From assembly GCA_045126515.1 (NCBI GenBank), contig JBGVOM010000216.1, forward strand, positions 2,187 to 66,186: a stretch of DNA of 64,000 nt, read 5' to 3'. Below are positions 1 through 64,000 of this stretch, piece after piece. Origin of the DNA: Lachnospiraceae bacterium. GTDB lineage: Bacteria; Bacillota; Clostridia; Lachnospirales; Lachnospiraceae. Both the position numbers and the translations under genes were made by a program. Position 1 is the first letter of the stretch, and each line of letters opens with the position of its first letter. The notes beneath the pieces were generated by a model. The model was not told where the DNA came from. It searched no databases and worked only from the letters and a program-made list of their open reading frames with translations.

Positions 1-446
1 ACATATAGTGTGCAGTTATCTCCATTAAGAAGCACATAACAAACATTATCTTTAAATTTATTGGTTAGATCAATTACTTGATTCTGAAAATAAAGTGTAA
101 CTGTGCCATCATCTGAATATGTTACATCAACATTATTTGATAGTTGCTCGATTAATTCTTCCTCCGTCAAAGGACGTTCTCTACCAAAAATGTCGTAGGC
201 AACCCCGCCACCGCCAGATTCTTTTACATTACCTTCAGCATCGGTATATTTCATAGAATAACTACCGTCTGAATTAAAGTCTACAGTAACTTCCGTTTGA
301 TCTCCATGGATCCACAGTTGGAGTGTTCTCTGCATTCCACCAACATTTGCAGCATATGCTGTGCCGGTTCCTCCAATTAATAATAAGCAAATTGTAGCGG
401 CTACAGCAATTGACCGATATGTTTTTCTTTTATTTAATTTAGCCAT
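1..446 (-). CDS. Membrane-anchored protein downstream of ECF sigma factor (putative anti-sigma factor-like), 3' end beyond window
   Basis: Minus-strand ORF starting with ATG at 444-446, preceded by GGAGG (revcomp of tctacctcca at 451-460). The N-terminus is MAKLNKRKTYRSIAVAATICLLLIGG with one TM helix. It lies immediately downstream of the ECF sigma gene on the same strand. Confidence 0.4.
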   Translation of the reverse strand, partial: MAKLNKRKTYRSIAVAATICLLLIGGTGTAYAANVGGMQRTLQLWIHGDQTEVTVDFNSDGSYSMKYTDAEGNVKESGGGGVAYDIFGRERPLTEEELIEQLSNNVDVTYSDDGTVTLYFQNQVIDLTNKFKDNVCYVLLNGDNCTLY

Positions 447-516
447 TTTTTCTACCTCCAAAGAAAAGTTTTCGGAGGTTTGTAAAACCGAAAATGCTTG
501 TTTATATTTTTCTTTA

Positions 517-996
517 TTAGTCATCTTCACATTCCTCCTTTAATGTGTCTTTTAGTAGAGCGCGTCCACGTGATAATCTGACTTTTACGTTACTTTCAGA
601 TATTTTTAAAATGTCGGCTATTTCTTTGATGGTGTAATCTTCATAATAAAACAGATGAATGGTAATACGATATTTATCCGGAAGATTCATGACATTTTCA
701 AATAATCCTTTAGACTCCGGTGTCTCGAAAACCAATGTTTCTATATAATCCTCTAGTGATGTTCTATTTCTATGCCAGAAGGATGTAGCCATATTTTTTG
801 CTTTATTAATTGCAACTCTTAACAGCCATGCACGTATATGCTGCTCTGTTTCAAACGTTTTTTTTGATGAATAATACTGAAGAAAAGTATCCTGAACTAC
901 ATCTTCTGCATCATCAGCATTTTTGCATATATTAAATGCCACCGCATATATGTTGTTCTTGTACTTAGCTATCAGTTCCTGTACTGGTAGTCTCAT
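517..996 (-). CDS. ECF-type RNA polymerase sigma-70 factor
   Basis: 159 aa. Sigma-70 region 2 (DVVQDTFLQYY) and region 4 HTH (YTIKEIADILKISESNVKVRLSRGR) are readable in the translation. Confidence 0.8.
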   Translation of the reverse strand: MRLPVQELIAKYKNNIYAVAFNICKNADDAEDVVQDTFLQYYSSKKTFETEQHIRAWLLRVAINKAKNMATSFWHRNRTSLEDYIETLVFETPESKGLFENVMNLPDKYRITIHLFYYEDYTIKEIADILKISESNVKVRLSRGRALLKDTLKEECEDD

Positions 997-1270
997 GAGT
1001 TTCTCCTTTGTTTTTATGCTTTAAGGCCTTACATATATAATACAATTGAAAAAGAAAAAAGGTTACAAAAAATTTATAAGACAAAAATATTTTACACAGA
1101 TAAAATATAATAAAGTTTAACGAAGAGGGATTAAACGTGAAACAGTATATTGTAGATGCCGGTATATGATAGAAGAGGTTGAAGGGAAAATGAATCGTCT
1201 CGATTTTCTTTTCCAATGAAATTTTTTTTGATAATAGTGGTATAATGGTTTGAGTAAATGAACGAAGGAG

Positions 1271-1642
1271 GTGAAAGCATTGACTGCTCATTACAAAAAT
1301 ATTCGAACTCTTGCGGAGGAATTTGAAAGTTGTCGGAAGATACTCATTGCGCTTGGTGATGAGAATCGTCAGCATCTTATGCTTGAAATGATGAAAATGG
1401 AACAATGCGATGGTGTGCGCGTCGGTACCATAACGGAAAAGACACACCTTTCCAGACCGGCGGTGTCCCATCATCTTCAAATACTGAAAGAGGCAGGGAT
1501 TTTGAAAATGCGTCGCGAGGGAACAAAAAACTACTATTATTTTGATGCGGATATGGAAGCCATGAACAGTCTGATTAATATGCTGAACCATGCAAAAATC
1601 ATTATGGAACAACTGCCGGACAGGAGTGGTGAAAGATGGTAA
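1271..1642 (+). CDS. ArsR/SmtB-family winged-HTH transcriptional regulator
   Basis: 123 aa with HTH segment LSRPAVSHHLQILKEAGIL. Start may be TTG 1280 rather than GTG 1271, which overlaps the GGAGGTG RBS. Confidence 0.6.
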   Translation: MKALTAHYKNIRTLAEEFESCRKILIALGDENRQHLMLEMMKMEQCDGVRVGTITEKTHLSRPAVSHHLQILKEAGILKMRREGTKNYYYFDADMEAMNSLINMLNHAKIIMEQLPDRSGERW

Positions 1643-2433
1643 AGGTGCATATTTTTCATACGGGAAGCGTTATTGTTGATCAGGCAATTCCACATAGGGA
1701 AAAAAATCCGATGGCGGTAACAGGATTTTTACGAAGCAAGAAAAAAAGAATAAAACTGCCGGTATCTTGTTATCTGATTGAACATCCAAAGGGAAAAATA
1801 CTGATTGATACGGGGTGGGATTCTAAATATGTATCAGAAAGACCAAGTATGCTTTTAAACAGCATCAGCAGACCTGTTATCATGCAGGGCGAAAGTGTAG
1901 ACTGTAAGCTGAAAGAGCTTGGTATTGCTCCGACTGATATTGATTATATTTTTCTCAGTCACATGGATTTCGATCATACGAGCGGGCTACGTCTTGTAAA
2001 AGATGTAAAGCATATTATGACGGCAAAAGAGGAGATTGCGGACAGTCGCAAGTATTTCTTTCGTTATGTAAAAAGCACATGGAGCTTTGCAAATATTGAA
2101 CCGTTTGAATATGAACAGACAGGAATCGGACCTGTGGGAAAGTCCTATGATGTGTTTGGGGACGGAAGCGTTATACTGGTAAACACGCCGGGGCACAGCC
2201 ATGGACTATTCAGCGTGAGAATCAGCAATGGAAATCAGTATGTGGTTTTGGCAAGTGATGCGGCATATACACAGAAATCCTTAAAGGAGCAAATTATTCC
2301 TGGCTTTGCTGTGGATACTAAGCTTGCAAGAAAATCTTTAGAGTGGGTTTGCAAATGCTCCACTGATAAAAACTGTATTCTGTGTGCTGCTAACCACGAT
2401 CCGGCAATCAAAGAACAGATGATAGAATTATGA
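1636..2433 (+). CDS. MBL-fold metallo-hydrolase (lactonase-like)
   Basis: 265 aa. HxHxDH zinc motif (SHMDFDHTSG). It overlaps the upstream regulator by 7 nt, consistent with translational coupling. Confidence 0.75.
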   Translation: MVKVHIFHTGSVIVDQAIPHREKNPMAVTGFLRSKKKRIKLPVSCYLIEHPKGKILIDTGWDSKYVSERPSMLLNSISRPVIMQGESVDCKLKELGIAPTDIDYIFLSHMDFDHTSGLRLVKDVKHIMTAKEEIADSRKYFFRYVKSTWSFANIEPFEYEQTGIGPVGKSYDVFGDGSVILVNTPGHSHGLFSVRISNGNQYVVLASDAAYTQKSLKEQIIPGFAVDTKLARKSLEWVCKCSTDKNCILCAANHDPAIKEQMIEL

Positions 2434-2525
2434 AAGGGATTCAGGGTCAAATGATTGAGAAAAATACTTGGATGTCTGATTCTGGAGCCGGCTTTATAAA
2501 ATATATCTAAATGGAGGAAAAGAAA

Positions 2526-3200
2526 ATGAATTTAACAGAAGCAATGGAGGCTAGACATAGTGTCCGTCAGTATAAGAACAAACCTTTGGAAGCAGATGTT
2601 GTTTCCGCATTGCAGGCAGAAATCGACACCTGTAATAAGGAAAGCGGGCTGCATATTCAGCTAATTACCAATGAACCAAAAGCCTTTGACGGTTTCATGG
2701 CACATTATGGAAAGTTCAGCGGTGTGACCAATTATATCGCAATGATTGGGAAAAAGGATGCAGGACTTGATGAAAGATGTGGCTATTATGGAGAACGTCT
2801 TGTACTTTTGGCACAGCAGCTAGGGTTAAATACCTGTTGGGTAGCGATGTCATACAGTAAAATAAAGACAGCTTTTGTGATTGATAAAGGAGAAAAACTT
2901 TGTGTTGTCATTTCATTGGGGTATGGCGAAATACAAGGAATTCCGCACAAATCTAAGACAATAGATGAAGTAACGAAAGTGGACATGCAAATGCTGGAGT
3001 GGTTTGAGAATGGTGTCAAGGCGGCTCTCCTCGCGCCTACTGCAATGAACCAGCAAAAATTTGTATTTTCATTCAAAGGAAATGAAGTATCCGTAAAAGC
3101 TGGAATTGGTTTTTATACTAAGTTGGACCTTGGAATTGTAAAATACCATTTTGAAATTGGGGCAGGGCAGGAAAATTTTCAGTGGAAAAAGGACATTTGA
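2526..3200 (+). CDS. Nitroreductase-family oxidoreductase
   Basis: The N-terminus MNLTEAMEARHSVRQYKNKPLE is a typical nitroreductase FMN-binding N-terminus. ATG 2526 follows GGAGG; the ORF track extends to 2511. Confidence 0.7.
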   Translation: MNLTEAMEARHSVRQYKNKPLEADVVSALQAEIDTCNKESGLHIQLITNEPKAFDGFMAHYGKFSGVTNYIAMIGKKDAGLDERCGYYGERLVLLAQQLGLNTCWVAMSYSKIKTAFVIDKGEKLCVVISLGYGEIQGIPHKSKTIDEVTKVDMQMLEWFENGVKAALLAPTAMNQQKFVFSFKGNEVSVKAGIGFYTKLDLGIVKYHFEIGAGQENFQWKKDI

Positions 3201-3311
3201 TGGGAGCAGAGTGTATCCTTTGAAAAGATAGAATAAACGATGAAAAAATTTCTTGACTCGTCCCTTAGGGGAGATTATAGCATAGTCTTATCAAACGAAG
3301 GAGGCTATGCT

Positions 3312-4034
3312 ATGAGTATATGTATCGAAGTAAACAATCTTACCAAAGCATTTTCTGGAAGAACTGTGGTAGATGGACTTTCCTTTCAGGTTGAGACCGG
3401 GGAAGTTTTTGGACTTTTAGGACACAATGGAGCAGGAAAAAGCACCACCATTGATTTGCTTTTAGGGCTAAAGAAACCAGACAGAGGATATGGAAAGATT
3501 TTTGGGATGGAACCGGAAAAAAATCGAAAAAAAGTATTTGAACGGGTTGGGGTGCAGTTACAGTCATCCAACTATCAGAATAATATTCGGGTGGATGAAG
3601 TCTGTCAGCAGATGTCCGCCCTATATAAAAACCCGGAAGACTATCATGAATTGTTAAAATTCTTTTCGCTGGAGCAGTTTGAAAAGTCTAAAGTAAACAA
3701 GCTTTCCGGTGGTGAGAAACAGAAATTGTCTGTTGCCTTATCATTGCTCAATCATCCGGAAATCGTATTTTTAGACGAACTTACCACCGGGCTGGACACA
3801 GCAGCCAGACGGGATGTTTGGAAACAGTTAAAGGAATTGAAGAAAAAGGGAACCACTATTTTTCTTACCACTCATTACATGGAGGAAGCAGAGAGTCTGT
3901 GTGACCGAATTTGTCTGATGAAGAATGGCAAAAAGGTAATTGAGGGAACGGTAAAAGAAGTGGTAGAAAAGAGTCCCTATGACCACTTAGAGGAAGCATA
4001 TCTGTGGTACATGGGCGAGGAGGTGGAACAATGA
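3312..4034 (+). CDS. ABC transporter ATP-binding protein
   Basis: Walker A GHNGAGKST, signature LSGGEKQKL, Walker B IVFLDE. Start ATG 3312 follows AAGGAGG; the ORF track start at 3240 is upstream of the RBS. Confidence 0.8.
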   Translation: MSICIEVNNLTKAFSGRTVVDGLSFQVETGEVFGLLGHNGAGKSTTIDLLLGLKKPDRGYGKIFGMEPEKNRKKVFERVGVQLQSSNYQNNIRVDEVCQQMSALYKNPEDYHELLKFFSLEQFEKSKVNKLSGGEKQKLSVALSLLNHPEIVFLDELTTGLDTAARRDVWKQLKELKKKGTTIFLTTHYMEEAESLCDRICLMKNGKKVIEGTVKEVVEKSPYDHLEEAYLWYMGEEVEQ

Positions 4035-4768
4035 AACGCTTTTTAAAACTTTATTCTGTAGAACAAAAACTGGGACTTCGCTCAGGGGATATGATATTGT
4101 TCGGGGTAGCTATGCCGGTTGGAATTATGATATTGATTTCCATGATTGCAGGGAATAAAATGGCAGGAGAGGGTTACACCTATCTGGAGGGTTCCTTTGC
4201 CTCTTTGATTGCAGTGGGAATCTGCGCATCGGCATTTATGGGAATTCCATTAACCATAGTGGATTATCGGGACAAGAAAATACTGAAGCACTTTTTTACC
4301 ACACCATGTAGTCCTGTATGGCTTTTAGGCAGTGATGTTTTGTGCTGTGCAGTAAATGCCATTCTTTCTGCAGTGGCAGTATCGTTGGTGTCAGTAGTAT
4401 TTTTAGGATATGAAATGCGAGGAAATGTTTTGCAATTTATCGGTGCATGGTTTCTGACCATGATATCTATGTTCAGCATTGGGCTTTTGATGGCAAGTCT
4501 ATGCAGGACAGTAAAAGTGGTAAATGCGGTGACAACTCTGGTGTATTTTCCGATGCTGTTTTTATCCGGAGCAACCATACCTTATGAATTATTTCCGGTG
4601 GGATTGCAAAGAGTGGCTTCTGTACTGCCATTGACGCAGGGAATTAAACTGATGAAGGCAGTATCTATGGGAACGCAGACAGATTCTGTAGGGAAGATAG
4701 TTATATTGCTTGTGTGTATTACGGTAGTTTGTAGTGTGGTTTCCATAAAGACATTTCGATGGGAATAG
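4031..4768 (+). CDS. ABC-2 family transporter permease
   Basis: About 245 aa and hydrophobic with six predicted TM segments. ATG 4031 overlaps the ATPase stop, indicating coupling, and is preceded by GAGGAGG. Confidence 0.65.
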   Translation: MKRFLKLYSVEQKLGLRSGDMILFGVAMPVGIMILISMIAGNKMAGEGYTYLEGSFASLIAVGICASAFMGIPLTIVDYRDKKILKHFFTTPCSPVWLLGSDVLCCAVNAILSAVAVSLVSVVFLGYEMRGNVLQFIGAWFLTMISMFSIGLLMASLCRTVKVVNAVTTLVYFPMLFLSGATIPYELFPVGLQRVASVLPLTQGIKLMKAVSMGTQTDSVGKIVILLVCITVVCSVVSIKTFRWE

Positions 4769-4776
4769 GTGATAAT

Positions 4777-5646
4777 ATGAAAAATATGAAAATGAATGAA
4801 CATCATGAAAGTTGTGAAGTAAAAGAGCAAATCAGACTTTATAGGATTGGCATGTTTGCTAACATGAATCGTGTGACCATCAAGACATTACGCTACTATG
4901 ATGAACAAAATTTGTTGAAACCTGCATATGTGGATGGTGAAAATGGTTATCGGTATTACGGAGCCAGCCAGATTGCGGATTTACATAGAATACTTGCGTT
5001 AAAGAACATGGGATTTTCCATAGAGGATATTCAGAGAATTACAAGTGGTGAAGCAGACAAAAATCTGCTTCATCGGAAAAAACAGGAAATATTAAAAGAG
5101 ATTGCTGAATTGACAGCAAAGTTAGCCCAGGTGGAAAGTTATTTGGCGAAAGAGGATATAGACTTATCTTCACCGGTGCTTGTGAAAAAAATTCCGGAAG
5201 TGATTGTTTGTTCTATGGAGAGAAGAATTGAATCTTATGATGAATTATTTGAAATGATGCCGGAAATGGGAGCAGAAATGGAACGGATTGGATGTATATG
5301 TGCAGAGCCGGAGTATTGCTTCACCCATTATCTGGAACCGGGAGAACTGGGAGAGGATATTTTGATTGAAACCTGTCAGGCAGTAACCGAGAGAAAAGAG
5401 GATTCTGATAAGATAAAGTTTAAGGTTTTACCGGAAGTTGCAGAAGCTGCCTGTATTTTTCATAAAGGTTCTTATGAAACATTTCCAAACTCTTACGCTG
5501 TAGTTTTGAGGTTTATTGAGGAAAACGGTTATGAAATATGCGGAAATATCAGAGAATCTTATATTGACGGAGTGTGGAATAAAGAAAAGGAAGAAGATTG
5601 GTTGTCAGAGATACAGGTTCCGGTAAGGAAAGTATCAAAAAATTAA
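4777..5646 (+). CDS. MerR-family transcriptional regulator with GyrI-like effector-binding domain
   Basis: N-terminal MerR HTH (LYRIGMFANMNRVTIKTLRYYDEQNLLKP), a coiled-coil linker, and a C-terminal domain of about 150 aa typical of GyrI-like domains. Confidence 0.7.
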   Translation: MKNMKMNEHHESCEVKEQIRLYRIGMFANMNRVTIKTLRYYDEQNLLKPAYVDGENGYRYYGASQIADLHRILALKNMGFSIEDIQRITSGEADKNLLHRKKQEILKEIAELTAKLAQVESYLAKEDIDLSSPVLVKKIPEVIVCSMERRIESYDELFEMMPEMGAEMERIGCICAEPEYCFTHYLEPGELGEDILIETCQAVTERKEDSDKIKFKVLPEVAEAACIFHKGSYETFPNSYAVVLRFIEENGYEICGNIRESYIDGVWNKEKEEDWLSEIQVPVRKVSKN

Positions 5647-5809
5647 GACGATATGATATTAGCAAAAATGGGGCGACAGGGAATATTTATCCATAATTTT
5701 ACAAAATTTTTACATGAGAGTGGTTGAGGAAAAGTGAAATTTATTGACATAATATTTCGGTAAATGCATTTAGTTCTAAAGGAAATATGTGAAAAGAGAG
5801 GAAAATAGA

Positions 5810-6763
5810 ATGAAATATGGAACAGTTAATTCCCTGCAGTCCCCAAGATTTGCAGGAGTGAAAACATTCATGCGAATGCAGAATGTTAAGACATTACAAG
5901 ATATTGATTTTGCAGTTGTTGGAATCCCTTTTGATACATGTGCCACTTATCGGGCAGGAGCACGTTTCGGTCCGACGTCCATAAGAGAAATGTCATCACT
6001 GGCAGCAAAACCATATAATCCGGAACTGGCGGTAGATATTTTTGAGGAATGTTCCGGCGTTGATTTTGGAGATTTGGGTTCTGTACCGGGATATGTAGAA
6101 GATTCATTTGATATTATTCAGAAAGAGATGCAGGAAATATTTGCGCATGGAGTTATTCCGATTGCCATGGGAGGAGATCATGGTATCACCTTGCCGGAAT
6201 TGCGGGCATGTAGAGCAGTTCATGGTCCGGTAGCCTTAGTTCATTTTGATGCACATTATGATACGATTTCAGAATATTTTGGAAAACCGTACAGCCACGG
6301 GACACCATTTTATCACGCAGCAAAGGAGGGTTTAGTGGATACGTCCTGTTCTATCCAGCTAGGGATAAGGGAGGGACTATATGGAGAAGAAGATGCCAAC
6401 AATTCAGCCAATTTAGGATACGCATCTATGAAGGCTTCTGAAATGCACCGAATGTCATTGGAGAAAATCATTGAAAAAATTTATGAGAGAACAAAGGGAA
6501 AAAAAGTCTTTTTAACCTTTGATATTGACTTTTTGGATCCTGCTTATGCTCCTGGAACAGGTACTCCTGTGCCGGGGGGATTTTCTACATGGGAAACTTT
6601 GGAATTGATTCGTGGGTTAAAGGAACTGAATATTGTAGGATATGATTTGGTGGAGGTAGCACCGGCATTTGACGGAAGTGGAATTACTTCCATTGCGGCA
6701 GCAGGAATCATACAGGAATTTATGTCACAGATTGCATGGAGAAAGAAACAAGGAAAGCTTTGA
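5810..6763 (+). CDS. speB: Agmatinase / arginase-family ureohydrolase
   Basis: Arginase-fold Mn-binding motifs are present: GGDHGIT, DAHYDT, DIDFLDPAYAPGTGTP. Confidence 0.75.
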   Translation: MKYGTVNSLQSPRFAGVKTFMRMQNVKTLQDIDFAVVGIPFDTCATYRAGARFGPTSIREMSSLAAKPYNPELAVDIFEECSGVDFGDLGSVPGYVEDSFDIIQKEMQEIFAHGVIPIAMGGDHGITLPELRACRAVHGPVALVHFDAHYDTISEYFGKPYSHGTPFYHAAKEGLVDTSCSIQLGIREGLYGEEDANNSANLGYASMKASEMHRMSLEKIIEKIYERTKGKKVFLTFDIDFLDPAYAPGTGTPVPGGFSTWETLELIRGLKELNIVGYDLVEVAPAFDGSGITSIAAAGIIQEFMSQIAWRKKQGKL

Positions 6764-6927
6764 AAGAATTTTTTAGGAAAGATTATCGACGTGTCCTTTA
6801 GTTTATTTCCCAAATAACCAAGTTTAGCAAAGAACAGTTGAATCAAATGAAAATAGGGTGTTAAACTATTCCTTGGGATTTTATTACATATATATTAAGA
6901 AAAATAAAACAAAGGAGGAATGCGGTT

Positions 6928-7494
6928 GTGAAAAAATTTAACCCTAAATTTCTGGCGATTCAGATACTGATTATATTTGCAATTTCACTTATTGTGGGTA
7001 TTTTCCTTGGAATTAATTCAGTACATCCGGTGCCGGGAATCATTGGAGTGACAATTTTCGTTGCTTTTGCAGTGAGTGTATTTTACTTTGGTGTGTTCGG
7101 TCACGTTCTTACAGAGAAGATTGCCATGAAAACGGAAAGAAAATATTCAGCAGAAAGAGGATACTCTGACAGCGAAACATTTTATTCAAGTGCAGAAATT
7201 TTCAAGGTAAATGTGGAGAACGGAAAAATTGCTTATATTGCAAATCAGAATCCACTGGAGTTTCAGGAAGCTAGTGCGGCGGACATTACAAATGCGAAAA
7301 CAGGATATTTTCCAGGCCCACTTGGTGGAACCAGCTATGTGTATTTTGAATTTTTGTACCAGGGTAAAAAGAAAAGAATTGCAACCTTTAAGTCAAATCA
7401 GGCATATAGCTTGCAGTCCGGGGAAGTAATGGAAGCAATGTCTAAAGCAGATTACTTTTGCGAAATCATTAATAAGGCAAAAGCGAATGCTTAA
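6928..7494 (+). CDS. Hypothetical membrane protein
   Basis: GTG start preceded by AAAGGAGG. Two N-terminal TM helices, then a soluble domain. No recognisable family. Confidence 0.4.
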   Translation: MKKFNPKFLAIQILIIFAISLIVGIFLGINSVHPVPGIIGVTIFVAFAVSVFYFGVFGHVLTEKIAMKTERKYSAERGYSDSETFYSSAEIFKVNVENGKIAYIANQNPLEFQEASAADITNAKTGYFPGPLGGTSYVYFEFLYQGKKKRIATFKSNQAYSLQSGEVMEAMSKADYFCEIINKAKANA

Positions 7495-7511
7495 GAATAG
7501 GAAGGTGAGCA

Positions 7512-7895
7512 GTGGTGGGACCAATTACAAAGCTGCTTGGATGGCTGCTTTATTTTATTAATAAACATACAGATTCTGAAACCATAAAATGTAAGCAGTG
7601 TAAAGGGGTTATGACTTCAAGAAAGCAATACTTGGCGTTGTTGCCTGTTTTCTTTGATGAGGAACACGAAGAATCTGTAGCTTATTACCTAAATAATATG
7701 ATAACTATAGAAGATGAGGAAGAAATACCAACAGGAAGGCGTGCCTGCTATATCCATGTGTTTCAATGTGGAAGCTGTGCCAATAAGTTAATCAGTGTAG
7801 TAGATTTCCTGAAAGTTCGGGAGCAGTTTTTAATTAAAGGCGGGGATACTTATCCTTATGAGGAGTTTAGAACATATATAGAAAGTCGTTCTTAG
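7512..7895 (+). CDS. Hypothetical Cys-rich protein (two CxxC pairs, zinc-ribbon-like)
   Basis: 127 aa containing CKQCKG and CGSC pairs. Confidence 0.4.
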   Translation: MVGPITKLLGWLLYFINKHTDSETIKCKQCKGVMTSRKQYLALLPVFFDEEHEESVAYYLNNMITIEDEEEIPTGRRACYIHVFQCGSCANKLISVVDFLKVREQFLIKGGDTYPYEEFRTYIESRS

Positions 7896-8082
7896 GAAGT
7901 ATTTTTATATCTCTCTCCCTAAAAATTCATCCTAATAACATAGAAAATGAAATCATGCAAAAGGCTGTTGCAATCAAAGTCAATAGATGGTATATATGAT
8001 ATAAAGGAATTAGAAAGTATCGTACATATTATCAGGGCTTGTTGGAACAGTCTTTTTGTATATATATGAGGAGAAGGATAAG

Positions 8083-8805
8083 ATGAAAAAGGTACTAATT
8101 TTAGAAGATAAAAAGGAAAATATAGGGTGCTTAGTGAACATTATTCGGGATATGGGAAAAGAAATTGAGATATACGAAACCACGGAAACAGGAAAAGCAT
8201 ATCAAATTGCATTAGAGAAGAACGTGGATGTGTTTTTATTAGATATTGTTTTAAAGCCGGAAAAAGTTGGAGATATGTCTGGCATGGTATTTGCAGACCG
8301 TATACGACAGGTGGAAAAGTATAAGTTTACGCCAATTATATTTTTAACTGCCTTGGGGGATCCGGAGTTACATGCATACAAAGAACTTCATTGTTACGGA
8401 TATTTAACAAAACCTTATAATAAGGAAAAACTGACCAAGTTGTTAGAAGAAGCCTTAACCTTTGAACAACATAAGGAAGATAATAAAAACATTTATTTTA
8501 AAAAGGATGGCATTTTTTTTGCAAAAAAAATGCAGGATATTGTGTATATTAAAAGTAGTGCAGGAAAAATGTTTATTAAAACTACCAAAGATGAATTAGA
8601 GATTAGTTATAAATCCAATAGTCAGGTGATCAAAGAGTTAGATTCCGAAGATTTTATTAAATGCAATCGCTCGGTGTTAGTGAACAAAGCCTTTATTGCA
8701 TCGATAGACAGTACGAACCGTTATATTCAGTTAAAGGATGGGTATGGCACTCTGGAAATAGGAACCATTATGAAAAAGGATTTTCTAAAGGAGATTTTCA
8801 GATGA
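8083..8805 (+). CDS. LytTR-family response regulator (AgrA-like)
   Basis: Receiver domain (MKKVLILEDKK, acceptor Asp in FLLDIVL) plus a C-terminal LytTR DNA-binding domain. ATG 8083 follows GAGGAGAAGG. Confidence 0.75.
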   Translation: MKKVLILEDKKENIGCLVNIIRDMGKEIEIYETTETGKAYQIALEKNVDVFLLDIVLKPEKVGDMSGMVFADRIRQVEKYKFTPIIFLTALGDPELHAYKELHCYGYLTKPYNKEKLTKLLEEALTFEQHKEDNKNIYFKKDGIFFAKKMQDIVYIKSSAGKMFIKTTKDELEISYKSNSQVIKELDSEDFIKCNRSVLVNKAFIASIDSTNRYIQLKDGYGTLEIGTIMKKDFLKEIFR

Positions 8806-10130
8806 ATACAATCTTATATAATATTTTAGAGAATATTTTCTATTATACGCCAGAAACCCTGGGGATATTACTTCTTACCCATGGACTTCTTCAAAAGAAA
8901 ATGCGTTTTGATAAGACAAATATTTTTTATTTACTGCTGTCAAATCTGTTTTTTAGGTGTTATGATGCTTATTTCATGGAGTATGGTCCTATTAGTATTA
9001 AGACTCGCGTTATATGGTATTTGATTCATCCCGTATTTGTTTATCTGATGTTTATCTATATCAAATTTAAAGTAACGTTAGAAAGAGCTTTACAGGCGAT
9101 GATGGCAACCTATTTGATTATATTTGTGATAGAGATTTTGGTGATGACAGCAGTATCTTATATTACTTACTTTTGTCTGGAGCCAAATACATATATTCCA
9201 CATGCTTTGCTATGGACAGGCAGTGGGGTGACTTGCCTTACATGCTATCTGATCTATAAAAAGTGTAACATTACGAAAATATTTTTTTATATTTTTGAAA
9301 AGAATCGTGTCTTAGGACGAATCGTGGAAGGCGCAGGAGTCATGTGTGTTGTCGGTGCTTTGCTCTATCAGACAAAAGGGACAATGACAGATACGGAAAT
9401 TTTACTTTTTTTCTTTTTTATTGTTTTATTTATAATTACTTTATATCAATGGAAAAAAGCAATGGATCTTAGTCAAGAAAAAGATAAGCGAATTTTAATT
9501 CAGCAAATGTGTCAGGAGTCCTATGAACAGCTGATATTGGAAGTGAGGAATCGTCAGCATGAGTTTCAGAATCATTTATCAGCACTTCAGGGAATGTGTT
9601 ACTCCTGTCAGACCATAGAAGAACTGTCAGAACTTCAAAGCCAGTATTGTGACCGTATACTTGTGGAAAATAAATATAATAAGCTTTTATACATATGCAA
9701 AAGTCCAATTATAGGTGGTTTTTTATACAGCAAATTTTCCAAAGCCGAGGAAAAGGGAATTGAGACAGGATATCAAGTCGCAATGGATTTCAAAGAAGAG
9801 AAAATAGATGAATTTGAAATGATTGAGATGATTGGGATTTTGTATGATAACGCTGTAGAAGCATTAGAAGTCGAAGACGAGAAAAAAATTAATGTAAAGG
9901 TATCCCAGGAGGGAGAACAGCTTATTATTTCTGTGGAAAATATTAGTCCATTTGTATCAAGTGAAGAAATTGCGGACTTTTTCCAACAAGGATTTAGTAC
10001 CGAAGGAAAAGGTCGGGGGCTTGGGCTTGCAAAGCTTCAGAAGATGGTAGAAAAGTATAAAGGAAGAATTGTCATCCAGAATGTAGAAAGAGAAGGAAAC
10101 AACTGGATTGCGATTGATTTATTCTTTTAA
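8802..10130 (+). CDS. Polytopic sensor histidine kinase, HPK10/AgrC-like (GHKL ATPase)
   Basis: ATG 8802 overlaps the regulator stop (ATGA). Six to seven TM helices, an H-box (RNRQHEFQNHLSALQG), and a C-terminal GHKL domain (GRGLGLAKLQKMVEKYKGRIVIQN). Confidence 0.7.
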   Translation: MNTILYNILENIFYYTPETLGILLLTHGLLQKKMRFDKTNIFYLLLSNLFFRCYDAYFMEYGPISIKTRVIWYLIHPVFVYLMFIYIKFKVTLERALQAMMATYLIIFVIEILVMTAVSYITYFCLEPNTYIPHALLWTGSGVTCLTCYLIYKKCNITKIFFYIFEKNRVLGRIVEGAGVMCVVGALLYQTKGTMTDTEILLFFFFIVLFIITLYQWKKAMDLSQEKDKRILIQQMCQESYEQLILEVRNRQHEFQNHLSALQGMCYSCQTIEELSELQSQYCDRILVENKYNKLLYICKSPIIGGFLYSKFSKAEEKGIETGYQVAMDFKEEKIDEFEMIEMIGILYDNAVEALEVEDEKKINVKVSQEGEQLIISVENISPFVSSEEIADFFQQGFSTEGKGRGLGLAKLQKMVEKYKGRIVIQNVEREGNNWIAIDLFF

Positions 10131-10205
10131 ATGGTATATATTTAAGTTACTAGAAATTTTATGCTTATGGCATAGTTCAAGACATATAATTAAGGAGGGT
10201 TTTTT

Positions 10206-11009
10206 ATGGACAGATTAAAAGGTAAGGTAGCTATTGTTACCGGTTCTACCAGTGGAATCGGCGTGGGGATTGCAAGGCTGTTTGCAGCGGAAGGTGCAAA
10301 AGTAGTTATTTGTGGACGTAGAAAGGAGAAGGGTCAGGCAGTAGTGGACAGCATTACGAAGGAAGGCGGAGAAGCTTCTTATCATTTTATGGATATTACA
10401 GCTACGGAAAGTATCGAAAAGCTCTTTGCAGATACTGCCCAAAAGTATGGAAAAATTGATATTTTGGTAAATAATGCTGCCAATGTAGGATTAAAAGATG
10501 GTCGCGTGGATGAATTAAGCCTGGAAATGTGGGATGCCGTTTTCCAGAGCGATGTAAGAGGTACATTTTACGCTACGAAGTGCGTACTTCCATATATGCA
10601 GAAAAATGAAACAGGAGGTTCCATTATTAATATTGGCTCCATGGCTTCCTGTGGCGGAGACCTGGGTTCCACAGCTTACGCCTGTGCTAAAGCTGGGGTG
10701 GATATGCTGACACAGTCTACAGCTTTACAGTATGGAAAACAGAACATCCGCTGTAACTGCGTACGTCCGGGATTAATTGTTACACCGGAGAATGAGGCTT
10801 ATGTGCCACAAGCTTTGAAAGATGTATTCCTGAGCAATATCATGGTGAATCGTTACGGATGTCCGGAAGATATCGGTCATATGTGCGTATACCTTGCGTC
10901 TGACGAGAGCGCTTATGTGAGTGGTCAGATTGTTAATGTAGACGGTGGTTTGAATTCCCATGTTTCTACGGTTGCCCAGTTTAGACAGATGAATTCCCGT
11001 ACGTGGTAA
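10206..11009 (+). CDS. SDR-family oxidoreductase
   Basis: Rossmann TGSTSGIGVGIA, catalytic YACAKAG (YxxxK), NNAA motif. Confidence 0.8.
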   Translation: MDRLKGKVAIVTGSTSGIGVGIARLFAAEGAKVVICGRRKEKGQAVVDSITKEGGEASYHFMDITATESIEKLFADTAQKYGKIDILVNNAANVGLKDGRVDELSLEMWDAVFQSDVRGTFYATKCVLPYMQKNETGGSIINIGSMASCGGDLGSTAYACAKAGVDMLTQSTALQYGKQNIRCNCVRPGLIVTPENEAYVPQALKDVFLSNIMVNRYGCPEDIGHMCVYLASDESAYVSGQIVNVDGGLNSHVSTVAQFRQMNSRTW

Positions 11010-11022
11010 AAGAAAAAAGCAA

Positions 11023-11062
11023 GGCCGCATATGTCATTATGACATATAGCGGTCTTTTTTGT
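11023..11062 (+). terminator. Rho-independent terminator
   Basis: Stem ccgcatatgtcat / atgacatatagcgg with one bulge, followed by tcttttttg. Confidence 0.6.
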
Positions 11063-11163
11063 TTGAAAAGAAGGTTGTTTGATTATTTTACATATGCTAC
11101 AATAGAAATACTAGTAATGCAGTCTAAACGCATATATTTTATTGGAGGGTTGGAGGAGCTAAG

Positions 11164-13482
11164 GTGAAAGATAATAAAATAACTGTGGGGGTTTTGATTG
11201 GAAATATTTGTGCCTCGCATTCAGATGATTTGCTGAACGGACTTGTTCACCGGGCAGCGGATTGCGATATACAGACTTTATTTTTTATGGGAGCGCATGC
11301 GAATTGTTTTGATGAGCTATATTATTATGAGGGAGGAAATAAGGAGCAAAAATATCTCTTTCAGTTCAATGCGGTATTTGATTATGCAAAATTAGGAAAG
11401 TTAGATGTGCTGATTATTGTGTACTCTACATTCTATTTATATATGGAAGAAGACAAAGAAGAATTTTTTGAACGTTTCAAAGATTTAAACGTACCGATTA
11501 TTATTGTAGGAGATGAATATAAAGATTATACCAGCGTAATATCAGACAACTGTGATGGAATCAGAAAATGTATGGAGCATCTTATGGAGCATGGGTGCAG
11601 AAAAATTGCATATTTGGGAGGACCAAAGGAAAATAACCGCGATGCGAAGGAACGTCTGGATGCATACTGTCAGGTAATGAAGGAACATGGTTTTGAGATT
11701 CAGGAGGAAATGATAGAATATGGGGATTATTCTGCAAATTCTGCGTCTCTTTTTGGAAAAATATTAGATAACAACCCGGGGGTTGATGCAGTGGTGTGTG
11801 CGAATGATACCATGGCTCTTTCCGGCTATGAGGAATGTAAAAAAAGAGGATTAATTCCGGGAACTGACATTGCAATTACGGGATTTGACGATATTCCGGA
11901 AGCAAAATCAGCCTTTCCTTCTTTGACTACAGTAGAACAGAATTCTTATGATCTTGGCTATGTGGCAATGAAAAAAGCAGTGGAATTGTGCCAGAATGGA
12001 AATTTAAAATCTGTTAAGGTTCCGGTGTATTTTAAACATAGAGAGTCTTGTGGCAGTGAGAAGAAAATAGAAGAAGTTTTTCAGGAAATTGCAAAAGAAA
12101 GCAGCTATGAAGAAATTGCCAAAAAATGTAGTGAGGCGGTTCTTCAAAAAGCATTTTTGTATAAAATCAGTATTGTAGAAGACAACAACATCCGTGAAGT
12201 GATATACCGGATATTTTATCATGTTTTGGATGTATATCTTGCCGAAGAAAATAAGGAATATGATATAGAATTTATTGATGTTTCTTTGCATACTCTGGTG
12301 AATTCCAAGAAGTTTGCGATTAATGATTTTGTCACGGAATTGTGCCGGCAGATGACAAATATTATCTTTTTGGGAAAAGAAAAAAACAGGAAAGGTAAGC
12401 TTTCAAGTTTGCTTCTTCATATTTTGGATTATATACAGACGGTTACAGTGATTGAAAGCAACAATAGAATAGATAATTTGCAGAGAAATATTTGGACCAC
12501 TCCGTTTATTACCAGAGATATGATTGCAAATATTGATGACAATATGCAGTTGTATGAATGTCTGATGGAACGTCTTAGATTCATGCAGGTTAATAATGCG
12601 TATCTATTTTTGCTGGATGAGCCAAAGATTAACCGTAGTATTCGGGATTGGGAATGTCCGGAGGAACTGAGTCTTGCGGCAAAGATTGAAAATGGTATTA
12701 TTTTGCACCCGGATGTTACTGAAAAATTGAATAAGGAAAAAGGATTTACTGATATTCTTTCATGGGAAGGCTGTAGAAATATGGCCGTTTATGCGTTGTT
12801 TGCAGGAAAGCGCATGTATGGAATACTGGCCTGTGAAATGACGGCAGATAATATTACAAGTATGTATAGTTCAAGTTTACATATAGGAAGTGCATTTCAG
12901 TTTATTGACCTGACTAAGAAGCAAAGAAAAATTCAGGCGGAACTTGAGCAGGCGATGACATCATTAAAAAGTAAGAACGATATATTGAATATGATGTCGG
13001 AAAAAGATGAACTTACCGGGTTGTATAACAGGAGAGGATTCTTGGAAAATGCAATGGTGACCATGGAAGGTGCAAAGGCATATTATCTTTTGTGTATTTA
13101 TGCGGATTTAGATCACTTGAAGCAGATTAATGACCAGTTTGGACATCAGGAGGGAGATTTTGCCATTAAACAGGCAGGACAATATCTCCAAGGCAGCTTG
13201 AGAAGCACAGATACCATCGGACGCATTGGTGGAGATGAATTTGCAGCACTTGCCGTGATTAAAAGTGAAAATATGGGAAAGGAAATCCGTGATCGCATTA
13301 TTTTAAATAGTAAATTATTTAACCAAAGTTCAGATAAGCCGTACTACATCGATTTGTCTATCGGTTATGCAGTATATAAATGGAGTGAAGATTTGGAACT
13401 GAATCAAATGCTTTCGGCAGCGGATTTGATGCTGTATGAGAGTAAAGCGAAAAAGAGAAAGGATGCAAGAAAAATGCCCTAA
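11164..13482 (+). CDS. Diguanylate cyclase with N-terminal periplasmic-binding-protein-like (LacI/PBP1-type) sensor domain
   Basis: 772 aa. The N-terminal roughly 300 aa resemble a LacI-type sugar-binding domain (VGVLIGNI, GCRKIAYLGGP). The C-terminus is GGDEF (GLYNRRGF, RIGGDEFAAL). No TM helices. Confidence 0.7.
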   Translation: MKDNKITVGVLIGNICASHSDDLLNGLVHRAADCDIQTLFFMGAHANCFDELYYYEGGNKEQKYLFQFNAVFDYAKLGKLDVLIIVYSTFYLYMEEDKEEFFERFKDLNVPIIIVGDEYKDYTSVISDNCDGIRKCMEHLMEHGCRKIAYLGGPKENNRDAKERLDAYCQVMKEHGFEIQEEMIEYGDYSANSASLFGKILDNNPGVDAVVCANDTMALSGYEECKKRGLIPGTDIAITGFDDIPEAKSAFPSLTTVEQNSYDLGYVAMKKAVELCQNGNLKSVKVPVYFKHRESCGSEKKIEEVFQEIAKESSYEEIAKKCSEAVLQKAFLYKISIVEDNNIREVIYRIFYHVLDVYLAEENKEYDIEFIDVSLHTLVNSKKFAINDFVTELCRQMTNIIFLGKEKNRKGKLSSLLLHILDYIQTVTVIESNNRIDNLQRNIWTTPFITRDMIANIDDNMQLYECLMERLRFMQVNNAYLFLLDEPKINRSIRDWECPEELSLAAKIENGIILHPDVTEKLNKEKGFTDILSWEGCRNMAVYALFAGKRMYGILACEMTADNITSMYSSSLHIGSAFQFIDLTKKQRKIQAELEQAMTSLKSKNDILNMMSEKDELTGLYNRRGFLENAMVTMEGAKAYYLLCIYADLDHLKQINDQFGHQEGDFAIKQAGQYLQGSLRSTDTIGRIGGDEFAALAVIKSENMGKEIRDRIILNSKLFNQSSDKPYYIDLSIGYAVYKWSEDLELNQMLSAADLMLYESKAKKRKDARKMP

Positions 13483-13639
13483 AATCAAGGATTGCAACTG
13501 CTAGTTGACAAATTTTTGAAGAAATGTCAGGCGCATTTGGTGGTTGTCAACCGACTTTTCTGGTATGGTAAGGATAACGATATCGAAAAAAAGACGTCAG
13601 AAAAAACGAAATATGAAAAATCAGAAAGGTGATGAGCAT

Positions 13640-14629
13640 ATGATATTAGGAGAAAAAATAGCATTACTTAGAAAGAAAAATAATTATTCACAAGAGGATC
13701 TGGCAAATGAATTGGGAATTTCCAGACAGTCCGTATCTAAATGGGAAAGTGGAAACTCTATTCCGGATTTAGATAAAATCATAAAAATGAGCAGTTTGTT
13801 TGGAGTAAGTACAGATTATTTGTTGAAGGATGAATTAGAAGAAGAAACGCCGTCTGAAACAGATGAAGTGGTGGAAGAAGGAAAAATAGTATCTTTAGAG
13901 GAAGCAAATAAGTTTTTGGAAGCAACACCTCAATTTGCCACTAAATTGTCTTTTGCTATATCCTTATTTATATTATCCCCAATAACTCTTATTATATTAG
14001 GAGGGATGGCAGAAGCAGGAATTGCTTCTATTACAGAGGATATGGCAGGCGGATTTGGAACTGCTGTGTTATTACTTTTGGTGGCTATAGGAACTGTAAT
14101 TATTGTAATGTCAGGTATTGCCTACAGCAAATATGATTATCTGGAAAAAGAAAAAATTGTATTACAGTATGGTGTAGCAGGAATCGTAACTAAGAAAAAG
14201 GCAGAATTTGCAGAAACTTTTCAGAGAAATATAGCACTTGGAGTAGGGATTATTATTGTAGGAGTTATTCCTTTGATGATTGCGGCAGGATTTGATGCCT
14301 CAGAATTTGTAGAGGTAGTATGTACCGGAGTTCTTCTGGCAGCAGTGTCCTTGGGAGTACATCAGATTGTATGGGCAGGTGTGATTCAGGGCAGTTTCCA
14401 GAAACTTTTGCAGGAAGAAGACTATTCAGAAGAAAACAAGGAATTAAAGAAAAAAACAGGAAGTTTTGCAGGAATTTACTGGTGTCTTGTGACAGCACTG
14501 TATTTGGGATTTACATTGCCAACCAATTCATGGTACAACTCATGGATTATCTGGCCGGTGGCTGGTGTGCTGTTTGCAGCATTAAACGGAATTTACACAA
14601 GTATTATTAAGAAAAATGAAAAAAAGTAG
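13640..14629 (+). CDS. XRE-family HTH regulator fused to polytopic membrane domain
   Basis: N-terminus MILGEKIALLRKKNNYSQEDLANELGISRQSVSKWESG is a Cro/C1 HTH. The rest is hydrophobic. ATG 13640 is more plausible than track start 13544, whose N-terminus is Lys/Arg-rich and looks like junk. Confidence 0.6.
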   Translation: MILGEKIALLRKKNNYSQEDLANELGISRQSVSKWESGNSIPDLDKIIKMSSLFGVSTDYLLKDELEEETPSETDEVVEEGKIVSLEEANKFLEATPQFATKLSFAISLFILSPITLIILGGMAEAGIASITEDMAGGFGTAVLLLLVAIGTVIIVMSGIAYSKYDYLEKEKIVLQYGVAGIVTKKKAEFAETFQRNIALGVGIIIVGVIPLMIAAGFDASEFVEVVCTGVLLAAVSLGVHQIVWAGVIQGSFQKLLQEEDYSEENKELKKKTGSFAGIYWCLVTALYLGFTLPTNSWYNSWIIWPVAGVLFAALNGIYTSIIKKNEKK

Positions 14630-15587
14630 AGAATTTATGAAAGAATGTGTGTTGTGTCCGCGCAAATGCAGAGTGAACCGAAATAACGGTCACACCGGCA
14701 TTTGCGGACAGACTGCGGAAATAAAGGTAGCAAGAGCTTCTCTCCATATGTGGGAGGAGCCTTGCATTTCAGGAGAACATGGCTCGGGAACTGTTTTTTT
14801 CTCGGGCTGTGCTCTCCATTGTGTTTTTTGCCAGAATCATAAGATAGCCAATGGTGATGACGGAAAAATTATTACCATACAGCGTCTGGCAGAAATTTTT
14901 CTGGAATTACAGGAAAAAGGTGCAAACAATATTAATCTGGTGACAGCAGCTCATTTTGTACCGCAGGTAGTGGAAGCTCTGCAGAAATCCAAAAGACAAG
15001 GGTTGTATCTGCCTGTTGTTTATAATAGCAGCGGTTATGAGGAAGTAGAAACTTTGCGGCTGCTGGAGGGATATGTGGATGTATATTTGCCCGATTTCAA
15101 ATATGTGGACAGCAAAATCAGTGAAAAATATTCTTCTGCACCGGATTATTTTGAAAAAGCAAAGAAAGCACTGCAGGAAATGGTGCGTCAGACAGGAACT
15201 ACGGAGTTTTATGATGAAAAGACAAGACGTAAGAAAATAGGTGTGGCAGAGTATCAGGAACGAAGTGAAAACGGAGAAAGTTTTATCATGACAAAAGGTG
15301 TGATTGTAAGACATTTGCTGTTACCGGGCTGCTTGGAGGATTCCAAAAGAGTATTAAAATATCTGATAAAAGAATATGGTGACAGTATATTTATAAGTAT
15401 CATGAACCAATATACTCCTTTGACTCATGTAAAAGAATATACAGAGTTAAACAGAAAAGTTACAGAGCAAGAGTATGAAGCGCTGTTAGACTATGCTATA
15501 GAGCTTGGAATTGAAAATGGATTTTTGCAGGAGGGGGATGTGGCAGCGGAAAGCTTTATTCCGGAGTTTGATGGCAGTGGAGTGTAA
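14616..15587 (+). CDS. Radical SAM protein, PflX/COG1313-like (PFL-activase homolog)
   Basis: CxxxCxxC cluster CALHCVFC, plus an extra N-terminal Cys cluster CVLCPRKC. Start could be 14637. Confidence 0.7.
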   Translation: MKKSREFMKECVLCPRKCRVNRNNGHTGICGQTAEIKVARASLHMWEEPCISGEHGSGTVFFSGCALHCVFCQNHKIANGDDGKIITIQRLAEIFLELQEKGANNINLVTAAHFVPQVVEALQKSKRQGLYLPVVYNSSGYEEVETLRLLEGYVDVYLPDFKYVDSKISEKYSSAPDYFEKAKKALQEMVRQTGTTEFYDEKTRRKKIGVAEYQERSENGESFIMTKGVIVRHLLLPGCLEDSKRVLKYLIKEYGDSIFISIMNQYTPLTHVKEYTELNRKVTEQEYEALLDYAIELGIENGFLQEGDVAAESFIPEFDGSGV

Positions 15588-15608
15588 AAATAGGGACTTG
15601 CAAGTTGT

Positions 15609-15640
15609 ATCGCGGTGTGATATAGTGTACACAACGTATA
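15609..15640 (+). promoter_or_regulatory. Sigma-70-like promoter (TTGCAA-17-TATAGT) for padR operon, overlapping inverted repeat tgatata-N-tatatca
   Basis: Read directly: ttgcaagttgtatcgcggtgtgatatagt. Confidence 0.45.
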
Positions 15641-15684
15641 TCATACTGCGATGTATTGTAGTGCGATAATAGGAAAGGGAAAAT

Positions 15685-15999
15685 ATGGAAGATAAAATTA
15701 AACGAATCTATGTTCCTATGACAGAAACTGGTTTCTATATTCTGTTTTGCCTGCAGGAAGAAATGCATGGCTACAATATTATTCAAAAAGTAAAAGAAAT
15801 GACAAAAGGAGAAATTGTCATAGGAGCAGGCACTATGTATGGAAGTCTTTCTAAAATGGAACGAGATGGGTTGATTCAATTTATCCGGGAAGAAGAAAAA
15901 CGAAAGCTATATAAAATCACAGAGCTTGGCAGGGAAGTTTTAGAAATTGAATTAAAACGGATTGAGCGATTGTATCGTAACAGCAAAGGAGAAGTGTAG
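15685..15999 (+). CDS. PadR-family transcriptional regulator
   Basis: 104 aa. The winged-HTH segment HGYNIIQKVKEMTKGEIVIGAGTMYGSLSKMERDGLI is typical of PadR. Confidence 0.75.
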   Translation: MEDKIKRIYVPMTETGFYILFCLQEEMHGYNIIQKVKEMTKGEIVIGAGTMYGSLSKMERDGLIQFIREEEKRKLYKITELGREVLEIELKRIERLYRNSKGEV

Positions 16000-16581
16000 A
16001 TGAGAGCTAATGAAGTTAAGAGAGAGATGCGTTTTTTTACTATAGCAGATTATAAAGAGGAAGAAATCTATTTAAGGGAACAGCATAAGAAAGGTTTTCG
16101 TTTTACAAGATTTGCATTACCTTGTTTTTATTATTTTGAAAAGTGCGAACCAGAGGACATAATATACCAGTTAGATTTCAGCGATGGAAAGAGTCAAGAG
16201 CAGGAATACAAACAAATATATCAGGATACCGGCTGGGAGTATCTTTTTGATGTAAATGGCTGGAGCTATTTTAGAAAACCTGCAGCAGAAACAAGTGGGG
16301 AGGAAGAAATATACAGCGACAAAGAATCTAAAGTAATGCATCTGGATAAAATAGTAAAGAGAAGAATGCTTCCGCTTCTGATGATATTTTTATGTTGTGT
16401 CATACCAAACTTTTTACGATATGCTTTAGATAGCGGAAATTTATTATTCAAGTATGGCTGGGGCGAAGCAGTGCTGACCATTTTCTGGTATGTGATGTTC
16501 TTTGCTTACGTTTGGATGGTGTCGCATTGTGTGAGAAAGCTGCATCGCATGAAAAAAGAGATGAACGACGGAAAAATATAA
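16000..16581 (+). CDS. DUF2812-like membrane protein (PadR partner)
   Basis: Coupled to padR (TAGATG overlap). The N-terminal soluble domain and two C-terminal TM helices match the usual PadR partner architecture. Confidence 0.55.
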   Translation: MRANEVKREMRFFTIADYKEEEIYLREQHKKGFRFTRFALPCFYYFEKCEPEDIIYQLDFSDGKSQEQEYKQIYQDTGWEYLFDVNGWSYFRKPAAETSGEEEIYSDKESKVMHLDKIVKRRMLPLLMIFLCCVIPNFLRYALDSGNLLFKYGWGEAVLTIFWYVMFFAYVWMVSHCVRKLHRMKKEMNDGKI

Positions 16582-16617
16582 GAACAGTAACTTGTTTTGA
16601 GGCTTGTTATGCACAGC

Positions 16618-16683
16618 TGCTAATATATACCGAAGCTTTCCGAGTAGGATTTGAACAGCTCGGAAAGCTTCGGTATATATTAG
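16618..16683. repeat. Perfect 26-bp-stem hairpin (gctaatatataccgaagctttccgag / ctcggaaagcttcggtatatattagc, 14-nt loop), imperfectly extended to ~110 bp
   Basis: Read directly. No U-tract follows it. Confidence 0.7.
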
Positions 16684-16720
16684 CGGCGTCCCTGACAACC
16701 TCAACCCTCTGAAAATATTT

Positions 16721-16749
16721 CTTGCAATTTCCCCCCACCTCAATTAATA
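16721..16749 (+). promoter_or_regulatory. Promoter TTGCAA-17-TAATAT upstream of ZTP riboswitch
   Basis: Read directly: ttgcaatttccccccacctcaattaatat. Confidence 0.5.
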
Positions 16750-16751
16750 TA

Positions 16752-16850
16752 GTAAGTAGAGTACACGACTGGCGGAAACAGGGATGACCTGGGTAGGATG
16801 ACCTACAGGGAGTGTATATACGAGAACAAGCCGACCGCCTGGGCAGACAC
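16752..16850 (+). ncRNA. ZTP (pfl-motif) riboswitch
   Basis: The conserved 5' element cgACTGGCGg and the 3' pseudoknot element CCGACCGCCTGGGCA are both present. GGCGG at about 16770 can pair with CCGCC at about 16835. It sits directly upstream of purO-purH, the canonical ZTP-regulated genes. Confidence 0.75.
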
Positions 16851-16880
16851 GGATAAGTGCGCTCAGGCGGTCTTTTTTCG
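16832..16880 (+). terminator. Riboswitch expression-platform terminator (gaccgcctg...caggcggtc + TTTTTT) overlapping pseudoknot strand
   Basis: Stem arms 16832-16840 and 16864-16872, then a T6 run. The arrangement is competitive with the ZTP pseudoknot, so ligand binding would turn expression on. Confidence 0.65.
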
Positions 16881-16933
16881 TATCTAAAATAAAAATCTAA
16901 AAACTCATTACAAAGAAAATCTGGAGGTACAAA

Positions 16934-17647
16934 ATGGAAATGTTATCATTGGAACAGGAACTGAAAAACAATGCATACCCGGGACGTGGTATTGTAATTG
17001 GTAAGTCAAAGGACGGCAAAAAGGCAGTGACAGCATATTTTATCATGGGAAGAAGCTCAAACAGCAGAAACCGTGTGTTCGTGGAAGAAGGCCAGGGAAT
17101 CCGCACAGAAGCTTTTGACCCATCGAAATTAGAAGACCCTAGTCTTATCATTTATGCACCGGTAAGAGTTTTAGGAAACAGAACTATTGTGACAAATGGT
17201 GACCAGACAGACACAATTTACGAAGGAATGGACAAAGAACTTACTTTTGAACAGTCCTTAAGATGTCGCGAATTTGAACCAGACGGTCCAAACTACACAC
17301 CTAGAATTTCTGGTGTAATGCACGTAGAAGGCGGAAATTACGATTACGCTATGTCCATTTTAAAGAGCAACAATGGTAACCCTGACTGCTGCAACCGTTA
17401 TACATTTACTTATGATAAGCCGGTAGCAGGAGAAGGACATTTTATTCATACTTATATGCATGATGGAAATCCACTTCCAAGTTTTGAAGGCGAACCAAAA
17501 TTAGTAGGAATCTCAGATGATATTGACGAGTTTACCAACTTAGTCTGGACAAGCTTAAATGAAGATAATAAAGTATCTTTATTCGTAAGATATATTGATA
17601 TTGAAACAGGAAACTACGAAACAAGAATTATCAACAAGAACAAATAA
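16934..17647 (+). CDS. purO: IMP cyclohydrolase, PurO-like
   Basis: 237 aa. The N-terminus AYPGRGIVIGKSKDGKKAVTAYFIMGRSSNSRNRVF looks like PurO-type IMP cyclohydrolase. It is adjacent to an AICARFT-only purH. Confidence 0.65.
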   Translation: MEMLSLEQELKNNAYPGRGIVIGKSKDGKKAVTAYFIMGRSSNSRNRVFVEEGQGIRTEAFDPSKLEDPSLIIYAPVRVLGNRTIVTNGDQTDTIYEGMDKELTFEQSLRCREFEPDGPNYTPRISGVMHVEGGNYDYAMSILKSNNGNPDCCNRYTFTYDKPVAGEGHFIHTYMHDGNPLPSFEGEPKLVGISDDIDEFTNLVWTSLNEDNKVSLFVRYIDIETGNYETRIINKNK

Positions 17648-17660
17648 AAGGAGAAAAAAT

Positions 17661-18839
17661 ATGAACGAAATTCAGTTAAAATACGGTTGTAACCCAAATC
17701 AGAAACCATCCAGAATTTACATGGAAGATGGAAGTGACTTACCAGTAAAGGTGTTAAATGGTAAGCCGGGCTATATTAATTTTTTAGATGCTTTTAATGG
17801 CTGGCAGTTAGTAAAAGAATTAAAGGAAGCAACAGGACTTCCGGCGGCAACTTCTTTCAAGCATGTATCTCCGGCAGGCGCAGCAGTAGGTCTTCCTTTA
17901 GATGATACTCTGGCAAAAATCTACTGGGTAGATGATTTAGGAGAGTTATCTCCACTTGCCTGTGCTTATGCAAGAGCCAGAGGTGCAGACAGAATGTCTT
18001 CTTTCGGTGATTTTATCGCTTTATCTGATGTGTGCGATGCTGATACTGCAAGATTAATTAAGAGAGAAGTATCTGATGGTGTGATTGCTCCGGGATATAC
18101 GGATGAGGCAATGGAACTGTTAATGCAGAAGAAAAAAGGAAATTATAACATTATCCAGATTGATCCTTCTTATGTACCGGCAGAATTAGAAAGAAAGCAG
18201 GTATATGGAATCACTTTTGAGCAGGGAAGAAATGAACTGGATATCAACGGTGACTTATTATCTAATATTGTTACAAAAAACAAGGAAATTCCGGAATCTG
18301 CATTAATTGATATGAAGATTTCTTTAATCACATTAAAATATACACAGTCTAACTCAGTATGCTATGTAAAAGGTGGACAGGCAATCGGTATCGGTGCAGG
18401 TCAGCAGTCCAGAGTACACTGTACCAGACTGGCAGGTCAGAAAGCTGACAACTGGTATCTTCGTCAGGCACCACAGGTATTAAATCTTCAGTTTGTAGAT
18501 TCTTTGGGACGTGCAGACAGAGATAATACCATTGATGTTTACATTGGTGATGAATACGAAGATGTACTTCGTGAAGGCGAATGGCAGAAACGCTTTAAGG
18601 TAAAACCTCCGGTATTTACCAGAGAAGAAAAGAGAGCATGGTTAGATGGGAATACCAACGTAACGCTTGGTTCTGATGCATTCTTCCCATTCTCAGACAA
18701 TATTGAGAGAGCTTACAAGAGTGGCGTAAAATACATTGCACAGCCGGGCGGTTCTGTAAGAGACGACCTTGTAATTGAATGTGCAGATAAGTACGATATG
18801 GCAATGGCATTTACAGGAATCAGATTATTCCATCACTAA
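17661..18839 (+). CDS. purH: AICAR formyltransferase (PurH AICARFT-domain-only form)
   Basis: Begins MNEIQLKYGCNPNQ and contains KHVSPAGAAVG, typical of the AICARFT domain. ATG 17661 follows AAAGGAGAAAAAAT. Confidence 0.75.
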   Translation: MNEIQLKYGCNPNQKPSRIYMEDGSDLPVKVLNGKPGYINFLDAFNGWQLVKELKEATGLPAATSFKHVSPAGAAVGLPLDDTLAKIYWVDDLGELSPLACAYARARGADRMSSFGDFIALSDVCDADTARLIKREVSDGVIAPGYTDEAMELLMQKKKGNYNIIQIDPSYVPAELERKQVYGITFEQGRNELDINGDLLSNIVTKNKEIPESALIDMKISLITLKYTQSNSVCYVKGGQAIGIGAGQQSRVHCTRLAGQKADNWYLRQAPQVLNLQFVDSLGRADRDNTIDVYIGDEYEDVLREGEWQKRFKVKPPVFTREEKRAWLDGNTNVTLGSDAFFPFSDNIERAYKSGVKYIAQPGGSVRDDLVIECADKYDMAMAFTGIRLFHH

Positions 18840-18879
18840 AATAATACGTAGAAATTGATTAATTGATAAGGGGTATAAC

Positions 18880-21465
18880 ATGAAGATAAGATTAATGAGA
18901 CAACCTTTAAAAAAGGCCACTGCACTCGTAATGGCAGTGGCAATGACTGCTTCCTGTGTCGGAATTCTGACACCAAAAGAAGTGAAAGCTTCTGAAGATG
19001 AATGGGCATTTGAAGAAGATTTTGAGGGGAATTGTGGGGCTTGGAAATTCTGGCAAACAGGTGAAATAGTTCAAAGTCCTGATAATTCAAAAAACAAGGT
19101 ATTAAAAATGAATTTTGCTAGTGATTATCCTTTGGAGGCTGCGTGGGGAGTGGCTATAAGGGACATTACTTTGAAGCCTAATACATCTTATATCATGGAG
19201 GTAAAGGTCAGAGGGGATAATATATCTGCATCTAAAGATTTTAAAGATGGAGTTCATGTCAATCTTTGGGGAAATAAAGGATATCCTATGGATTTTGTGA
19301 ATGATTTTAAGACAGAAAGTTTTGGATGGTGCAAGATGCAGGTGTATTTCTATACCACTTCCACAGGACTTACAACGATTCAGTGTGGTCTGGATAATGT
19401 AAGGGGAACAGCTTATTTTGATGATATTCGCATTAAAGAATATACCTATACTGATGCAGATGAAGATAAAAGAATTATTAAGGAAACGGACAATATACGT
19501 CTGAGTTTGACACCAGAAACCTTGGAAACCTCTGGTATTTCCGAGGAAAAAGTGCAGCAGCTTTTAGAGGATTTGCAAAGTACCTATAAAGCATATTATG
19601 ATTTAACGGGAAGTGCTCCTTATTATGGCGATACAATAAATATGCTTGAAAGTTTTCGACCGGTATATCTAAAATATGGAGCTGTTTCAGGAAATCCTAT
19701 TCATTTAAGTGGAAGTCAGGTTTCTGCATTGAAGCTTTATATGGAAAAAGGTTGCGTTAATTTCGGCTGGCTTCATGAAATAGGGCATGATTTTGATAAT
19801 GGTTCTGATATTAAAGAAGAAAGAACTTATAATTATGGGTGGGATTTTCATGATGAATTCTGGGCAAATACGAAAATGCTTTATGTGTTGGATAACACAG
19901 ATGTTTCAACAAACATTGATGGACTTACAGCTGACACTATGGGAGAAATACTTCAGCATTATAAGAAAAATTATGATAAGTGGCATGCTAGTGCTACGGG
20001 AGAATTTGATGACAGTTACCATGATGCGCTGACTTATATTTTTGGAACAATAATACAGGATATAGGCTGGGAGCCTTTTGTAAAGACTTTCCACCAGTAT
20101 ACTGCAGAAGAGATTCCTGAACCGGTTACAGGATTGGCAAAGTTGGAACGATTTTTATATGCTGTCCAGCAAAATTACAATCCAGCTGGCAATGAAGTTA
20201 TGGAGAATTTTAGAGATGGAGAGTATGAGGCTGTTAGAAAATATTACTTTAATTTGGAATATGAAGCAAATGAAGATTTAGAAGCCCAGAAAAGTATTGC
20301 AGATGAAACAATTATGAATTTAGTTGGAGATAAGGAATATCCAGAAGTGATTCAAGCTGTTATAGATAGTGAGAAAAAGCATGTTGATTATGCTGGTTGT
20401 CAGGAAGAATTAGATGATATCATAGAAAATGTGGAAGCGGTACTCAGTCCGATTACAGTTTCTTATAAAGATTATAAGGGAGATACTGTTACTACCAGAG
20501 AAGTGAAACCGGGAGATGAAATACCCACAGATGTTACATTGAGTGAAAGAGAGTATTATACTTTTGGCGGTTGGTATATGGACCAGGAGTGCACAGTACC
20601 GGTCAGTGGAGATTCAACTGCCACACTGGAAAAAGACATCACTGTCTATGCAGGATGGAAACCGAACCATTATACGGTTGTTTATGAATTGAATGGTGGT
20701 ACCAATTCAGACTTAAATCCGGTAGATTTTACTGTAGAAGATGATATTATTGTATTTGAATCTCCTGAGCGGGAAGGATATCTTTTTGATGGTTGGTATC
20801 GAAGTTCTGATTTTAAAAAACGAATTTATGATTTTGAACCAAAGGATTTTTCCAGTAGGGTATTAGAGAGCTTTACAGTTTATGCAAAGTGGAAAGAAAA
20901 GCCGGCAACTCCAACACCAGAGCCAACAGCAACAGCGACACCGGAGCCGACAGCAACAGTGACACCAAATCCGACAGCAACGGTGGCGCCAACAAAAGTT
21001 GTAACACCAACGGTGGCACCGAAAAAGATTTCTGTGAAAAAAGCAGTGGTTGCTAAAGTGTCCACCCAGTATTATTACGATAAGGCAGTGAAACCGGAAT
21101 TAAAGATTACTTATCAGGGTAACGCCTTAAAGAAAGATAAAGATTACAAGCTTTCCTATAAGAATAATAAAAAAGCGGGCACTGGAAAGATTATAATTAC
21201 CGGAAAAGGTGACTATACGGGAACAAAGACGGTTACCTTTAAGATTGTAAATGGATATGCAAAATACAAGGTGGTATCTAAAGTTGGTCTATATAAATCT
21301 GCTTCTAATAAGTCGAAAAAAGTCACTACTCTTTCCAAAGGAAAAGTAGTAAAAGTTTATGTAGATTCTGAAGTAAAAGACACAAAGAAGAGAAACTGGG
21401 TAAAGGTAAAAGCAGGAAATAAAACAGGATATGTATTAAAGAAGAAATTAAAAAAGATGAAATAG
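18880..21465 (+). CDS. Secreted multi-domain zinc metalloprotease (M60/enhancin-like HEXXH) with Flg_new repeats, Pro/Thr linker and C-terminal SH3b-like domain
   Basis: Signal peptide. HEIGHDFD zinc motif. Two Listeria-Bacteroides (Flg_new) repeats (YTFGGWY, GYLFDGWY). A PATPTPEPTATATPEPTATVTP linker. A C-terminal NWVKVKAGNKTGYV SH3_3-like segment. Confidence 0.6.
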   Translation: MKIRLMRQPLKKATALVMAVAMTASCVGILTPKEVKASEDEWAFEEDFEGNCGAWKFWQTGEIVQSPDNSKNKVLKMNFASDYPLEAAWGVAIRDITLKPNTSYIMEVKVRGDNISASKDFKDGVHVNLWGNKGYPMDFVNDFKTESFGWCKMQVYFYTTSTGLTTIQCGLDNVRGTAYFDDIRIKEYTYTDADEDKRIIKETDNIRLSLTPETLETSGISEEKVQQLLEDLQSTYKAYYDLTGSAPYYGDTINMLESFRPVYLKYGAVSGNPIHLSGSQVSALKLYMEKGCVNFGWLHEIGHDFDNGSDIKEERTYNYGWDFHDEFWANTKMLYVLDNTDVSTNIDGLTADTMGEILQHYKKNYDKWHASATGEFDDSYHDALTYIFGTIIQDIGWEPFVKTFHQYTAEEIPEPVTGLAKLERFLYAVQQNYNPAGNEVMENFRDGEYEAVRKYYFNLEYEANEDLEAQKSIADETIMNLVGDKEYPEVIQAVIDSEKKHVDYAGCQEELDDIIENVEAVLSPITVSYKDYKGDTVTTREVKPGDEIPTDVTLSEREYYTFGGWYMDQECTVPVSGDSTATLEKDITVYAGWKPNHYTVVYELNGGTNSDLNPVDFTVEDDIIVFESPEREGYLFDGWYRSSDFKKRIYDFEPKDFSSRVLESFTVYAKWKEKPATPTPEPTATATPEPTATVTPNPTATVAPTKVVTPTVAPKKISVKKAVVAKVSTQYYYDKAVKPELKITYQGNALKKDKDYKLSYKNNKKAGTGKIIITGKGDYTGTKTVTFKIVNGYAKYKVVSKVGLYKSASNKSKKVTTLSKGKVVKVYVDSEVKDTKKRNWVKVKAGNKTGYVLKKKLKKMK

Positions 21466-21480
21466 ACTTTTATGTGAAAG

Positions 21481-21520
21481 AGGACGCAGATGTGAGAAGT
21501 GACATCTGCGTCCTTTTTTA
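21481..21520. terminator. Bidirectional rho-independent terminator
   Basis: Stem ggacgcagatgt / acatctgcgtcc followed by TTTTTT, placed between convergent genes. Confidence 0.75.
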
Positions 21521-21552
21521 GATAATAGAAAAGTTTCGAAGGATGCTTTTGT

Positions 21553-22707
21553 TTAAGAAGAACTGTTGTTCAAAGAATAAATTTGTTTTAATAATTCGCT
21601 ACATTGCTTTTGCAGGTCAGCGTTTTCACTTTTTAAGTTAGTATTTTCATTTTGCAGGTCGGTGTTTTTGCTCTGCAGGTCGGTGTTTTTGCTCTGCAGG
21701 TCGGTGTTTTTGCTCTGTAGGTCAGTGTTTTTGCTCTGCAGGTCAGTGTTTTTGCTCTGCAAATCAGCGTTTTCGTTTTGCAATGTAGTCTTCTGGTTTT
21801 TTAGGTTTTCCAGTTCTTCGTTCATTTCATCCATCATAAATTTTACAGTATTTTGGTCTAAAATACGTAGTTCTTCTGAAAAAATGCTCATTATTTTCTC
21901 CATATTCTGACATAAATTATAAATTTCCTGATACATAGGTTTGAACTTTGGATAATGCTCAATCAGATAGATAATATCATCTAAATCATCGGAACTTAAA
22001 AAAGTAAGCCAGGCATCCTGTTCATTTCTAATACCATTATTTTGACGAATAATTTTGAATATGTCAAGGGGAATAAAAAGATACTTTTGTAAAAGATTTA
22101 ATTCAATTCCCGTGTTAGATTTGGGTTCTACATAATGCAGATATTCTTGGGGGAATTGGTGAAATTCCTTTGGAGCTTTATCGAATAAAACGATGGTGTA
22201 GACTTGTTTGATATCACTGTATTTAAAGCGTTCTTTTTTCTCATCGCGAACTCTTTTATATTGTCGAAGCAATAAATCAGCGGAATAGCAGGCACTTCGT
22301 TCACCAGGAAATTTATATCCGATTTTTTGCATTTCGATATTTATGATGCTACCGTCTTCTAATTGGACTACAATATCCATAATTACCAGGGAGCTTTCAT
22401 CTCCTAATCTTGTGGAATCCGTTGGAAGTACAAAAAGAATTTTCACTTTGACTCCCAGTAAGACAGATAAAAAATCATTTAATCGTTCTGGTGCGTATTC
22501 CGGGCTAAGAATTTCTTTGAAAAATCCATCATATATCATTTTTACCCCTTTTGCACCGGAACAAAAATTTAGAAATTCTTCTTGCTGTTCAAGCTTCCAA
22601 GAATAAAACGTTGTACATAGCGCTGCACTGTTTTGGATTTCTTGTAAAATATCCCGTTTTTCCCTAATTATGGGAAAATACTGTTGTAGTGTATTTGCCA
22701 TAGGCAT
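21553..22707 (-). CDS. Rpn/YhgA-like PD-(D/E)XK nuclease-family (putative transposase-like) protein with C-terminal heptad-repeat coiled coil
   Basis: The N-terminal roughly 250 aa follow the Rpn pattern (DGFFKEIL, IVVQLEDGSIINIEMQ, VYTIVLFD). The C-terminus is (NTDLQSK)n, encoded by 21-bp tandem repeats. Confidence 0.6.
   Translation of the reverse strand: MPMANTLQQYFPIIREKRDILQEIQNSAALCTTFYSWKLEQQEEFLNFCSGAKGVKMIYDGFFKEILSPEYAPERLNDFLSVLLGVKVKILFVLPTDSTRLGDESSLVIMDIVVQLEDGSIINIEMQKIGYKFPGERSACYSADLLLRQYKRVRDEKKERFKYSDIKQVYTIVLFDKAPKEFHQFPQEYLHYVEPKSNTGIELNLLQKYLFIPLDIFKIIRQNNGIRNEQDAWLTFLSSDDLDDIIYLIEHYPKFKPMYQEIYNLCQNMEKIMSIFSEELRILDQNTVKFMMDEMNEELENLKNQKTTLQNENADLQSKNTDLQSKNTDLQSKNTDLQSKNTDLQSKNTDLQNENTNLKSENADLQKQCSELLKQIYSLNNSSS
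21606..21795. repeat. ~9 tandem copies of 21-bp unit (ctgcaggtcggtgtttttgct), 5 near-identical, in-frame within the Rpn-like CDS
   Basis: Read directly. It encodes LQSKNTD heptads. Confidence 0.85.
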
Positions 22708-22905
22708 GACTCCTTTTTGTATGTTTTTTTATCCATGGAAAAATTCATTTCGAGCGAAATGAATCAGCTGTGAAAAAAGTATAGCATGGACATTTTAGTG
22801 TTTCAAGTATTGACATCTAAAATTTATCTAAAAAAGTATAACCAATATATAAAATATGTTATACTTAAACCGTATGTGCGAAAATCATTGGTATGGGAGG
22901 AAAAT

Positions 22906-23280
22906 ATGTTTCAAAATGATTATATTATGCGAATGATTCGGGAGATGGTTCGAACCTTAATCAAATTGTTATGTAATATTGATACGGAAAAAACAGAAGA
23001 ACTAAAATTAGAAAAAGAATCAGCAGAGAAATTACAGGCATTAAAGAAATTAGTAGATAATGGATTCATAGAATCAGCAGAAGACCAACTGCTAGAAGAA
23101 ATAAATGTAGATAACAAGCAGGATTTCTTAACTGCAGTACTGTTTTACCAATATCTGAATGAGCAAAGTGATGATATGCTAACTGCCGCAAATTTCAGTC
23201 GTGAGGAAGTGGCAGAAGGATTGAAGACAGTAGCAAAGATATACGGATATGAAAGTGTACTCAACGCTTTTTTAGAATGA
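22906..23280 (+). CDS. Hypothetical small protein
   Basis: ATG 22906 follows GGGAGGAAAAT. Track start 22786 lacks an RBS. 124 aa, predicted helical and acidic. Confidence 0.4.
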   Translation: MFQNDYIMRMIREMVRTLIKLLCNIDTEKTEELKLEKESAEKLQALKKLVDNGFIESAEDQLLEEINVDNKQDFLTAVLFYQYLNEQSDDMLTAANFSREEVAEGLKTVAKIYGYESVLNAFLE

Positions 23281-23319
23281 TTTGTATAAGACATGAAATG
23301 TTGAAAGAGGAGAAAGCCA

Positions 23320-24672
23320 ATGAAAAGAATAGGACGAATTGCAGTAAGATGTCTGGGGGCACTGGTGGTATTTGGAATGGCAAATATGGTGCTCTTTTTC
23401 AAAATACATCACAGTACTGCTGCAGTAGTGCTACTTACTGCAGTGTTTGTGGTAATTAACATTATGCCGGCTTTTTATACTGCAAAGATACAAGACCGCC
23501 GATTGCGTATTTGTGGGAATGGTTGCGAATTGTTGTATATTTTTCTTATTTCTACTGCTGGAGTAATTATATTTCATATAGTCGCGTTTGCTTTGAGAAT
23601 GCCTATACTAGATGGGATGACTTCATGGAAAGACTGGATGTGCCATGTGATTCTAGCAATTTTTATAGAATGTATTGTGTTTTGGAATGGCATACTTAGA
23701 GTGTATTTAACCTCTGCCCAGTTAGGGCTGAAATGGAGGATTATCGGTATTGTGTGTGGCTGGATTCCAATTGCTCATTTAATTGCATTGGGAAAAATTA
23801 TTCAAATTGCAAAAGCAGAAGTACAGGTAGAAAATGATAAAATACTAAAAAGTCAGGCAAGAGCTGATGAGAAAATCTGTGCCACAAAATACCCTGTTCT
23901 TATGGTACACGGTGTATTTTTCAGGGATTTCAGGTATTTTAATTACTGGGGCAGAATTCCAAAAGAATTGGAGAAAAACGGTGCAAAGGTTCACTATGGA
24001 GGTCAGGAGTCGGCGGCGAGTGTGGCAAAGTGTGGTCAGGAGCTGGCGGACAGGATACAAACTATAGTAAAAGAAACCGGCTGTGAAAAAGTAAATATAA
24101 TAGCCCACTCTAAGGGCGGGTTGGACAGCAGATATGCAATATCCATGCTTGGAGCAGAAGATTATGTGGCAAGTCTCACTACCATTAATACACCGCACCG
24201 AGGGTGTGAATTTGCAGATTACTTATTGGCAAAGGTGCCGGAGGCCCAAAAGCAGGCAATTGCAAAGTCATATAACAGCGCCTTGAAAAAACTGGGAGAT
24301 GAGAATCCTGATTTTCTGGCGGCAGTTACAGATTTAACAGCTTCTGCATGTGAGAAAATGAATGAAAAAGTCTTGGACAGCCCTAAAGTATATTATCAAA
24401 GTGTAGGTTCCAAGTTAAATGTGGCAAGAGGCGGCCGTTTTCCATTAAATCTTACCCATTTGTTTGTAAAATATTTTGATGGAAATAATGATGGGCTTGT
24501 GGGAGAAAAATCTTTTCCGTGGGGAGAAAATTACCGCTTTCTTATAGTAAAGGGAAAACGGGGAATTTCCCATGGAGATATGATTGATTTGAACAGGGAA
24601 AATTTTAAAGGATTTGACATAAGGGAATTTTATGTTCAGTTGGTAGCTGAATTGAAGAATAAAGGATTTTAA
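23320..24672 (+). CDS. Membrane-anchored alpha/beta-hydrolase, lipase-like (AHSxG nucleophile elbow)
   Basis: About six N-terminal TM helices. The C-terminal domain has AHSKGG, resembling the AHSMG elbow of Bacillus-type lipases. ATG follows GAGGAGAAAGCCA. Confidence 0.6.
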   Translation: MKRIGRIAVRCLGALVVFGMANMVLFFKIHHSTAAVVLLTAVFVVINIMPAFYTAKIQDRRLRICGNGCELLYIFLISTAGVIIFHIVAFALRMPILDGMTSWKDWMCHVILAIFIECIVFWNGILRVYLTSAQLGLKWRIIGIVCGWIPIAHLIALGKIIQIAKAEVQVENDKILKSQARADEKICATKYPVLMVHGVFFRDFRYFNYWGRIPKELEKNGAKVHYGGQESAASVAKCGQELADRIQTIVKETGCEKVNIIAHSKGGLDSRYAISMLGAEDYVASLTTINTPHRGCEFADYLLAKVPEAQKQAIAKSYNSALKKLGDENPDFLAAVTDLTASACEKMNEKVLDSPKVYYQSVGSKLNVARGGRFPLNLTHLFVKYFDGNNDGLVGEKSFPWGENYRFLIVKGKRGISHGDMIDLNRENFKGFDIREFYVQLVAELKNKGF

Positions 24673-24693
24673 GGAAAATGTAAGGAGTTTAAA

Positions 24694-26421
24694 ATGGGAA
24701 ACAATTTAAAGAAAATGATGAGCTATTATAAGCCATATCTTTCTATCTTCTGGGCAGATATGTTTTTTGCAACACTTTCGGCAGCGGTAGCTCTCACCAT
24801 TCCGTTGGTGGTAAGATATGTAACTTCCACACTGATTTATATGGAATCAGAAGAAATATTACAACAAATCTTATATATAGCAATTTTGCTGTTTGTGCTT
24901 TTGACGGTGGACTGTTATAGCCGCTATTATATTGGAAATTACGGTCATGTTATGGGGGCAAAGATGGAATATGATATGAGGTCAGAAATTTTTGCCCATA
25001 TGCAGAAATTGTCTTTTTCCTTTTATGATGATGCCAAAGTAGGGCAGTTAATGAGCCGAATTACTTCAGATTTATTTGATATTACAGAATTACTTCACCA
25101 CGGACCGGAAAATCTGATTCTTTCCCTATTGAAAATAGTGGGTGCTTTTATTATTCTGGTTAATATCAATCCTTGGCTGGCACTGGCAGCTTTTGCAGTG
25201 ATTCCGTTTATGTTCGCCTTTGCGTTTATCTTAAATAAAAAAATGCGCCGTGCTTTTCGCAGAAACAGAGAAAAAATTGCTGATATCAATGGTCAGATTG
25301 AAGACAATCTTGCAGGAATCCGTGTGGTAAAATCTTTTGCCAATGAAGATATTGAAAATGAAAAATTTGCAGTGGGAAATCAAGGATTTCTAGCGGCGAA
25401 GAAAAACAGTTACCGTTACATGGGCAGTTTTCAGGCAGGTGTGGGTGTGTTTACCACACTGATTCAGGTCAATGTAATACTTGTAGGTGGTGTACTGATT
25501 GCACGTCATATGGTGAGTGTCAGTGATCTTGTTACTTTTCTTTTGTATATCAGCGTATTTACAGAGCCTATCAAAACGCTGGTGGATTTCACAGAACAGT
25601 TTCAGAACGGATATACCGGATTTGAGCGTTTTCGTGAAATTATGGATATTATGCCGGATGTAAAAGAGGAGGAAGATGCCATAGAACTTACCGGGGTGAA
25701 GGGTAATATCACTTTTGAAGATGTGTCTTTCCAATACAAGGATGGAACGGAAAATGTTTTGAATAGCATTAATTTGGAAGTGCAGGCAGGTTCTTATATG
25801 GCACTGGTAGGTTCCTCAGGAGCAGGAAAAACAACACTTTGCTCATTGATTCCACGATTTTATGATGTAACGGGCGGAAAGATAAAAATTGATGGACATG
25901 ATATACGGCATGTGACTTTAAAGAGTTTGCGAAATCAGATTGGCATGGTACAGCAGGATGTATATTTATTTGCAGGTTCCATTTATGAAAATATTGCATA
26001 TGGAAAGTCCGATGCCACCAGAGAGGAAGTGATTCAGGCGGCAAAAAATGCCAATGCCCATGAGTTTATTATGTCCTTCCCAAACGGTTATGACACGGAT
26101 ATTGGTCAACGGGGCATTAAGTTGTCCGGCGGACAAAAACAGCGTCTATCCATTGCCAGAGTGTTTTTAAAGAATCCACCCATATTAATTTTTGATGAGG
26201 CAACTTCCGCATTGGATAACGAGAGTGAACGAATTGTACAGGAATCTTTAGAAAAGCTGGCAAAGAACAGAACCACTTTTGTAATAGCCCATCGCCTGAC
26301 CACCATTCAGAATGCAGAAAAAATATTAGTTCTTACGGAGGAGGGTATTGCAGAGTCGGGAACTCATGAGGAGTTGTTGAAACAGGGGGGGATATACGAG
26401 AAATTGTATCATATGCATTAG
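24694..26421 (+). CDS. ABC exporter, fused permease-ATPase (MsbA/type I exporter-like)
   Basis: Six TM helices plus a nucleotide-binding domain: Walker A GSSGAGKTT, signature LSGGQKQRLSIAR, Walker B ILIFDEATSALD. Confidence 0.85.
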   Translation: MGNNLKKMMSYYKPYLSIFWADMFFATLSAAVALTIPLVVRYVTSTLIYMESEEILQQILYIAILLFVLLTVDCYSRYYIGNYGHVMGAKMEYDMRSEIFAHMQKLSFSFYDDAKVGQLMSRITSDLFDITELLHHGPENLILSLLKIVGAFIILVNINPWLALAAFAVIPFMFAFAFILNKKMRRAFRRNREKIADINGQIEDNLAGIRVVKSFANEDIENEKFAVGNQGFLAAKKNSYRYMGSFQAGVGVFTTLIQVNVILVGGVLIARHMVSVSDLVTFLLYISVFTEPIKTLVDFTEQFQNGYTGFERFREIMDIMPDVKEEEDAIELTGVKGNITFEDVSFQYKDGTENVLNSINLEVQAGSYMALVGSSGAGKTTLCSLIPRFYDVTGGKIKIDGHDIRHVTLKSLRNQIGMVQQDVYLFAGSIYENIAYGKSDATREEVIQAAKNANAHEFIMSFPNGYDTDIGQRGIKLSGGQKQRLSIARVFLKNPPILIFDEATSALDNESERIVQESLEKLAKNRTTFVIAHRLTTIQNAEKILVLTEEGIAESGTHEELLKQGGIYEKLYHMH

Positions 26422-26427
26422 GGGATA

Positions 26428-26681
26428 GGTATTGGGAGTGAGTGCACAAATTGCTGTGGCTGGGCAACACGGCTGCGGGGGATAAGAATTTCTAAGGTAT
26501 CCCTAAGCTACGAGGCTGGTACCGGACGTAACCGGGACACATTCGCCATCCGTGGCTCAGGTGTCCCTTTCCCGGACATCCCTGTCCGGGAATTACTGAT
26601 TTTCCAAGGGATACCAAGAAATTCTAATCCCCCTCCGCAGTGTCACCCAGCCACAGCAATTTGTGCACCCGATCCAATAAA
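26428..26681. repeat. Palindromic non-coding element L: ~46-bp terminal inverted repeats + inner IR pair flanking an 80-bp multi-hairpin core
   Basis: 26436-26481 is the reverse complement of 26629-26674. 26482-26504 pairs with 26606-26628. The core is 26519-26598. Confidence 0.8.
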
Positions 26682-26774
26682 TCCATGCCCAGTTAGTTGC
26701 ATTTACGTTTGGCTTGCAAATCTTCCCTAAATACGCCCGGTCTTATTTCGCAATGAGACAAGTGGCAGTCCAAC

Positions 26775-27030
26775 ATACCGTTCCGAGCATATGGCACAAA
26801 GGATTGGGGCTGTGAGGGTCTGTGGAGATAGGTTAGAACTTCTTGGTATCCTTTCTCAACAAACAGTAATTCCCGGACAGGACGTCCGGGAAAGGGACAC
26901 CTGAGCCATGGATGGCGAATGTGTCCCGGTTACGTCCGGTACCAACTTCTTCCCAAAGGGATACCTTAGAAGTTCTTACCTATCGTAACCGACTCTCACA
27001 GTCCCAATCCTTTGTGCCATATGCCCCCAA
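26775..27030. repeat. Palindromic non-coding element R: same architecture, different outer arms, same core in opposite orientation
   Basis: 26788-26834 is the reverse complement of 26984-27030. Core 26866-26944 is the reverse complement of the L core with about 3 mismatches. Confidence 0.8.
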
Positions 27031-27062
27031 CCGATATGTATCTACCCTCGTTTCCCGCGAAA

Positions 27063-28316
27063 CTACACCGTAGTATTCACCCCATTGACCGCCGCATGTT
27101 CATCTTCCTCCATAGGAATCACAAGGCATTTCTGACCATTGATTATCTGTGAGTGAATTTGTCCCACCTTTTCCGGTTTTACACGTAAAATAACATCATA
27201 AGTTTTGGTAGCCGGGATATCATCCTCACCGTCTTCCACAGGAACGGAGCGGGTTTCTTCTAATTGTTGTTTTAGGTTTTCTACCTGATGAACCAGTTCT
27301 AATTTTTCTTTTCGTTTTGCATTTACTTCCAATAATTTAGGATCCACTAAATGTTCTGCCAAAGGTACCTCTTCGCCAAAGACATTTTCATAAGTTTTTT
27401 CAATGACCTGAGCTTTGTCCTCGGGCACACCACTGTCAGATAATACAGAGGAAATAGTGCTTGGAGTCACGGGAACAGGTTCCGGTTCGGCAGCTTCCTC
27501 GTCAGTGAAAGGAATCAGGTCATTTAAATTGTCCTGAATATCTAAAAAGAGCGCTTCGGATTCTTCGTCATCTTCTCCAATCACCTCTTTTACTATACTT
27601 TGGAAAGTTAATTTTTGTTCCGTGGCAGTAAATTTGGAATTACAGCCTAAACCGGATTCTACAAATTCATTGTGTGGTGCCTTGGCATCTTTGGTGTAGA
27701 ACATACAGGAGTGTATGTCTGTACTGCGGTCAGAAAAGGCCGGGAATACAAAACCAGTATCCGGAACACCTACTACCCAGTCACGAATACGCGGACCAAT
27801 ACGGTTTTCATCTTCACGGTAACCAAGCCCAGGTTTAGAAAGCGCAACCGGACAAATAGCACAAAGCAAATATTCATAAACTTCTTCCGATTCATCTAAT
27901 TTATTGTTATCGGAGGTTTTTGTCATTACATCATAAGCATCGTGGAATACTAAAATCAGGTAATTTCCGGCATAGCTGTAGTTTTCAATAACCAAGTCAA
28001 AGAAGGCATCCATCAATTCCTCGTTTTTTAATGCAGAGGCTCTTAAACCCATCAAAAACTGCTGTTTACCGCCGCTTCCTTCTTCCTCCAGGGGAAATTC
28101 CAAATTTAAAATATTATTTCCCACGGTACCGGAAAGCACCTTCTTGGCGATTTCTAAATATTTATAAAATTCTTCTTCTTCCAGATTTAAAAAAGTTTCC
28201 CCAAAACTGGTAATTTTGTTGCGGTCTGCGTCCACATAGCAGCCACAAAGTCTTGTGAAAGTACAGGCATCCTTTTTAAAACGCCTTTTTAATTCCAGAA
28301 CATCTTTTTTATTCAT
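27063..28316 (-). CDS. Hypothetical protein (DUF4317-like)
   Basis: 417 aa beginning MNKKDVLELKRRFKKDACTFTRLCGCYVDADRNK, with an acidic C-terminal half. The DUF4317 assignment is from memory and unverified. Confidence 0.45.
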   Translation of the reverse strand: MNKKDVLELKRRFKKDACTFTRLCGCYVDADRNKITSFGETFLNLEEEEFYKYLEIAKKVLSGTVGNNILNLEFPLEEEGSGGKQQFLMGLRASALKNEELMDAFFDLVIENYSYAGNYLILVFHDAYDVMTKTSDNNKLDESEEVYEYLLCAICPVALSKPGLGYREDENRIGPRIRDWVVGVPDTGFVFPAFSDRSTDIHSCMFYTKDAKAPHNEFVESGLGCNSKFTATEQKLTFQSIVKEVIGEDDEESEALFLDIQDNLNDLIPFTDEEAAEPEPVPVTPSTISSVLSDSGVPEDKAQVIEKTYENVFGEEVPLAEHLVDPKLLEVNAKRKEKLELVHQVENLKQQLEETRSVPVEDGEDDIPATKTYDVILRVKPEKVGQIHSQIINGQKCLVIPMEEDEHAAVNGVNTTV

Positions 28317-28735
28317 AATATATGTACAACCTTTCTTAAAATAATGTATGTGTGCGCAGACACTTTTCTATTATAATACAGAAAGAATGTTCGGTGCAAG
28401 GGAAAACGGAATTGAGATTTCACCTTTTCTAAGGGATTTAATAATTGCTATATTTCATTATCAAATCCCTCACAAACCATTGAAAACACTAAGTTTGTGA
28501 CAGGTGAGCTTTCCCTTAGACTTTCCCTTGTATTATATCGTCCCATATGGGTTTACGAACCCTGATAAGGGCAAAAATAAGGGAAAAGAAATCTCATAAC
28601 ATAGTATAACACAAAATAGCAACGACATGGCGAACTGATTGAAATGCTTTTTTAAAACAACTCATAGCATCCAATTTATTATACGTATGTTTTTCCGACA
28701 TGCAGCATATACTGGTAAAGAGTCGAATCAGCATA

Positions 28736-28770
28736 TTGACTTTTTCTGTCAACTTTGCTATAGTAGGCTT
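28736..28770 (+). promoter_or_regulatory. Promoter TTGACT-17-TATAGT for abi gene leader
   Basis: Read directly: ttgactttttctgtcaactttgctatagt. Confidence 0.55.
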
Positions 28771-28799
28771 AGTGATCGTACTGGAGAAACTTGTGAAGC

Positions 28800-28850
28800 C
28801 TCCGGTCCGGAAGGCTCCTGCGGGAGCCTTTCGTTATTTATGACAACAGA
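28800..28850 (+). promoter_or_regulatory. Attenuator-like leader: two mutually exclusive hairpins, the second GC-stem + U-tract (ggctcc-tgcg-ggagcc-tttcgttattta)
   Basis: Hairpin 1 is agcctccgg / ccggaaggct. It shares ggct with hairpin 2. Confidence 0.45.
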
Positions 28851-28895
28851 AAACTTACGTAGCGTGCTTTCTATGTATATACCAAAAATAGGGAG

Positions 28896-29825
28896 ATGAA
28901 AATAATAATGGCAAAACCGTATAAATCATATGACGATTTACTTACATTTCTGCAGAATGACAAAAACCTCATTATCGAAGATATGGACAATGCTAGACAC
29001 ATTCTGACCAAAACCAGTTATTTCTCCCTTATTTCCGGCTATAAAGATATGTTCAAAAACCAAACTACCGGAAACTATATAGACGGCACTACATTTGATG
29101 ATATTTATCGCCTATACCGCTTTGATTACGAACTGCGCAGCCTTTTCTTAAAGTATATGCTTATCGCTGAACGAAGCGTAAAATCCTCTCTTGCATACCA
29201 CTTTTCAGCTACATACGGCGACTTTCAGAAAGAATATGCATCTTTTTCCCATTATGCGGTTACGCCTGCAAACAAAGGGGACATCCAGAAACTTCTTAAT
29301 ATTTTTCGTTACCAGCTAACCCATAATAAAGACCATGCCTATATTAACCACTACAAGTCAAAACATCGTAATGTCCCTCTGTGGATTATGGTGCAGGTGT
29401 TGACAATAGGACAGGTTTCCCATATGTTTGATTATCTGAACGCCTCTGTTCCCATTAAAGTCTGCAATGACTTTCACCAAGTTACCCGAAAGGATATGCA
29501 CTCTTTTCTTTCTGTCATGACAAAGCACAGGAATGTATGTGCCCATGGAGAACGTTTTTTCAATTATGTAACAAAAGACAGTATTACCGACACACTCATC
29601 CATAAAAAATTGCACATTTCACAAATAAACGGACGTTTTCAAAGTGGGAAAAATGATATCTTTTCCGAGGTAATCATCCTGAAATATCTTCTGGATACAG
29701 AAGATTTCCGGAATTTTTATTATGAGTTAAGACATTGCCTGAAAAAGCAAAATCCCAGAAAAGATATATTAGAGATGATGGGCTTTCCCGAAAACTGGAT
29801 GTCAATCATGCGTCTCAAAATCTGA
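28896..29825 (+). CDS. Abi_2-family abortive infection protein (AbiD/AbiF-like)
   Basis: 309 aa. Sequence pattern and length are typical of Abi_2 (AbiD1/AbiF): YDDLLTFLQ, YRFDYELRSLFLKYMLIAERSVKSSLAYHF, NVPLWIMVQVLTIGQVSHMFDYL. Confidence 0.7.
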   Translation: MKIIMAKPYKSYDDLLTFLQNDKNLIIEDMDNARHILTKTSYFSLISGYKDMFKNQTTGNYIDGTTFDDIYRLYRFDYELRSLFLKYMLIAERSVKSSLAYHFSATYGDFQKEYASFSHYAVTPANKGDIQKLLNIFRYQLTHNKDHAYINHYKSKHRNVPLWIMVQVLTIGQVSHMFDYLNASVPIKVCNDFHQVTRKDMHSFLSVMTKHRNVCAHGERFFNYVTKDSITDTLIHKKLHISQINGRFQSGKNDIFSEVIILKYLLDTEDFRNFYYELRHCLKKQNPRKDILEMMGFPENWMSIMRLKI

Positions 29826-30200
29826 TAATCTGCAAAGGAAGAAACATCTTGATTTGTGAAGGGTATATGTCCTTTTGGTTTTGCTTTCGTTTATTTTTCA
29901 TATCTCAAAGCTCTCTTATTTTTGTTAATGCTAATGTTATTGACCGGCTTCAAAACATTCTTCAGTCAGCATTCTCCCCGTTTCAAATATTTCTCAAAGT
30001 TAAATCCCATGCAGTCGATACTTTTTCCGCAAGTACGCTTCCAAAAGTTGCTACCCCAAAAAAGTTTGCGATTTCATCAAAAATTGATAAGATGTTGCGA
30101 TTTTTGCATAAATGTTTGCTAATCAACCTTGACATTTTTACATTTCTAACTTAAATTATAATATATGAATGTAGGCACATTTAAGGGAGGTGGTGTTCAA

Positions 30201-30413
30201 TTGAAAATCAGTTACAAAAAGCTCTGGATATTACTGATTGAAAAGGACATTACACCTGTGACACTTCGTAAAGACTTAAATATTGCAACAGGCACTATGA
30301 CAAAACTGAGGAAGAATGAAGAGGTTGCTTTATCCGTATTATTAAGGATTTGCGAGTACCTTAATTGTAATATTGGAGATATTTGTGATGCTGTGAAAGA
30401 TGACAATGCTTAA
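30201..30413 (+). CDS. Small XRE-family HTH regulator
   Basis: TTG 30201 follows GGGAGG with 10-nt spacing. HTH segment VTLRKDLNIATGTMTKLRKNE. Confidence 0.55.
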   Translation: MKISYKKLWILLIEKDITPVTLRKDLNIATGTMTKLRKNEEVALSVLLRICEYLNCNIGDICDAVKDDNA

Positions 30414-30443
30414 AATTATACTTTCAAACGGAGGAATACTGTA

Positions 30444-31292
30444 ATGGACAATGAAAATGCTAATCGAATAATTAGATTCTGCCCTTATTGCGGAAAAAAT
30501 TTAGATATTGGTGCGAGATTTTGCAAAGAATGTGGACAAGCAATTAGCATGACAAATCCCCAACAATCAGTACCAACTAATAGTTTTGCACAAACACAAT
30601 CAGGTAATCCAACTGAAAGAAAAACGGTTTACGAAGGATATATACATAAATGCCCTAATTGTGGTGAAGTCTTAGAAGCGTTTGTCACACATTGTCCTTC
30701 GTGCGGATATGAAATTCGTGATACCCATTCTTCAAGTTCTGTTAGAGAATTTGCTGCAAAACTCGAAAGAATTGAAGCGAAACAAATGCCTGCTTTTGAG
30801 CAAAAGAAATCTGTAATGAAAATGGTATTTGGGAAGGATTTCCAAAATAAAGACGAAGCAGAGGAAGCAAGGGATGATTTTGAAGAGCAGAAAGAACAGG
30901 AAAAAGCGACACTTATTATAAACTATTCAGTTCCTAATACAAAAGAGGATATATTAGAATTTATGATTTTGGCAGCATCTAATATCAATGTGAAAAAAGG
31001 AATAGATGATGAGGTTACTAAAGCGTGGATTACAAAATTAGAACAGGTATATCAACGTGCTGAAATCTCTATGGGAAGTAACCCTGATTTTTTGCAAATC
31101 AAGAGCATTTATGACCGTAAGAAGAAAGAAATTAAGGATAAGAAGCATAAGACAACCATTGGTGTTGTCGGTGGAATTGCAGGTTGGTTTTTTCTATTAG
31201 GGTTGCTCTGGAATCCTGTAGCGACGATTGGGATAGCGGTTGGCATAATTGTTTTGATTGTTATAGGGTTTGTCCTATTTAAGCGTAAATAA
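30444..31292 (+). CDS. Double zinc-ribbon protein with C-terminal TM anchor
   Basis: Two CxxCG...CxxCG zinc ribbons (FCPYCG..CKECG and CPNCG..CPSCG), a coiled or acidic middle, and two C-terminal TM helices. Confidence 0.5.
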   Translation: MDNENANRIIRFCPYCGKNLDIGARFCKECGQAISMTNPQQSVPTNSFAQTQSGNPTERKTVYEGYIHKCPNCGEVLEAFVTHCPSCGYEIRDTHSSSSVREFAAKLERIEAKQMPAFEQKKSVMKMVFGKDFQNKDEAEEARDDFEEQKEQEKATLIINYSVPNTKEDILEFMILAASNINVKKGIDDEVTKAWITKLEQVYQRAEISMGSNPDFLQIKSIYDRKKKEIKDKKHKTTIGVVGGIAGWFFLLGLLWNPVATIGIAVGIIVLIVIGFVLFKRK

Positions 31293-31313
31293 ACTATAAG
31301 GGAGGAAAAACAA

Positions 31314-32687
31314 ATGGCTTTCTTTGATAGAAATGATAAAACAGGCGGCTTTATGGATGAAATCCGTTGCGATGAGCCTTCATATCTGATATGGAAGTGG
31401 CATCCTTCTGGTTCCCAACTTGGAGAGAATAACAGAGAAAATGCTATACGCTGGGGTTCATCATTAAGAGTTAAGGATGGAGAAGTTGCGGTTTTTGTTT
31501 ACAAACAACAAAATGGAATAATGCAAGATTTCATTGAAGGTCCCTATGACCAAATCATTAAAACAGAGAACTTCCCAATACTTGCAAGTATTGTAGGATT
31601 GGCTTATGAGGGTGGCACTCCTTTTCAGGCAGAGGTTTATTTTATCAATCTTGCCCAGATTATTCAAACAAAATTTGCTGTTCCGTTCTTTGATGTATAT
31701 GATCCAAGATTTGCAGACTTTGGTGTTCCTCTTGCTGTCAGGGGTACTATCAGCTTTAAAATTGAAGATTACAGAGAATTTATTAAACTGCATCGGCTAA
31801 ACACCTTTAATCTTGCAGATTTTCAAACGCAAATTCGTGATGCTGTAAGCAGATATGTGAAAGACACTGTTGCTAATGCTCCTGCAGCTCACAACATTCC
31901 TTTGATACAGATTGAAACAAAGGTATCTCAAATCAACGATGTTATTGAACTTGACCTTGGAGAAAGATTGAGGGAAACCTTTGGAGTCGAAATTTCCGGT
32001 GTTGATGTTGGTGCTATTGAACTTGACAAATCAAGTGAGGGATATCACTCACTTATGAGTGTGACAAAAGATATTGCTGCAGCAACCGCAAAGGCAGAAT
32101 CCGAAGCACGAATTAAGGATATTGCCGCCAAACAGCGTATTGAAGCAGAGAACTACGAGGAAACTCTGCGTATTCAGAGAGAAGAAGGTCAATATGCTCA
32201 ACATAAGCAAACACAATCGTCTAACATTGGTGCTTTCCAAGTTGAAAAGCAAGCAGAAGTTGGTGTTGCAGGAGCTGAAGCATTGGGACAGATGGGGGCT
32301 AATGGTGCTGGTGATATAAATCTCGGCAGTGGCGGAGACGGCTTTAATATGGCGGCAATGATGGCAAGTATGGCTGTTGGCGGTGCGGTCGGGCAAAACA
32401 TTGCCGGTTCTATGAATAATATGATGCAGGGCATCAATCAACCTGTCCAGACAGACATTACACCTCCACCGATTCCAACGTCGGCTTATAATGTAGCGGT
32501 CAACGGTCAGGCAACCGGACCATTTGATATTAGCATATTGAAGCAAATGGCTATTGCCGGACAATTCAAGGCAAGCAGCTTGGTGTGGAAGTCAGGAATG
32601 GAAACTTGGTTAAGGGCGGACTCTGTCGATGAATTAAAGGATTTGTTCAAAAATGTAATGCCGCCAATCCCAACGACAGAAGAATAA
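31314..32687 (+). CDS. SPFH/band-7-like protein (COG4260 'virion core protein-like') with C-terminal DUF4339/GYF-like domain
   Basis: The N-terminal roughly 250 aa resemble COG4260 SPFH proteins (assignment from memory, unverified). Then a Gly/Ala/Met-rich linker. The C-terminus is GPFDISILKQMAIAGQFKASSLVWKSGMETWLRADSV. Confidence 0.5.
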   Translation: MAFFDRNDKTGGFMDEIRCDEPSYLIWKWHPSGSQLGENNRENAIRWGSSLRVKDGEVAVFVYKQQNGIMQDFIEGPYDQIIKTENFPILASIVGLAYEGGTPFQAEVYFINLAQIIQTKFAVPFFDVYDPRFADFGVPLAVRGTISFKIEDYREFIKLHRLNTFNLADFQTQIRDAVSRYVKDTVANAPAAHNIPLIQIETKVSQINDVIELDLGERLRETFGVEISGVDVGAIELDKSSEGYHSLMSVTKDIAAATAKAESEARIKDIAAKQRIEAENYEETLRIQREEGQYAQHKQTQSSNIGAFQVEKQAEVGVAGAEALGQMGANGAGDINLGSGGDGFNMAAMMASMAVGGAVGQNIAGSMNNMMQGINQPVQTDITPPPIPTSAYNVAVNGQATGPFDISILKQMAIAGQFKASSLVWKSGMETWLRADSVDELKDLFKNVMPPIPTTEE

Positions 32688-32703
32688 CGAGGAGGAATGA
32701 ATT

Positions 32704-34740
32704 ATGAAGTGTCTTAAATGTGGTGCTGAATTAAGCGAAGATACGAAATTTTGCTCTTATTGTGGAGCTAAAGTGGAAGCACAAACTGAAATACCACCGA
32801 TTCCGCCTGAAGCTGAAAAAGCGGAAGAACCTAAAATGGAAGAAAAATATTCTTATCAAAATAATACGATTAATACTACTTCTCTCACTTCAAAACCGAC
32901 AAGCAATGCTGATAAGATTAAAACTAAATTTCTTGGCATTTGGAACAAATTAAGCAAATTCGGAAAAATTGCAGCAATCGGTATTACGGTATTTGTGATT
33001 CTAGGGCTTGTGGCTTTCCTTGCAGGCAGAATTTTTGCAGGTATTCTTGCTGTCGTACAAATTGCTATCGTGATAGTTGCAATATTGATGAAAAAGCAGA
33101 TTATCAAAGTTCCTAGGACTTGGATACCATTGGTGCCTATTGTGTTGTCTTTCGTGCTCATAGTTCCGTATTTTGGCTTGTTTAAGGTGAATATGGCTGA
33201 CTACGAAAAATATGCGTGGAATGAAGTTGTGCTTGCCGATATGCTTCCTAAGCCTAAATCTCCTTATGGCGAAATCATTTCAAATTCAGAAGATTATCTG
33301 TCTTTAGACGTAACAAAAACAAGTGAAGAGCAATATGGTAAATACATAGAAGACTGCAAAAACAAAGGTTTTACGATTGATGCTGAAACAACGGGAAGCT
33401 TTTTCTGTGCTTACAATGATAAAGGGTATAAATTGTCACTAAGCTATTATGACAATAAAATGCATATTGGTCTTGATGCCGCTATGGAGTTAGGTACGCT
33501 TACTTGGTCTGACAGTGAAATGGCGAAATTACTTCCTGTTCCTAAATCAACCATTGGAAATATTCGGCAAGATGATGAAAAAGGCTTCGTTGCTTATATT
33601 GGTGAAACAACCATTGATGAATATAATGCCTATGTGGAAGCTTGTGAAGATAAGGGATTTACTGTTGACGCTAACAAAACAGAAAAACTATATTCAGCTA
33701 AGAATGAAGATGCCTATAAACTTTCGGTTGAGTATAAGGGAAACAATATGATTTACATTTCAGTTGATGAACCGGAATTTGATGTGAGCATTGAAATTGA
33801 GTGTGTTGAAAATTTAATTTTCAGCAAATATGATGTTGAAACATATATTGATGGTGATCATAAAGGAACTATTTCTCATGGTGATAAAGAAAAATATTCT
33901 GAAGTATTGACAAAAGGAAAGCATACAATTAGTTTTCAGAGTGCCGAAGACGATACTCTTGATGGAGAAATTGAAGTTGATATTTCAAAGAGCGAAACAC
34001 TAAAATTGAAGATTTCCTGTTCAAGTTCCGGTATTAACATTGATCTAATTGCAGGCACAACAAATGACAATCCGGAAGAAAATAAATCAACTGAAACTGA
34101 AGATTCAACAATCGTTGTAACTATGAGCGAAGATGATTTCATAGGTATGCACTATACCGATGCAGAAGCGAAACTTCGAGAAATGGGTTTCGCAGTGTTT
34201 GAATATGAAACCCTTGAAACCGAAGATATTAACGAACCTGATGATACAATTGGTGCGGTCGAGATAAAAAATTGGGAGTTTGGTAAGGGTGATTTTGCTG
34301 TTGGCGATACCTATGAAACAGATGCTATTGTTGTTTTGTGGTATTATGTTTGCGATGAACCAGAACCAAATCTGACAGTAGACAACTGTCCAGAACTTGT
34401 AGCAATATTGGCTAATAAAGCAGAAATAGATGAATCTTATTCTTCTTTTGCTACTAAGTATAATGGTAGAATCATTGAGTTCGATGGTAGAATAGATTAC
34501 TGCACAAAACACGGAAATTGTAATACAAGATTTGATTATCTTGTGAGTGCAGGCGATTATGACCCTGACCATCAAATAGGTCCGACATTCAAATTTGAAG
34601 ATGTAAATTATTCTGATTTGAATACTGATTTGGAAACTGTAAGCGTTGGTTTGAATGTTCATATTGTAGCAGAGGTAAAATCATTTGATAGCAACAGTGG
34701 ACTTTTCTATTTGGAGCCAATTGCAGTAACAAAAAGATAA
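32704..34740 (+). CDS. Zinc-ribbon membrane protein with large extracytoplasmic repeat domain
   Basis: N-terminal zinc ribbon CLKCGA..CSYCGA, two TM helices, two internal modules of about 75 aa each (…CKNKGFTIDAETTG… / …CEDKGFTVDANKTE…), and a PASTA-like segment. Confidence 0.5.
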   Translation: MKCLKCGAELSEDTKFCSYCGAKVEAQTEIPPIPPEAEKAEEPKMEEKYSYQNNTINTTSLTSKPTSNADKIKTKFLGIWNKLSKFGKIAAIGITVFVILGLVAFLAGRIFAGILAVVQIAIVIVAILMKKQIIKVPRTWIPLVPIVLSFVLIVPYFGLFKVNMADYEKYAWNEVVLADMLPKPKSPYGEIISNSEDYLSLDVTKTSEEQYGKYIEDCKNKGFTIDAETTGSFFCAYNDKGYKLSLSYYDNKMHIGLDAAMELGTLTWSDSEMAKLLPVPKSTIGNIRQDDEKGFVAYIGETTIDEYNAYVEACEDKGFTVDANKTEKLYSAKNEDAYKLSVEYKGNNMIYISVDEPEFDVSIEIECVENLIFSKYDVETYIDGDHKGTISHGDKEKYSEVLTKGKHTISFQSAEDDTLDGEIEVDISKSETLKLKISCSSSGINIDLIAGTTNDNPEENKSTETEDSTIVVTMSEDDFIGMHYTDAEAKLREMGFAVFEYETLETEDINEPDDTIGAVEIKNWEFGKGDFAVGDTYETDAIVVLWYYVCDEPEPNLTVDNCPELVAILANKAEIDESYSSFATKYNGRIIEFDGRIDYCTKHGNCNTRFDYLVSAGDYDPDHQIGPTFKFEDVNYSDLNTDLETVSVGLNVHIVAEVKSFDSNSGLFYLEPIAVTKR

Positions 34741-34955
34741 ATCGAAAATGGTTGATAACAGCATTTCAGGTAAGAATAAGATGATATAGGACACTGAGGT
34801 TGAATACCTGCCCTCATTGCAACGAAAGTATAACAGACACTATTTGATTCAGTAGCATTGCTAAGGACTGCGTAACAGAGGTCTGTGATTACGAATGTTC
34901 AGAATGCGGTGAATGTAGCAATTTGAATGTTAATCTATATTAAGGAGTGAACACT

Positions 34956-35186
34956 ATGGAATATTGTATTGATTGCGGTGCAGAAATGAAGTATATCGGA
35001 AACAGAGAATGGGAATGTACCAAGTGCCACACCATTTACGAAATCGAAGGTATCGATTATGATGATGAAGACGAAGATGGTGAGAGATTGAGTGTATACG
35101 ACGCAGCACCAATTTGGGCATCACATGGTAAGGATGAGGATTATATGTTCGGTTATACTGAAGAAGAACTCGAAGACGCACTTTAA
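34956..35186 (+). CDS. Small acidic zinc-ribbon protein
   Basis: 76 aa. Strong RBS TAAGGAG. CIDCG...CTKC. Very acidic, with a DYDDEDEDGE run. Confidence 0.45.
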   Translation: MEYCIDCGAEMKYIGNREWECTKCHTIYEIEGIDYDDEDEDGERLSVYDAAPIWASHGKDEDYMFGYTEEELEDAL

Positions 35187-35200
35187 GGAGGAATGAACAA

Positions 35201-35410
35201 ATGGCAGGTTTAAAAGGTTGGAAAAAAGCATTGAAAGATGCAGTTGATTATCCGTGGGACAGTGATATTGATTCGGATCATCCCGAATGTCCCAACTGCG
35301 GCAACATAATGGATTTTAATGGTCACGATGATATGGGGGATTTCGCTTTTGGTGAAGGCTACTGGGAATGTGGCAGTTGTGGCTTCAAAGTAACTGAGAA
35401 CGATCTGTAA
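35201..35410 (+). CDS. Small acidic zinc-ribbon protein
   Basis: 69 aa. RBS TAAGGAGG. CPNCG...CGSCG. Confidence 0.45.
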   Translation: MAGLKGWKKALKDAVDYPWDSDIDSDHPECPNCGNIMDFNGHDDMGDFAFGEGYWECGSCGFKVTENDL

Positions 35411-35451
35411 TACATATATATTAATCTGAGAAACAAATGTATGTCCAAATG

Positions 35452-35493
35452 CAAAAACTCCTTACTTCCCGGTGTGGTGGTAAGGAGTTTTTA
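35452..35493. terminator. Rho-independent terminator (aactccttac / gtaaggagtt, 14-nt loop, U-rich tail)
   Basis: Read directly. Confidence 0.6.
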
Positions 35494-35570
35494 TACCCAT
35501 ATCCTCCATGACAATACATGAGTCACGTTTGCAGGGATGTGCATTTTTGCATCCATTTTATGACTGATTT

Positions 35571-36221
35571 CTAATAATATCCCCTTGCTTCCCTCCATCC
35601 CCTCACATAACATCTGATTCCAACATAGACTGCCTGCACGAGTAACAGAATAAGCAGGATATTTAACGGCAGTATCGTCTTTATCCATTTTCCAAAGAAA
35701 ATCACAGCCACAATACTTGCCAGCGTCACCATTATAGTAAGTATGTCCATGCAGTTCCTCTTGTAAAGCCTGGCAATCTTTATTCCCGCAAAAACCGCCA
35801 ATGCTCCGGTACCTGCCGCACAGCCGCCGGCAATCAGTATCATTGTCAGCCAATACACAATTCCTGCAATGGCGGTATTTGAGATTCTGTTACTAATCTG
35901 TGCAGCCGCTTTCCCTGCATGGATAACCCATCCTGAAGCCATCTGCAAAAATCCCCATGATTTATTGAGGAATATCCTGCAATCAGAAATAAATGCTTCC
36001 GACTGCACCGCCTGAAAGATGGTGGTTGTAAGAGAGTACCATACTAGCAGGAACATTGTGGTTCCATACCTGGCAGTTTTTGCCTTGTACCTGCCTGCAA
36101 GTTTTTCCCTCTGCCTTTCGTACTTATCCTTCGCTTTCTGGCAGGCTGTTTGGTTACAGATTCTACATTTTTCATAGAGTACCGGCTTTTCAACCGGTAC
36201 CTCTACTTTCTTCTGGTGCAT
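35571..36221 (-). CDS. Hypothetical membrane protein with N-terminal Cys cluster
   Basis: 216 aa. CRICNQTAC near the N-terminus and four clear TM helices. The RBS is weak. Confidence 0.45.
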   Translation of the reverse strand: MHQKKVEVPVEKPVLYEKCRICNQTACQKAKDKYERQREKLAGRYKAKTARYGTTMFLLVWYSLTTTIFQAVQSEAFISDCRIFLNKSWGFLQMASGWVIHAGKAAAQISNRISNTAIAGIVYWLTMILIAGGCAAGTGALAVFAGIKIARLYKRNCMDILTIMVTLASIVAVIFFGKWIKTILPLNILLILLLVQAVYVGIRCYVRGWREARGYY

Positions 36222-36250
36222 CAGGGCATAATCCAGGTAAGGAGCTTAAA

Positions 36251-38011
36251 ATTGGAACGAAAGCGGTGATTCGAAGAAAAAATGGAACTTCGTTTCGAGA
36301 GTTTGCCTTATTTGTTCATGACTTTGCCCTTTTGTTTGACAGAGAAGGCAATGCTTTAAATCCGCCGAAGGTTCCGGGTTCTCATGACGATCCGGGTGTT
36401 ATGGGAATCAATTATCGCTGTGAACCTATGAGAGAAAGGCTAAAATGTCACAAGGATGCAGCCTATGTATTTAGTTCCATTATCCATGGGGATCCTGCCA
36501 CACCGATATTAGAAACTTATCCGGGAGATGAAATCATCATACGTCTTTTAGACGGCGCCCATGAAGAACAGCATTGTTTCAATATTACAGGTATGTCCTG
36601 GCGAAAAGAGATTGCTGACATTCACTCACCAATGACAGCCTCTCAAACCATCGGAATTTCAGAAGTCTTTAATGTAAGAATCGAAGAAGGATATGGTCCC
36701 GGGGATTATCTGTATTATTATGGCGGTATTGATGACGTATGGCTTGGTCTGTGGGGAATTATCCGGGTTTATGGTAAAGTGTGCAAAAAGTTGAAACCAT
36801 TGTGTAAACCTACGAATCAGATTTTCCCTTTACCTCCATGTCCGGGAAAGGGTGCGGTAATCAGAAAATATGAAATTGCGGCAATTCAGACAAAGATTCA
36901 ATACAATAAGCATGGAGACCATGATCCCAATGGACTGGTGTTTGTTCCGGTAGAAGACGTGGCGTTGGTACTTTCCGGAAAGAAAAATCCAAAACCATTA
37001 ATTCTACGTGCCAACGCAGGGGATTGGATAGAGGTGACACTGCACAACATGTTTTCCAAAAAGGAGCCTATTCCTTATTTTGATTATCCGAAAGTACCGC
37101 TGGATATGGAATATCAGCCTTCAGAGAGAGTTTCCTTAAATCCCCAGTTTTTGCAGTATGATAATCTGTGTGATTCAGGAATTAATGTAGGATATAACAA
37201 TAAAGAACAGACGGTGGGACCGGGGGAAAGCAAAAAATACCTGTGGTATGCGGATAAAGAATATGGTGCTTGCAATGTGCAGTCCTTTGGTGATTTGAGA
37301 AATCACAGGTATCACGGATTGTTTGGAGCTATCATTATAGAACCGGTGGGAGCAAAATGGTATGGTGATACATGGATGAAAGAAAATATTTATGAGGAGC
37401 AGGCAGTGATAGAAGCATCGGGTGTGGAGACTTTCCGGGAATTTGTAGTCCTGATACAAAATGGTATCCGCCTTCTGGATGAAAATGGAGAGTTGATTCA
37501 AACAACAGCGACAGAGCCTGGAGAGGAACCGGATGCAGAGGACACCGGGGAGAAGGAATATAATTACCGTTCTGAGCGGTTTGCTAACCGGTTAAAAAGA
37601 AATTCCGCAATTTCACAGGTATTTAGCAGCAGGGTACATGGAGATCCGGCAACGCCTGTGTTTAAAGCATATTCCGGGGAACGTGTTATTTTCAGAACCC
37701 TGATGCCTGCAGATAAGCCAAGAAATGTTAGTTTTGCAGTTCATGGGCATCAATGGAAAGAGCAACCGGAGGACTATTATTCCAGACGAATTCCCCTACA
37801 GGGAGCTGTCAGCATAGGAAACAAATTTGATATAGAATTAGAAGACGGCGCCTCCTGTCCGGGAGATTATCTGTATCGTTCGGGAAGTTTAAAGTGGGAT
37901 GTGGAATCCGGCATGTGGGGAATTTTCAGGGTGATGAAGGAAAGCCTGAAGTGTAAGTGTGTGAATAAGTGCAGGAAGATGGCTTGCTGTTGGGGGAAGA
38001 GAGGGAAGTAG
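36251..38011 (+). CDS. Multicopper-oxidase-like (cupredoxin-fold) protein with degenerate metal ligands; no canonical start, probably 5'-truncated remnant
   Basis: Two internal repeats end in GDYLYYYGG...WGIIRVY and GDYLYRSGS...ESGMWGIFRV. These sit where MCOs have W.YHCH...GM..F. No in-frame ATG/GTG/TTG follows the AAGGAG at 36239; only ATT at 36251 is available. Upstream in-frame sequence back to 36056 is low-complexity and overlaps the minus-strand gene. Confidence 0.35.
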   Translation: MGTKAVIRRKNGTSFREFALFVHDFALLFDREGNALNPPKVPGSHDDPGVMGINYRCEPMRERLKCHKDAAYVFSSIIHGDPATPILETYPGDEIIIRLLDGAHEEQHCFNITGMSWRKEIADIHSPMTASQTIGISEVFNVRIEEGYGPGDYLYYYGGIDDVWLGLWGIIRVYGKVCKKLKPLCKPTNQIFPLPPCPGKGAVIRKYEIAAIQTKIQYNKHGDHDPNGLVFVPVEDVALVLSGKKNPKPLILRANAGDWIEVTLHNMFSKKEPIPYFDYPKVPLDMEYQPSERVSLNPQFLQYDNLCDSGINVGYNNKEQTVGPGESKKYLWYADKEYGACNVQSFGDLRNHRYHGLFGAIIIEPVGAKWYGDTWMKENIYEEQAVIEASGVETFREFVVLIQNGIRLLDENGELIQTTATEPGEEPDAEDTGEKEYNYRSERFANRLKRNSAISQVFSSRVHGDPATPVFKAYSGERVIFRTLMPADKPRNVSFAVHGHQWKEQPEDYYSRRIPLQGAVSIGNKFDIELEDGASCPGDYLYRSGSLKWDVESGMWGIFRVMKESLKCKCVNKCRKMACCWGKRGK

Positions 38012-38177
38012 GTAATAATTGCTAATTTAGTGAAGTTGTTTGTGTTGTTTGGGAGTAGTGTAAAATCGTAGATTATTAAAACATAACGTAGTCCCTCTGT
38101 TCTAACGAACAAAATTAGCATTTTGTAGAAAAAATATGCTTGTACAGATAGGAGTATAGGTTGTATAATTAGATAAA

Positions 38178-38262
38178 ATAAAAAAGGCTAAAAAGCCTTT
38201 TTTAAAGCACCAATGTGCGTAAACAATGTCGGTTAAAACCTTATTTGCACTCACCTTGTAAG
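38178..38262 (-). ncRNA. tracrRNA: Predicted tracrRNA (anti-repeat + nexus GGUU-UU-AACC + terminator)
   Basis: Minus strand reads CUUACAAGGUGAGUGCAAAUAAGGUUUUAACCG... CUUACAAGGU pairs with repeat nt 9-18. GAGUG forms a bulge. CAAAU pairs with repeat nt 1-5. AAUAAGG and the nexus resemble SpCas9 tracrRNA. It ends in the hairpin aaggct/agcctt plus U6. Confidence 0.65.
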
Positions 38263-38300
38263 CAATATTATAATAACATATATTCATAGGTAAATGCAAG
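38263..38300 (-). promoter_or_regulatory. tracrRNA promoter TTGCAT-18-TATTAT(AAT)
   Basis: The reverse complement of 38267-38300 reads cttgcatttacctatgaatatatgttattataat. The predicted start falls at the anti-repeat. Confidence 0.5.
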
Positions 38301-38338
38301 AGAAAAAATCATACAGAGATAAGAATAGGGGGATAAAA

Positions 38339-41300
38339 ATGGGTAAAAAAATGTATGTGGGAATCGATATGGGAACAAATTCAGTGGGGATGGCAGTAAC
38401 GGATGAAACCTATAATTTGTATAGGGTAAAAGGGAAGGACTTTTGGTGTTCAAGAGTATTTGGAGAAGCTAATACTGCGGTTGAGAGAAGAACTAATCGA
38501 ATATCGAGAAGAAGACGGCAGAGGGAAATGGCTAGACAGGGTGTTTTACGTGAACTGTTTTCAGACGAAATAAATAAGGTGGACGAAGGATTTTTTTCAA
38601 GACTTGATGAGTCAAAGTACCATATGGAGGATAGGGATAATCAGCAACCATATGCTTTGTTTGCAGATAGTGGGTATACGGATAAAAATTATTTTAACGA
38701 TTATCCTACAATATTTCATTTACGTAATGAATTGCTTCATCCTAAAAGGGATGCATATGATGTGCGATTAGTATATTTGGCTATTGCAAATATGTTTAAG
38801 CATAGGGGAAACTTTCTGAATGAGACACTTGAGGTGGAAAAAATAACGTCTAGTGCAGAAGAGGTATATCAGCTTCTTGTAGAAGCGGCTATGATGTATT
38901 CTATAGAATTGCCGGTAAGTATAGACGCGGAAAAACTAGTGAATATCATTGGAGAAAAAGGTGTTTCTAGAAGTAAACACTTAGAAAATGTTAGCGAATA
39001 TCTTGGTGTGTCTAAAAAATGCAAGCAAGCATACGAGATACTAAAGATGGTTTGTGGTATGAGTGGAATCCTTTTTAATATATATGGTGAAGATGTAATT
39101 GATGAGGAAAACAAAAAGTTTAGTTTGAATTTTAGAGATAGTAACTATGAGGAGAAAGAAGCTCAAGCATTAGAATTTTTAGGTGATGATTATTTTGAGT
39201 TGTTAGAGGTGATAAAAGAGCTTCACGATATTGGTATGCTTTCAAGTATTATAAAGGGGCACAAATATCTTTCTGAGTCTAGAGTAGAGCTTTATGAGGA
39301 ACATAAGAAGGATCTTGATATGCTTCAAGGTGTTATGAAAAAGTATGATATGAAAGCCTATGATGAGATGTTCAGAGTTATGAAAGAGGGCAATTACAGT
39401 GCTTATGTAGGTAGCGTTAATGCACTTGGTAAAAAGATAAGAAGAAACGGAGGAAAGGGTAGGTCACAGGAAGATTTTTACAAAGGTGTAAAAGCGGCAC
39501 TCAAGAATTTCCCAGAGAATGATGAAGATGTAAAAGTTATACTAGCTAAGATAGAAAACGAAACATTTATGCCAAAACAGCTGACAGCTTCTAATGGTGT
39601 TATTCCGAATCAGTTACATGCATCTGAAATGAAAGCTATACTTACAAATGCGGAAAAGTACTTGCCTTTTTTACTTGATAAAGATGAATCAGGTCTTACT
39701 GTTTCTCAAAGGATAGTGGAGTTATTTACATTCCACATACCTTATTATGTTGGTCCAATAGGTGCTAGCGGCGATAATGTATGGGCAAGAAGAAGACCGG
39801 GAGAGGAAAAGGGAAAAGTCTATCCATGGAATTTCGAACAAAAAATAGACACGCAGGGTGCAGCAGAAGAATTTATAGGCAGAATGGTTAGGCATTGTAC
39901 ATATCTTACAGGTGAGCGTACATTGCCAAAGCAGTCACTTCTATATGAAAAGTTTATGGTGTTAAACGAATTAAATAATCTTAAAATAAATGGAGCAAAG
40001 CTAGAGGTATCTGTAAAACAGGGAATCTACGATAATCTTTTTAGAAATGGAAAAAAGGTTACGATAAATATGCTAAAAGCTTATTTATACAATAATTCTA
40101 TCATAGCATCAAAGGATGATATTGTAATTACTGGTATTGATGCTGGATTTAATGCGTCATTAACTTCAGTTGGCAAGTTTAGAGGAGTATTAGGAGATGA
40201 CCTGTTTACTGATGAAAATCAGGCAATGGTAGAAAAAATTATATTTTGGGGAACTGTGTATGGTAATGATAAGAAGTTCTTAAAAGAGAGAATAGAAACT
40301 GAGTATAAAGGAAGATTAACGATTGAACAGATAAAACGTATTGTCGGGTTCAAATTTAATGGTTGGGGAAAATTGTCTAAGACCTTTTTGGAGCTTCCTG
40401 GCAATTGCGAATGTGGTGAGTGTTCAATTATACAAGCACTTTGGGAAACAAACCATAATCTTATGGAGCTTTTATCGGAACAATATGGTTTTAAGAAAAA
40501 TCTGGATGCAATGTCAAATGATGTGGAAAAGCCACTTCGTGATTGGACAATAGAAGATTTGGATGGAAAATACTTATCTGCCCCTGTAAAGCGTATGATA
40601 TGGCAGACAATGAAGATGTTAAGAGAGGTTTGTGAATTAACAGGGAAAGAACCGGATAAAGTATTCGTTGAGATGCCGAGAGAACGTGAGAAAAATCCTA
40701 TACGTAAAGATTCTAGAAAGAAGAAATTGATTGAATTATATTCAGCGCTTAAGAGTGAACAAAAGTCATGGGCTGAGCTAAAGATAAGAGAAATTGAAGG
40801 AAAGAGTGAGGCAGACTTTAGAATAAAGAAGTTGTATCTATATTATTTACAACAAGGGAAGTGTATGTATAGTGGTGAAAAAATAGAATTGAGTGACCTT
40901 GTTAATAATAACCTTTATGATATAGACCATATATATCCAAGACACTTTATAAAAGACGACAGTATGGAGAATAATCTGGTGCTTGTGAAAAAGGAAATTA
41001 ATAATCACAAAAGTGATACTTTTCCATTAGAAAAAGGTATACAGAGGAATATGGCAGGATTCTGGAAAACATTATGTGAACGAGGATTTATTACAAAAGA
41101 AAAGTATAACAGACTGACGCGTACGGAAGCCTTTACTGACGAAGAAAAAGCTGCGTTTATTAGCAGACAGTTAGTAGAGACGCGGCAGGGAACGAAAGCT
41201 ATAACGCAGGTTTTGAAACAAGCGTTTCCGAACACACAGGTTATATTTGTAAAGGCTGGTATTGTGAGTGATTTTAGAAAGAAATTCGAAATAAACAAGG

Positions 41301-42445
41301 TAAGAGCATTGAATGATACTCATCATGCAAAAGATGCATACCTGAATATAGTTGTGGGAAATACATATTATACGAAGTTTACCAGTAATCCAATCAATTT
41401 TATAAAAGATGCAACAAAGAATCCTAAGGACGATTTCTTTAAGTACAATATGGATAAAATATTTGATTATAATGTAAGCAGAAATGGGGAAAATGCATGG
41501 GTGGCTGATAATGGAATATCAAAGAAACAGGTTCTTAGCGTGGTCAATAGAAATACTGTGACAATAACCAGAAAGACAGAAGAGTATCATGGTGCATTGT
41601 CTAATAAAGCGACAGTTTGGGGGAAAGATAAAGCTAAGGGAAATCCAGAGGCTTATATGCCAGTTAAATCCAAGGATGCTAAGGCTCAGGACGTTACAAA
41701 GTATGGAGGTATTACATCAATAGCAAATTCTGGATATACACTTATAGAGTACACAATTAAAGGAAAGAAAGTAAGAAGTCTGGAGGCTTTACCTGTATAT
41801 TTGGGAAAAAGTAATACTCTGACAAAGGAGAAAATCTTAGTTTATATGTCAGAGGCTCTTCGTAAGGAGTATGTGGGTAAAGAGGTCTCAGATTTAAGAG
41901 TATGTGTACCATTTATTCCTCAAAAGTCAAAGGTTAGGATAGACGGCTTTGATTACTATTTGGGTGGAAAAACAGGAAATTCTATTTATTTAAATAATGA
42001 TGTGCCACTTTATCTATCATATGGTGATGAAGAATACTTGAGAAAGATAATAAAAGCGATAGAAAAAGCGAATTATGAAGAAAGGGATAAGGGGGGCAAT
42101 GTGATTATTACAAAAGAAAAGAATAATGCACTTTTTAAGACGTTAGAATTAAAGCTTAATAGTAAGCCGTATAATAATAACAGATGGAATATATATAAGA
42201 CGATGGAAGGAAAAGAAGATGTATTCAAAGAGTTAGATATTGAGGAACAGTGTTTTGTTATAAATCAGATTATATATTGGATTAATTCGACTACTCAGAA
42301 TGTTAATCTGAAGAATTTGAAAGGTAGTGAGCATGCAGGAACATTGGTTTTGAATAAAAAAATATCAGAGTGTAATGAATTTACTCTTATTCATCAGTCG
42401 ATAACAGGTATGTATGAAAGAAAAATAGACCTGTTAGCGATATGA
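38339..42445 (+). CDS. cas9: Cas9 (type II-A), 1368 aa
   Basis: RuvC-I MYVGIDMGTNSVGMAV. Arg-rich bridge helix RRTNRISRRRRQRE. HNH DIDHIYPRHF...NNHKSD. RuvC-III HHAKDAYL. ATG 38339 follows GGGGGAT. Confidence 0.95.
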   Translation: MGKKMYVGIDMGTNSVGMAVTDETYNLYRVKGKDFWCSRVFGEANTAVERRTNRISRRRRQREMARQGVLRELFSDEINKVDEGFFSRLDESKYHMEDRDNQQPYALFADSGYTDKNYFNDYPTIFHLRNELLHPKRDAYDVRLVYLAIANMFKHRGNFLNETLEVEKITSSAEEVYQLLVEAAMMYSIELPVSIDAEKLVNIIGEKGVSRSKHLENVSEYLGVSKKCKQAYEILKMVCGMSGILFNIYGEDVIDEENKKFSLNFRDSNYEEKEAQALEFLGDDYFELLEVIKELHDIGMLSSIIKGHKYLSESRVELYEEHKKDLDMLQGVMKKYDMKAYDEMFRVMKEGNYSAYVGSVNALGKKIRRNGGKGRSQEDFYKGVKAALKNFPENDEDVKVILAKIENETFMPKQLTASNGVIPNQLHASEMKAILTNAEKYLPFLLDKDESGLTVSQRIVELFTFHIPYYVGPIGASGDNVWARRRPGEEKGKVYPWNFEQKIDTQGAAEEFIGRMVRHCTYLTGERTLPKQSLLYEKFMVLNELNNLKINGAKLEVSVKQGIYDNLFRNGKKVTINMLKAYLYNNSIIASKDDIVITGIDAGFNASLTSVGKFRGVLGDDLFTDENQAMVEKIIFWGTVYGNDKKFLKERIETEYKGRLTIEQIKRIVGFKFNGWGKLSKTFLELPGNCECGECSIIQALWETNHNLMELLSEQYGFKKNLDAMSNDVEKPLRDWTIEDLDGKYLSAPVKRMIWQTMKMLREVCELTGKEPDKVFVEMPREREKNPIRKDSRKKKLIELYSALKSEQKSWAELKIREIEGKSEADFRIKKLYLYYLQQGKCMYSGEKIELSDLVNNNLYDIDHIYPRHFIKDDSMENNLVLVKKEINNHKSDTFPLEKGIQRNMAGFWKTLCERGFITKEKYNRLTRTEAFTDEEKAAFISRQLVETRQGTKAITQVLKQAFPNTQVIFVKAGIVSDFRKKFEINKVRALNDTHHAKDAYLNIVVGNTYYTKFTSNPINFIKDATKNPKDDFFKYNMDKIFDYNVSRNGENAWVADNGISKKQVLSVVNRNTVTITRKTEEYHGALSNKATVWGKDKAKGNPEAYMPVKSKDAKAQDVTKYGGITSIANSGYTLIEYTIKGKKVRSLEALPVYLGKSNTLTKEKILVYMSEALRKEYVGKEVSDLRVCVPFIPQKSKVRIDGFDYYLGGKTGNSIYLNNDVPLYLSYGDEEYLRKIIKAIEKANYEERDKGGNVIITKEKNNALFKTLELKLNSKPYNNNRWNIYKTMEGKEDVFKELDIEEQCFVINQIIYWINSTTQNVNLKNLKGSEHAGTLVLNKKISECNEFTLIHQSITGMYERKIDLLAI

Positions 42446-43311
42446 GTTGGCGTACGATAGTGGTCTCTAAAAGTGCTAAGTTGGATTACCAGATGGGATA
42501 TATGGTAGTGCGACAGGAAGAGACGACGAAGATATTTTTAAACGAGATAAGTACAGTAATAATAGAGACCACTGCGGTCTCTATTACTGGAACATTGATG
42601 TGTGAGCTGGTAAAGAATAAAATAAAGATAGTATTTTGTGATGAAAAAAGAAATCCCTCGTCGGAGTTGGTGCCGTATTATGGCTCACATGATACCAGTG
42701 CAAAGATAAGAAATCAAATTGCGTGGAGTGATGATATAAAGGCAACTGTATGGACGGAAATCGTGACTGAAAAGATACGAAAACAAAAAGAAGTGTTAGA
42801 AACAGTTTGTAAAGACGAAGAAGCCATGCTGCTGCAAAGCTATATAGATGAGATGCAGTATGGAGATTCTACTAACAGAGAAGGTCATGCTGCAAAGGTT
42901 TATTTTAATACATTATTTGGAAAAGATTTCACGAGAACATCTGATTGTAATATCAATGCAGCTCTTAATTATGGTTATAGTATTGTGCTGTCAGCGTTTA
43001 CGAGGGAAGTAGTAGCGAACGGATATATCACACAGATAGGATTATTTCATGACAATATGTTTAATCAGTTTAATCTGGCTTCGGATTTGATGGAACCTTT
43101 TCGACCAATTGTGGATCAGGTAGTATATGATATGGAACTTCGTACATTTGAAAAAGAAGAAAAGATGAGGTTAGTAAATCTATTGAACCAATCAGTGCGT
43201 ATTAATGATAGGTCAGAATATGTGAACAATGCAATAAAGATATATTGTAAAAGTGTTTTTGATGCACTTGGTGATAAAGATATTGCTATGATTAAGTTCT
43301 ATTCGCTATAA
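42442..43311 (+). CDS. cas1: Cas1
   Basis: 289 aa. Overlaps the cas9 stop (ATGA). Typical Cas1 length and position. Confidence 0.9.
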
Positions 43312-43322
43312 GGGGAAAAGGA

Positions 43323-43643
43323 ATGAGTTACAGATTTATGAGAATACTTGTGATGTTCGATTTGCCGGTGGTTACTTCGGCGGAACGAAAAGAATATGCA
43401 AAATTTAGAAAAAATCTAATAAAATCCGGCTTTTTGATGCTGCAAGAATCGGTATATTGCAAACTGGCACCCAATTCCACGTTAGCGGATGCTGTGATAG
43501 AAAATGTGAGAAAAAACAAGCCGGAAAAGGGGTTGGTGCAAGTGTTGAAGGTGACAGAAAAGCAGTATGCAAAGATGGAATATATCGTGGGAGAAGGCCG
43601 GACAGAAGTGTTATCTTCTGATGATAGGTTGGTGATATTATGA
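43323..43643 (+). CDS. cas2: Cas2
   Basis: 106 aa beginning [16 protein letters not shown], a typical Cas2 N-terminus. Confidence 0.9.
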
Positions 43644-44314
43644 AGCTTGTAGAAAGAGAACTGGGACTTGATATAGAATTAAAAGAAAATGTGGTGTCAG
43701 TTATAGTGGTGGAAGATGTTGCATTAAGACTTCCTATGGTTGAAGGACTGTATTCACAGGTTATGGGAAAAGATGGTAACTGGCTGCTTGTGGAAAATGA
43801 AAAGAAATATGAATTGAGCAAGAAAGCGGAGATTATACTGGAACCATTTTCGCTAGAGCTGAATAACAAAAAAGTGAAAACGAAATTATATCAAGATATC
43901 AAAACAATTGCCCAGGATTTTTGCTTCTCACAAGGAGTAGAGGTGCATTCACATATATGTAATTATCTGGAAAGTTTGCTGGAGAGAATACCGTATCCGG
44001 TAAAATATGAGGAAGAATGGAATTTATTAGAACTTCTCAAGGCATATGGAGTGGAACTTGTGGAGGAATGTGACAGTATGTGTGAAAAGCTATTCAATTA
44101 TATCAAGCTAATTAACCATGTGTGTGGAATTGGTATATTTATAACTGTGAATATCAAACAATATCTGACTGAGAAGCAGATATTAGAGTTGTACAAACTT
44201 GCTATGTATAGTAAAATACAGTTAGTGCTGATAGAATTTAATATGTTTAATGAGAAGTTCGAGTGCGAGGAAATGTATATTTTTGATAAAGACAGTTGCA
44301 TTATAACATATTAG
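43640..44314 (+). CDS. csn2: Csn2 (type II-A signature)
   Basis: 224 aa. Coupled to cas2 (ATGA). It lies between cas2 and the array, and its size and pattern match short Csn2. Confidence 0.8.
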
Positions 44315-44427
44315 AGACAATAAAATGGCGATTTTACACCGACTTTGTGTTATATAAAGAACAATAAGGTGCTTACACATATGCCAATATGTATAGGTTC
44401 GGTGATAACCTTGAAATTGAATTTGAG

Positions 44428-46180
44428 GTTTGAGAACCTTGTAAGTGAATAAAGGTGTAAAACATAATCGAACTTTTGTTTGATAAAATATGGGTTTGAG
44501 AACCTTGTAAGTGAATAAAGGTGTAAAACTTAAAGAAAAAACAAATGGAAAACAGAGCAGTTTGAGAACCTTGTAAGTGAATAAAGGTGTAAAACAAACA
44601 TCATATTTATAATGCCTATGCTGGGGTTTGAGAACCTTGTAAGTGAATAAAGGTGTAAAACATTCTTCCACTTTTAGGAAGATAAACTGTAGTTTGAGAA
44701 CCTTGTAAGTGAATAAAGGTGTAAAACTCACTGTTATTTCCAAAATTACACCCCTTTGTTTGAGAACCTTGTAAGTGAATAAAGGTGTAAAACAATATGT
44801 CAAAACGAAAACTAGAAGTATTTGTTTGAGAACCTTGTAAGTGAATAAAGGTGTAAAACATAAGTTAGATGTAGATAACTACGACTATTGTTTGAGAACC
44901 TTGTAAGTGAATAAAGGTGTAAAACATTTCAGATGAAGGAAACCCAGCGATAGTAGTTTGAGAACCTTGTAAGTGAATAAAGGTGTAAAACTTGTTGTGG
45001 CACGCTAATTGTTGGAATAGTGTTTGAGAACCTTGTAAGTGAATAAAGGTGTAAAACCAAAGGCATAATAAAAATTAGTTGCAATAAGTTTGAGAACCTT
45101 GTAAGTGAATAAAGGTGTAAAACGGCGGGGATTCTCCGAGGGGAAAACTTTTTGTTTGAGAACCTTGTAAGTGAATAAAGGTGTAAAACTCGCTATTAAA
45201 CCAACTAAAGCAGGCAATAGTTTGAGAACCTTGTAAGTGAATAAAGGTGTAAAACCTATCATACCGATATAATCGGGCAGGACATGTTTGAGAACCTTGT
45301 AAGTGAATAAAGGTGTAAAACTACCGAGAATAGAACAAATGTTTATATTTTGTTTGAGAACCTTGTAAGTGAATAAAGGTGTAAAACTAGCAGTAATGAC
45401 ACCAAAGGGCGGTGTAGGTTTGAGAACCTTGTAAGTGAATAAAGGTGTAAAACATTAACAGAATACGAACGACTAGAAGCATTGTTTGAGAACCTTGTAA
45501 GTGAATAAAGGTGTAAAACAATGTCAGAAGGAAGTAAACTTACTCTTCCGTTTGAGAACCTTGTAAGTGAATAAAGGTGTAAAACTATATCACATCCTTT
45601 CCGTTTTCTCCACTAGTTTGAGAACCTTGTAAGTGAATAAAGGTGTAAAACTTTGTTCAGATTTTGTGCAGATTCCTTGGGGTTTGAGAACCTTGTAAGT
45701 GAATAAAGGTGTAAAACGGTGACATTCTTCATTTGCTTCTTGCGACCAGTTTGAGAACCTTGTAAGTGAATAAAGGTGTAAAACTATACCACATTGTTTT
45801 ATAAATCAACATCAGTTTGAGAACCTTGTAAGTGAATAAAGGTGTAAAACTTCCATACCACTGGCATACCGTTCCATTGGTTTGAGAACCTTGTAAGTGA
45901 ATAAAGGTGTAAAACAAATACTATACAGGAATGAGCAACTACGCAGTTTGAGAACCTTGTAAGTGAATAAAGGTGTAAAACGAATTAGCAGCACTTAAAT
46001 GGGAAGATATAGTTTGAGAACCTTGTAAGTGAATAAAGGTGTAAAACATAGGGGGAAATGATATGATTAATAGATTTAGTTTGAGAACCTTGTAAGTGAA
46101 TAAAGGTGTAAAACACATTCGCTTATGGTTAGTGCTAATCGTGCGTTTGAGAACCTTGTAAGTGAATAGTAAGCGCCAAA
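44428..46180 (+). CRISPR. CRISPR array: 27 repeats (36 bp, GTTTGAGAACCTTGTAAGTGAATAAAGGTGTAAAAC), 26 spacers of 29-31 bp; last repeat degenerate at 3' end
   Basis: Counted directly. Repeats start at 44428, 44494, 44560 and so on, with mostly 66-bp period. The final copy at 46145 is GTTTGAGAACCTTGTAAGTGAATAgtaagcgccaaa. The leader is the 113 bp after csn2. Confidence 0.97.
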
Positions 46181-46289
46181 TAATCCTGCGGTCACATACA
46201 AAATCACCCCAGTCCTTTGCGAGTTGGAGTAATTCACTATAATTCATATGCGATTTTTGATAGACTGGAGTTTCTCACCCAAAGCTAAT

Positions 46290-47177
46290 TCAAATCTCCA
46301 ACCCCGCAAAGAAATCTTCGCATCTCACAAACTCATGCTGATACCGGAGTAAAAAACCAATTATTTCCGGTGCAGCATCTTGTAATCCTTCCTGCAGTAA
46401 AGGCAGTGTCTGCGCGGTAATATACCCGGTATCAGCAACAATCTTCAGGTACCGGATATCATCCCGAAATTCCTTACAAAGCATCTCGAAAGGAACTGTA
46501 TGTTCTTGTGCCAGTGCACCTTCCGGCATATGGGAAGTCAGGTAATCACACAATATTTTTCTGGTGGAGTTCTCTAAATAGGCAGGATAGAGAAGACGTT
46601 GAAATACAAGAAAAGTTTTCTCACGTTGTCGTTGTTTCGTAAACTTTTGCGTTTGTAAATCCAAATCTTCTACACTAAACCAGCCAAGAAATACAGGCTC
46701 AAATCCGGTATTGTCCGGTGCTGAAAGAAATTGAAGTAAAACAGTATCATAGTCTGCCATCCATTCGGCGTGCTGGGTTTCATTTCCGGCACGTTCCGGG
46801 CAACACAAAGAAGGCTCATTTAACAGAGTGACGGAGGAAGCCAGAAAGTAAGGCAATCCAGAATTCTTAGAATGATCCGGTTCAATTTTAATTTCTGTCA
46901 GATTGATACAGTCCAGAAAAACATTTTTTCCCAAACGAATAGAATGAGCCGGTAAAGTAAGGGATTTCAGACTTTTCATATGGGCAAATCCCCAATCGCC
47001 GATTTCCTGAATGGTTTCCGGTAAAGTCAGATGTGTAATACTTTTACAGCTTAAAAAAGCTTTTGCTCCAATTTCAGTTACCGGAAGAGCATTTACCAGA
47101 GCAGGTATAGTTACCGTGGTTTCATTTCCCTGATAGCTTTCCAAAAAGTAATTGGTATCCTTTTTCACGAATTTCAT
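46290..47177 (-). CDS. Hypothetical protein with N-terminal leucine-rich-repeat (BspA-type) region
   Basis: 295 aa. The N-terminal LRR-like periodicity (TIPALVNALPVTEIGAKAFLSCKSITHLTLPETIQEIGDWGF) is recognisable. No signal peptide. Confidence 0.4.
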   Translation of the reverse strand: MKFVKKDTNYFLESYQGNETTVTIPALVNALPVTEIGAKAFLSCKSITHLTLPETIQEIGDWGFAHMKSLKSLTLPAHSIRLGKNVFLDCINLTEIKIEPDHSKNSGLPYFLASSVTLLNEPSLCCPERAGNETQHAEWMADYDTVLLQFLSAPDNTGFEPVFLGWFSVEDLDLQTQKFTKQRQREKTFLVFQRLLYPAYLENSTRKILCDYLTSHMPEGALAQEHTVPFEMLCKEFRDDIRYLKIVADTGYITAQTLPLLQEGLQDAAPEIIGFLLRYQHEFVRCEDFFAGLEI

Positions 47178-47203
47178 AGGAGCCTCCTATTGTGTAATCA
47201 TAG

Positions 47204-48247
47204 TTACTGGCATTTGATAGTATAAATATAGTAATCTCCGTAGATATAGTACGAATATTGAAAACTATTGATTGCATAAGATGGATATATTTTTCTTAAA
47301 TCTTTAAAAATCAGGTTACTAAGAAACTCATTATTCTCCCCAAGTTTTTTAGGAACAATTAGCTGGATATTGGATTTGTTTGTCTGGTATCCTTTTACAA
47401 AATTTTGAACAGCCTGTTCCGTGTTTTTGGATACGGTTCCTAAATTTTTAATAAATCGATTGGAACTGGTGGTGCATTTGGGATAAGCAGATTTATTCCA
47501 ATTATGAGTCTTACTCATTTGAGTGTCTGTAATTAAAAAATAACTATATCGAACATAGCCCTTTTTATCCGGAACCGGGTCATCCCAAGTGACATCAATT
47601 TGAAACCACTTGCCATTAATTTTAACCATATTCCAGGCATGTCCTCCGCCATTGGCTGTCCCGGTAACGGTTTTGCATGGAATGTTTAAGGCATCCATAA
47701 ACAGCTGAAAGGTATCAGCGTATCCTTGACATACAGCCTTTTTTTTCATCAGCACTCCCTGGGGAGAATAAGAAACCGCAGGGAGTGTTCCTTTTAAGTA
47801 ATTATTATAGTCATAAGCACAATTCAGGGCTAAATAGTCATGGATTACTTTTACTTTTTCGGCGGTAGTCATATTGACTGATATATTTTTCTTGATAATA
47901 GATTTTATTTTAGTGTCTATCTGCTTATTTCCGGAAGATGGCTGATATACCATTACTTTACATATATATTTTTTCTTTCCCAGTCTGGCAGTGATTGTAG
48001 CAGTTCCTTTTTTCTTTCCGGTAACTTTTCCCTTTGTAGTTACGGTGGCTACAGATTTTTTGGAACTGGACCATTGAATTTTCGATTTTGTACCATTTAT
48101 TTTTAAAGTGGCAGAAGAACCAACACATAAAGAGAGCTCTGAAGTGTTCAGGGTAATATTTGCAGCATTAGCAATCAGCGGATTTGTAATGGCAATAAAT
48201 AAAAAAACAGAAAGTAAAAATAATGTTATGGTTTTTGTTTTTTTCAT
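47204..48247 (-). CDS. Secreted Big_2 + transglutaminase-like cysteine protease domain protein
   Basis: Signal peptide. Big_2 segment ATLKINGTKSKIQWSSSKKSVATV. Transglutaminase core CQGYADTF...GGHAWNMV...DVTWDDP (Cys/His/Asp). Confidence 0.65.
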   Translation of the reverse strand: MKKTKTITLFLLSVFLFIAITNPLIANAANITLNTSELSLCVGSSATLKINGTKSKIQWSSSKKSVATVTTKGKVTGKKKGTATITARLGKKKYICKVMVYQPSSGNKQIDTKIKSIIKKNISVNMTTAEKVKVIHDYLALNCAYDYNNYLKGTLPAVSYSPQGVLMKKKAVCQGYADTFQLFMDALNIPCKTVTGTANGGGHAWNMVKINGKWFQIDVTWDDPVPDKKGYVRYSYFLITDTQMSKTHNWNKSAYPKCTTSSNRFIKNLGTVSKNTEQAVQNFVKGYQTNKSNIQLIVPKKLGENNEFLSNLIFKDLRKIYPSYAINSFQYSYYIYGDYYIYTIKCQ

Positions 48248-48402
48248 GTGGTTCCTCCTTGAGAAAAATGATTCATAATTTCTTTAGGTATATTATAGCG
48301 AAAAATATTGGTAATTCCAAGGTAGAAAGAATGAAAAAGTATAGTTTTTTTATCTTGTATATGATAGAATTAAGCATAAGAAAATAAAAAAGGGGAATTT
48401 CT

Positions 48403-50862
48403 ATGAAGAGAAAACACAAAGGGAAAAAAAGCATTCTTTTAGGAATGTTTGTGTTGCTTGCCTTGGGGCAAGTCGGCAGTGGAAAAAATATTGATACAGT
48501 ATATGCGAAGAGCATAACTCATACGGAAGTACTTACGGAAGAAAACGAAGAGAGAGAGGTAACGGCAACTCCAATTCCTACACCGGTTGAGGAAATTGTG
48601 GCGACGGTTACCTTTAACGGAAATGGAGGAACCTTCCCACAGAATGGAGGAGGTTATTCAGTAGTAAAGGAGTTTACTCAGAAAGATATAGAGCAGTTAC
48701 AGGACTACAAACTGTTATGTTCTAACTTTCCACTACCTGTAAAAAAGGGATATACTTTAAAGGAGTGGAGAAATTCAAATGGGGATAACAGGATTAAAAG
48801 TGCAATCATTGTAAAGGCAGGTAGTAATATCACTGTGAATGCCAGATGGACATTAGATAATTATACGATTCAATATCATGTAAATGGTGGTACTTTTATC
48901 AACGGAAGTAATAAAGTGTCTAAATACAATGTAAATAGTCCTGAGATTATCCTTCCGACTGCGGAAAAGAAAGGTCATTATTTTGGTGGTTGGTATACCA
49001 ATAGTGCTTTTCGTGGCAGAGCGTTGAATTCCATTCCAAAAGGAAGCACAGGAAATCTGAATCTTTATGCAAAATGGATTAATGCGGCACCTGCAAAAAT
49101 AGAATTTGATACTATTTCTGCAAAGGGAAAGAAACTCACAATAAAACTAAAAAGGATTGTAAATGCCAAGGGTTATGAAATAGTGGTTTCTACAAACAGA
49201 AATTTTTCCAGGGGAAAGACTGCTACCTATGCGATGGGAAACAGTGTGAACCTGACAATTTCGCAGCCGGCAAAGGGAAATTACTACATCAAAGCCCGTG
49301 CGTACGCATATGATGATTTAGGAAAAATCTGTTACGGAAAATACAGTGATATACAGAAGGCATCTATTAAGAGTTCTGTGAAAGAATATAAGGCGACTTC
49401 CAATTCTGCCAAAATCACGTCTGCCAAAGCAGTGACATCAAAACAAGTTACGGTAAAGGCAACCATAAATAAGCAGGTAAAGAGTAGTGATGATTTTTAT
49501 TATCTGGTAAAGGTGAATCCTTCCAACAACAAGCCGGTAAATTCTCTGTCAAAAGTATTTAAAGGAAAGAAAGTGGCATTTAATCTTGATACAGAAGATA
49601 AAGTAAATGTGGTATCAAAATTTGCCGTGGCAGTAAAGCAGAATGGAAATTATAAAATTATCAGTAAAGCAACTTACATAAGTAATCCTGAGAAAACGGC
49701 ATTTAACCAGATGGCATATGTGAAGCCGGCATCTAAGAAGGGAATTCATGGAGCAAATGATGTGAATCTTGGTGCAAAAAATACGATGTGTAATATTAAT
49801 CTGAATGATTTAATTACTACAAAAGGTAAAGGCACTGCTTATGTATACAATGGAAAGACATATTATTTTTCCAATACACAGCAGGGCTATGTAAAGGAGT
49901 GTAATGCTAACAATATCAGCGTTACCGTGATGCTCTATCTGCCGTGGGATGCACGAAATACATACTTAATCCATCCGTCTGGAAGAACCAAAGGGTATTA
50001 TTATTATGGATTAAATACAGTGGATGAAAAGGCGAGGGAAACTTTAGAGGCAGCATTCTGCTATCTTGGACAAAGTTTTGGAAAAGAGGACTGCTATGTT
50101 TCTAACTGGGTATTAGGGAATGAAGTCAATTCTCAGAAGATGTGGAATCATGTAGGAAATCTTTCCTTGAGTGATTATTCAAAATCTTATGCACAAGCAT
50201 TTCAGATGTTGAGCTATGGAATAAAATCATCTTACTCCAATGCAAGAATTTTTATACCATTAGATAACGCATGGGCGATTCCGGTATCTCAAATGGGTTG
50301 GAATGGAAAAACTTTCCTGTCAGCATTTGATAATGCCTTGAAGAAAGAGAGTCCGAAAACAAGATGGAACCTTGCATATCATGCATATTCCTATCCGTTG
50401 ACAACTACTGCATACGCAAGTAACCAATATGTAACCCGCAGTGAGCATTCACCGTATGTTACGATGAAAAACATAGAAGCCCTGACAAATTACATTAAAA
50501 AGCATTATGGAACGAAAACCAGAATTATTCTTTCTGAACAGGGATATACGGCAGATTTAGGAGAAAGGGCACAGGCAGCTTCTATTGCATATGGATACTA
50601 TAAGGCAGAATTCAATCCAATGATTGATGCGTTTATTATCCGTTCACAGTATGATCACGCAGGAGAAGCGGCACAGGGACTGTCTATGGGATTGTCAACA
50701 GTCAGTCACAAACGCAGAGAAGCGTATACCGTGTTCAAATATATGGACACGCCAAAATCGGAAAAATATACAAAGAAATATTTAAAAACCATCGGAGCAA
50801 AAAAATGGAAATCTATTATTCCGGGTTATAAAGCTTCGAAATTTAAGAAGATGAAAAATTAA
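48403..50862 (+). CDS. Secreted protein: Flg_new repeats + FN3-like + C-terminal GH5-like TIM-barrel (DUF5722-like) domain
   Basis: Signal peptide. Flg_new repeats (GYTLKEWRN, GHYFGGWY). Candidate catalytic acid in WVLGNEVN and nucleophile in ILSEQGYT. Confidence 0.5.
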   Translation: MKRKHKGKKSILLGMFVLLALGQVGSGKNIDTVYAKSITHTEVLTEENEEREVTATPIPTPVEEIVATVTFNGNGGTFPQNGGGYSVVKEFTQKDIEQLQDYKLLCSNFPLPVKKGYTLKEWRNSNGDNRIKSAIIVKAGSNITVNARWTLDNYTIQYHVNGGTFINGSNKVSKYNVNSPEIILPTAEKKGHYFGGWYTNSAFRGRALNSIPKGSTGNLNLYAKWINAAPAKIEFDTISAKGKKLTIKLKRIVNAKGYEIVVSTNRNFSRGKTATYAMGNSVNLTISQPAKGNYYIKARAYAYDDLGKICYGKYSDIQKASIKSSVKEYKATSNSAKITSAKAVTSKQVTVKATINKQVKSSDDFYYLVKVNPSNNKPVNSLSKVFKGKKVAFNLDTEDKVNVVSKFAVAVKQNGNYKIISKATYISNPEKTAFNQMAYVKPASKKGIHGANDVNLGAKNTMCNINLNDLITTKGKGTAYVYNGKTYYFSNTQQGYVKECNANNISVTVMLYLPWDARNTYLIHPSGRTKGYYYYGLNTVDEKARETLEAAFCYLGQSFGKEDCYVSNWVLGNEVNSQKMWNHVGNLSLSDYSKSYAQAFQMLSYGIKSSYSNARIFIPLDNAWAIPVSQMGWNGKTFLSAFDNALKKESPKTRWNLAYHAYSYPLTTTAYASNQYVTRSEHSPYVTMKNIEALTNYIKKHYGTKTRIILSEQGYTADLGERAQAASIAYGYYKAEFNPMIDAFIIRSQYDHAGEAAQGLSMGLSTVSHKRREAYTVFKYMDTPKSEKYTKKYLKTIGAKKWKSIIPGYKASKFKKMKN

Positions 50863-50878
50863 TAGAAAGGCTAAAGGT

Positions 50879-52018
50879 ATGAAAGGAGCAAAGAAACAGA
50901 TTCTTGGCTGGATAAAAAGGGAAAGTGTATTGACCATTGCCATAATACTTGCGCTGGTATCTGTGTGTTTGGTACCACCGGATAAGCAGTATGGACAGTA
51001 TATTGATTACAAGACTATTGGGTTGTTGTTCTGCCTTATGTCAGTGATGGCGGGGTATCAGAAATTAGGAATTTTTCAGTGGCTTGGAGAAACTCTTCTT
51101 ACTCATGTAAGGATGAGTCGGAGTGTGGCGGCAGTACTTATTTTCTTGTGCTTTTTTACAAGCATGTTTATCACCAACGATGTTTCTCTGCTGACTTTCG
51201 TGCCTTTTTCTATTATTGTGCTGGAAATGGCAGAAATGGAAGACTTGCTGGTGCCGGTAGTTGTGCTGCAGACCATTGCAGCTAATTTAGGGAGTATGAT
51301 ACTGCCCTTTGGAAATCCGCAGAATTTATATTTATACGGAAGGTCTGGTTATGGAATCTTACAATTTGTGGCAGTGATACTTCCCTATGGTATGGTATCA
51401 TTTTGTTTGTTGATAATTAACATATTAGGTATTAAAAAGGTGCCGGTGACATTGCAGAGTTTCAAAAAATATTCCAGAGAAGAAAAGTTTGACAAGTTGA
51501 GAATCACTGCCTATACTGTGCTGTTTGGGCTGTGTGTGTTGGCGGTGGCCCATCTTATGTCCTGGATGCTTGTATTGGCGGTCGTTGTTGTAGCAATTTT
51601 TTGTCTGGATAAAGAATTATTCCGTAGAGTAGATTATTCGCTATTGCTTACTTTTTTATTTCTATTTGTGTTTATAGGGAATTTAGCCAGAATCCCCTTC
51701 TTTTGTAACTTTCTGGAAGGTGTTTTAGAAGGAAATGAAATGATAACGGCGGTGCTTGCCAGCCAGTTTATCAGTAATGTTCCGGCGGCATTGCTGTTGT
51801 CAGGATTCACCAGCCATTGGGAAAGTTTGATTATAGGAACTAATCTTGGAGGTCTTGGAACTTTAATTGCCTCTATGGCAAGTCTGATTTCTTATAAACA
51901 AGTGGTACAGAAAAAGCCACAGCTTAAGAAGAAGTATTTTGTAATTTTTACTATCACGAATGTGATTTACTTAAGTATACTTATAATCACTTGGTTGATT
52001 ATTACATCTTTTCTGTGA
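50879..52018 (+). CDS. ArsB/NhaD-superfamily (SLC13/CitMHS-like) anion permease
   Basis: 379 aa and polytopic, with the internal duplication and hairpin-loop pattern typical of this superfamily. Confidence 0.5.
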   Translation: MKGAKKQILGWIKRESVLTIAIILALVSVCLVPPDKQYGQYIDYKTIGLLFCLMSVMAGYQKLGIFQWLGETLLTHVRMSRSVAAVLIFLCFFTSMFITNDVSLLTFVPFSIIVLEMAEMEDLLVPVVVLQTIAANLGSMILPFGNPQNLYLYGRSGYGILQFVAVILPYGMVSFCLLIINILGIKKVPVTLQSFKKYSREEKFDKLRITAYTVLFGLCVLAVAHLMSWMLVLAVVVVAIFCLDKELFRRVDYSLLLTFLFLFVFIGNLARIPFFCNFLEGVLEGNEMITAVLASQFISNVPAALLLSGFTSHWESLIIGTNLGGLGTLIASMASLISYKQVVQKKPQLKKKYFVIFTITNVIYLSILIITWLIITSFL

Positions 52019-52041
52019 TGCCCGCGTAAGGCATCACAGTT
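52012..52041. terminator. Bidirectional hairpin between convergent genes (tgtgatgcc-cgcgtaa-ggcatcaca)
   Basis: Read directly. Confidence 0.5.
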
Positions 52042-53338
52042 CTATGCAAAACACAGTTCCACAGGGATTGTTGTCTTCAATCCATATTTTCCCCTTATGT
52101 GCAAGAATGATTTCTTTGGCAATGCAAAGTCCAAGGCCAAAATGCTCTTTTTCTGTGTGGGCATTATCAGAGCGGTAAAAACGTTCAAATACCAGCTTCT
52201 TTTCAGAATCAGCAATGCCGGGACCAGTATCTGCCACGGAGAAACAATATTTTGCGGCGGATGTTAAACCTAAGGAGAGAGTTACGGTGCCACCCCGTGG
52301 TGTGTAGGAAAGAGCATTATCCATAAGGATAGATAACACTTGCACCATTCGCTCCATGTCACAATAACAGTCAGACAACAGTTCATCTGGCAGAGAAATT
52401 CTTAGGGAAATCTCTTTTCGTCTGGCAAGAGTTTCATACTTTTCATACACGTTTAATAGAATAAGATCTGGCTGACAGTTGCCTGGCTGCAAATGAAAAT
52501 GTTTAGAATCCGAATTGGCTAAAAGTAGCATATCGGAAATTAAATGTTGCATTCGTGCTCCTTCTTCTTCCATAATTTTGGAAAAATGTATCTGTTCTTC
52601 TTTGCAATCTGTTTTTTTCATTGCCTCTAAAGCAGATAAAATTACTGTTAGAGGAGTACGAAGTTCATGAGAGGCAGAAGCCACAAATTGTGTTTGCTTT
52701 TTACGGTTCTCCTCTAGTGGAAGTAACATTTTTCCGGTAAAGAACCAGGAGAAGAACGAGAGAAGAATGACGCCAAGAATGTCAGCACCTAGAATGAAAA
52801 GACGCAGTGTCCAAATTTGATGTTTCTGGTGTGTCTGAGAGAGTAGTAATATAAAACTTAAGTCTCCGCCTGCTTTTGGAATAATTCCTGCAGACACATA
52901 GTAGCTTTCTTTACGGTTAAGTTTAAAGGAAAATTCTTCGTGCACCGGAAAAAGGCTGGAGGTACTCTGAAAAATATTAAGCTGGAATACGCTTTCTGCA
53001 TGTTCCATTATTTTTTCTAACAACAGAGTTTCTTGTTGCTTTTTTTGCGGTGAAGTGGACGAATGGAGCTGTCGGTATAATAATTCCTGTCCATTGTCAT
53101 ATAAATAAATTTGAAAATTACCGGTATCACGCATTTGGTTTAACCACTGGTGAGATATGGCTGTTTCTCCCTGTAAATGGAGAATTACGGTATTTACTTC
53201 CTTTAAAAAAGAAGCATAACTGTTCCTCTTCATATTGCTTTCAGCAAAGAAAAGGCAGGTACAGGAAAGAGCAATTAAAATAAAACCGGTGACAAAAATG
53301 CAGAATAAAGTCATTTTCTTATGTAAGTTACGAAACAT
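52034..53338 (-). CDS. Sensor histidine kinase (HAMP-less, two TM)
   Basis: H-box ASHELRTPLT. N/G boxes ending GLGLCIAKEIILAHKGKIWIE. The ATG at 53336-53338 follows GGGAGG; the track's longer N-terminus is unlikely. Confidence 0.75.
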   Translation of the reverse strand: MFRNLHKKMTLFCIFVTGFILIALSCTCLFFAESNMKRNSYASFLKEVNTVILHLQGETAISHQWLNQMRDTGNFQIYLYDNGQELLYRQLHSSTSPQKKQQETLLLEKIMEHAESVFQLNIFQSTSSLFPVHEEFSFKLNRKESYYVSAGIIPKAGGDLSFILLLSQTHQKHQIWTLRLFILGADILGVILLSFFSWFFTGKMLLPLEENRKKQTQFVASASHELRTPLTVILSALEAMKKTDCKEEQIHFSKIMEEEGARMQHLISDMLLLANSDSKHFHLQPGNCQPDLILLNVYEKYETLARRKEISLRISLPDELLSDCYCDMERMVQVLSILMDNALSYTPRGGTVTLSLGLTSAAKYCFSVADTGPGIADSEKKLVFERFYRSDNAHTEKEHFGLGLCIAKEIILAHKGKIWIEDNNPCGTVFCIEL

Positions 53339-53358
53339 AAACTTTCCTCCCTGTGGAC

Positions 53359-54030
53359 TTAATCTTCTAACATGTATCCGATGCCACGAATGGTTTTTAG
53401 ATTCAAACGGCTGCTTACATATTTTAAGCGTTTTCTTAAAAAGTGAATATAAGTATCTAAATTTCCTTCTTCCACTTCGGCATCGGTACCCCATACTCTG
53501 GAAAGAATTACCATGCGTCGCAGGGAAGTTCCGGGATTTTGGAGAAATACTTCCAATAAACGTCCTTCTCGTCCGGAAAGCTGCAATGTATTTCCGGGAC
53601 CTTTTAATTCTCTTAATCCTGTATCATAAGTCACATCGCCGAAAGTAAGCAGGTGGTCATCGCTGTAGCTTCCGTTCCTCCTGCCAATAGAGCGAATCCG
53701 TGCGGATAATTCCTCAAAAGAAAACGGCTTTACAATATAATCGTCTGCACCGGTGTCCAGTCCTTCAATGCGGTCATAAAGTTCCCCTAAGGCAGTGAGT
53801 ATGATGACTGGTGTCATGATTCCATGTTCTCTGGCTTTTCGCAAGACCAGAAGTCCATTCATGGTAGGAAGCATACGGTCTAAGAGTACAAGGTCATGGG
53901 CATCCTGCAAAAATAAATCCAGTCCGTCCCTGCCATCGTGGCAGACCTCAACGCTGTGATGCTCCTTTTCTAATTGAAAGGAAAGAGTGTCACAGAGATT
54001 TTTGTCATCTTCTATAAGTAGGATTTTCAT
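53359..54030 (-). CDS. OmpR-family response regulator
   Basis: MKILLIEDD receiver domain with Asp in LVLLD and a C-terminal winged-helix trans_reg_C domain. GGAGG RBS. Confidence 0.85.
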   Translation of the reverse strand: MKILLIEDDKNLCDTLSFQLEKEHHSVEVCHDGRDGLDLFLQDAHDLVLLDRMLPTMNGLLVLRKAREHGIMTPVIILTALGELYDRIEGLDTGADDYIVKPFSFEELSARIRSIGRRNGSYSDDHLLTFGDVTYDTGLRELKGPGNTLQLSGREGRLLEVFLQNPGTSLRRMVILSRVWGTDAEVEEGNLDTYIHFLRKRLKYVSSRLNLKTIRGIGYMLED

Positions 54031-54208
54031 GTGAAACCTCCTGATTTTGTTTTTCTTGTTGTATAACATAGTATAGCATAGAATTCTTAAAACAATCTTT
54101 AAAATAACAAGAAAATTAAAGCTGATTTTAAAGAAAGTTTAAAGAAAAATCTGTTAGACTAAATTACGTTGAAGCAAGGAAAAACGAAAAAAGGAAGGAA
54201 ATGACATA

Positions 54209-56566
54209 ATGAAAAAATGCAGTAAATTTATATCAATGATATTGACGACTGCCTTAATGTTTGGGCTGGTGGCATGCGGAAATTCAGAAAATGGAGCTGA
54301 TACGAAAAAGGATGTTGCTCAGAATACGGAAAACACAGAGGCAGTAAAAGGAAGATTTATAGAATCCCAGGTAACCCTTCCGGATGGTGTAAATGAAATC
54401 CGGGCAGCGGCAAAATTGGCAGACGGAAGTTTGGAACTGGTGGGAAACATAGGTCAGACAGGTACAGATTGTTTGTTAACATCTACAGATGAAGGAGAAA
54501 ACTGGCAGGTGAAAGAACTGGAATCTTTAAAGTATTCTTATATATCTAATGTGGCAATCAGAAATGACGGGACAGTGGCTTATGTGGGATATTTTGAAGA
54601 AGATGGTCAAAGTGAATCGTCTGATTTGAATAATAAGGAAAGCTTAAAACTGGTTTCTAAGAAAGGGGAAGTACAAGATATTGATTTTACACTTCCCCAA
54701 AACAAGGAATCTATAGGAGAAGGTAACGTGGAATTCCAGATGGCTTCAGGTGAAGACGAGCAAATGACTGCCATAGATAACCTTGTATCTCAGACAGCCT
54801 TTGACGAAGAGGGAAACTTGATTTTACAGGATTTGTATTCTACATTTTATAAACTGGATACAGAGACCGGAGAATTAAGTGAAATATATGTGCCAAAAGA
54901 AGAAATGATTTCTTATTTCGGAATGGCGGGAAGCAGAGTGTATGCGGTATCGGATAATGGAATGAAAATTTTTTCCGGTGACGATGGAAGTGAGGCGGCT
55001 ACAGACTCCGTTTTAGATGAAGTGGCAAAGAAATATGTGGAAGGTTCATCCACACCGGGATATCTGCCTATGATTATGACAAAAGGAATGGAAGAAAATA
55101 GTCTTGTATATGCTAATCATCAGGGGGTATTTTATCATCTGGAAAATGGAAGTGTTAGTGAGCAGTTAATCAACGGGGAACTTTGCTCTTTGAGTGATAC
55201 CAGTTTAGCACTGGCAGGAATTGTAATGATAAATGAGAAAAGTTACTTGATTTCAGCTATGGATTCTATGGGAAATCCGAAAGTTTTAAAATATGTATAT
55301 GATGAAAAGGCTTCTTCTGTTCCGGAAAAACAGTTGAAAGTATATGCCTTAGAGGATTCTAATCTTTTACGTCAGGCAGTAGCTAATTTTCAGACAACGC
55401 ATCAGGATACTTTTGTAAAAGTGGAAATCGGAATCAGCGAAGAAAATGGAGTTACAGCAGAAGATGCACTTCGCACCTTAAATACAGATATTCTAGCAGG
55501 AAAAGGACCGGATATTCTTATTTTAGATGGTATGCCAGTGGAGAGTTATATAGAGAAAGGGATTTTGGCAGATATCAAGGGATTGATAGATGAAATAGAT
55601 ATTTCTGACGGAATGTTTTCTAACATTAAGAAGTGTTACGAAAGGGATGGAAGTATTTACTGTATGCCTTGCCGTTTTAAAATTCCGGTAATTTCGGGAA
55701 GTAAAGAGGCAGTAGAAACAGGCAGTGCAGAAGAATTGTTAAATTATGGAAAAGGTTTGAAAGAAGAAGGAAAAGCAGTATTTTCAGTTGGTGGAACCAA
55801 CGGTATCCTGGGAGAACTCTTTCAGGTGGAATCTGCAGAATGGATTGGAAATGAAGGAGTGATAGAGCAAAGTAAGCTGGAAAGCTATCTAAAGACAGCA
55901 AAAGAAATGTATGATTTAGACAGCGACATTCAGAACAGACAGAGCGAGGGAAGGTATGCATATACTGGGTTTAACGGCTATAATCTGGGAAGCATTTCTT
56001 CCATGGAAAGATTGATAAAAGAATGTCAGATTTCATATGGAACACTGTCAAATTTATACGAGCTAAAAGACTTGCTTTCCATTGAAAAGCAGCTAGGGGG
56101 AACTTATGACATATTCCGTAAACAGGAAATAAAAGGTTTTGTTCCATATCTGATGGCGGGTATTGTCAGTGGAAAAGAAGAGGAGAAGGATGTACAGGAG
56201 TTTATTAAGGTCTTGTTTAGTAAAGAATGTGGTTTGCAGTCAGAATCAGGATTTCCGGTAAATAAGGCTGCTTATCAAGAGTTATGTGAGAAGGAAATAG
56301 AATCAGGAGAAAACAAAGAGAATACATCTGTGGCTATGTGTACCGAAGATGGCACGATGATATCCTATGAGCATACACCACTTACTAAGGAAGAAATTAA
56401 TGGACTGACGGAAAAAATAGAAAGCATGGAAAAACCAATCATTACAGACAGAATTATTCAAGAGTTGGTAATGGAGGAAGGAAGTAAATATCTGACAGGC
56501 GACCAGTCTTTCGAAGATACAAGTGCCGCGATTATGCAGAAAGTAAAATTATATCTTTCAGAATAA
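54209..56566 (+). CDS. Lipoprotein: N-terminal BNR/Asp-box-containing domain fused to extracellular solute-binding (family 1) domain
   Basis: Lipobox LVAC. BNR-like STDEGENW. The C-terminal half is SBP-like (ILAGKGPDILILDG). It precedes two ABC sugar permeases. Confidence 0.55.
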   Translation: MKKCSKFISMILTTALMFGLVACGNSENGADTKKDVAQNTENTEAVKGRFIESQVTLPDGVNEIRAAAKLADGSLELVGNIGQTGTDCLLTSTDEGENWQVKELESLKYSYISNVAIRNDGTVAYVGYFEEDGQSESSDLNNKESLKLVSKKGEVQDIDFTLPQNKESIGEGNVEFQMASGEDEQMTAIDNLVSQTAFDEEGNLILQDLYSTFYKLDTETGELSEIYVPKEEMISYFGMAGSRVYAVSDNGMKIFSGDDGSEAATDSVLDEVAKKYVEGSSTPGYLPMIMTKGMEENSLVYANHQGVFYHLENGSVSEQLINGELCSLSDTSLALAGIVMINEKSYLISAMDSMGNPKVLKYVYDEKASSVPEKQLKVYALEDSNLLRQAVANFQTTHQDTFVKVEIGISEENGVTAEDALRTLNTDILAGKGPDILILDGMPVESYIEKGILADIKGLIDEIDISDGMFSNIKKCYERDGSIYCMPCRFKIPVISGSKEAVETGSAEELLNYGKGLKEEGKAVFSVGGTNGILGELFQVESAEWIGNEGVIEQSKLESYLKTAKEMYDLDSDIQNRQSEGRYAYTGFNGYNLGSISSMERLIKECQISYGTLSNLYELKDLLSIEKQLGGTYDIFRKQEIKGFVPYLMAGIVSGKEEEKDVQEFIKVLFSKECGLQSESGFPVNKAAYQELCEKEIESGENKENTSVAMCTEDGTMISYEHTPLTKEEINGLTEKIESMEKPIITDRIIQELVMEEGSKYLTGDQSFEDTSAAIMQKVKLYLSE

Positions 56567-56575
56567 GGTAAGGTT

Positions 56576-57406
56576 ATGAAATCAAAAAAGGGAATTTTGT
56601 TTGTAATACCGGGATTAGCAGGAGTTATCCTATTTTATCTTCTGCCTTTCCTGGATGTGGCAGTACGCTCCTTTCGGCGAATAAATGGAGAATTCTGTGG
56701 TTTTGATAATTATCGGCAGGTAATCGAAAATAAAGCCTTCGGACTGGCGGTAGGAAATACGGTTCATTTTGTACTGGTTTGTCTGCCATTGCTTTTAGGA
56801 TTGTCCTTGGTGGTAGCTGCAATGCTGCAAAGAGGGGGAAATGGAGCAAAGTTTTGTAAAAGCGGTTATCTCATACCTCTTGCAGTTCCTGCCGCCGGGA
56901 TTGTGCTGCTGTGGAAATTAGTCTTTGACAGTCATGGCATGTTAAATCATTTATTGAGTTTATTAGGAAAAAATACGGTGGACTTTATGAACACCAACGC
57001 TGCTTTTTATGTACTGGTGTTTAGTTATATTTGGAAAAATCTTGGCTATACAGTGGTGCTGTGGAGTGCAGGGCTTTCCGCCATTCCGGAAAGTATTTAT
57101 GAGGCAGCAGCGGTGGATGGTGCTGGAAAGTTCCGAACTTTTGTAAGAATTACACTGCCCAATTTAAAGCAAAGTGCATTTACTATTGTAGTAATTTCTT
57201 TTTTAAACTCTTTTAAGGTGTTTCGGGAGGCATATCTGGTGGCGGGAAGTTATCCCCAGGAAAGCATTTACATGTTACAGCATTTGTTTAATAACTGGTT
57301 TCGGGAGTTGTCCACAGATAAAATGGCAGCGGCGGCGGTGTTTCTATTTCTTGTAATTTTGTTGTTTGTGTGCATATTGCAGCACAGTTGGGAGGAAGAA
57401 CGTTGA
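56576..57406 (+). CDS. Carbohydrate ABC transporter permease (MalF-like)
   Basis: Six TM helices and the EAA-like motif region AAAVDGAGKFRTFVRITLP. Confidence 0.8.
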   Translation: MKSKKGILFVIPGLAGVILFYLLPFLDVAVRSFRRINGEFCGFDNYRQVIENKAFGLAVGNTVHFVLVCLPLLLGLSLVVAAMLQRGGNGAKFCKSGYLIPLAVPAAGIVLLWKLVFDSHGMLNHLLSLLGKNTVDFMNTNAAFYVLVFSYIWKNLGYTVVLWSAGLSAIPESIYEAAAVDGAGKFRTFVRITLPNLKQSAFTIVVISFLNSFKVFREAYLVAGSYPQESIYMLQHLFNNWFRELSTDKMAAAAVFLFLVILLFVCILQHSWEEER

Positions 57407-57419
57407 AATCTGTTGCATA

Positions 57420-58257
57420 TATGAGAAAAATTATCAAAATAATTTTGTTGGGGATTTGTGTTGGGATAACTGTCAGTCCGTTGTTATTTCTATTATCAGG
57501 TTCTTTTATGGGTCAGTTAGAACTATCGGAATTGATTGCCCCGGTCACAAAAGGGACAGAGGGTATGGCGGGCTGGCGGTTGATTCCCAAATATCCTACA
57601 CTACAGAATATTATAGAACTTTTGATGGATTCACCGGAATTTTACCAGATGTTTTGGAATTCTGTAAAAATAACCGTAATTATTCTGGCAGGGCAGCTTG
57701 TCTTTGGCATGCCTTCTGCCTGGGGACTGGCAAGATACGAATTTTTAGGGAAGAAACAGATTTATTTTCTGTATATTATTTTGATGATGCTTCCCTTTCA
57801 GGTGACCATGCTTTCTGAATATCTGGTGCTTGACAAATTTCATCTGCTGAATACTCACGCTTCCGTTTACCTGCCTGGAATTTTTTCAACATTTTCTGTG
57901 TTTTTAATGTATCGTTTTTTTGCAAGCATTCCGGAGGAAGTATTAGAAGCGGCAAGGATAGATGGTGCCGGTGAGTGGCAGGTGTTTTGTTATGTGGGAA
58001 TACCTTTAGGGCATGCAGGAATTATAAGTGCCATAGTGCTGCAGTTTTTAGAATGTTGGAATCAGATAGAACGTCCTATAACCTTTTTAAAAACAAAAGG
58101 ATTGTGGCCATTGGCATTATATTTGCCGGAGATTAGCATGGAAAAGGCAGGATTTGCTATGTGTGCAGCACTAGTGTCATTGCTGCCGGCATTGTTTGTG
58201 TTTCTTTATGGTCAGGACTATTTAGAGCAGGGAATAACGGCAACGGTGCAAAAGTAA
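57420..58257 (+). CDS. Carbohydrate ABC transporter permease (MalG-like)
   Basis: EAARIDGAGEWQVFCYVGIPL. The start is probably MRKIIKIIL at about 57420. Confidence 0.8.
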
Positions 58258-58303
58258 CAGTTGTTTTTTTAGGTCCGGTAATAAAAAAGGAAAGAGATGA
58301 CTT

Positions 58304-59743
58304 ATGAAAAAAATTGCATTAAAAGGTTTAAGCGTGATTCTCATTATTATGTTTCTCTGTACAGTTATATCCAGAGCGGCAGATTCTCTTACTGTGGCGA
58401 AGGTTACTGTGGAAACGGCAAGTGCAAAAAAGATTGAGCATATGGTAGAAGCAGAAGGAACAGTGGAAAAGAATCAGGAACTTGCGGTAGTGACGGAGGA
58501 AAATCTGCTGGTAAAAGCAGTGTATGTCAGTGAAGGTGAGAAGGTAGAAGAAAATGAAGTGTTAGCCCAGGTGGATTTATCCCAGTTAGAGGAAGTAATG
58601 CAGGGAATCCGAAATGAAATCAAAACTTTACAGCTGCAAAACACTCAGGCAAAGAAAACAGTGGATAATGCACAAAAGAGTAAAGAGATAACACAAAAAA
58701 GGGCAAGTGAGGATTACAACAAGGCAGTGCAGGAAAATACGGCTGCTGTGCAAAAAGCACAAAAAGAATTGCAGGAGGCAAAGGAAGCCCTGAGCACCTA
58801 CGAAGAATCACAAAAAAATACAATTGATAAAAGTCTTGGTGCGGAGAAAAGTGCGGAGGACTTGCAAAAGAATGCGGAGCTATCAAAAGATACACAGGAA
58901 GCCGCTTCTGACGGTACAGATTCTCAGAACTCAGAAAATCAGCAAACCCAGCTGCAAAGTCTGCAGGCAGAGGTAAAGCGTGCGCAGGAGACATACAGTA
59001 CAGCTGTAGCAGCTTATCAACAGGCAGTTGGGGAATCAGAAAGACAGATGGAGGATGCAGATAACACTTTCGTTTCCGAAGATGCATCTGTTGAAATTAA
59101 CGAGATTACAATAGAAGAAAAGCAGAAAAAACTGGAGAAACTGCAAAAAGTAAAACAGGCAGAAGGAAATATTCTGTCACCTGTTTCCGGAGTGGTTATC
59201 CAGAGTTTTCTTTCCGTTGGACAGAAAACCAGCGATACGGCAGCGTTTACTCTGGCAGACATTAGTTCCGGTATGCGGTTTGTGGCAGAAATCAATAAGG
59301 AAGATAAAAAATATGTGCAGGCAGGGGATGCGGTTACTTTGAAAGTAACAGGAGGTACTGTGTCTGACTTAAAAGTTGAAACTATAGAAAAGAAGGAGGG
59401 CAGCGAAAACTTTGTTGCAACAGTGCTTTTGCCGCCGGATAAGTTATCTATTGGTGACAGTGCAACGATGAGTATTGTGAAGCAATCAGAGTTATATGGG
59501 ACAGCGGTGCCGTACAGTGCAGTCCATAGTAAAGACGATAAGGATTATGTGTATGTGGCAGAACAGGAAGAAACTATATTAGGAAAAGAATATGTTGTAA
59601 GAGCCGTTGAGGTGGAGATTATGGATAAAAATGACAAATATGCTGCATTGTCGGAACAGGCAGTTGATATGGAAGCAAATATTATTACAGAGTCGGATCG
59701 TTACATTGAGGCAGGCAGCCGGGTGCGCCTGCAAAATCCGTGA
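58304..59743 (+). CDS. HlyD-like periplasmic adaptor / membrane-fusion protein
   Basis: N-terminal TM, a long coiled coil, and a beta-barrel C-terminal domain. Confidence 0.55.
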   Translation: MKKIALKGLSVILIIMFLCTVISRAADSLTVAKVTVETASAKKIEHMVEAEGTVEKNQELAVVTEENLLVKAVYVSEGEKVEENEVLAQVDLSQLEEVMQGIRNEIKTLQLQNTQAKKTVDNAQKSKEITQKRASEDYNKAVQENTAAVQKAQKELQEAKEALSTYEESQKNTIDKSLGAEKSAEDLQKNAELSKDTQEAASDGTDSQNSENQQTQLQSLQAEVKRAQETYSTAVAAYQQAVGESERQMEDADNTFVSEDASVEINEITIEEKQKKLEKLQKVKQAEGNILSPVSGVVIQSFLSVGQKTSDTAAFTLADISSGMRFVAEINKEDKKYVQAGDAVTLKVTGGTVSDLKVETIEKKEGSENFVATVLLPPDKLSIGDSATMSIVKQSELYGTAVPYSAVHSKDDKDYVYVAEQEETILGKEYVVRAVEVEIMDKNDKYAALSEQAVDMEANIITESDRYIEAGSRVRLQNP

Positions 59744-60612
59744 GTAAATACATCAGATACATCGGTGGCGTGGTGTGTCTGCTATGTATTTTATGTCTGG
59801 TAATTGTTGGAATGGCTCTCTGGCAGGGAAGCAGTTTTTACGAAAATAACATTACCATGATAAATTTGAATGGAGTGTATGAAGACACGATATGCAATGG
59901 TATGGATAAGAAGCAGGAATTACTGGAGCAGGAAAAACGTATGAGTTATACTTTCTGGGGTGAAAAAAGAGGTATTTCAATCAGTAACAGAGAAAATTTG
60001 CGACAGGCAAATGTGAATGTTTTAACAATTAGAGGCTCCTCAGAGTATCTGATTCCCTGGGGAAAGATATTACAGAAGGATGATAGAAAGGGATGTCTGA
60101 TAGGTAGAAAAACAGCGGAACAGCTTTTCGGAACTCATCATGCAGAAAATTTGTATATACAATATGAAAATGAGATATTTCAGGTGCGAGGAATTGTCAA
60201 TGAACCGGAAGATATTTTAGTGATTCAAAAGCAAAGGAACACAGATGCAGTCTTAAATCGTATCACCATCAAAAAGCAGTCCGGAAGAACGGTGCTGGAA
60301 ACTGTGCAGGATTTTAAAACAAGATATGGTGTGGAGGGAGAAGTCTTACGGTTTGATTTCTACCGGGGATTTTCCTGGATTCTGGAAATGATTCCTGGAA
60401 AATGGTCAGACTTCTCAAGTTGGAAGCAGAATATTACATCTACGAAAAATAAGTGGGAATTAGTAGAAAGCGTAGAGAAAAGCAGTTTAGAAGTGATGGT
60501 GTTGAAGCAGAGTAAAAGGGCGGTAGGTTGTTTTGGTGTGGCTTGTGTTTTGGTGATAGCATTATTACTACTTATCAGCGTAAAAGCCTATCTGATGAAT
60601 TTTCTCAATTAG
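59740..60612 (+). CDS. Hypothetical two-TM membrane protein (FtsX/MacB periplasmic-domain-like?)
   Basis: GTG start overlaps the HlyD-like stop. TM helices at both ends. Confidence 0.35.
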   Translation: MSKYIRYIGGVVCLLCILCLVIVGMALWQGSSFYENNITMINLNGVYEDTICNGMDKKQELLEQEKRMSYTFWGEKRGISISNRENLRQANVNVLTIRGSSEYLIPWGKILQKDDRKGCLIGRKTAEQLFGTHHAENLYIQYENEIFQVRGIVNEPEDILVIQKQRNTDAVLNRITIKKQSGRTVLETVQDFKTRYGVEGEVLRFDFYRGFSWILEMIPGKWSDFSSWKQNITSTKNKWELVESVEKSSLEVMVLKQSKRAVGCFGVACVLVIALLLLISVKAYLMNFLN

Positions 60613-60620
60613 AAAAATTG

Positions 60621-60655
60621 ACAATTTTTTCCTAGAATGCTACACTACCTAAAGG
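60621..60655 (+). promoter_or_regulatory. Promoter TTGACA-17-TACACT
   Basis: Read directly: ttgacaattttttcctagaatgctacact. Confidence 0.45.
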
Positions 60656-60715
60656 TAGTCGCGACTAACTAATGGAAGAAAGAACAAACATTTTTGATAA
60701 CTAGAAAGGATAAGA

Positions 60716-62467
60716 TTGCCAATTATGAAAATGAAAAAACTATTATCTATGTTGTTGGCAATGGCAGTGACAACAACCTCTGTATCTGTATGGACTGCGG
60801 AGCCGGTGTTTGCTGAGGAAACCACATGCCCGGTTTCTAATGAGGCACCCATAGAGAAAAATTACGTATATGGGATTATGAAGATTCCATATGCCGATTT
60901 TTATAAAGCTGAATTAGGAGAAACTAATAACGTTACTGTAGATGCTGTAACATCAGCAACTGCAAATAAGTGGAAAACACAAAAGGGTACTTATTCAGAA
61001 ATTGCTGCTGAAGGAAATGGTGGAACCATTTTAGGTGTTGAATATTATGTGGCAGTTGAACATGATATTTATGAAAAACTAAAGAATACGGAAAGTACCT
61101 TATTAAATACTTTTAAAGAAATTGAAGAAATTCCTGCAACCTATAAGGTAATGGATGAGGAAGGAAACTTTTTGGCAGTGCAAGGGACAGTTATGAAATT
61201 AAATGATGTAACTGCATCTTTAACGACCAAAAGCAATTATGGTGATTATCAGTTAAATATGACAGGTCTTGCTTTAACAGGAATTGTTTATGGTGCTGTG
61301 GTTAAAACAACAGATGGAACCAGATATGCATTACGTCATTTAGAAAACATATGGAAAAACGGTGCACAGCTTTCCTGGTCTACAGGATTTTCCACCACTG
61401 AAAGTCATGGAAATAAATTGAGCTATGAACACTATAGCTCCATGATGGGAAAAACCATTGAAAGCGTAGAATTTATTTGTGATAATGGTATTTATACGGT
61501 AGACGACATTGATGCATATGTGCCAATAAAATACGATGGAACGTTCCAAATTGCAGATACTGATTTGACAGCGAAACAGACGGCTGTTACTATGACAGGA
61601 TTTCCGGAAGACGGAAACTGGCAGTTAGACCTGCCGGAAGGTTTAAAAAATGCTTCTTACGAAAACGGAAAAATTTTCTATGATGCCGGAACATTACCAG
61701 GTTTATATACGATAACTGCAAAAGATACAAACCACAAATATGCTGATAATTCTGCAAGTTTTCTTGTGAAAACAAATACACTTCCGGTGCAGTTTAAGGA
61801 CGGAAAAATTACCGCATTGGATAATACCAGTGCAGAAGAAACTGCTAACTATATTAAAAATCTTGCAATGGTTACAGTGAAATTCGGTGAAAAAACAACA
61901 AGCTATTCTGCAAGCGGACATGGTGCTGTAGCCATTATTGCAGAAGACGGTTCTGTAGATTTGCAGGCTGGTTCTAGAGGAACATCTGTATTTGCGGAAG
62001 AGGGAACTTATGAATTAACTTTAGCTTCCAATGGTTACCCGGAACTTATATTTTCAGTAGAAAAGCAGGAGGCTGTTACAGAAAGTCCCACACCGACCAG
62101 TATTCCGGTTCCGACAAAAACAGCCACAGCTGTTCTGACTAAGACAGTTACTCCAACCCCTAAAGTTACTGCACCTAAGAAAGTAACCATTTCTAAGGTA
62201 TCTAATGTAAAAGGAAAAAAGTTAAAGGTTGCTTGGAAAAAAGACAAAACAGTAGCCGGATATCAAATTCAGATTGCCACAAATAAAAAATTTACATCAG
62301 GGAAGAAAACATATACGGTAAAGAAAGCAGCTACAACTTCTAAGACAATTACGGGATTAAAAAAGAAGAAAACTTACTATATAAGGGTAAGAGCTTATAA
62401 GACATCAGATTCCAAAAAAATATATGGAAACTACAGTAGTGTTAAAAAAGTAACAATCAAAAAATAG
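60716..62467 (+). CDS. Secreted protein with Pro/Thr linker and C-terminal FN3-like domain
   Basis: Signal peptide LLAMAVTTTSVSVWTAEPVFA. The C-terminal module KKVTISKV...YYIRVRAYK is shared with the 48403 protein. Confidence 0.5.
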   Translation: MPIMKMKKLLSMLLAMAVTTTSVSVWTAEPVFAEETTCPVSNEAPIEKNYVYGIMKIPYADFYKAELGETNNVTVDAVTSATANKWKTQKGTYSEIAAEGNGGTILGVEYYVAVEHDIYEKLKNTESTLLNTFKEIEEIPATYKVMDEEGNFLAVQGTVMKLNDVTASLTTKSNYGDYQLNMTGLALTGIVYGAVVKTTDGTRYALRHLENIWKNGAQLSWSTGFSTTESHGNKLSYEHYSSMMGKTIESVEFICDNGIYTVDDIDAYVPIKYDGTFQIADTDLTAKQTAVTMTGFPEDGNWQLDLPEGLKNASYENGKIFYDAGTLPGLYTITAKDTNHKYADNSASFLVKTNTLPVQFKDGKITALDNTSAEETANYIKNLAMVTVKFGEKTTSYSASGHGAVAIIAEDGSVDLQAGSRGTSVFAEEGTYELTLASNGYPELIFSVEKQEAVTESPTPTSIPVPTKTATAVLTKTVTPTPKVTAPKKVTISKVSNVKGKKLKVAWKKDKTVAGYQIQIATNKKFTSGKKTYTVKKAATTSKTITGLKKKKTYYIRVRAYKTSDSKKIYGNYSSVKKVTIKK

Positions 62468-62491
62468 TTTGAATATAATTCAAATTCCCTA

Positions 62492-62520
62492 GGGAGGCAG
62501 TGAAAACTGCCTCCTTTTTT
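62492..62520 (+). terminator. Rho-independent terminator ggaggcagt-gaaa-actgcctcc-TTTTTT
   Basis: Read directly. Confidence 0.8.
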
Positions 62521-62624
62521 AACAATGAAAATTATTTTGAAAATCAGTAATTCTATGATAAAATAAACATAAGAAATACACATACTTGTTACGAGAGATT
62601 ATTGAAAAACAGGAGGGTTTTATT

Positions 62625-62849
62625 ATGGTAGAGAAGGTTAAAGAAATTTTACAGAAGGAGTATACTCCATTGGAGAAAGGTCTGGCAGTGGTCTGTGGCT
62701 TTTTAATGGGTATTATTGCTGGATTTGTTTTATCGCCAGTGAAAAAAGGTATTATGTTTGGTAGTAAAAATGGATGCAATAATGGAAGTAATAATCGCAA
62801 TAATAGTAGCTCCATTGGATTACCGAAGAAAAGAAACAAGAAGAATTGA
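62625..62849 (+). CDS. Small hypothetical membrane protein with Asn/Ser-rich tail
   Basis: ATG 62625 follows CAGGAGGG. One TM helix. Confidence 0.35.
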   Translation: MVEKVKEILQKEYTPLEKGLAVVCGFLMGIIAGFVLSPVKKGIMFGSKNGCNNGSNNRNNSSSIGLPKKRNKKN

Positions 62850-62866
62850 AAAGCTGCCGGCTTTTT

Positions 62867-63376
62867 TCAGTGTAGCTTCATCAACTGTCCCATACGCTTA
62901 TGGGTGGCTTTGGTGCAAAGTCCGGTAAAAATTCCGGCAGCCATACCACTGATAAATAACACAGGTAGATAAGCAATGATGCTAAAAGACTCTAAAACTA
63001 TAAATGCTATCAACAGCTGTCCAATGTTATGGAAAATGGCTCCCACAACACTGGTGATAACAATATGCTCTTTGCCAAGAAGATGATGAATTAACAGCAT
63101 GGCGAGAAGACAGAGTAGTCCACCGGAAAGGCTGTAAGCAAAAGAAACCATCTGTCCGGCAAAAATGCTTCCTAGTATAATGCGCATTACCAGAACACAA
63201 AGGGCATCTTTCCAGGTGCCATTGAGTATCAGCCACAGAGTAACAATATTAGCCAGCCCAAGCTTCACTCCGGGAATGGGGAGAAGCGGCGGCAAGGCAG
63301 ATTCAGCCACAAATATGGTAAGAGCAATGGTGGTATACATTGCCAAAAGTGTCAGCCGTTTTGTTTTTATGCTCAT
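62867..63376 (-). CDS. Gx-transporter / heptaprenyl-diphosphate-synthase-component-I-like membrane protein
   Basis: 169 aa with five TM helices. Its pairing with a NusG-domain-II gene is typical of this family. Confidence 0.5.
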   Translation of the reverse strand: MSIKTKRLTLLAMYTTIALTIFVAESALPPLLPIPGVKLGLANIVTLWLILNGTWKDALCVLVMRIILGSIFAGQMVSFAYSLSGGLLCLLAMLLIHHLLGKEHIVITSVVGAIFHNIGQLLIAFIVLESFSIIAYLPVLFISGMAAGIFTGLCTKATHKRMGQLMKLH

Positions 63377-63393
63377 GAAAACCTCCGTAATAA

Positions 63394-63801
63394 TTAATGT
63401 GTAATAACATCCGGTGCATCTTTATTCGGTGCATCATCTTCAATTCGAATCACCAGTTTATGCGGAAGACAGGTAATGGGAAAATGCGTGGAGTTTATCA
63501 TTCCCATGTGCTGGCAGGTCTTGTCAGGACAATCTGTATCCGAAATTCCGATTTTTCCGTCCTCCACTAAAATGGTATTAAATCCATGTTCCGTATCTGA
63601 AGAATACTCGATGGTAAATTCATAGGCTTTTTTATTTTCTGATAAATCAATTTTACGTATTAATACTCCATCCTGATAGATATAAGCGTATTTCCCGGAA
63701 CCGTTTCCCATGAATTGTAAGCAGGAAATTACTGCACAGATGAAAACTAAAACACCAATGAAAGCTCCGATTGCAAAACTCAGTTTTTTCTTTTTATCCA
63801 T
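63394..63801 (-). CDS. NusG domain II-containing protein (DUF1312)
   Basis: MDKKKK plus a TM helix, then the motif DCPDKTCQHMGMI...ITCLPHKLVIRIE. Confidence 0.6.
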   Translation of the reverse strand: MDKKKKLSFAIGAFIGVLVFICAVISCLQFMGNGSGKYAYIYQDGVLIRKIDLSENKKAYEFTIEYSSDTEHGFNTILVEDGKIGISDTDCPDKTCQHMGMINSTHFPITCLPHKLVIRIEDDAPNKDAPDVITH

Positions 63802-64000
63802 AAAGATTCCTTTCTTTATTACATATCTATATATGGTTACCTGGCAAATTGTATCAGTCTTGCCGTCAAAATACAACAACATCCCTGCTTAATGAAAAAA
63901 ATACTCAATAACAAATCTTGCAATCTGATAAGCAGAAAGATAGAATATGACATGAAGTTAGCGATTAAAAACTTAAGTTAGGAGAGAGGAACATGGAACG

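Follow-up and report, generated by a model that had tools for sequence, protein, structure and literature searches.

The closest studied system to the gene cluster described here is the pspA-ydjGHI (samGHI) operon of Bacillus subtilis. In this bacterium the zinc-ribbon protein YdjG and its partner YdjH are both needed to bring YdjI, an SPFH protein of the Band_7_1 family, to the membrane, and PspA recruitment in turn requires YdjI (Scholz et al. 2021, PMC8581546; Baur et al. [quoted passage not shown] Baur et al. also report constitutive SamG-SamH stress signalling upon loss of SamI, with global transcriptional changes that are independent of PspA. An earlier, sequence-only reading of this DNA stated that no function had been assigned to SPFH scaffolds with zinc-ribbon membrane partners; given these results, that statement is out of date.

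In B. subtilis, sublancin resistance is provided by yqeZ-floA-yqfB, an operon induced by sigma-W that includes the gene for the SPFH flotillin FloA; PspA, when induced by sigma-W, has a part in resistance to nisin (PMC8144471). For its part, the GYF domain of Myxococcus xanthus GltJ recognises a proline-rich sequence, with an affinity in the micromolar range. Pairs of zinc-ribbon and GYF domains have been suggested to work as switch modules linked to receptor-like transmembrane (TM) proteins (PMC11135422).

The gene cluster and its resemblance to described systems

The DNA analysed was a stretch of 64,000 nucleotides from a Lachnospiraceae bacterium, referred to below as the window. All six co-directional open reading frames recognised earlier (here g1 to g6) were found, each with a canonical ribosome-binding site. 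The features of the cluster were as follows.

30085..30100, no strand assigned: operator-like site TGATAA-GATG-TTGCGA, a degenerate copy of TCGCAA-N4-TTGCGA
30129..30164, + strand: sigma-70-type promoter-like elements from a consensus scan, TTGACA-17-TAAATT overlapping TTTACA-16-TAATAT
30201-30413, + strand: g1, HTH_26 (Cro/C1-type) regulator, 70 aa, TTG start (Pfam HTH_26, E 4e-18)
30444-31292, + strand: g2, tandem zinc-ribbon (DZR) membrane protein, 282 aa (DZR, E 8e-9)
31314-32687, + strand: g3, soluble SPFH protein, 457 aa (Band_7_1, E 1e-21; GYF_2, E 2e-15)
32463..32477, + strand: proline-rich motif PPPIP, g3 residues 384-388, directly N-terminal to GYF_2
32661..32672, + strand: proline-rich motif PPIP, g3 residues 450-453, at the extreme C-terminus
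32704-34740, + strand: g4, accessory membrane protein, 678 aa (Zn_Ribbon_1; two DUF6591, E 4e-53; DUF4839, E 1.5e-38)
32791..32808, + strand: proline-rich stretch IPPIPP, g4 residues 30-35, just C-terminal to the zinc ribbon
34956-35186, + strand: g5, acidic zinc-ribbon protein, 76 aa, pI 4.05, two CxxC motifs
35201-35410, + strand: g6, acidic zinc-ribbon protein, 69 aa, pI 4.12, two CxxC motifs
35453..35492, no strand assigned: hairpin between an A-run and a T-run

The domain content of g2, g3 and g4 was in agreement with what had been read from the sequence, namely a double zinc-ribbon TM protein, an SPFH-like protein of about 457 aa with a Gly/Ala/Met-rich linker and a DUF4339/GYF-like C-terminus, and a 678-aa zinc-ribbon TM protein with repeated extracytoplasmic modules. 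In g3, a Band_7_1 domain (PF13421, COG4260; 77.8 bits, cut-off 24) occupies residues 42-239. It is followed by a long helix at 242-315, by a linker rich in Gly, Ala, Met and Asn (316-383) and by a C-terminal GYF_2 domain (394-441; 56.7 bits, cut-off 25.8). No TM or hydrophobic segment and no CxxC motif were found in the protein. The AlphaFold2 (AF2) model of g3 was of low confidence (pLDDT 53.6), with a secondary structure that fits an SPFH domain followed by the 242-315 helix; the best Foldseek matches of this model were erlin, prohibitin, HflK/C and flotillin, at E values of only about 1e-3. The GYF domain of g3 matched that of GltJ (7z3c) and those of Smy2 and GIGYF with a Foldseek probability of 1.0, and the GYF profile matched 7z3c at E 1e-3 in hmmsearch. 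Both proline-rich motifs of g3 are conserved, PPP[IVL]P just ahead of GYF_2 in most homologues and [MI]PP[IV]P at the C-terminus in about 30 of them.

The four CxxC motifs of g2 form two cytoplasmic zinc ribbons, which are followed by a bundle of helices at residues 98-235 and, at 237-281, by a TM hairpin that forms the C-terminus (AF2 model, pLDDT 72). In g4, a single zinc ribbon is followed by the proline-rich stretch, about three TM segments, the two DUF6591 copies and DUF4839. A comparable stretch after the zinc ribbon was present in 9 to 10 of 12 g4-type proteins, and IPPIPP is a candidate ligand of the GYF_2 domain.

The resemblance to the Bacillus operon lies in two of its proteins. Both g3 and YdjI are soluble Band_7_1 (PF13421) SPFH proteins with a Gly/Met-rich linker and without TM segments (31% identity over 137 aa, E 1e-11), and in both cases a neighbouring gene encodes a membrane protein with two N-terminal cytoplasmic zinc ribbons and a hydrophobic C-terminal tail, a possible anchor. 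Alignment of the g2 family profile with YdjG gave an hhalign probability of 94.8% (E 5e-8), in which only the 65 zinc-ribbon columns align; the middle domain of g2 is unrelated to that of YdjG. Further differences were observed: g3 ends in GYF_2 flanked by PPP[IV]P motifs whereas YdjI ends in a zinc ribbon, the Bacillus operon is under sigma-W whereas the module has its own HTH_26 protein and palindrome, and the module adds the zinc-ribbon/proline-rich/TM/DUF6591 partner. In addition, pspA-ydjGHI is a fixed chromosomal stress operon, whereas the module of gut Clostridia is found on mobile elements. Searches by tblastn for PspA and YdjH homologues gave no match in the window or in about 50 other fetched sequences, and the TPM domain and PF04012 were absent from the Pfam-annotated module contexts; with no PspA homologue nearby, the protein known to act downstream of YdjI has no counterpart in cis. 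The module, which is uncharacterised in Clostridia, looks like a relative of the YdjG/YdjI membrane-stress module of Bacillus.

Other described systems share single elements with the module. GltJ resembles it in having a GYF fold, zinc ribbons and flexible linkers, placed at the cytoplasmic face of complexes in the membrane (Attia et al. 2024, PMC11135422), but it carries zinc ribbon and GYF on one polypeptide, whereas here g3 has the GYF domain, and g2 and g4 have the zinc ribbons; moreover, GltJ controls a gliding-motility machine via MglA, MglB and AglZ, and no Mgl or Agl genes accompany the module. The membrane-anchored SPFH cages, comprising HflK/C, prohibitin, erlin and the flotillins FloA/FloT with NfeD, combine an SPFH domain with a long helix, as is predicted for g3, but g3 lacks a TM segment or hairpin of its own and belongs to the separate Pfam subfamily Band_7_1. 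No NfeD domain was found in the module proteins or their annotated neighbours, and no FtsH-type client is encoded nearby. Finally, proteins of the TcaA/YvbJ type, which have been implicated in glycopeptide susceptibility, consist of an N-terminal zinc ribbon, a TM segment and an ectodomain. The arrangement of cytoplasmic zinc ribbon, TM segment(s) and extracytoplasmic domain in g4 and in long DZR variants is similar, but no sequence match was significant: g4 had no hit to the TcaA model of NCBIfam, and g2 reached 20.8 bits, in the zinc ribbon only, against a cut-off of 550.

Conservation, regulation and genomic context

About 36 distinct loci in other organisms, belonging to Lachnospiraceae, Oscillospiraceae and further Clostridia, have kept the order g1-g2-g3, with tight spacing and shared orientation common to these loci across several bacterial families. 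The conserved unit is an HTH_26 regulator, a DZR membrane protein and a Band_7_1 SPFH-GYF_2 protein, with an optional zinc-ribbon/proline-rich/TM/DUF6591 protein; g4 is a member in roughly 40% of loci (a g4-type gene was found in roughly 14 of 33, in most of them 6 to 33 bp after g3). Of the six-gene unit proposed in the sequence-only reading, g1 to g3 and, in that fraction of loci, g4 were retained, while g5 and g6 were absent from other module loci and were seen only in an identical strain. In the same way, the tight spacing claimed for all six genes held within g1-g4 (gaps of 16 to 30 bp) and g5-g6, and was interrupted by a gap of 215 bp between g4 and g5. An operon pairing a soluble SPFH/GYF scaffold with zinc-ribbon membrane proteins is real, widespread and mobile among gut Clostridia.

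Sequence identity among module loci was 58 to 91% for g3 and 76 to 90% across most loci for g1. The membrane partner was far more variable than the scaffold, at times with two or three tandem paralogues, and its ectodomain was absent or consisted of DUF6591, PASTA (on one DZR protein) or other domains. DUF6591 also changes carrier, being part either of g4 or, as a fusion (loci L021 and L026), of the DZR protein, and its presence on either partner ties this ectodomain to the module.

The module does have a dedicated regulator, the HTH_26 protein, whose gene is the first of the module everywhere and is kept across loci; a VanU-like model reached 75 bits on g1, under its cut-off of 150. In 27 loci, a TCGCAA-N4-TTGCGA palindrome with 0 to 2 mismatches precedes the start of g1 by 82 to 128 bp, and in 838 kb of fetched DNA every copy with 0 or 1 mismatch sits in that position. 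The window copy is half-degenerate, with a perfect right arm and three mismatches in the left arm, and an extra TTGCGA half-site is present at 30066. Alignment of 28 upstream regions showed a conserved -35 TTGA and -10 TATA.T, with the palindrome standing 5' of them. An own regulator and operator are typical of autonomous cargo.

The neighbours of the cluster in the window were the following.

28896-29825: AbiD/Abi_2 gene (PADLOC AbiD, E 5e-60)
35571-36221, - strand: DUF6040 gene, between the cluster and cas9
36266-38011: multicopper-oxidase-like open reading frame, 581 aa, between the cluster and cas9
38294-42445: cas9, followed by cas1, cas2 and csn2
44428-46115: CRISPR array of about 26 repeats, downstream of csn2

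The module does lie between an Abi_2 gene, on its 5' side, and a type II-A CRISPR-Cas locus, with the DUF6040 gene and the multicopper-oxidase-like frame preceding cas9. The AbiD and CRISPR neighbours are strain-specific and, like DUF6040, were not conserved at other module loci, where the surroundings ranged from ribosomal-protein operons to integrative mobilisable elements. When the six proteins were compared with PADLOC-DB v2.0 at E <= 0.01, none matched any defence family, and the neighbouring AbiD was the only match. The 202 open reading frames within four genes of the module gave 305 PADLOC family rows (219 plus 86, two sets summed) and about 12 to 14 strong proteins, against 37 families and 3 strong proteins among the 148 frames five to nine genes away, these counts being family-level summaries inflated by helicases that match many models. 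The strong near matches included retron I-B, DRT, AbiL, a type IV restriction enzyme, ThsA and several PDC candidates. Defence genes were about three-fold richer near the module than distally, with only a minority of loci involved. Among nine Pfam-annotated contexts, three had defence genes within 5 kb and two were purely housekeeping. The closest relative (L049) adjoins a retron-like reverse transcriptase (RT) with a PRTase and an nSTAND3 NTPase, and another locus (L051) an LmuB_C fragment; conversely, L058 is flanked by rplQ and alr, L055 is surrounded by chromosomal genes, and neither has transfer genes within 8 to 10 kb. The contexts were not consistently housekeeping, as the sequence-only reading would have required for its refutation.

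Mobile-element hallmarks were present at 16 of about 36 loci, with TnpV adjacent at nine, and tyrosine or serine recombinases, relaxases (Mob_Pre, MobA), primase and DUF6076 were frequent neighbours. Insertion beside a tRNA-U5 methyltransferase gene was recurrent. Several unrelated element types carry the module, with no single backbone, and tblastn against 72,556 plasmids gave no match. On the whole, the module tends to sit in variable DNA rich in mobile-element and defence genes.

Possible roles of the module

We give about even chances to the region being a mobile, self-regulated operon for envelope surveillance or membrane protection. In such an operon, the HTH_26 protein would bind the conserved palindrome upstream of the sigma-A-type promoter and set operon expression. 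As seen in their architectures, the DZR protein is anchored by its C-terminal TM segment(s), its zinc ribbons and conserved helical bundle facing the cytoplasm, and the g4-type protein holds its zinc ribbon and proline-rich stretch inside and DUF6591/DUF4839 outside. By analogy with YdjG/YdjH and YdjI, these anchors may recruit the soluble SPFH protein to the membrane, where it could oligomerise through its SPFH and long-helix regions like HflK/C, prohibitin and flotillin cages. Motif conservation and the behaviour of the GltJ GYF domain suggest that GYF_2 binds the PPP[IV]P motifs, two flanking it and one on g4, contacts that might join protomers to one another or hold the receptor in place. 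Which envelope perturbation is sensed would be tuned by the ectodomain, which varies between loci (none, DUF6591, PASTA and others). The module would then stabilise the membrane locally or send a signal, shielding the host of the mobile element from attack on its membrane or cell wall. Bacteriocins, cell-wall antibiotics and possibly phage are candidate threats. In favour of this reading are the conserved gene order and operator, the similarity of g3 to YdjI and of the g2 zinc ribbons to YdjG, the GYF_2 domain with its conserved proline-rich motifs, the shuffling of DUF6591 between partners, the resistance roles of the FloA operon and PspA in B. subtilis and the mobile-element hallmarks. Against it are the missing PspA and YdjH homologues, the restriction of the g2-YdjG homology to the zinc ribbons, the low-confidence g3 model, the half-degenerate operator of the window and a gene set in which neither an enzyme nor any obvious effector is encoded.

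A role in phage defence is plausible. It seems rather unlikely to us, though, that the module is a dedicated anti-phage system, in which variable zinc-ribbon proteins would sense adsorption, injection or envelope perturbation and the SPFH scaffold would block infection or collapse the membrane (abortive infection or injection exclusion). The AbiD and CRISPR-Cas flanks in the window, the retron-like and LmuB_C neighbours elsewhere, the near-neighbour PADLOC excess, carriage as mobile-element cargo and a membrane partner more variable than the scaffold all argue for it; however, none of the module proteins matches a PADLOC family or is recognisable as a nuclease, NTPase, protease or other effector, only a minority of loci have defence genes as neighbours, and the PADLOC excess, besides being helicase-inflated, may reflect hitch-hiking in cargo regions. 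A limited literature search on SPFH and "anti-phage" found no description of an SPFH-based defence system. Equally doubtful is a new class of mobile membrane-surveillance immunity in gut Clostridia, in which interchangeable zinc-ribbon receptors, bearing DUF6591, PASTA or similar ectodomains, would detect an envelope breach by phage or bacteriocin and a GYF-linked SPFH cage would act, protectively or abortively; if true, it would be the first SPFH-based defence system.

Service to the mobile element itself, through entry or surface exclusion of related elements, conjugative or mobilisable, or membrane organisation for DNA transfer, appears quite improbable. The mobile-element neighbours, the recurrent insertion site and the surface-exposed ectodomains of some variants are consistent with it, but not the two housekeeping loci without transfer genes, the diversity of element types, the lack of plasmid matches or the own regulator and operator. 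We judge just as improbable a signalling device without physical protection, that is, a membrane sensor complex with a transcriptional or developmental output buffered by the SPFH protein as for SamG-SamH-SamI. Such a device would accord with the constitutive SamG-SamH signalling that Baur et al. report upon SamI loss (bioRxiv 10.64898/2026.02.06.704340), with the receptor-linked switches proposed for zinc-ribbon/GYF modules (PMC11135422) and with the variable ectodomains, PASTA among them. However, the module encodes no kinase, sigma or anti-sigma factor or second-messenger enzyme, YdjH, the SamH partner, was absent in tblastn searches, and the sole DNA-binding protein is the small HTH_26 regulator, whose conserved site lies at the module's own promoter.

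That the six genes are merely juxtaposed by chance and functionally unlinked is hardly credible for the set as a whole. For g1 to g4 this reading is refuted by the order, orientation, tight spacing and operator that g1-g3 share among about 36 loci and by the fusion of DUF6591 to either partner; it holds only for g5 and g6, which, like AbiD, DUF6040 and CRISPR-Cas, are not conserved neighbours. Both tiny acidic zinc-ribbon proteins are present as described; they adjoin the conserved module without being members of it and resemble a protein on phage-like contigs. The tail of g5 (residues 42-76) shares 83% identity with the C-terminal end of a 163-aa open reading frame on an IMG/VR contig, and the zinc ribbon of g6 (residues 24-69) shares 59% with the N-terminal part of that viral-contig frame. 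Downstream of g6, the hairpin at 35453..35492, which was read from the sequence and is missing from the consensus-scan list, lies ahead of the DUF6040 gene and may terminate transcription from both sides.

Organization of the cluster and its flanks

Reading frames, ribosome-binding sites and Pfam matches bore out the description of the region 30201-35410 in the sequence-only reading: six ORFs run in one direction, each behind a canonical ribosome-binding site, and they carry the domains described.

Genes of the cluster (g1 to g6, co-directional) and the downstream CRISPR array
30201-30413: g1, 70 aa, TTG start; regulator of the Cro/C1 type (HTH_26, E 4e-18)
30444-31292: g2, 282 aa; two zinc ribbons (Pfam DZR) made up of four CxxC motifs, C-terminal TM hairpin
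31314-32687: g3, 457 aa; SPFH-GYF protein (Band_7_1, E 1e-21; GYF_2, E 2e-15)
32704-34740: g4, 678 aa; N-terminal zinc ribbon, about three TM segments, two DUF6591 and a DUF4839
34956-35410 (span shared by g5 and g6): g5, 76 aa, pI 4.05, two CxxC; g6, 69 aa, pI 4.12, two CxxC
44428-46115: CRISPR array, about 26 copies of the 36-nt repeat GTTTGAGAACCTTGTAAGTGAATAAAGGTGTAAAAC, 3' of cas9-cas1-cas2-csn2

The tight spacing proposed for the cluster holds for g1 to g4, where successive genes are 16 to 30 bp apart, and fails ahead of g5, which follows a 215-bp gap. An AbiD gene lies directly upstream (PADLOC, E 5e-60), and downstream come a DUF6040 gene on the opposite strand, a 581-aa multicopper-oxidase-like ORF and a type II-A CRISPR-Cas locus (cas9, cas1, cas2 and csn2 plus the array), in concordance with the noted position between an Abi_2-type gene and CRISPR-Cas. 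No flanking direct repeats were found around the cluster, and exact-protein matches to the flanking genes came from the same strain only, so that neither an empty site nor an island boundary could be defined.

The multicopper-oxidase-like ORF (36266-38011, plus strand) has no Pfam match above threshold. A longer frame of 651 aa, starting at 36056, gave a partial NCBIfam match to MnxG, a manganese-oxidising multicopper oxidase (E 2e-40, far under the cut-off), and in its longest version the ORF overlaps with the DUF6040 gene of the opposite strand. Direct repeats at a distance of about 1,160 nt from each other point to a duplication within the ORF.

Comparison of g1 to g6 with PADLOC, PHROGs and NCBIfam yielded nothing informative except generic zinc ribbons and the DUF4839 of g4. 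The latter (residues 556-678) matched phrog_29396, a PHROG family of no assigned function (E 4e-37), and this ectodomain therefore also occurs in phage-encoded proteins. The likeness of g1 to VanU reached 75 bits, under the cut-off of 150; a TcaA-like assignment of g2 and g4 was rejected on score, and a sequence search of g4 against the PDB found nothing.

The two small acidic proteins, at first counted as cluster members, had to be set apart from the rest. In BLAST searches across all loci fetched for comparison, g5 and g6, as well as AbiD and the DUF6040 gene, turned up nowhere but in contigs of the same sequence as the window. Over its tail, g5 shares 83% identity with the C-terminal tail of a 163-aa acidic ORF on an IMG/VR viral contig (locus L062, 5617-6108), and g6, over its zinc ribbon, shares 59% with the opposite end of this ORF, whose neighbours, judged by reading their translations, are DNA-polymerase-like and primase/helicase-like genes. 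By this homology g5 and g6 are putative phage- or mobile-element-type genes, adjacent to the module by accident.

Conservation of the core and of its operator

Homologues of g3 form at least 8,000 clusters at 90% identity, with top matches 80 to 93% identical, as against just 207 clusters with E ≤ 1e-30 at 50% identity; the SPFH-GYF family is thus a narrow one, highly conserved and very abundant. With each species represented by a single genome, a scan gave 33 loci, with full-length matches 58 to 91% identical, in Lachnospiraceae, Oscillospiraceae, Acutalibacteraceae, Ruminococcus, Saccharofermentans and one Bacilli MAG. When the window proteins were compared by BLAST with the ORFs from all loci, the invariant core consisted of the HTH_26 regulator (76 to 90% identity in most loci), one to three DZR membrane proteins per locus (25 to 68% identity, 153 to 785 aa) and the SPFH-GYF protein. 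About 14 of the 33 loci have a g4-type gene behind g3, in most of them after 6 to 33 bp, and chance juxtaposition is excluded for g1 to g4. One Faecousia sp. MAG holds two copies of the module on separate contigs; DZR paralogues stand in tandem in both, two at L037 and three at L039, and their C-terminal regions all differ.

The 28 non-identical regions upstream of g1 that were aligned have in common the palindrome TCGCAA-N4-TTGCGA followed by a -35 (TTGACA) and a -10 (TATAAT) element, and are otherwise unalignable. In the 838 kb of DNA fetched, the palindrome with no or one mismatch occurred solely 82 to 128 bp upstream of a g1 start, which supports the view that the regulator, as its description as a dedicated one implied, would act on the module's own promoter; allowing up to two mismatches, 27 loci carry the palindrome at that position. 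The left arm of the window's own copy (30085-30100) is degenerate, with three mismatches, while most other loci have perfect or near-perfect copies, and the module may be under altered regulation in this strain.

Relationship to YdjGHI and proposed mechanism

The statement that no function has been assigned to SPFH proteins paired with zinc-ribbon membrane proteins no longer holds in the light of work on YdjG/YdjH-YdjI of Bacillus subtilis (PMC8581546) and of a preprint on the same proteins as SamG-SamH-SamI (bioRxiv 10.64898/2026.02.06.704340). Band_7_1 SPFH proteins have barely been studied, and YdjI, a partner of PspA encoded in the order pspA-ydjG-ydjH-ydjI, was the single studied example found. 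Its recruitment to the membrane needs both YdjG and YdjH, and PspA foci in turn need YdjI (PMC8581546). SamG-SamH-SamI is described, in the preprint, as a stress-sensor complex with PspA-independent developmental effects.

Both g3 and YdjI belong to PF13421 (31% identity over 137 aa, E 1e-11) and share a Gly/Met-rich linker and the lack of a membrane anchor, the linker of g3 being rich in Gly, Ala, Met and Asn and the protein being free of any hydrophobic segment. At the C-terminal end, however, YdjI has a zinc ribbon and g3 a GYF_2 domain. The match of YdjG to the g2 profile (probability 94.8%) is confined to the tandem zinc ribbons, and homologues of PspA and of the TPM-domain protein YdjH were found neither in the window nor in the other fetched sequences. 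Membership in the PspA-YdjGHI system was rejected because three defining features of that system, when looked for, were absent from the module. The module probably works like the YdjG-YdjI part of it, with the same logic of scaffold and zinc-ribbon anchor running here without PspA.

To this logic the module adds proline motifs that accompany the GYF domain. Most g3 homologues have PPP[IVL]P ahead of GYF_2, about 30 end in [MI]PP[IV]P, and in 9 to 10 of 12 g4-type proteins a proline-rich stretch (e.g., IPPIPP or TPPPVV..IPPIP) stands right behind the zinc ribbon. The AF2 model of g3, built on a 23-sequence alignment, was best matched in Foldseek by SPFH cages and GYF domains, including that of bacterial GltJ, a weak support because overall pLDDT was only 53.6 (about 80 in the GYF part); the GltJ domain was also found by sequence profile. 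That domain has a proline-rich sequence as its ligand, with an affinity in the micromolar range. A zinc ribbon adjoins the GYF domain in about 44% of bacterial GYF proteins, and for zinc-ribbon/GYF pairs a role as switch modules, coupled to receptor-like TM proteins, has been proposed (PMC11135422). Literature searches on Band_7_1/GYF_2 and on DUF6591/DUF4839/DUF6040 gave nothing relevant besides the YdjI and GltJ papers.

The membrane partners vary in their outer parts. DUF6591 lies on g4-type proteins or is fused to the DZR protein, and ectodomains are shuffled among partners. Two DUF6591 domains end the DZR protein at L021 (8481-9959) and at L026 (8293-9987), and at L032 (5806-7374) a PASTA domain is found on a DZR protein whose gene lies downstream of that for SPFH.

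The best-supported mechanism is that of a self-regulated membrane scaffold, in which zinc-ribbon membrane proteins would recruit the soluble Band_7_1 SPFH protein, contacts between GYF domains and proline motifs would cross-link the assembled proteins or serve as a tether for the g4 receptor, and the interchangeable ectodomains would set the type of envelope perturbation sensed. Gene order, operator, domain architectures, conservation of the motifs, mobility and the homology to YdjI are shown directly by the data; such contacts, the oligomerisation and the physiological output we infer. As a compact four-gene unit, the module offers interfaces open to experiment, namely, the operator DNA, the GYF domain with its candidate PPPIP ligands and the DZR helical bundle.

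Genomic surroundings and possible roles

Neighbours of the module are diverse, with 122 Pfam families in 107 ORFs upstream and 102 families in 95 ORFs downstream. The module is widespread and mobile in abundant gut Clostridia: of about 36 loci, 9 have TnpV, 5 a serine recombinase and 4 a tyrosine integrase; DUF6076, relaxases and a primase also recur, and at 3 loci the insertion lies beside the tRNA-U5 methyltransferase gene. A function for the mobile element itself could be read from this company, and we regard it as improbable. With g3, no match came from tblastn against 72,556 PLSDB plasmids and none from IMG/VR, and there was no copy on bona fide phage sequences.

The sole match in the phage collection, MT835670.1 (L055), was rejected as phage carriage, being an unverified record with ordinary bacterial genes. 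Labelled "UNVERIFIED: Bacteriophage sp.", it encodes a polysaccharide deacetylase, an FtsX permease, GHKL kinases and a GGDEF protein, and looks like a bacterial chromosomal fragment rather than a phage.

Most likely, by analogy with the sigma-W-controlled SPFH and PspA functions that confer sublancin and nisin resistance on B. subtilis (PMC8144471), the module would protect against membrane or cell-wall attack, a role to which we give about even credence. Its serious rival is a dedicated anti-phage role, which we hold to be rather unlikely. Defence-type genes adjoin the module at some loci: besides AbiD and CRISPR-Cas in the window, a retron-like RT with PRTase and an nSTAND3 gene lie beside it at L049, and an LmuB_C fragment at L051. 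At up to four genes from the module, 202 ORFs gave 305 PADLOC family rows (about 12 to 14 strong proteins); at a distance of five to nine genes, 148 ORFs gave 37 families (3 strong). This points to a local association with defence-type genes, on a crude control that counts families, is inflated by multi-model helicases and leaves mobile-element cargo uncontrolled. Of the expected linkage of a conserved gene order to defence genes, the order and the defence-richer near neighbours stood; some loci are purely housekeeping, as at L058, between rplQ and alr, and at L055. The PADLOC check suggested for the module proteins returned zero matches, and a narrow literature search pairing SPFH with "anti-phage" found no SPFH-based defence system described. 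Proof that the module is one would raise its importance considerably, and it would then add a mechanistically new membrane-based system. A signalling role, to which the stress-sensor and switch-module descriptions might be extended, is assigned a small likelihood. The proposal of a membrane-associated defence or envelope-stress module is partly supported, and the observation on which it was built is confirmed.

Upstream of the cluster, the window also contains a PDDEXK_2 transposase-like gene (21553-22707, minus strand, E 1.5e-18), about 8 kb away among surface-protein and purine-biosynthesis genes, and two full-length TwoAYGGAY RNA motifs (RF01731; 26470-26640, minus strand, and 26821-26990, plus strand; 118 and 119 bits, gathering score 43). 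The latter form an inverted pair between an ABC-transporter gene and a DUF4317 gene, and their arms also show as a 138-nt inverted repeat.

Follow-up and report, generated by a model that had tools for sequence, protein, structure and literature searches.

An apparently complete subtype II-A CRISPR–Cas9 locus from a gut Lachnospiraceae, with a Cas9 of the FrCas9-containing clade

We found that the window, the whole 64,000-nt stretch of DNA analysed here, very probably carries a complete, sequence-intact subtype II-A CRISPR–Cas9 adaptive immune locus on the chromosome of a gut Lachnospiraceae, with a Cas9 that falls in the clade containing FrCas9. Between positions 38180 and 46180 the order is minus-strand tracrRNA, cas9, cas1, cas2, csn2, leader and array. 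The first-pass annotation had described a complete type II-A system at 38178-46180 with every part readable; its coordinates proved accurate within a few bases, and the four cas genes, the tracrRNA, the leader and the array were all verified. Sequence checks revealed no frameshifts or internal stops in cas9, cas1, cas2 or csn2, bearing out the earlier reading that the cas genes are undisrupted, and all four products scored far above the curated Pfam and NCBIfam cut-offs. The locus was assigned to type II by its single large effector, in which a split RuvC and an inserted HNH keep their catalytic residues, and by a locus-encoded tracrRNA whose anti-repeat complements the CRISPR repeat. The csn2 gene is the signature of subtype II-A, and here it lies 3′ of cas9-cas1-cas2, in a locus that lacks cas4 (II-B) and does not follow the three-gene II-C layout. 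Subtype II-A is also indicated by the 36-nt repeats, the 29-31-nt spacers, the position of the leader beside csn2 and the conservation of the leader-repeat junction.

All four cas genes are on the plus strand. The cas9 gene (38339-42445) encodes 1368 aa and was identified by Pfam and NCBIfam models, its match to FrCas9, its catalytic residues and its dN/dS. Matches were obtained to Cas9_REC (513 bits), Cas9_PI (177), HNH_4 (63) and Cas9_RuvC (63.5), and to NCBIfam TIGR01865 at 874 bits. The catalytic motifs, reported as intact at first pass, were found as D10, E778, D863/H864, N879, H997 and D1000. Comparison with four relatives gave a dN/dS of 0.04-0.09, indicating that cas9 is under strong purifying selection. 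The ATG for the 1368-aa form is preceded by a ribosome-binding site, AGGGGGA. The longest mechanical ORF, starting at 38294 and giving 1383 aa, was dismissed because it overlaps the tracrRNA promoter and is absent from public records, whereas public gene calls record the 1368-aa form. An identical Cas9 sequence is present in NCBI and in two SRA-derived (Logan) assemblies, and the strain occurs in SRA runs SRR25030074 and SRR22213172. The cas1 gene (42442-43311, 289 aa) overlaps the cas9 stop by 4 nt and matched PF01867 at 102 bits and TIGR03639, the type II Cas1 model, at 321 bits. The cas2 gene (43338-43643, 101 aa) matched PF09827 at 60.5 bits and TIGR01573 at 85.5 bits; an alternative ATG at 43323 would give 106 aa, and the gene calls of two Logan contigs (L001 and L002) take the 101-aa start. 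Finally, csn2 (43640-44314, 224 aa) is the short form and matched PF09711 at 89.6 bits and TIGR01866, the type II-A Csn2 equivalog with a cut-off of 35 bits, at 155.5 bits.

Among solved structures the closest match was FrCas9 from Faecalibaculum rodentium (PDB 9JWK/9JWN; PMC8931148, PMC12926199), which is also the closest characterised enzyme, rather than SpCas9. The alignment to 9JWK was full length and scored 1021 bits, followed by the next match at about 446 bits. FrCas9 is 1372 aa long and comes from a member of the Erysipelotrichaceae, whereas the host here belongs to the Lachnospiraceae. The two loci share their layout, with a divergent tracrRNA 5′ of cas9, then cas9-cas1-cas2-csn2 and the array, and the catalytic residues of FrCas9 are matched. 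The two proteins are about 43% identical in the N-terminal part (residues 5-890), a value that drops to about 31% across the C-terminal WED/PI (PAM-interacting) region. The guide RNA is also of the FrCas9 type, with a repeat starting GTTTGAG... and a GAGTNCAAAT tracrRNA bulge, which together with the structural match place the protein in the FrCas9-like clade. When compared with the published FrCas9 sgRNA (PMC12926199), the bulge and lower stem ...ACAAG(A/G)TGAGT(T/G)CAAAT... are shared, whereas the nexus and 3′ hairpins are unlike in sequence.

The first-pass annotation had set the enzyme against SpCas9 of Streptococcus pyogenes. The shared length of 1368 aa was confirmed but is coincidental, and FrCas9 is the relevant comparator (1021 versus about 440 bits). 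SpCas9 has the same subtype, gene order, domain order and catalytic residues, its repeat is likewise 36 nt with a GTTT start and an AAAC end, and its guide duplex, too, is built of a lower stem, a bulge and an upper stem. However, most SpCas9 alignments end at residue 1021, and the PI region is therefore barely alignable. The repeat and tracrRNA sequences of the two systems, described at first pass as differing, are unrelated save for the nexus motif AAAUAAGG. The further suggestion of different guide requirements was refined: relative to FrCas9 they would differ little, the repeat 5′ end, bulge and overall tracrRNA architecture being of that type.

The tracrRNA occupies 38262-38180 on the minus strand, about 83 nt including the T-run, and is supported by its anti-repeat, cofolding, a terminator scan, conservation and covariation. 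It comprises an anti-repeat (38262-38244) that is unique in the window, a nexus stem-loop (38240-38231), stem-loop 2 (38218-38207) and a terminator hairpin with T-run (38203-38180), scored as an intrinsic terminator in the scan. A consensus scan placed a putative promoter at 38299-38267 on the same strand, with -35 TTGCAT at 38299-38294 and -10 TATTAT/TATAAT at 38275-38267; we infer a probable promoter function for this site and, from the promoter spacing, the likely 5′ end of the tracrRNA. Two related loci (L004 and L006) are arranged alike, with CTTACAAGG placed 7 nt after a -10 hexamer. The minus-strand tracrRNA of the first-pass annotation was thus recovered with a promoter-like site, an intrinsic terminator and a unique anti-repeat. 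When repeat and tracrRNA were cofolded (-33.5 to -36.7 kcal/mol), a lower stem of 5 bp was followed by a bulge and an upper stem of 10-13 bp; the predicted repeat:anti-repeat duplex is thereby shaped like a canonical Cas9 guide. The duplex is short (10-13 bp plus 5 bp), and RNase III processing is therefore an assumption carried over from the FrCas9 data.

In about 25 related loci, too, a conserved tracrRNA precedes cas9. Across 15 loci, 95% of cells were paired, both sides changed in 11 of 16 pairs, and none of 500 shuffles matched the observed covariation. Compensatory changes were found in the nexus (GGTT/AACC, GGAT/ATCC and GGCT/AGCC) as well as in stem-loop 2 and the terminator. Repeat and anti-repeat also co-vary, being CCTTG/CAAGG in most loci and CCCTG/CAGGG in L032; in L022, the repeat GAGAGCC pairs with an AAGGC anti-repeat. 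These covariation data support the predicted tracrRNA structure. Rfam gave no match to the tracrRNA or to any other sequence within 37500-46500.

The leader (44315-44427, plus strand, 113 nt) directly follows csn2, as had been noted, and ends in ATTTGAG (44421-44427), which abuts the first repeat to form an ATTTGAG|GTTT junction (44421-44431). This junction is a hallmark of Group 1 type II-A leaders, and differs from the Group 2 leader end of S. pyogenes, ACGAG (PMC5382924). Related loci preserve this junction and also a block 5′ of it, TTCGGTGAT; a promoter scan called no convincing leader promoter. The array (44428-46180, plus strand) consists of 26 identical 36-nt repeats (GTTTGAGAACCTTGTAAGTGAATAAAGGTGTAAAAC) and 26 spacers, and closes with a repeat that is degenerate. 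All 26 copies without mismatch lie between 44428 and 46114, where the chance expectation is 0, and the 26 spacers are 29-31 nt long with no two alike, in accordance with the earlier count. The 27th copy (46145-46180), also recognized as degenerate at first pass, is intact over its first 24 nt and mismatched at 10 of 36 positions. Tandem Repeats Finder periods of 132-330 were dismissed as higher-order structure, being multiples of the 66-nt unit with mutually unrelated spacers. In contigs L001 and L002 the array shows one spacer only, which is taken to mean that the repeats collapsed during assembly and not that spacers were biologically deleted.

The first-pass annotation had proposed that spacer matches in phage, plasmid and metagenome data would give the PAM, and our searches of phage, plasmid, viral and metagenome data returned no protospacer among the spacers searched. 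Whole-array blastn against INPHARED phages and PLSDB plasmids gave chance matches only (23 nt or 83% identity). Exact scans of IMG/VR found no match for spacers 1, 2, 8, 13 and 15, nor did scans there with the IUPAC-merged spacer pairs 18+21, 4+19 and 5+6, or scans of JGI metagenomes with pairs 7+16 and 14+25. With up to six mismatches allowed, none of the spacers had a match elsewhere in the window. When the spacers of 13 related arrays were compared with the window and the other loci, only chance matches of 15-20 nt appeared; no spacer is common to this array and those of related species, which fits ongoing array turnover.

Gut Lachnospiraceae hold dozens of relatives of this Cas9 at 70-90% identity. 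Within the same subclade are uncharacterised Cas9s from Eubacterium sp. MAG PUUB23_bin.002 (90%), Roseburia hominis An869 (85%) and Butyrivibrio sp. CAG:318 (78%). Their loci have near-identical repeats (GTTTGAGAACCTTGTAAGTAA...), tracrRNA and leader end, whereas their spacer content is wholly unlike that found here, and the PI is the most diverged part of their Cas9s (69-83% versus 76-94% elsewhere). A biochemically characterised type II-A relative is Esp2 Cas9 from Eubacterium sp. (1345 aa; PMC7606464), whose repeat starts GUUUGAGAG and whose tracrRNA includes GAGUUCAAAUAA. The GTTTGAGAGTAGTGTAA repeat subgroup, to which Esp2 belongs, also takes in the Veillonella and L034 loci, with Cas9s that share about 35-37% identity with the one here; the Esp2 PAM, NVRACCN (PMC7606464), is not transferable. 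No paper turned up when the literature was searched for the repeat sequence, and the supplements of the Gasiunas catalogue contain no GTTTGAGAACC-type repeat. PDB, the same supplements and a full-text search revealed no experimental characterisation of this Cas9, and to that extent the first-pass description of an uncharacterised ortholog stands: the enzyme is a new and uncharacterised representative of a large family whose sequences were already available.

How expression, processing and cleavage would proceed can be inferred from homology to II-A systems that have been characterised. The leader would drive transcription of the array into pre-crRNA, while a tracrRNA of about 80 nt would be transcribed divergently, directly 5′ of cas9. 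The anti-repeat (CUUACAAGGU...CAAAU) is predicted to pair with the first 18-21 nt of the repeat, giving the lower stem, bulge and upper stem. Cas9 would bind this duplex and, along with it, the nexus and the 3′ hairpins. Cleavage by RNase III and trimming would then yield a crRNA directing Cas9 to matching DNA beside a 3′ PAM, where one strand would be cut by HNH (H864) and the other by RuvC (D10, E778, H997 and D1000). New spacers would be put in at the ATTTGAG|GTTT junction by Cas1, Cas2, Csn2 and Cas9.

FrCas9 recognizes 5′-NNTA-3′ (NRTA) through N1137, Y1198, R1213, T1214, K1321 and Q1334, with T1214 reading the A4 of the PAM. The residues aligned to these six are S, K, K, T, a gap and H. 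With four of the six contacts differing and only about 31% identity in the PI, a different PAM is plausible, and we regard it as about an even call that this Cas9 has a PAM distinct from FrCas9 NNTA and from those of other characterised orthologs while keeping an FrCas9-type guide scaffold. It is possible, though rather unlikely, that the locus is intact but functionally equivalent to that of FrCas9, with the same PAM and nothing new as an enzyme. FrCas9 is the nearest solved relative, the guide RNA architecture is shared, T1214 is retained and R1213 to K is conservative. Against these stand the diverged WED/PI, the changes N1137 to S, Y1198 to K and Q1334 to H, a gap at K1321, and the finding that the Q1334-aligned position is variable even among relatives.

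It is improbable that the locus is a silent or neutralised relic, intact in sequence but unexpressed or inhibited by an anti-CRISPR, whose array would have stayed unchanged since past activity. The lack of spacer matches in the phage, plasmid, viral-contig and metagenome-contig data searched would fit such a state, as would the lack of a called strong leader promoter; but gut phages are poorly sampled and protospacers are commonly missing. Moreover, cas9 is strongly constrained, the 26 repeats show no differences at all, conservation across species extends to the tracrRNA, the leader junction and the cas genes, and there is no self-targeting spacer within the window. Production of crRNAs from repeat-internal promoters, in the manner of type II-C Neisseria, rather than from leader-driven pre-crRNA and RNase III is more doubtful still, to the point of being very hard to credit. 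The anti-repeat leaves the 3′ half of the repeat unpaired, this half is variable between relatives, and a single weak match resembling a promoter lies across a repeat and the first spacer; yet that match needs spacer sequence and scores just 9/12, and the repeat 3′ end, GGTGTAAAAC, lacks an extended -10 consensus. In addition, the mature crRNAs seen by small-RNA-seq of FrCas9 carried 20 nt of repeat after 21-22 nt of spacer, as is canonical for II-A (PMC8931148). The purifying selection on cas9, the identity of the repeats and the unlike arrays of relatives give indirect support to activity, and the locus is read as an ordinary immune system that is apparently working.

As biology the system is routine and opens no long-standing question, and comparable Cas9 orthologs have already been sequenced in the thousands. 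Large PAM catalogues exist (PMC7606464, PMC12996302). The locus adds one further intact natural system to the FrCas9 clade with a readable guide RNA, from which an sgRNA can be designed as a 21-22-nt spacer, GUUUGAGAACCUUGUAAG, a GAAA loop, CUUACAAGGUGAGUGCAAAUAAGGUUUUAACCGACAUUGUUUACGCACAUUGGUGC and the terminator. If its PAM is indeed distinct from NNTA, this Cas9 would be a new editing enzyme with its own targeting range, and could broaden the range of a high-fidelity Cas9 family.

Four cas genes were found running in one direction upstream of a repeat array, and all of them matched their families with scores far over the curated thresholds: cas9 (38339-42445, +; TIGR01865, 874 bits; Pfam Cas9_REC, HNH_4, Cas9_RuvC and Cas9_PI), the type II cas1 (42442-43311, +; TIGR03639, 321 bits), cas2 (43338-43643, +; TIGR01573, 85.5 bits) and the II-A-specific csn2 (43640-44314, +; TIGR01866, 155.5 bits). 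This is the gene order that the first-pass annotation had read, together with a Cas9 of 1368 aa with intact catalytic motifs. We found that the 1368-aa protein begins at the ATG at 38339, preceded by an AGGGGGA ribosome-binding site, that cas9 has no internal stop, and that the catalytic residues are complete (D10, E778, D863/H864, N879, H997 and D1000). A longer mechanical ORF with its start at 38294 was rejected: it is absent from the record, which carries the 1368-aa form. The ATG at 38294 is the reverse complement within the predicted tracrRNA -35 hexamer TTGCAT (38294-38299), so that the two readings collide there, a further ground for preferring the start at 38339. Comparison of cas9 with four relatives gave dN/dS values of 0.04-0.09, with dS from 0.56 to >2.

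A pattern scan of the window revealed 26 exact copies of the 36-nt repeat GTTTGAGAACCTTGTAAGTGAATAAAGGTGTAAAAC at 44428-46114, with a period of 65-67 nt and a chance expectation of 0, and Tandem Repeats Finder agreed. The degenerate distal repeat that had been noted was recovered as a 27th copy (46145-46180), in which the first 24 nt are kept and the rest has diverged (10 of 36 positions mismatched). The 26 spacers, as many as had been claimed, are 29-31 nt long, each unique and without mutual similarity, and none matched the remainder of the window with fewer than seven mismatches. Spacer 25 (46048-46078) is identical at 24 of 31 positions to the cas1-stop/cas2-start junction of its own locus (43308-43338), and likewise to that junction in two related loci, L006 and L007; by our own estimate rather than tool output, about 0.2 such matches would be expected by chance, and the spacer could have been captured from a foreign cas2 gene.

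The 113-nt leader (44315-44427) adjoins csn2, and its 3' end, ATTTGAG, abuts the GTTT of repeat 1. Such a Group 1 leader-repeat junction is the defining feature of most type II-A loci, and spacer integration at S. thermophilus CRISPR1 depends on it (PMC5382924). Because this junction, kept in related loci, stands at one end and the degenerate repeat at the other, the polarity of the array is fixed, and it is the one first proposed. Furthermore, a dozen related loci (L003-L032) share a conserved leader block, TTCGGTGAT(A/G)A(C/T)CT (~44396-44412), 10-20 nt 5' of the junction; this block could act as a promoter -10/TSS region or as a signal for integration.

The leader-distal and oldest spacer, S26, was identical with both its flanks in two independent SRA assemblies, and no spacer was common to this array and those of related species. 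The Logan contigs L001 (SRR25030074; 8960-9200) and L002 (SRR22213172; 6090-6330) contain the same locus unchanged, except that the array comprises only the leader, a repeat, spacer 26 and the terminal repeat; this short form is most likely a de Bruijn-graph collapse, and array length in these contigs carries no information. A search of the spacers for protospacers, which had been proposed as a route to the PAM, returned none among cultured phages and plasmids (all 26 spacers), in IMG/VR (11 scanned) or in JGI metagenomes (4 scanned).

The predicted minus-strand tracrRNA was likewise borne out at the sequence level. Between the upstream gene and cas9, the minus strand carries a promoter-like site (38299-38267) followed by CTTACAAGGTGAGTGCAAATAAGGTTTTAACCGACATTGTTTACGCACATTGGTGC, and the predicted RNA ends in an intrinsic terminator, AAAAAAGGCTTTTTAGCCTTTTTT (38204-38179, -). 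The anti-repeat pattern occurred once in the window, against 0.03 expected. Cofolding with the repeat gave the canonical Cas9 guide shape at -33.5 to -36.7 kcal/mol, with a lower stem of GUUUG paired with CAAAU, a bulge and an upper stem of 10 bp (13 bp counting G·U pairs); 3' of the duplex the fold continues with a nexus hairpin, another hairpin and then the terminator. About 25 related loci from GTDB genomes also carry the predicted tracrRNA upstream of their cas9. In an alignment of 15 sequences the three hairpins were 95% paired, with both-side changes in 11 of 16 pairs, and none of 500 shuffles and no slid register came near the observed values. Repeat and anti-repeat co-vary as well, with CCTTG/CAAGG in most loci, CCCTG/CAGGG in L032, and repeat GAGAGCC pairing with anti-repeat AAGGC in L022. 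No Rfam model matched the predicted tracrRNA, and neither a literature search nor ortholog catalogue supplements yielded the repeat type.

The window has a G+C content of 37.8% and contains no tRNA genes. Neighbours of the locus are of chromosomal type, among them genes for an ABC transporter, a histidine kinase and a citrate-type transporter, and the locus does not appear to belong to a mobile element. About 8.5 kb upstream lies a second defence gene, AbiD/Abi_2 (28896-29825, +; PADLOC AbiD 201 bits, Pfam Abi_2 146 bits). A poorly characterised cluster at 30444-36221, without PADLOC matches among its genes, includes a zinc-ribbon protein, an SPFH/Band-7 and GYF_2 protein, a zinc-ribbon protein with DUF6591 and DUF4839, and a minus-strand DUF6040 gene. 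A 581-aa ORF (36266-38011, +) lies immediately upstream of the tracrRNA and is conserved beside the locus in L001 too; it has no Pfam family, and its repeated similarity to the multicopper oxidase MnxG stayed below threshold (136 bits, cut-off 3100). The region directly 3' of the array (46290-48247, -) encodes a leucine-rich-repeat protein of the BspA type and a transglutaminase-like protein that carries a Big_2 domain, both probably surface proteins.

Collectively, the array, cas genes, tracrRNA and leader upheld both the observation and the interpretation of a complete type II-A system. Judged at the sequence level, the locus is a textbook type II-A system of the FrCas9-like clade that is complete, conserved and under selection; counted as indirect signs of function were the cas9 dN/dS, the identical repeats, the unshared arrays, and S26 with its flanks being the same in the SRA assemblies. 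The protein database contained 2470 Cas9 matches at E<=1e-50, and about 60 cluster representatives were 70-90% identical, mostly metagenomic and labelled, where at all, Eubacterium, Lachnospiraceae or Roseburia. The nearest species representatives were a Eubacterium sp. MAG (90%), Roseburia hominis An869 (85%) and Butyrivibrio sp. CAG:318 (78%). The verbatim 1368-aa protein is already in NCBI and in the Logan assemblies of two SRA runs.

The best solved structure for this Cas9 was FrCas9 of Faecalibaculum rodentium (9JWK/9JWN; 1021 bits, full length), whereas SpCas9 entries scored ~440 bits and most of their alignments stopped at residue 1021. Identity to FrCas9 was ~43% over residues 5-890 and ~31% in the C-terminal WED/PI part, and the FrCas9 sgRNA (GUUUGAGUGUCUUGUUAAUU / AAUUAACAAGAUGAGUUCAAAU...) has the repeat 5' end and bulge as in this system. 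The FrCas9 PAM contacts N1137, Y1198, R1213, T1214, K1321 and Q1334 correspond here to S, K, K, T, a gap and H; relatives vary at the residue aligned with Q1334, and throughout this family divergence is greatest in the PI domain. Because most contacts are changed and the PI domain has diverged so far, a PAM other than the NNTA of FrCas9 is plausible. This Cas9 is an uncharacterised new member of the FrCas9-like clade and one ortholog among very many, its exact sequence already deposited, and a novel PAM, if true, would be its sole upside.

Follow-up and report, generated by a model that had tools for sequence, protein, structure and literature searches.

A probable tracrRNA gene divergent from cas9 in a type II-A CRISPR-Cas locus of a Lachnospiraceae bacterium

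Does the short stretch ahead of cas9 in this Lachnospiraceae genome encode the tracrRNA of its CRISPR-Cas9 system and, if so, on which strand? The window that we analyzed, 64,000 nucleotides in all, contains a complete type II-A locus on its plus strand. It is composed of cas9 (38339-42445, 1368 aa; Pfam Cas9_REC, HNH_4, Cas9_RuvC, and Cas9_PI, that is, REC lobe, HNH, RuvC, and PAM-interacting domains), the adaptation genes cas1 (42442-43311; Cas_Cas1), cas2 (43323-43643; CRISPR_Cas2), and csn2 (43640-44314; Cas_Csn2), a leader of 113 nt (44315-44427), and an array of 27 repeats (44428-46180; GTTTGAGAACCTTGTAAGTGAATAAAGGTGTAAAAC) with 30-nt spacers and a degenerate final repeat. The leader ends in ATTTGAG, which abuts the GTTT of the first repeat, and this junction is the conserved leader-repeat end of group 1 type II-A systems (PMC5382924). 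Given this junction and the degenerate distal repeat, the crRNAs were assigned to the plus strand, and the tracrRNA therefore needs to carry the complement of the plus-strand repeat. A promoter scan of the leader revealed no strong promoter, the best match (9/12) being at an uninformative level. The Cas9 shares 90% identity with that of a Eubacterium sp. MAG and 85% with that of a Roseburia hominis strain, and the 90%-identity protein cluster of the window Cas9 has two members only. On the 3' side of the array, an ORF on the minus strand (46290-47177) encodes BspA-type leucine-rich repeats (PF13306).

We consider it highly probable (about 0.93) that the stretch 38178-38300 is the tracrRNA gene of this locus, divergent from cas9 and 73 nt upstream of its ATG at 38339. 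Read on the minus strand, the gene would begin with a -35 box, TTGCAT (38299-38294), and a -10 box, TATTAT (38275-38270), separated by an 18-nt spacer whose final 3 nt are TGT (38278-38276), which yields a sigma-70-type promoter of the form TTGCAT-18-TGn-TATTAT. From this promoter, the transcript would start at about G38263, 7 nt 3' of the -10 box, or at 38266, and it would end at an intrinsic terminator within the U6 run at 38185-38180, giving a predicted product of about 84-87 nt. The upper stem of the anti-repeat, (AUUG)CUUACAAGGU (38253-38266), includes the exact complement of repeat nt 9-18, CTTACAAGGT (38262-38253). If the RNA starts at 38266, G-U, U-G, and A-U pairs extend this stem to repeat nt 21, so that it has 13 bp, compared with about 11 bp for a start at 38263. 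The bulge GAGUG (GAGTG in the DNA; 38252-38248) lies opposite AGA of the repeat (nt 6-8) in a 3x5 internal loop, and the lower stem CAAAU (38247-38243) pairs with repeat nt 1-5 (GUUUG), with a terminal G1-U wobble. After an AA junction read directly from the sequence (38242-38241) come the nexus hairpin GGUU-UU-AACC (38240-38231) and a second hairpin, GCAC-AUUG-GUGC (38218-38207), both defined by folding and covariation. The terminator, AAAAAAGGC-UUUUU-AGCCUUUUUU (38203-38180; AAAAAAGGC-TTTTT-AGCCTTTTTT in the DNA), has its T6 at 38185-38180 and was matched in the minus-strand terminator scan at 38204-38179. A preliminary description of this DNA, made from the letters alone, had proposed the minus-strand promoter TTGCAT-18-TATTAT, the complement to repeat nt 1-5 and 9-18 across a 5-versus-3 nt internal loop, and the nexus, and each of these was present. 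It had also recognized the terminator hairpin with its U6 but had overlooked hairpin 2.

The repeat (nt 1-5 and 9-21) forms a duplex with the anti-repeat across the 3x5 loop at -19.9 kcal/mol. Folded alone, the predicted tracrRNA adopted the nexus, hairpin 2, and the terminator (-24.8 kcal/mol, z = -3.3). For an sgRNA-like crRNA-GAAA-tracrRNA fusion, the minimum-energy structure contained the lower stem, the 3x5 loop, an 11-bp upper stem, the nexus, the hairpin, and the terminator. A 5' hairpin returned by RNAalifold (alignment columns 3-19) was an artefact of the anti-repeat folding on itself and was left out of the model.

The predicted terminator is bidirectional in its arrangement of A-tract, stem, and T-tract. 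A hairpin forms on the plus strand as well (-11.9 kcal/mol, z = -3.9), with T6 after it, which makes the earlier proposal that the same hairpin can end the upstream gene a reasonable one. Between the stop codon of the upstream ORF (36056-38011) and the hairpin, no terminator-like site other than the hairpin itself was found on the plus strand, and the terminator probably also shields the CRISPR locus from plus-strand transcripts running in from the upstream gene. This ORF, immediately upstream of the tracrRNA terminator, encodes 651 aa and had no Pfam match.

To place the complementarity of the site in the context of the window, we scanned the repeat in both orientations against both strands with RNAduplex (approximately 41,000 scanning windows). 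By duplex energy, the tracrRNA site ranked 27th for the whole repeat, 3rd for nt 1-24, and 2nd for nt 1-20. Equal or better pairing was observed at 31792-31831(+), which scores best against the full repeat, and at 18742-18787(-), 31594-31633(+), and 28531-28570(-), where it is the 5' part of the repeat that pairs. By itself, the pairing energy lies within the chance range for 128 kb. Three of the competing sites lie inside long ORFs (31314-32687 and 17595-18839) and were rejected as chance pairings. The fourth, 28531-28570(-) (CTTATCAGGGTTCGTAAAC), is intergenic and pairs with repeat nt 1-18 at -19.2 kcal/mol versus -18.9 kcal/mol for the tracrRNA site; it has no nexus, terminator, or covariance-model match and was also judged to be due to chance. 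One could thus suppose that the element ahead of cas9 is itself a coincidental match, or the decayed remains of an orphan repeat, lying beside the bidirectional terminator of the upstream gene and giving rise to no functional RNA. The pairing energies are compatible with this account, as is the ability of the hairpin to terminate on both strands, but the competing sites do not have the nexus-terminator architecture that accompanies the anti-repeat at 38178-38300.

The Rfam search of the window gave no tracrRNA match at the gathering threshold. At a lax threshold, the tracrRNA family RF02348 aligned end to end (positions 1-92) with 38178-38266(-), at 16 bits and E = 6.7; this score, against a gathering threshold of 70 bits, is no better than those of unrelated families, and the match was used as a coincidence of coordinates only. 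The window RNA is hence not a member of RF02348 by the Rfam criterion, a failure that we attribute to the narrow seed of the family. Since neither complementarity nor Rfam is decisive, the case for a tracrRNA rests on context and comparison.

For the comparison, we scanned one genome per species and retrieved 33 loci with Cas9 proteins 35-90% identical to that of the window, from Lachnospiraceae, Peptococcaceae, Veillonella, and other genomes. In 31 of the 33 loci, the tracrRNA element was present in the opposite orientation to cas9, 53-305 nt ahead of the cas9 start. No element was found upstream of cas9 in locus L033, the form in L032 is more divergent and was missed by the motif scan, and the copies in two further loci (L005 and L007) are interrupted by the contig end. 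The relatives share a common scheme consisting of an upper stem, a 5-nt bulge (GAGTG, GAGTT, or AAGTT), CAAAT, A(A), a nexus starting with G, hairpins, and a terminator made of A-tract, stem, and T-tract. Past the terminator, the sequence varies between loci, so the conserved block ends there. The site is kept beside cas9 even though the upstream flanks differ between loci, which is difficult to reconcile with a chance match or a relic.

The pairing between repeat and anti-repeat was evaluated in 17 loci in which the array and the element could be placed in one register, by joining repeat nt 1-24 to the 26-nt anti-repeat. In this alignment, 92.2% of the cells were paired, versus 28-43% when the partners were slid by 1-3 columns. 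Two-sided changes occurred in 12 of 21 pairs, and the covariation score was reached by none of 500 shuffles. In the upper stem, 11 of 16 pairs showed compensatory changes, while the lower stem was paired in all cells (100%), including the G1-U pair in 17/17 loci. Examples are GCTTG with CAAGT (L010), CCCTG with CAGGG (L030), TTGTTAATT with AATTAACAA (L020), and GTAGTGTGATTC with GAATCACACTAC (Veillonella group). A second alignment, of 24 loci, was used for the intramolecular pairs. There, the nexus and hairpin 2 were paired in 99.4% of the cells, with compensatory changes in 4/7 pairs. The GG:CC pairs of the nexus were invariant and its third pair was A-U, U-A, or C-G, with none broken; in hairpin 2, 98.9% of the cells were paired and 3/4 pairs were compensatory. 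These results bear out the layout of lower stem, bulge, and upper stem that the preliminary description had read by likeness to known guide duplexes, as well as its nexus. They also argue strongly against a chance match or decayed repeat, because the compensatory changes follow the repeat of each locus and because the nexus and hairpin 2, which lie outside the anti-repeat, covary as well.

As an independent check, we trained a covariance model on 16 relatives with Cas9 identities of no more than 67%, excluding the window and its near relatives. In the 64-kb window, this model gave a single significant match, 38174-38266(-), with 78.7 bits and E = 3.7e-14; the runner-up reached 12.6 bits (E = 2), and none of the other repeat-pairing sites reached 13 bits. 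With the filters off, a search of the cas locus for a second copy returned only weak minus-strand echoes of the repeats. The preliminary description had named a better anti-repeat elsewhere as the finding that would speak against it; raw pairing is indeed matched or beaten at other sites, but the model found no better tracrRNA candidate in the available sequence. Taken with the conservation of the promoter described below, these observations leave the chance or relic account extremely improbable. A wider implication is that the tracrRNAs of this whole Cas9 clade escape the Rfam tracrRNA model, while a small clade-specific covariance model finds them cleanly.

The helices alone could be formed from either strand, since Watson-Crick pairs are equally possible on both. 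The polarity of the predicted tracrRNA is fixed on the minus strand because its G-U pairs, the invariant G1-U among them, become C-A mismatches on the opposite one. This bears on a reading in which the plus strand is the functional one and the element is a repeat-like, structured part of a long cas9 5' UTR, either working in cis or serving as decoy to a tracrRNA that is encoded at another site. Such a transcript could originate from a plus-strand site at 38141-38169 (TGTACA-17-TATAAT, 10/12), which ends 10 nt before the bidirectional terminator and recurs in two of the relatives (L001 and L002). However, this site is absent from the more distant relatives, and indeed from most of them, and an RNA started there would reach the terminator within about 30 nt. 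In addition, the covariance-model searches found no other tracrRNA candidate in the window, and small RNA-seq of the related FrCas9 system shows an RNA from the opposite strand (PMC8931148). We therefore give the plus-strand reading almost no credence and retain a minus-strand tracrRNA. If it were made, a transcript from 38141-38169(+) would start with the terminator hairpin and run antisense across the tracrRNA.

Conservation also supports the promoter assigned to the tracrRNA. A -35 box and a -10 box precede the anti-repeat in nearly all relatives, with TTGCAT, TTGCAC, or TTGACA at the same distance as in the window, and the TGn and -10 element is kept in most of them; the hexamers proposed initially are thus those that are conserved. 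A promoter consensus score of at least 10/12 was obtained for 67% of the loci versus 2.5% of shuffles. In Veillonella and in L032, the promoter is 24-31 nt farther off and the anti-repeat is correspondingly longer. The consensus scan had also returned TTTACC-16-TATAAT, whose -35 box showed no conservation in the relatives, and TTGCAT-18-TATTAT was preferred.

On the plus strand, back to back with the tracrRNA promoter and sharing its AT-rich -10 region, we observed TTGCAC (38245-38250)-18-TATAAT (38269-38274). Its -35 box falls in the DNA encoding the bulge and lower stem of the tracrRNA, and the arrangement recurs in 10 of 26 loci, almost exclusively among close relatives. This site could serve as the promoter of cas9 or could be a by-product of an AT-rich, nearly palindromic -10 region. 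The more elaborate proposal that it serves as the cas9 promoter, excludes the simultaneous presence of polymerase at both promoters, and sets the tracrRNA:Cas9 ratio by coupling or competition seems to us unlikely. If 38245-38274 is the cas9 promoter, the tracrRNA and cas9 transcripts would have 5' ends that overlap over about 18 nt. Any antisense relation of the tracrRNA to the cas9 mRNA would turn on where cas9 transcription starts. Neither this site nor the one at 38141-38169 changes the conclusion about the tracrRNA.

The relation of the gene to cas9 also depends on where the cas9 coding sequence starts. The ATG at 38339, already favored in the preliminary description over an ORF opening at 38294, is supported as the true start. 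It is preceded by an AGGGGG ribosome-binding site 6 nt upstream, and the N-terminus that it yields, MGKKMYVGIDMGTNSVG, can be aligned with those of the relatives, for example MDKKMYVGIDMGTNSVG. The 15-codon upstream extension is not conserved and is closed by stop codons in relatives, and public collections contain the 1368-aa product but not a 1383-aa version. The spurious ATG at 38294 comes from the -35 box TTGCAT, whose CAT reads as ATG on the plus strand, and the tracrRNA gene is consequently clear of the cas9 coding sequence. Of the overlap with the cas9 5' region that had been described, what stands is that the -35 box covers this spurious ATG; the RNA itself does not reach the coding sequence.

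The divergent arrangement brings to mind an additional role for the tracrRNA. In S. pyogenes, a long form of the tracrRNA acts as a natural single guide that represses the promoter of cas9, and the present RNA might do likewise, given that its gene and cas9 are divergent, lie 73 nt apart, and appear to have overlapping promoters. A long form would need a second promoter farther upstream, though, and no conserved one was found; minus-strand promoter-like sites inside cas9 were at chance level (7 versus 4.5 +/- 2.5 expected). We regard this autoregulation as very unlikely.

Comparison with known systems likewise pointed to a tracrRNA. The nearest structurally solved Cas9 is FrCas9 of Faecalibaculum rodentium (PDB 9JWK), which matched the window protein over its full length with 1021.6 bits, whereas SpCas9 reached about 440. 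The FrCas9 tracrRNA is encoded on the opposite strand upstream of cas9, where it was detected by small RNA-seq, and the mature crRNAs retain approximately 20 nt of the repeat (PMC8931148). We compared its repeat (GTTTGAGTGTCTTGTTAATTC...) and tracrRNA (AATTAACAAGATGAGTTCAAATCAGG...CCGAAC...GGGCATTGTGCCC; PMC8931148, Supplementary Tables 2-3) with those of the window by hand and by gapped alignment, and the modules align one by one. The pairing register is alike (repeat nt 1-5 and 9-20, with GAGTT as the 5-nt bulge of FrCas9), and a hand count over the 23 bases that run from the upper stem through CAAAT-xAGG gave 19 identities. Both RNAs have CCGA past the nexus and a GxxCATTGxGxxC hairpin, and the upper stem of FrCas9 is equally short. 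FrCas9 differs in the repeat and upper stem by compensatory changes (repeat TCTTGTTAATT against ACCTTGTAAGT), has CA rather than AA at the junction, and has a nexus region about 7 nt longer. The predicted window RNA, unlike that of FrCas9, has a separate A-tract/U-tract terminator after hairpin 2. It has the motif ACAAGGTGAGTKCAAATAAGG of the FrCas9-type tracrRNA clade, to which II-A loci of Lachnospiraceae, Veillonella, and Faecalibaculum belong. Judged by these alignments, the predicted tracrRNA is homologous to the expressed RNA of FrCas9 and adds to an already characterised lineage. This homology, together with the conservation and covariation in related loci, bears out the minus-strand assignment.

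The more distant S. pyogenes system (SpCas9, about 440 bits as above) has the same order of modules in its tracrRNA and scaffold, namely, a bulged anti-repeat, a terminal G-U, AA, an AAGG...CCG nexus, 3' hairpins, and a U-run, and its tracrRNA gene is likewise upstream of cas9 and divergent. The sequence of its anti-repeat is unlike that of the window. The S. pyogenes anti-repeat is also longer (about 24 nt), and two promoters produce long and short primary forms. The window promoter abuts the anti-repeat, which leaves an upper stem of only about 11-13 bp, short in comparison with S. pyogenes. More generally, the tracrRNA of type II-A systems is usually located upstream of cas9 (PMC3737331). 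According to Faure et al. (PMC6546382), guide RNAs in general combine an imperfect hybrid that has one main bulge and ends in a G-U pair, an A or AA junction, a nexus whose first base is G, and a Rho-independent terminator, and all of these were found in the predicted tracrRNA. Its AA junction also agrees with the expected spacing of 1-3 nt between hybrid and nexus.

The comparison of related loci establishes the strand of the putative tracrRNA, its helices, its pairing with the repeat, and its fixed association with cas9. As covariation suggests, the 5' anti-repeat would pair with each repeat of the plus-strand pre-crRNA through a lower stem (nt 1-5) and an upper stem (nt 9 to 19 or 21). By analogy with S. 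pyogenes and FrCas9, Cas9 would bind the duplex, and trimming would reduce the repeat portion of the mature crRNA to about 20 nt; the dual RNA would be anchored in Cas9 through its AA junction, GG-based nexus, and 3' hairpins, and the guide-loaded nuclease would then cut matching DNA. With this gene, the annotation of a type II-A locus that looks functional becomes complete in a Lachnospiraceae genome from an uncultured or little-studied source; the start codon of cas9 is fixed, and a guide-RNA scaffold becomes available for testing an FrCas9-like nuclease. The practical value is modest, and knowledge of how tracrRNAs work is unchanged.

Several minor observations were made along the way. Two relatives have one or two CRISPR repeats upstream of the tracrRNA gene, on the side that faces away from cas9 (L018, 5559-5660(+); L021, 5718-5753(+)); these could be a remnant or a mini-array and are perhaps relevant to the idea of a repeat origin of tracrRNAs. 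Two Veillonella tracrRNAs (L024 and L031, 5657-5755(-) in each) have 3 nt fewer at the bulge than those of L023 and L025 (CACACTCGTTCAAAT versus CACACTACAAGTTCAAAT), a loss that shifts the pairing register, while the repeat is otherwise identical. We also considered a phage-borne tracrRNA core, but the one IMG/VR contig matched was host DNA with a broken cas9 beside an integrase gene, not a phage guide RNA. In this contig (L035, IMGVR_UViG_3300045988_162529, 2807-5440), the tracrRNA gene is intact and cas9 is broken after the REC lobe into pieces of 589 and 219 aa; with a phage-integrase gene beside the break, it looks like a mobile element inserted into cas9. Elsewhere in the window, two full-length TwoAYGGAY RNAs (RF01731, 118-119 bits) were found 180 nt apart and facing away from each other at 26470-26640(-) and 26821-26990(+), and a ZMP/ZTP riboswitch aptamer (RF01750) was located at 16755-16851(+), with 49 bits, over its gathering score.
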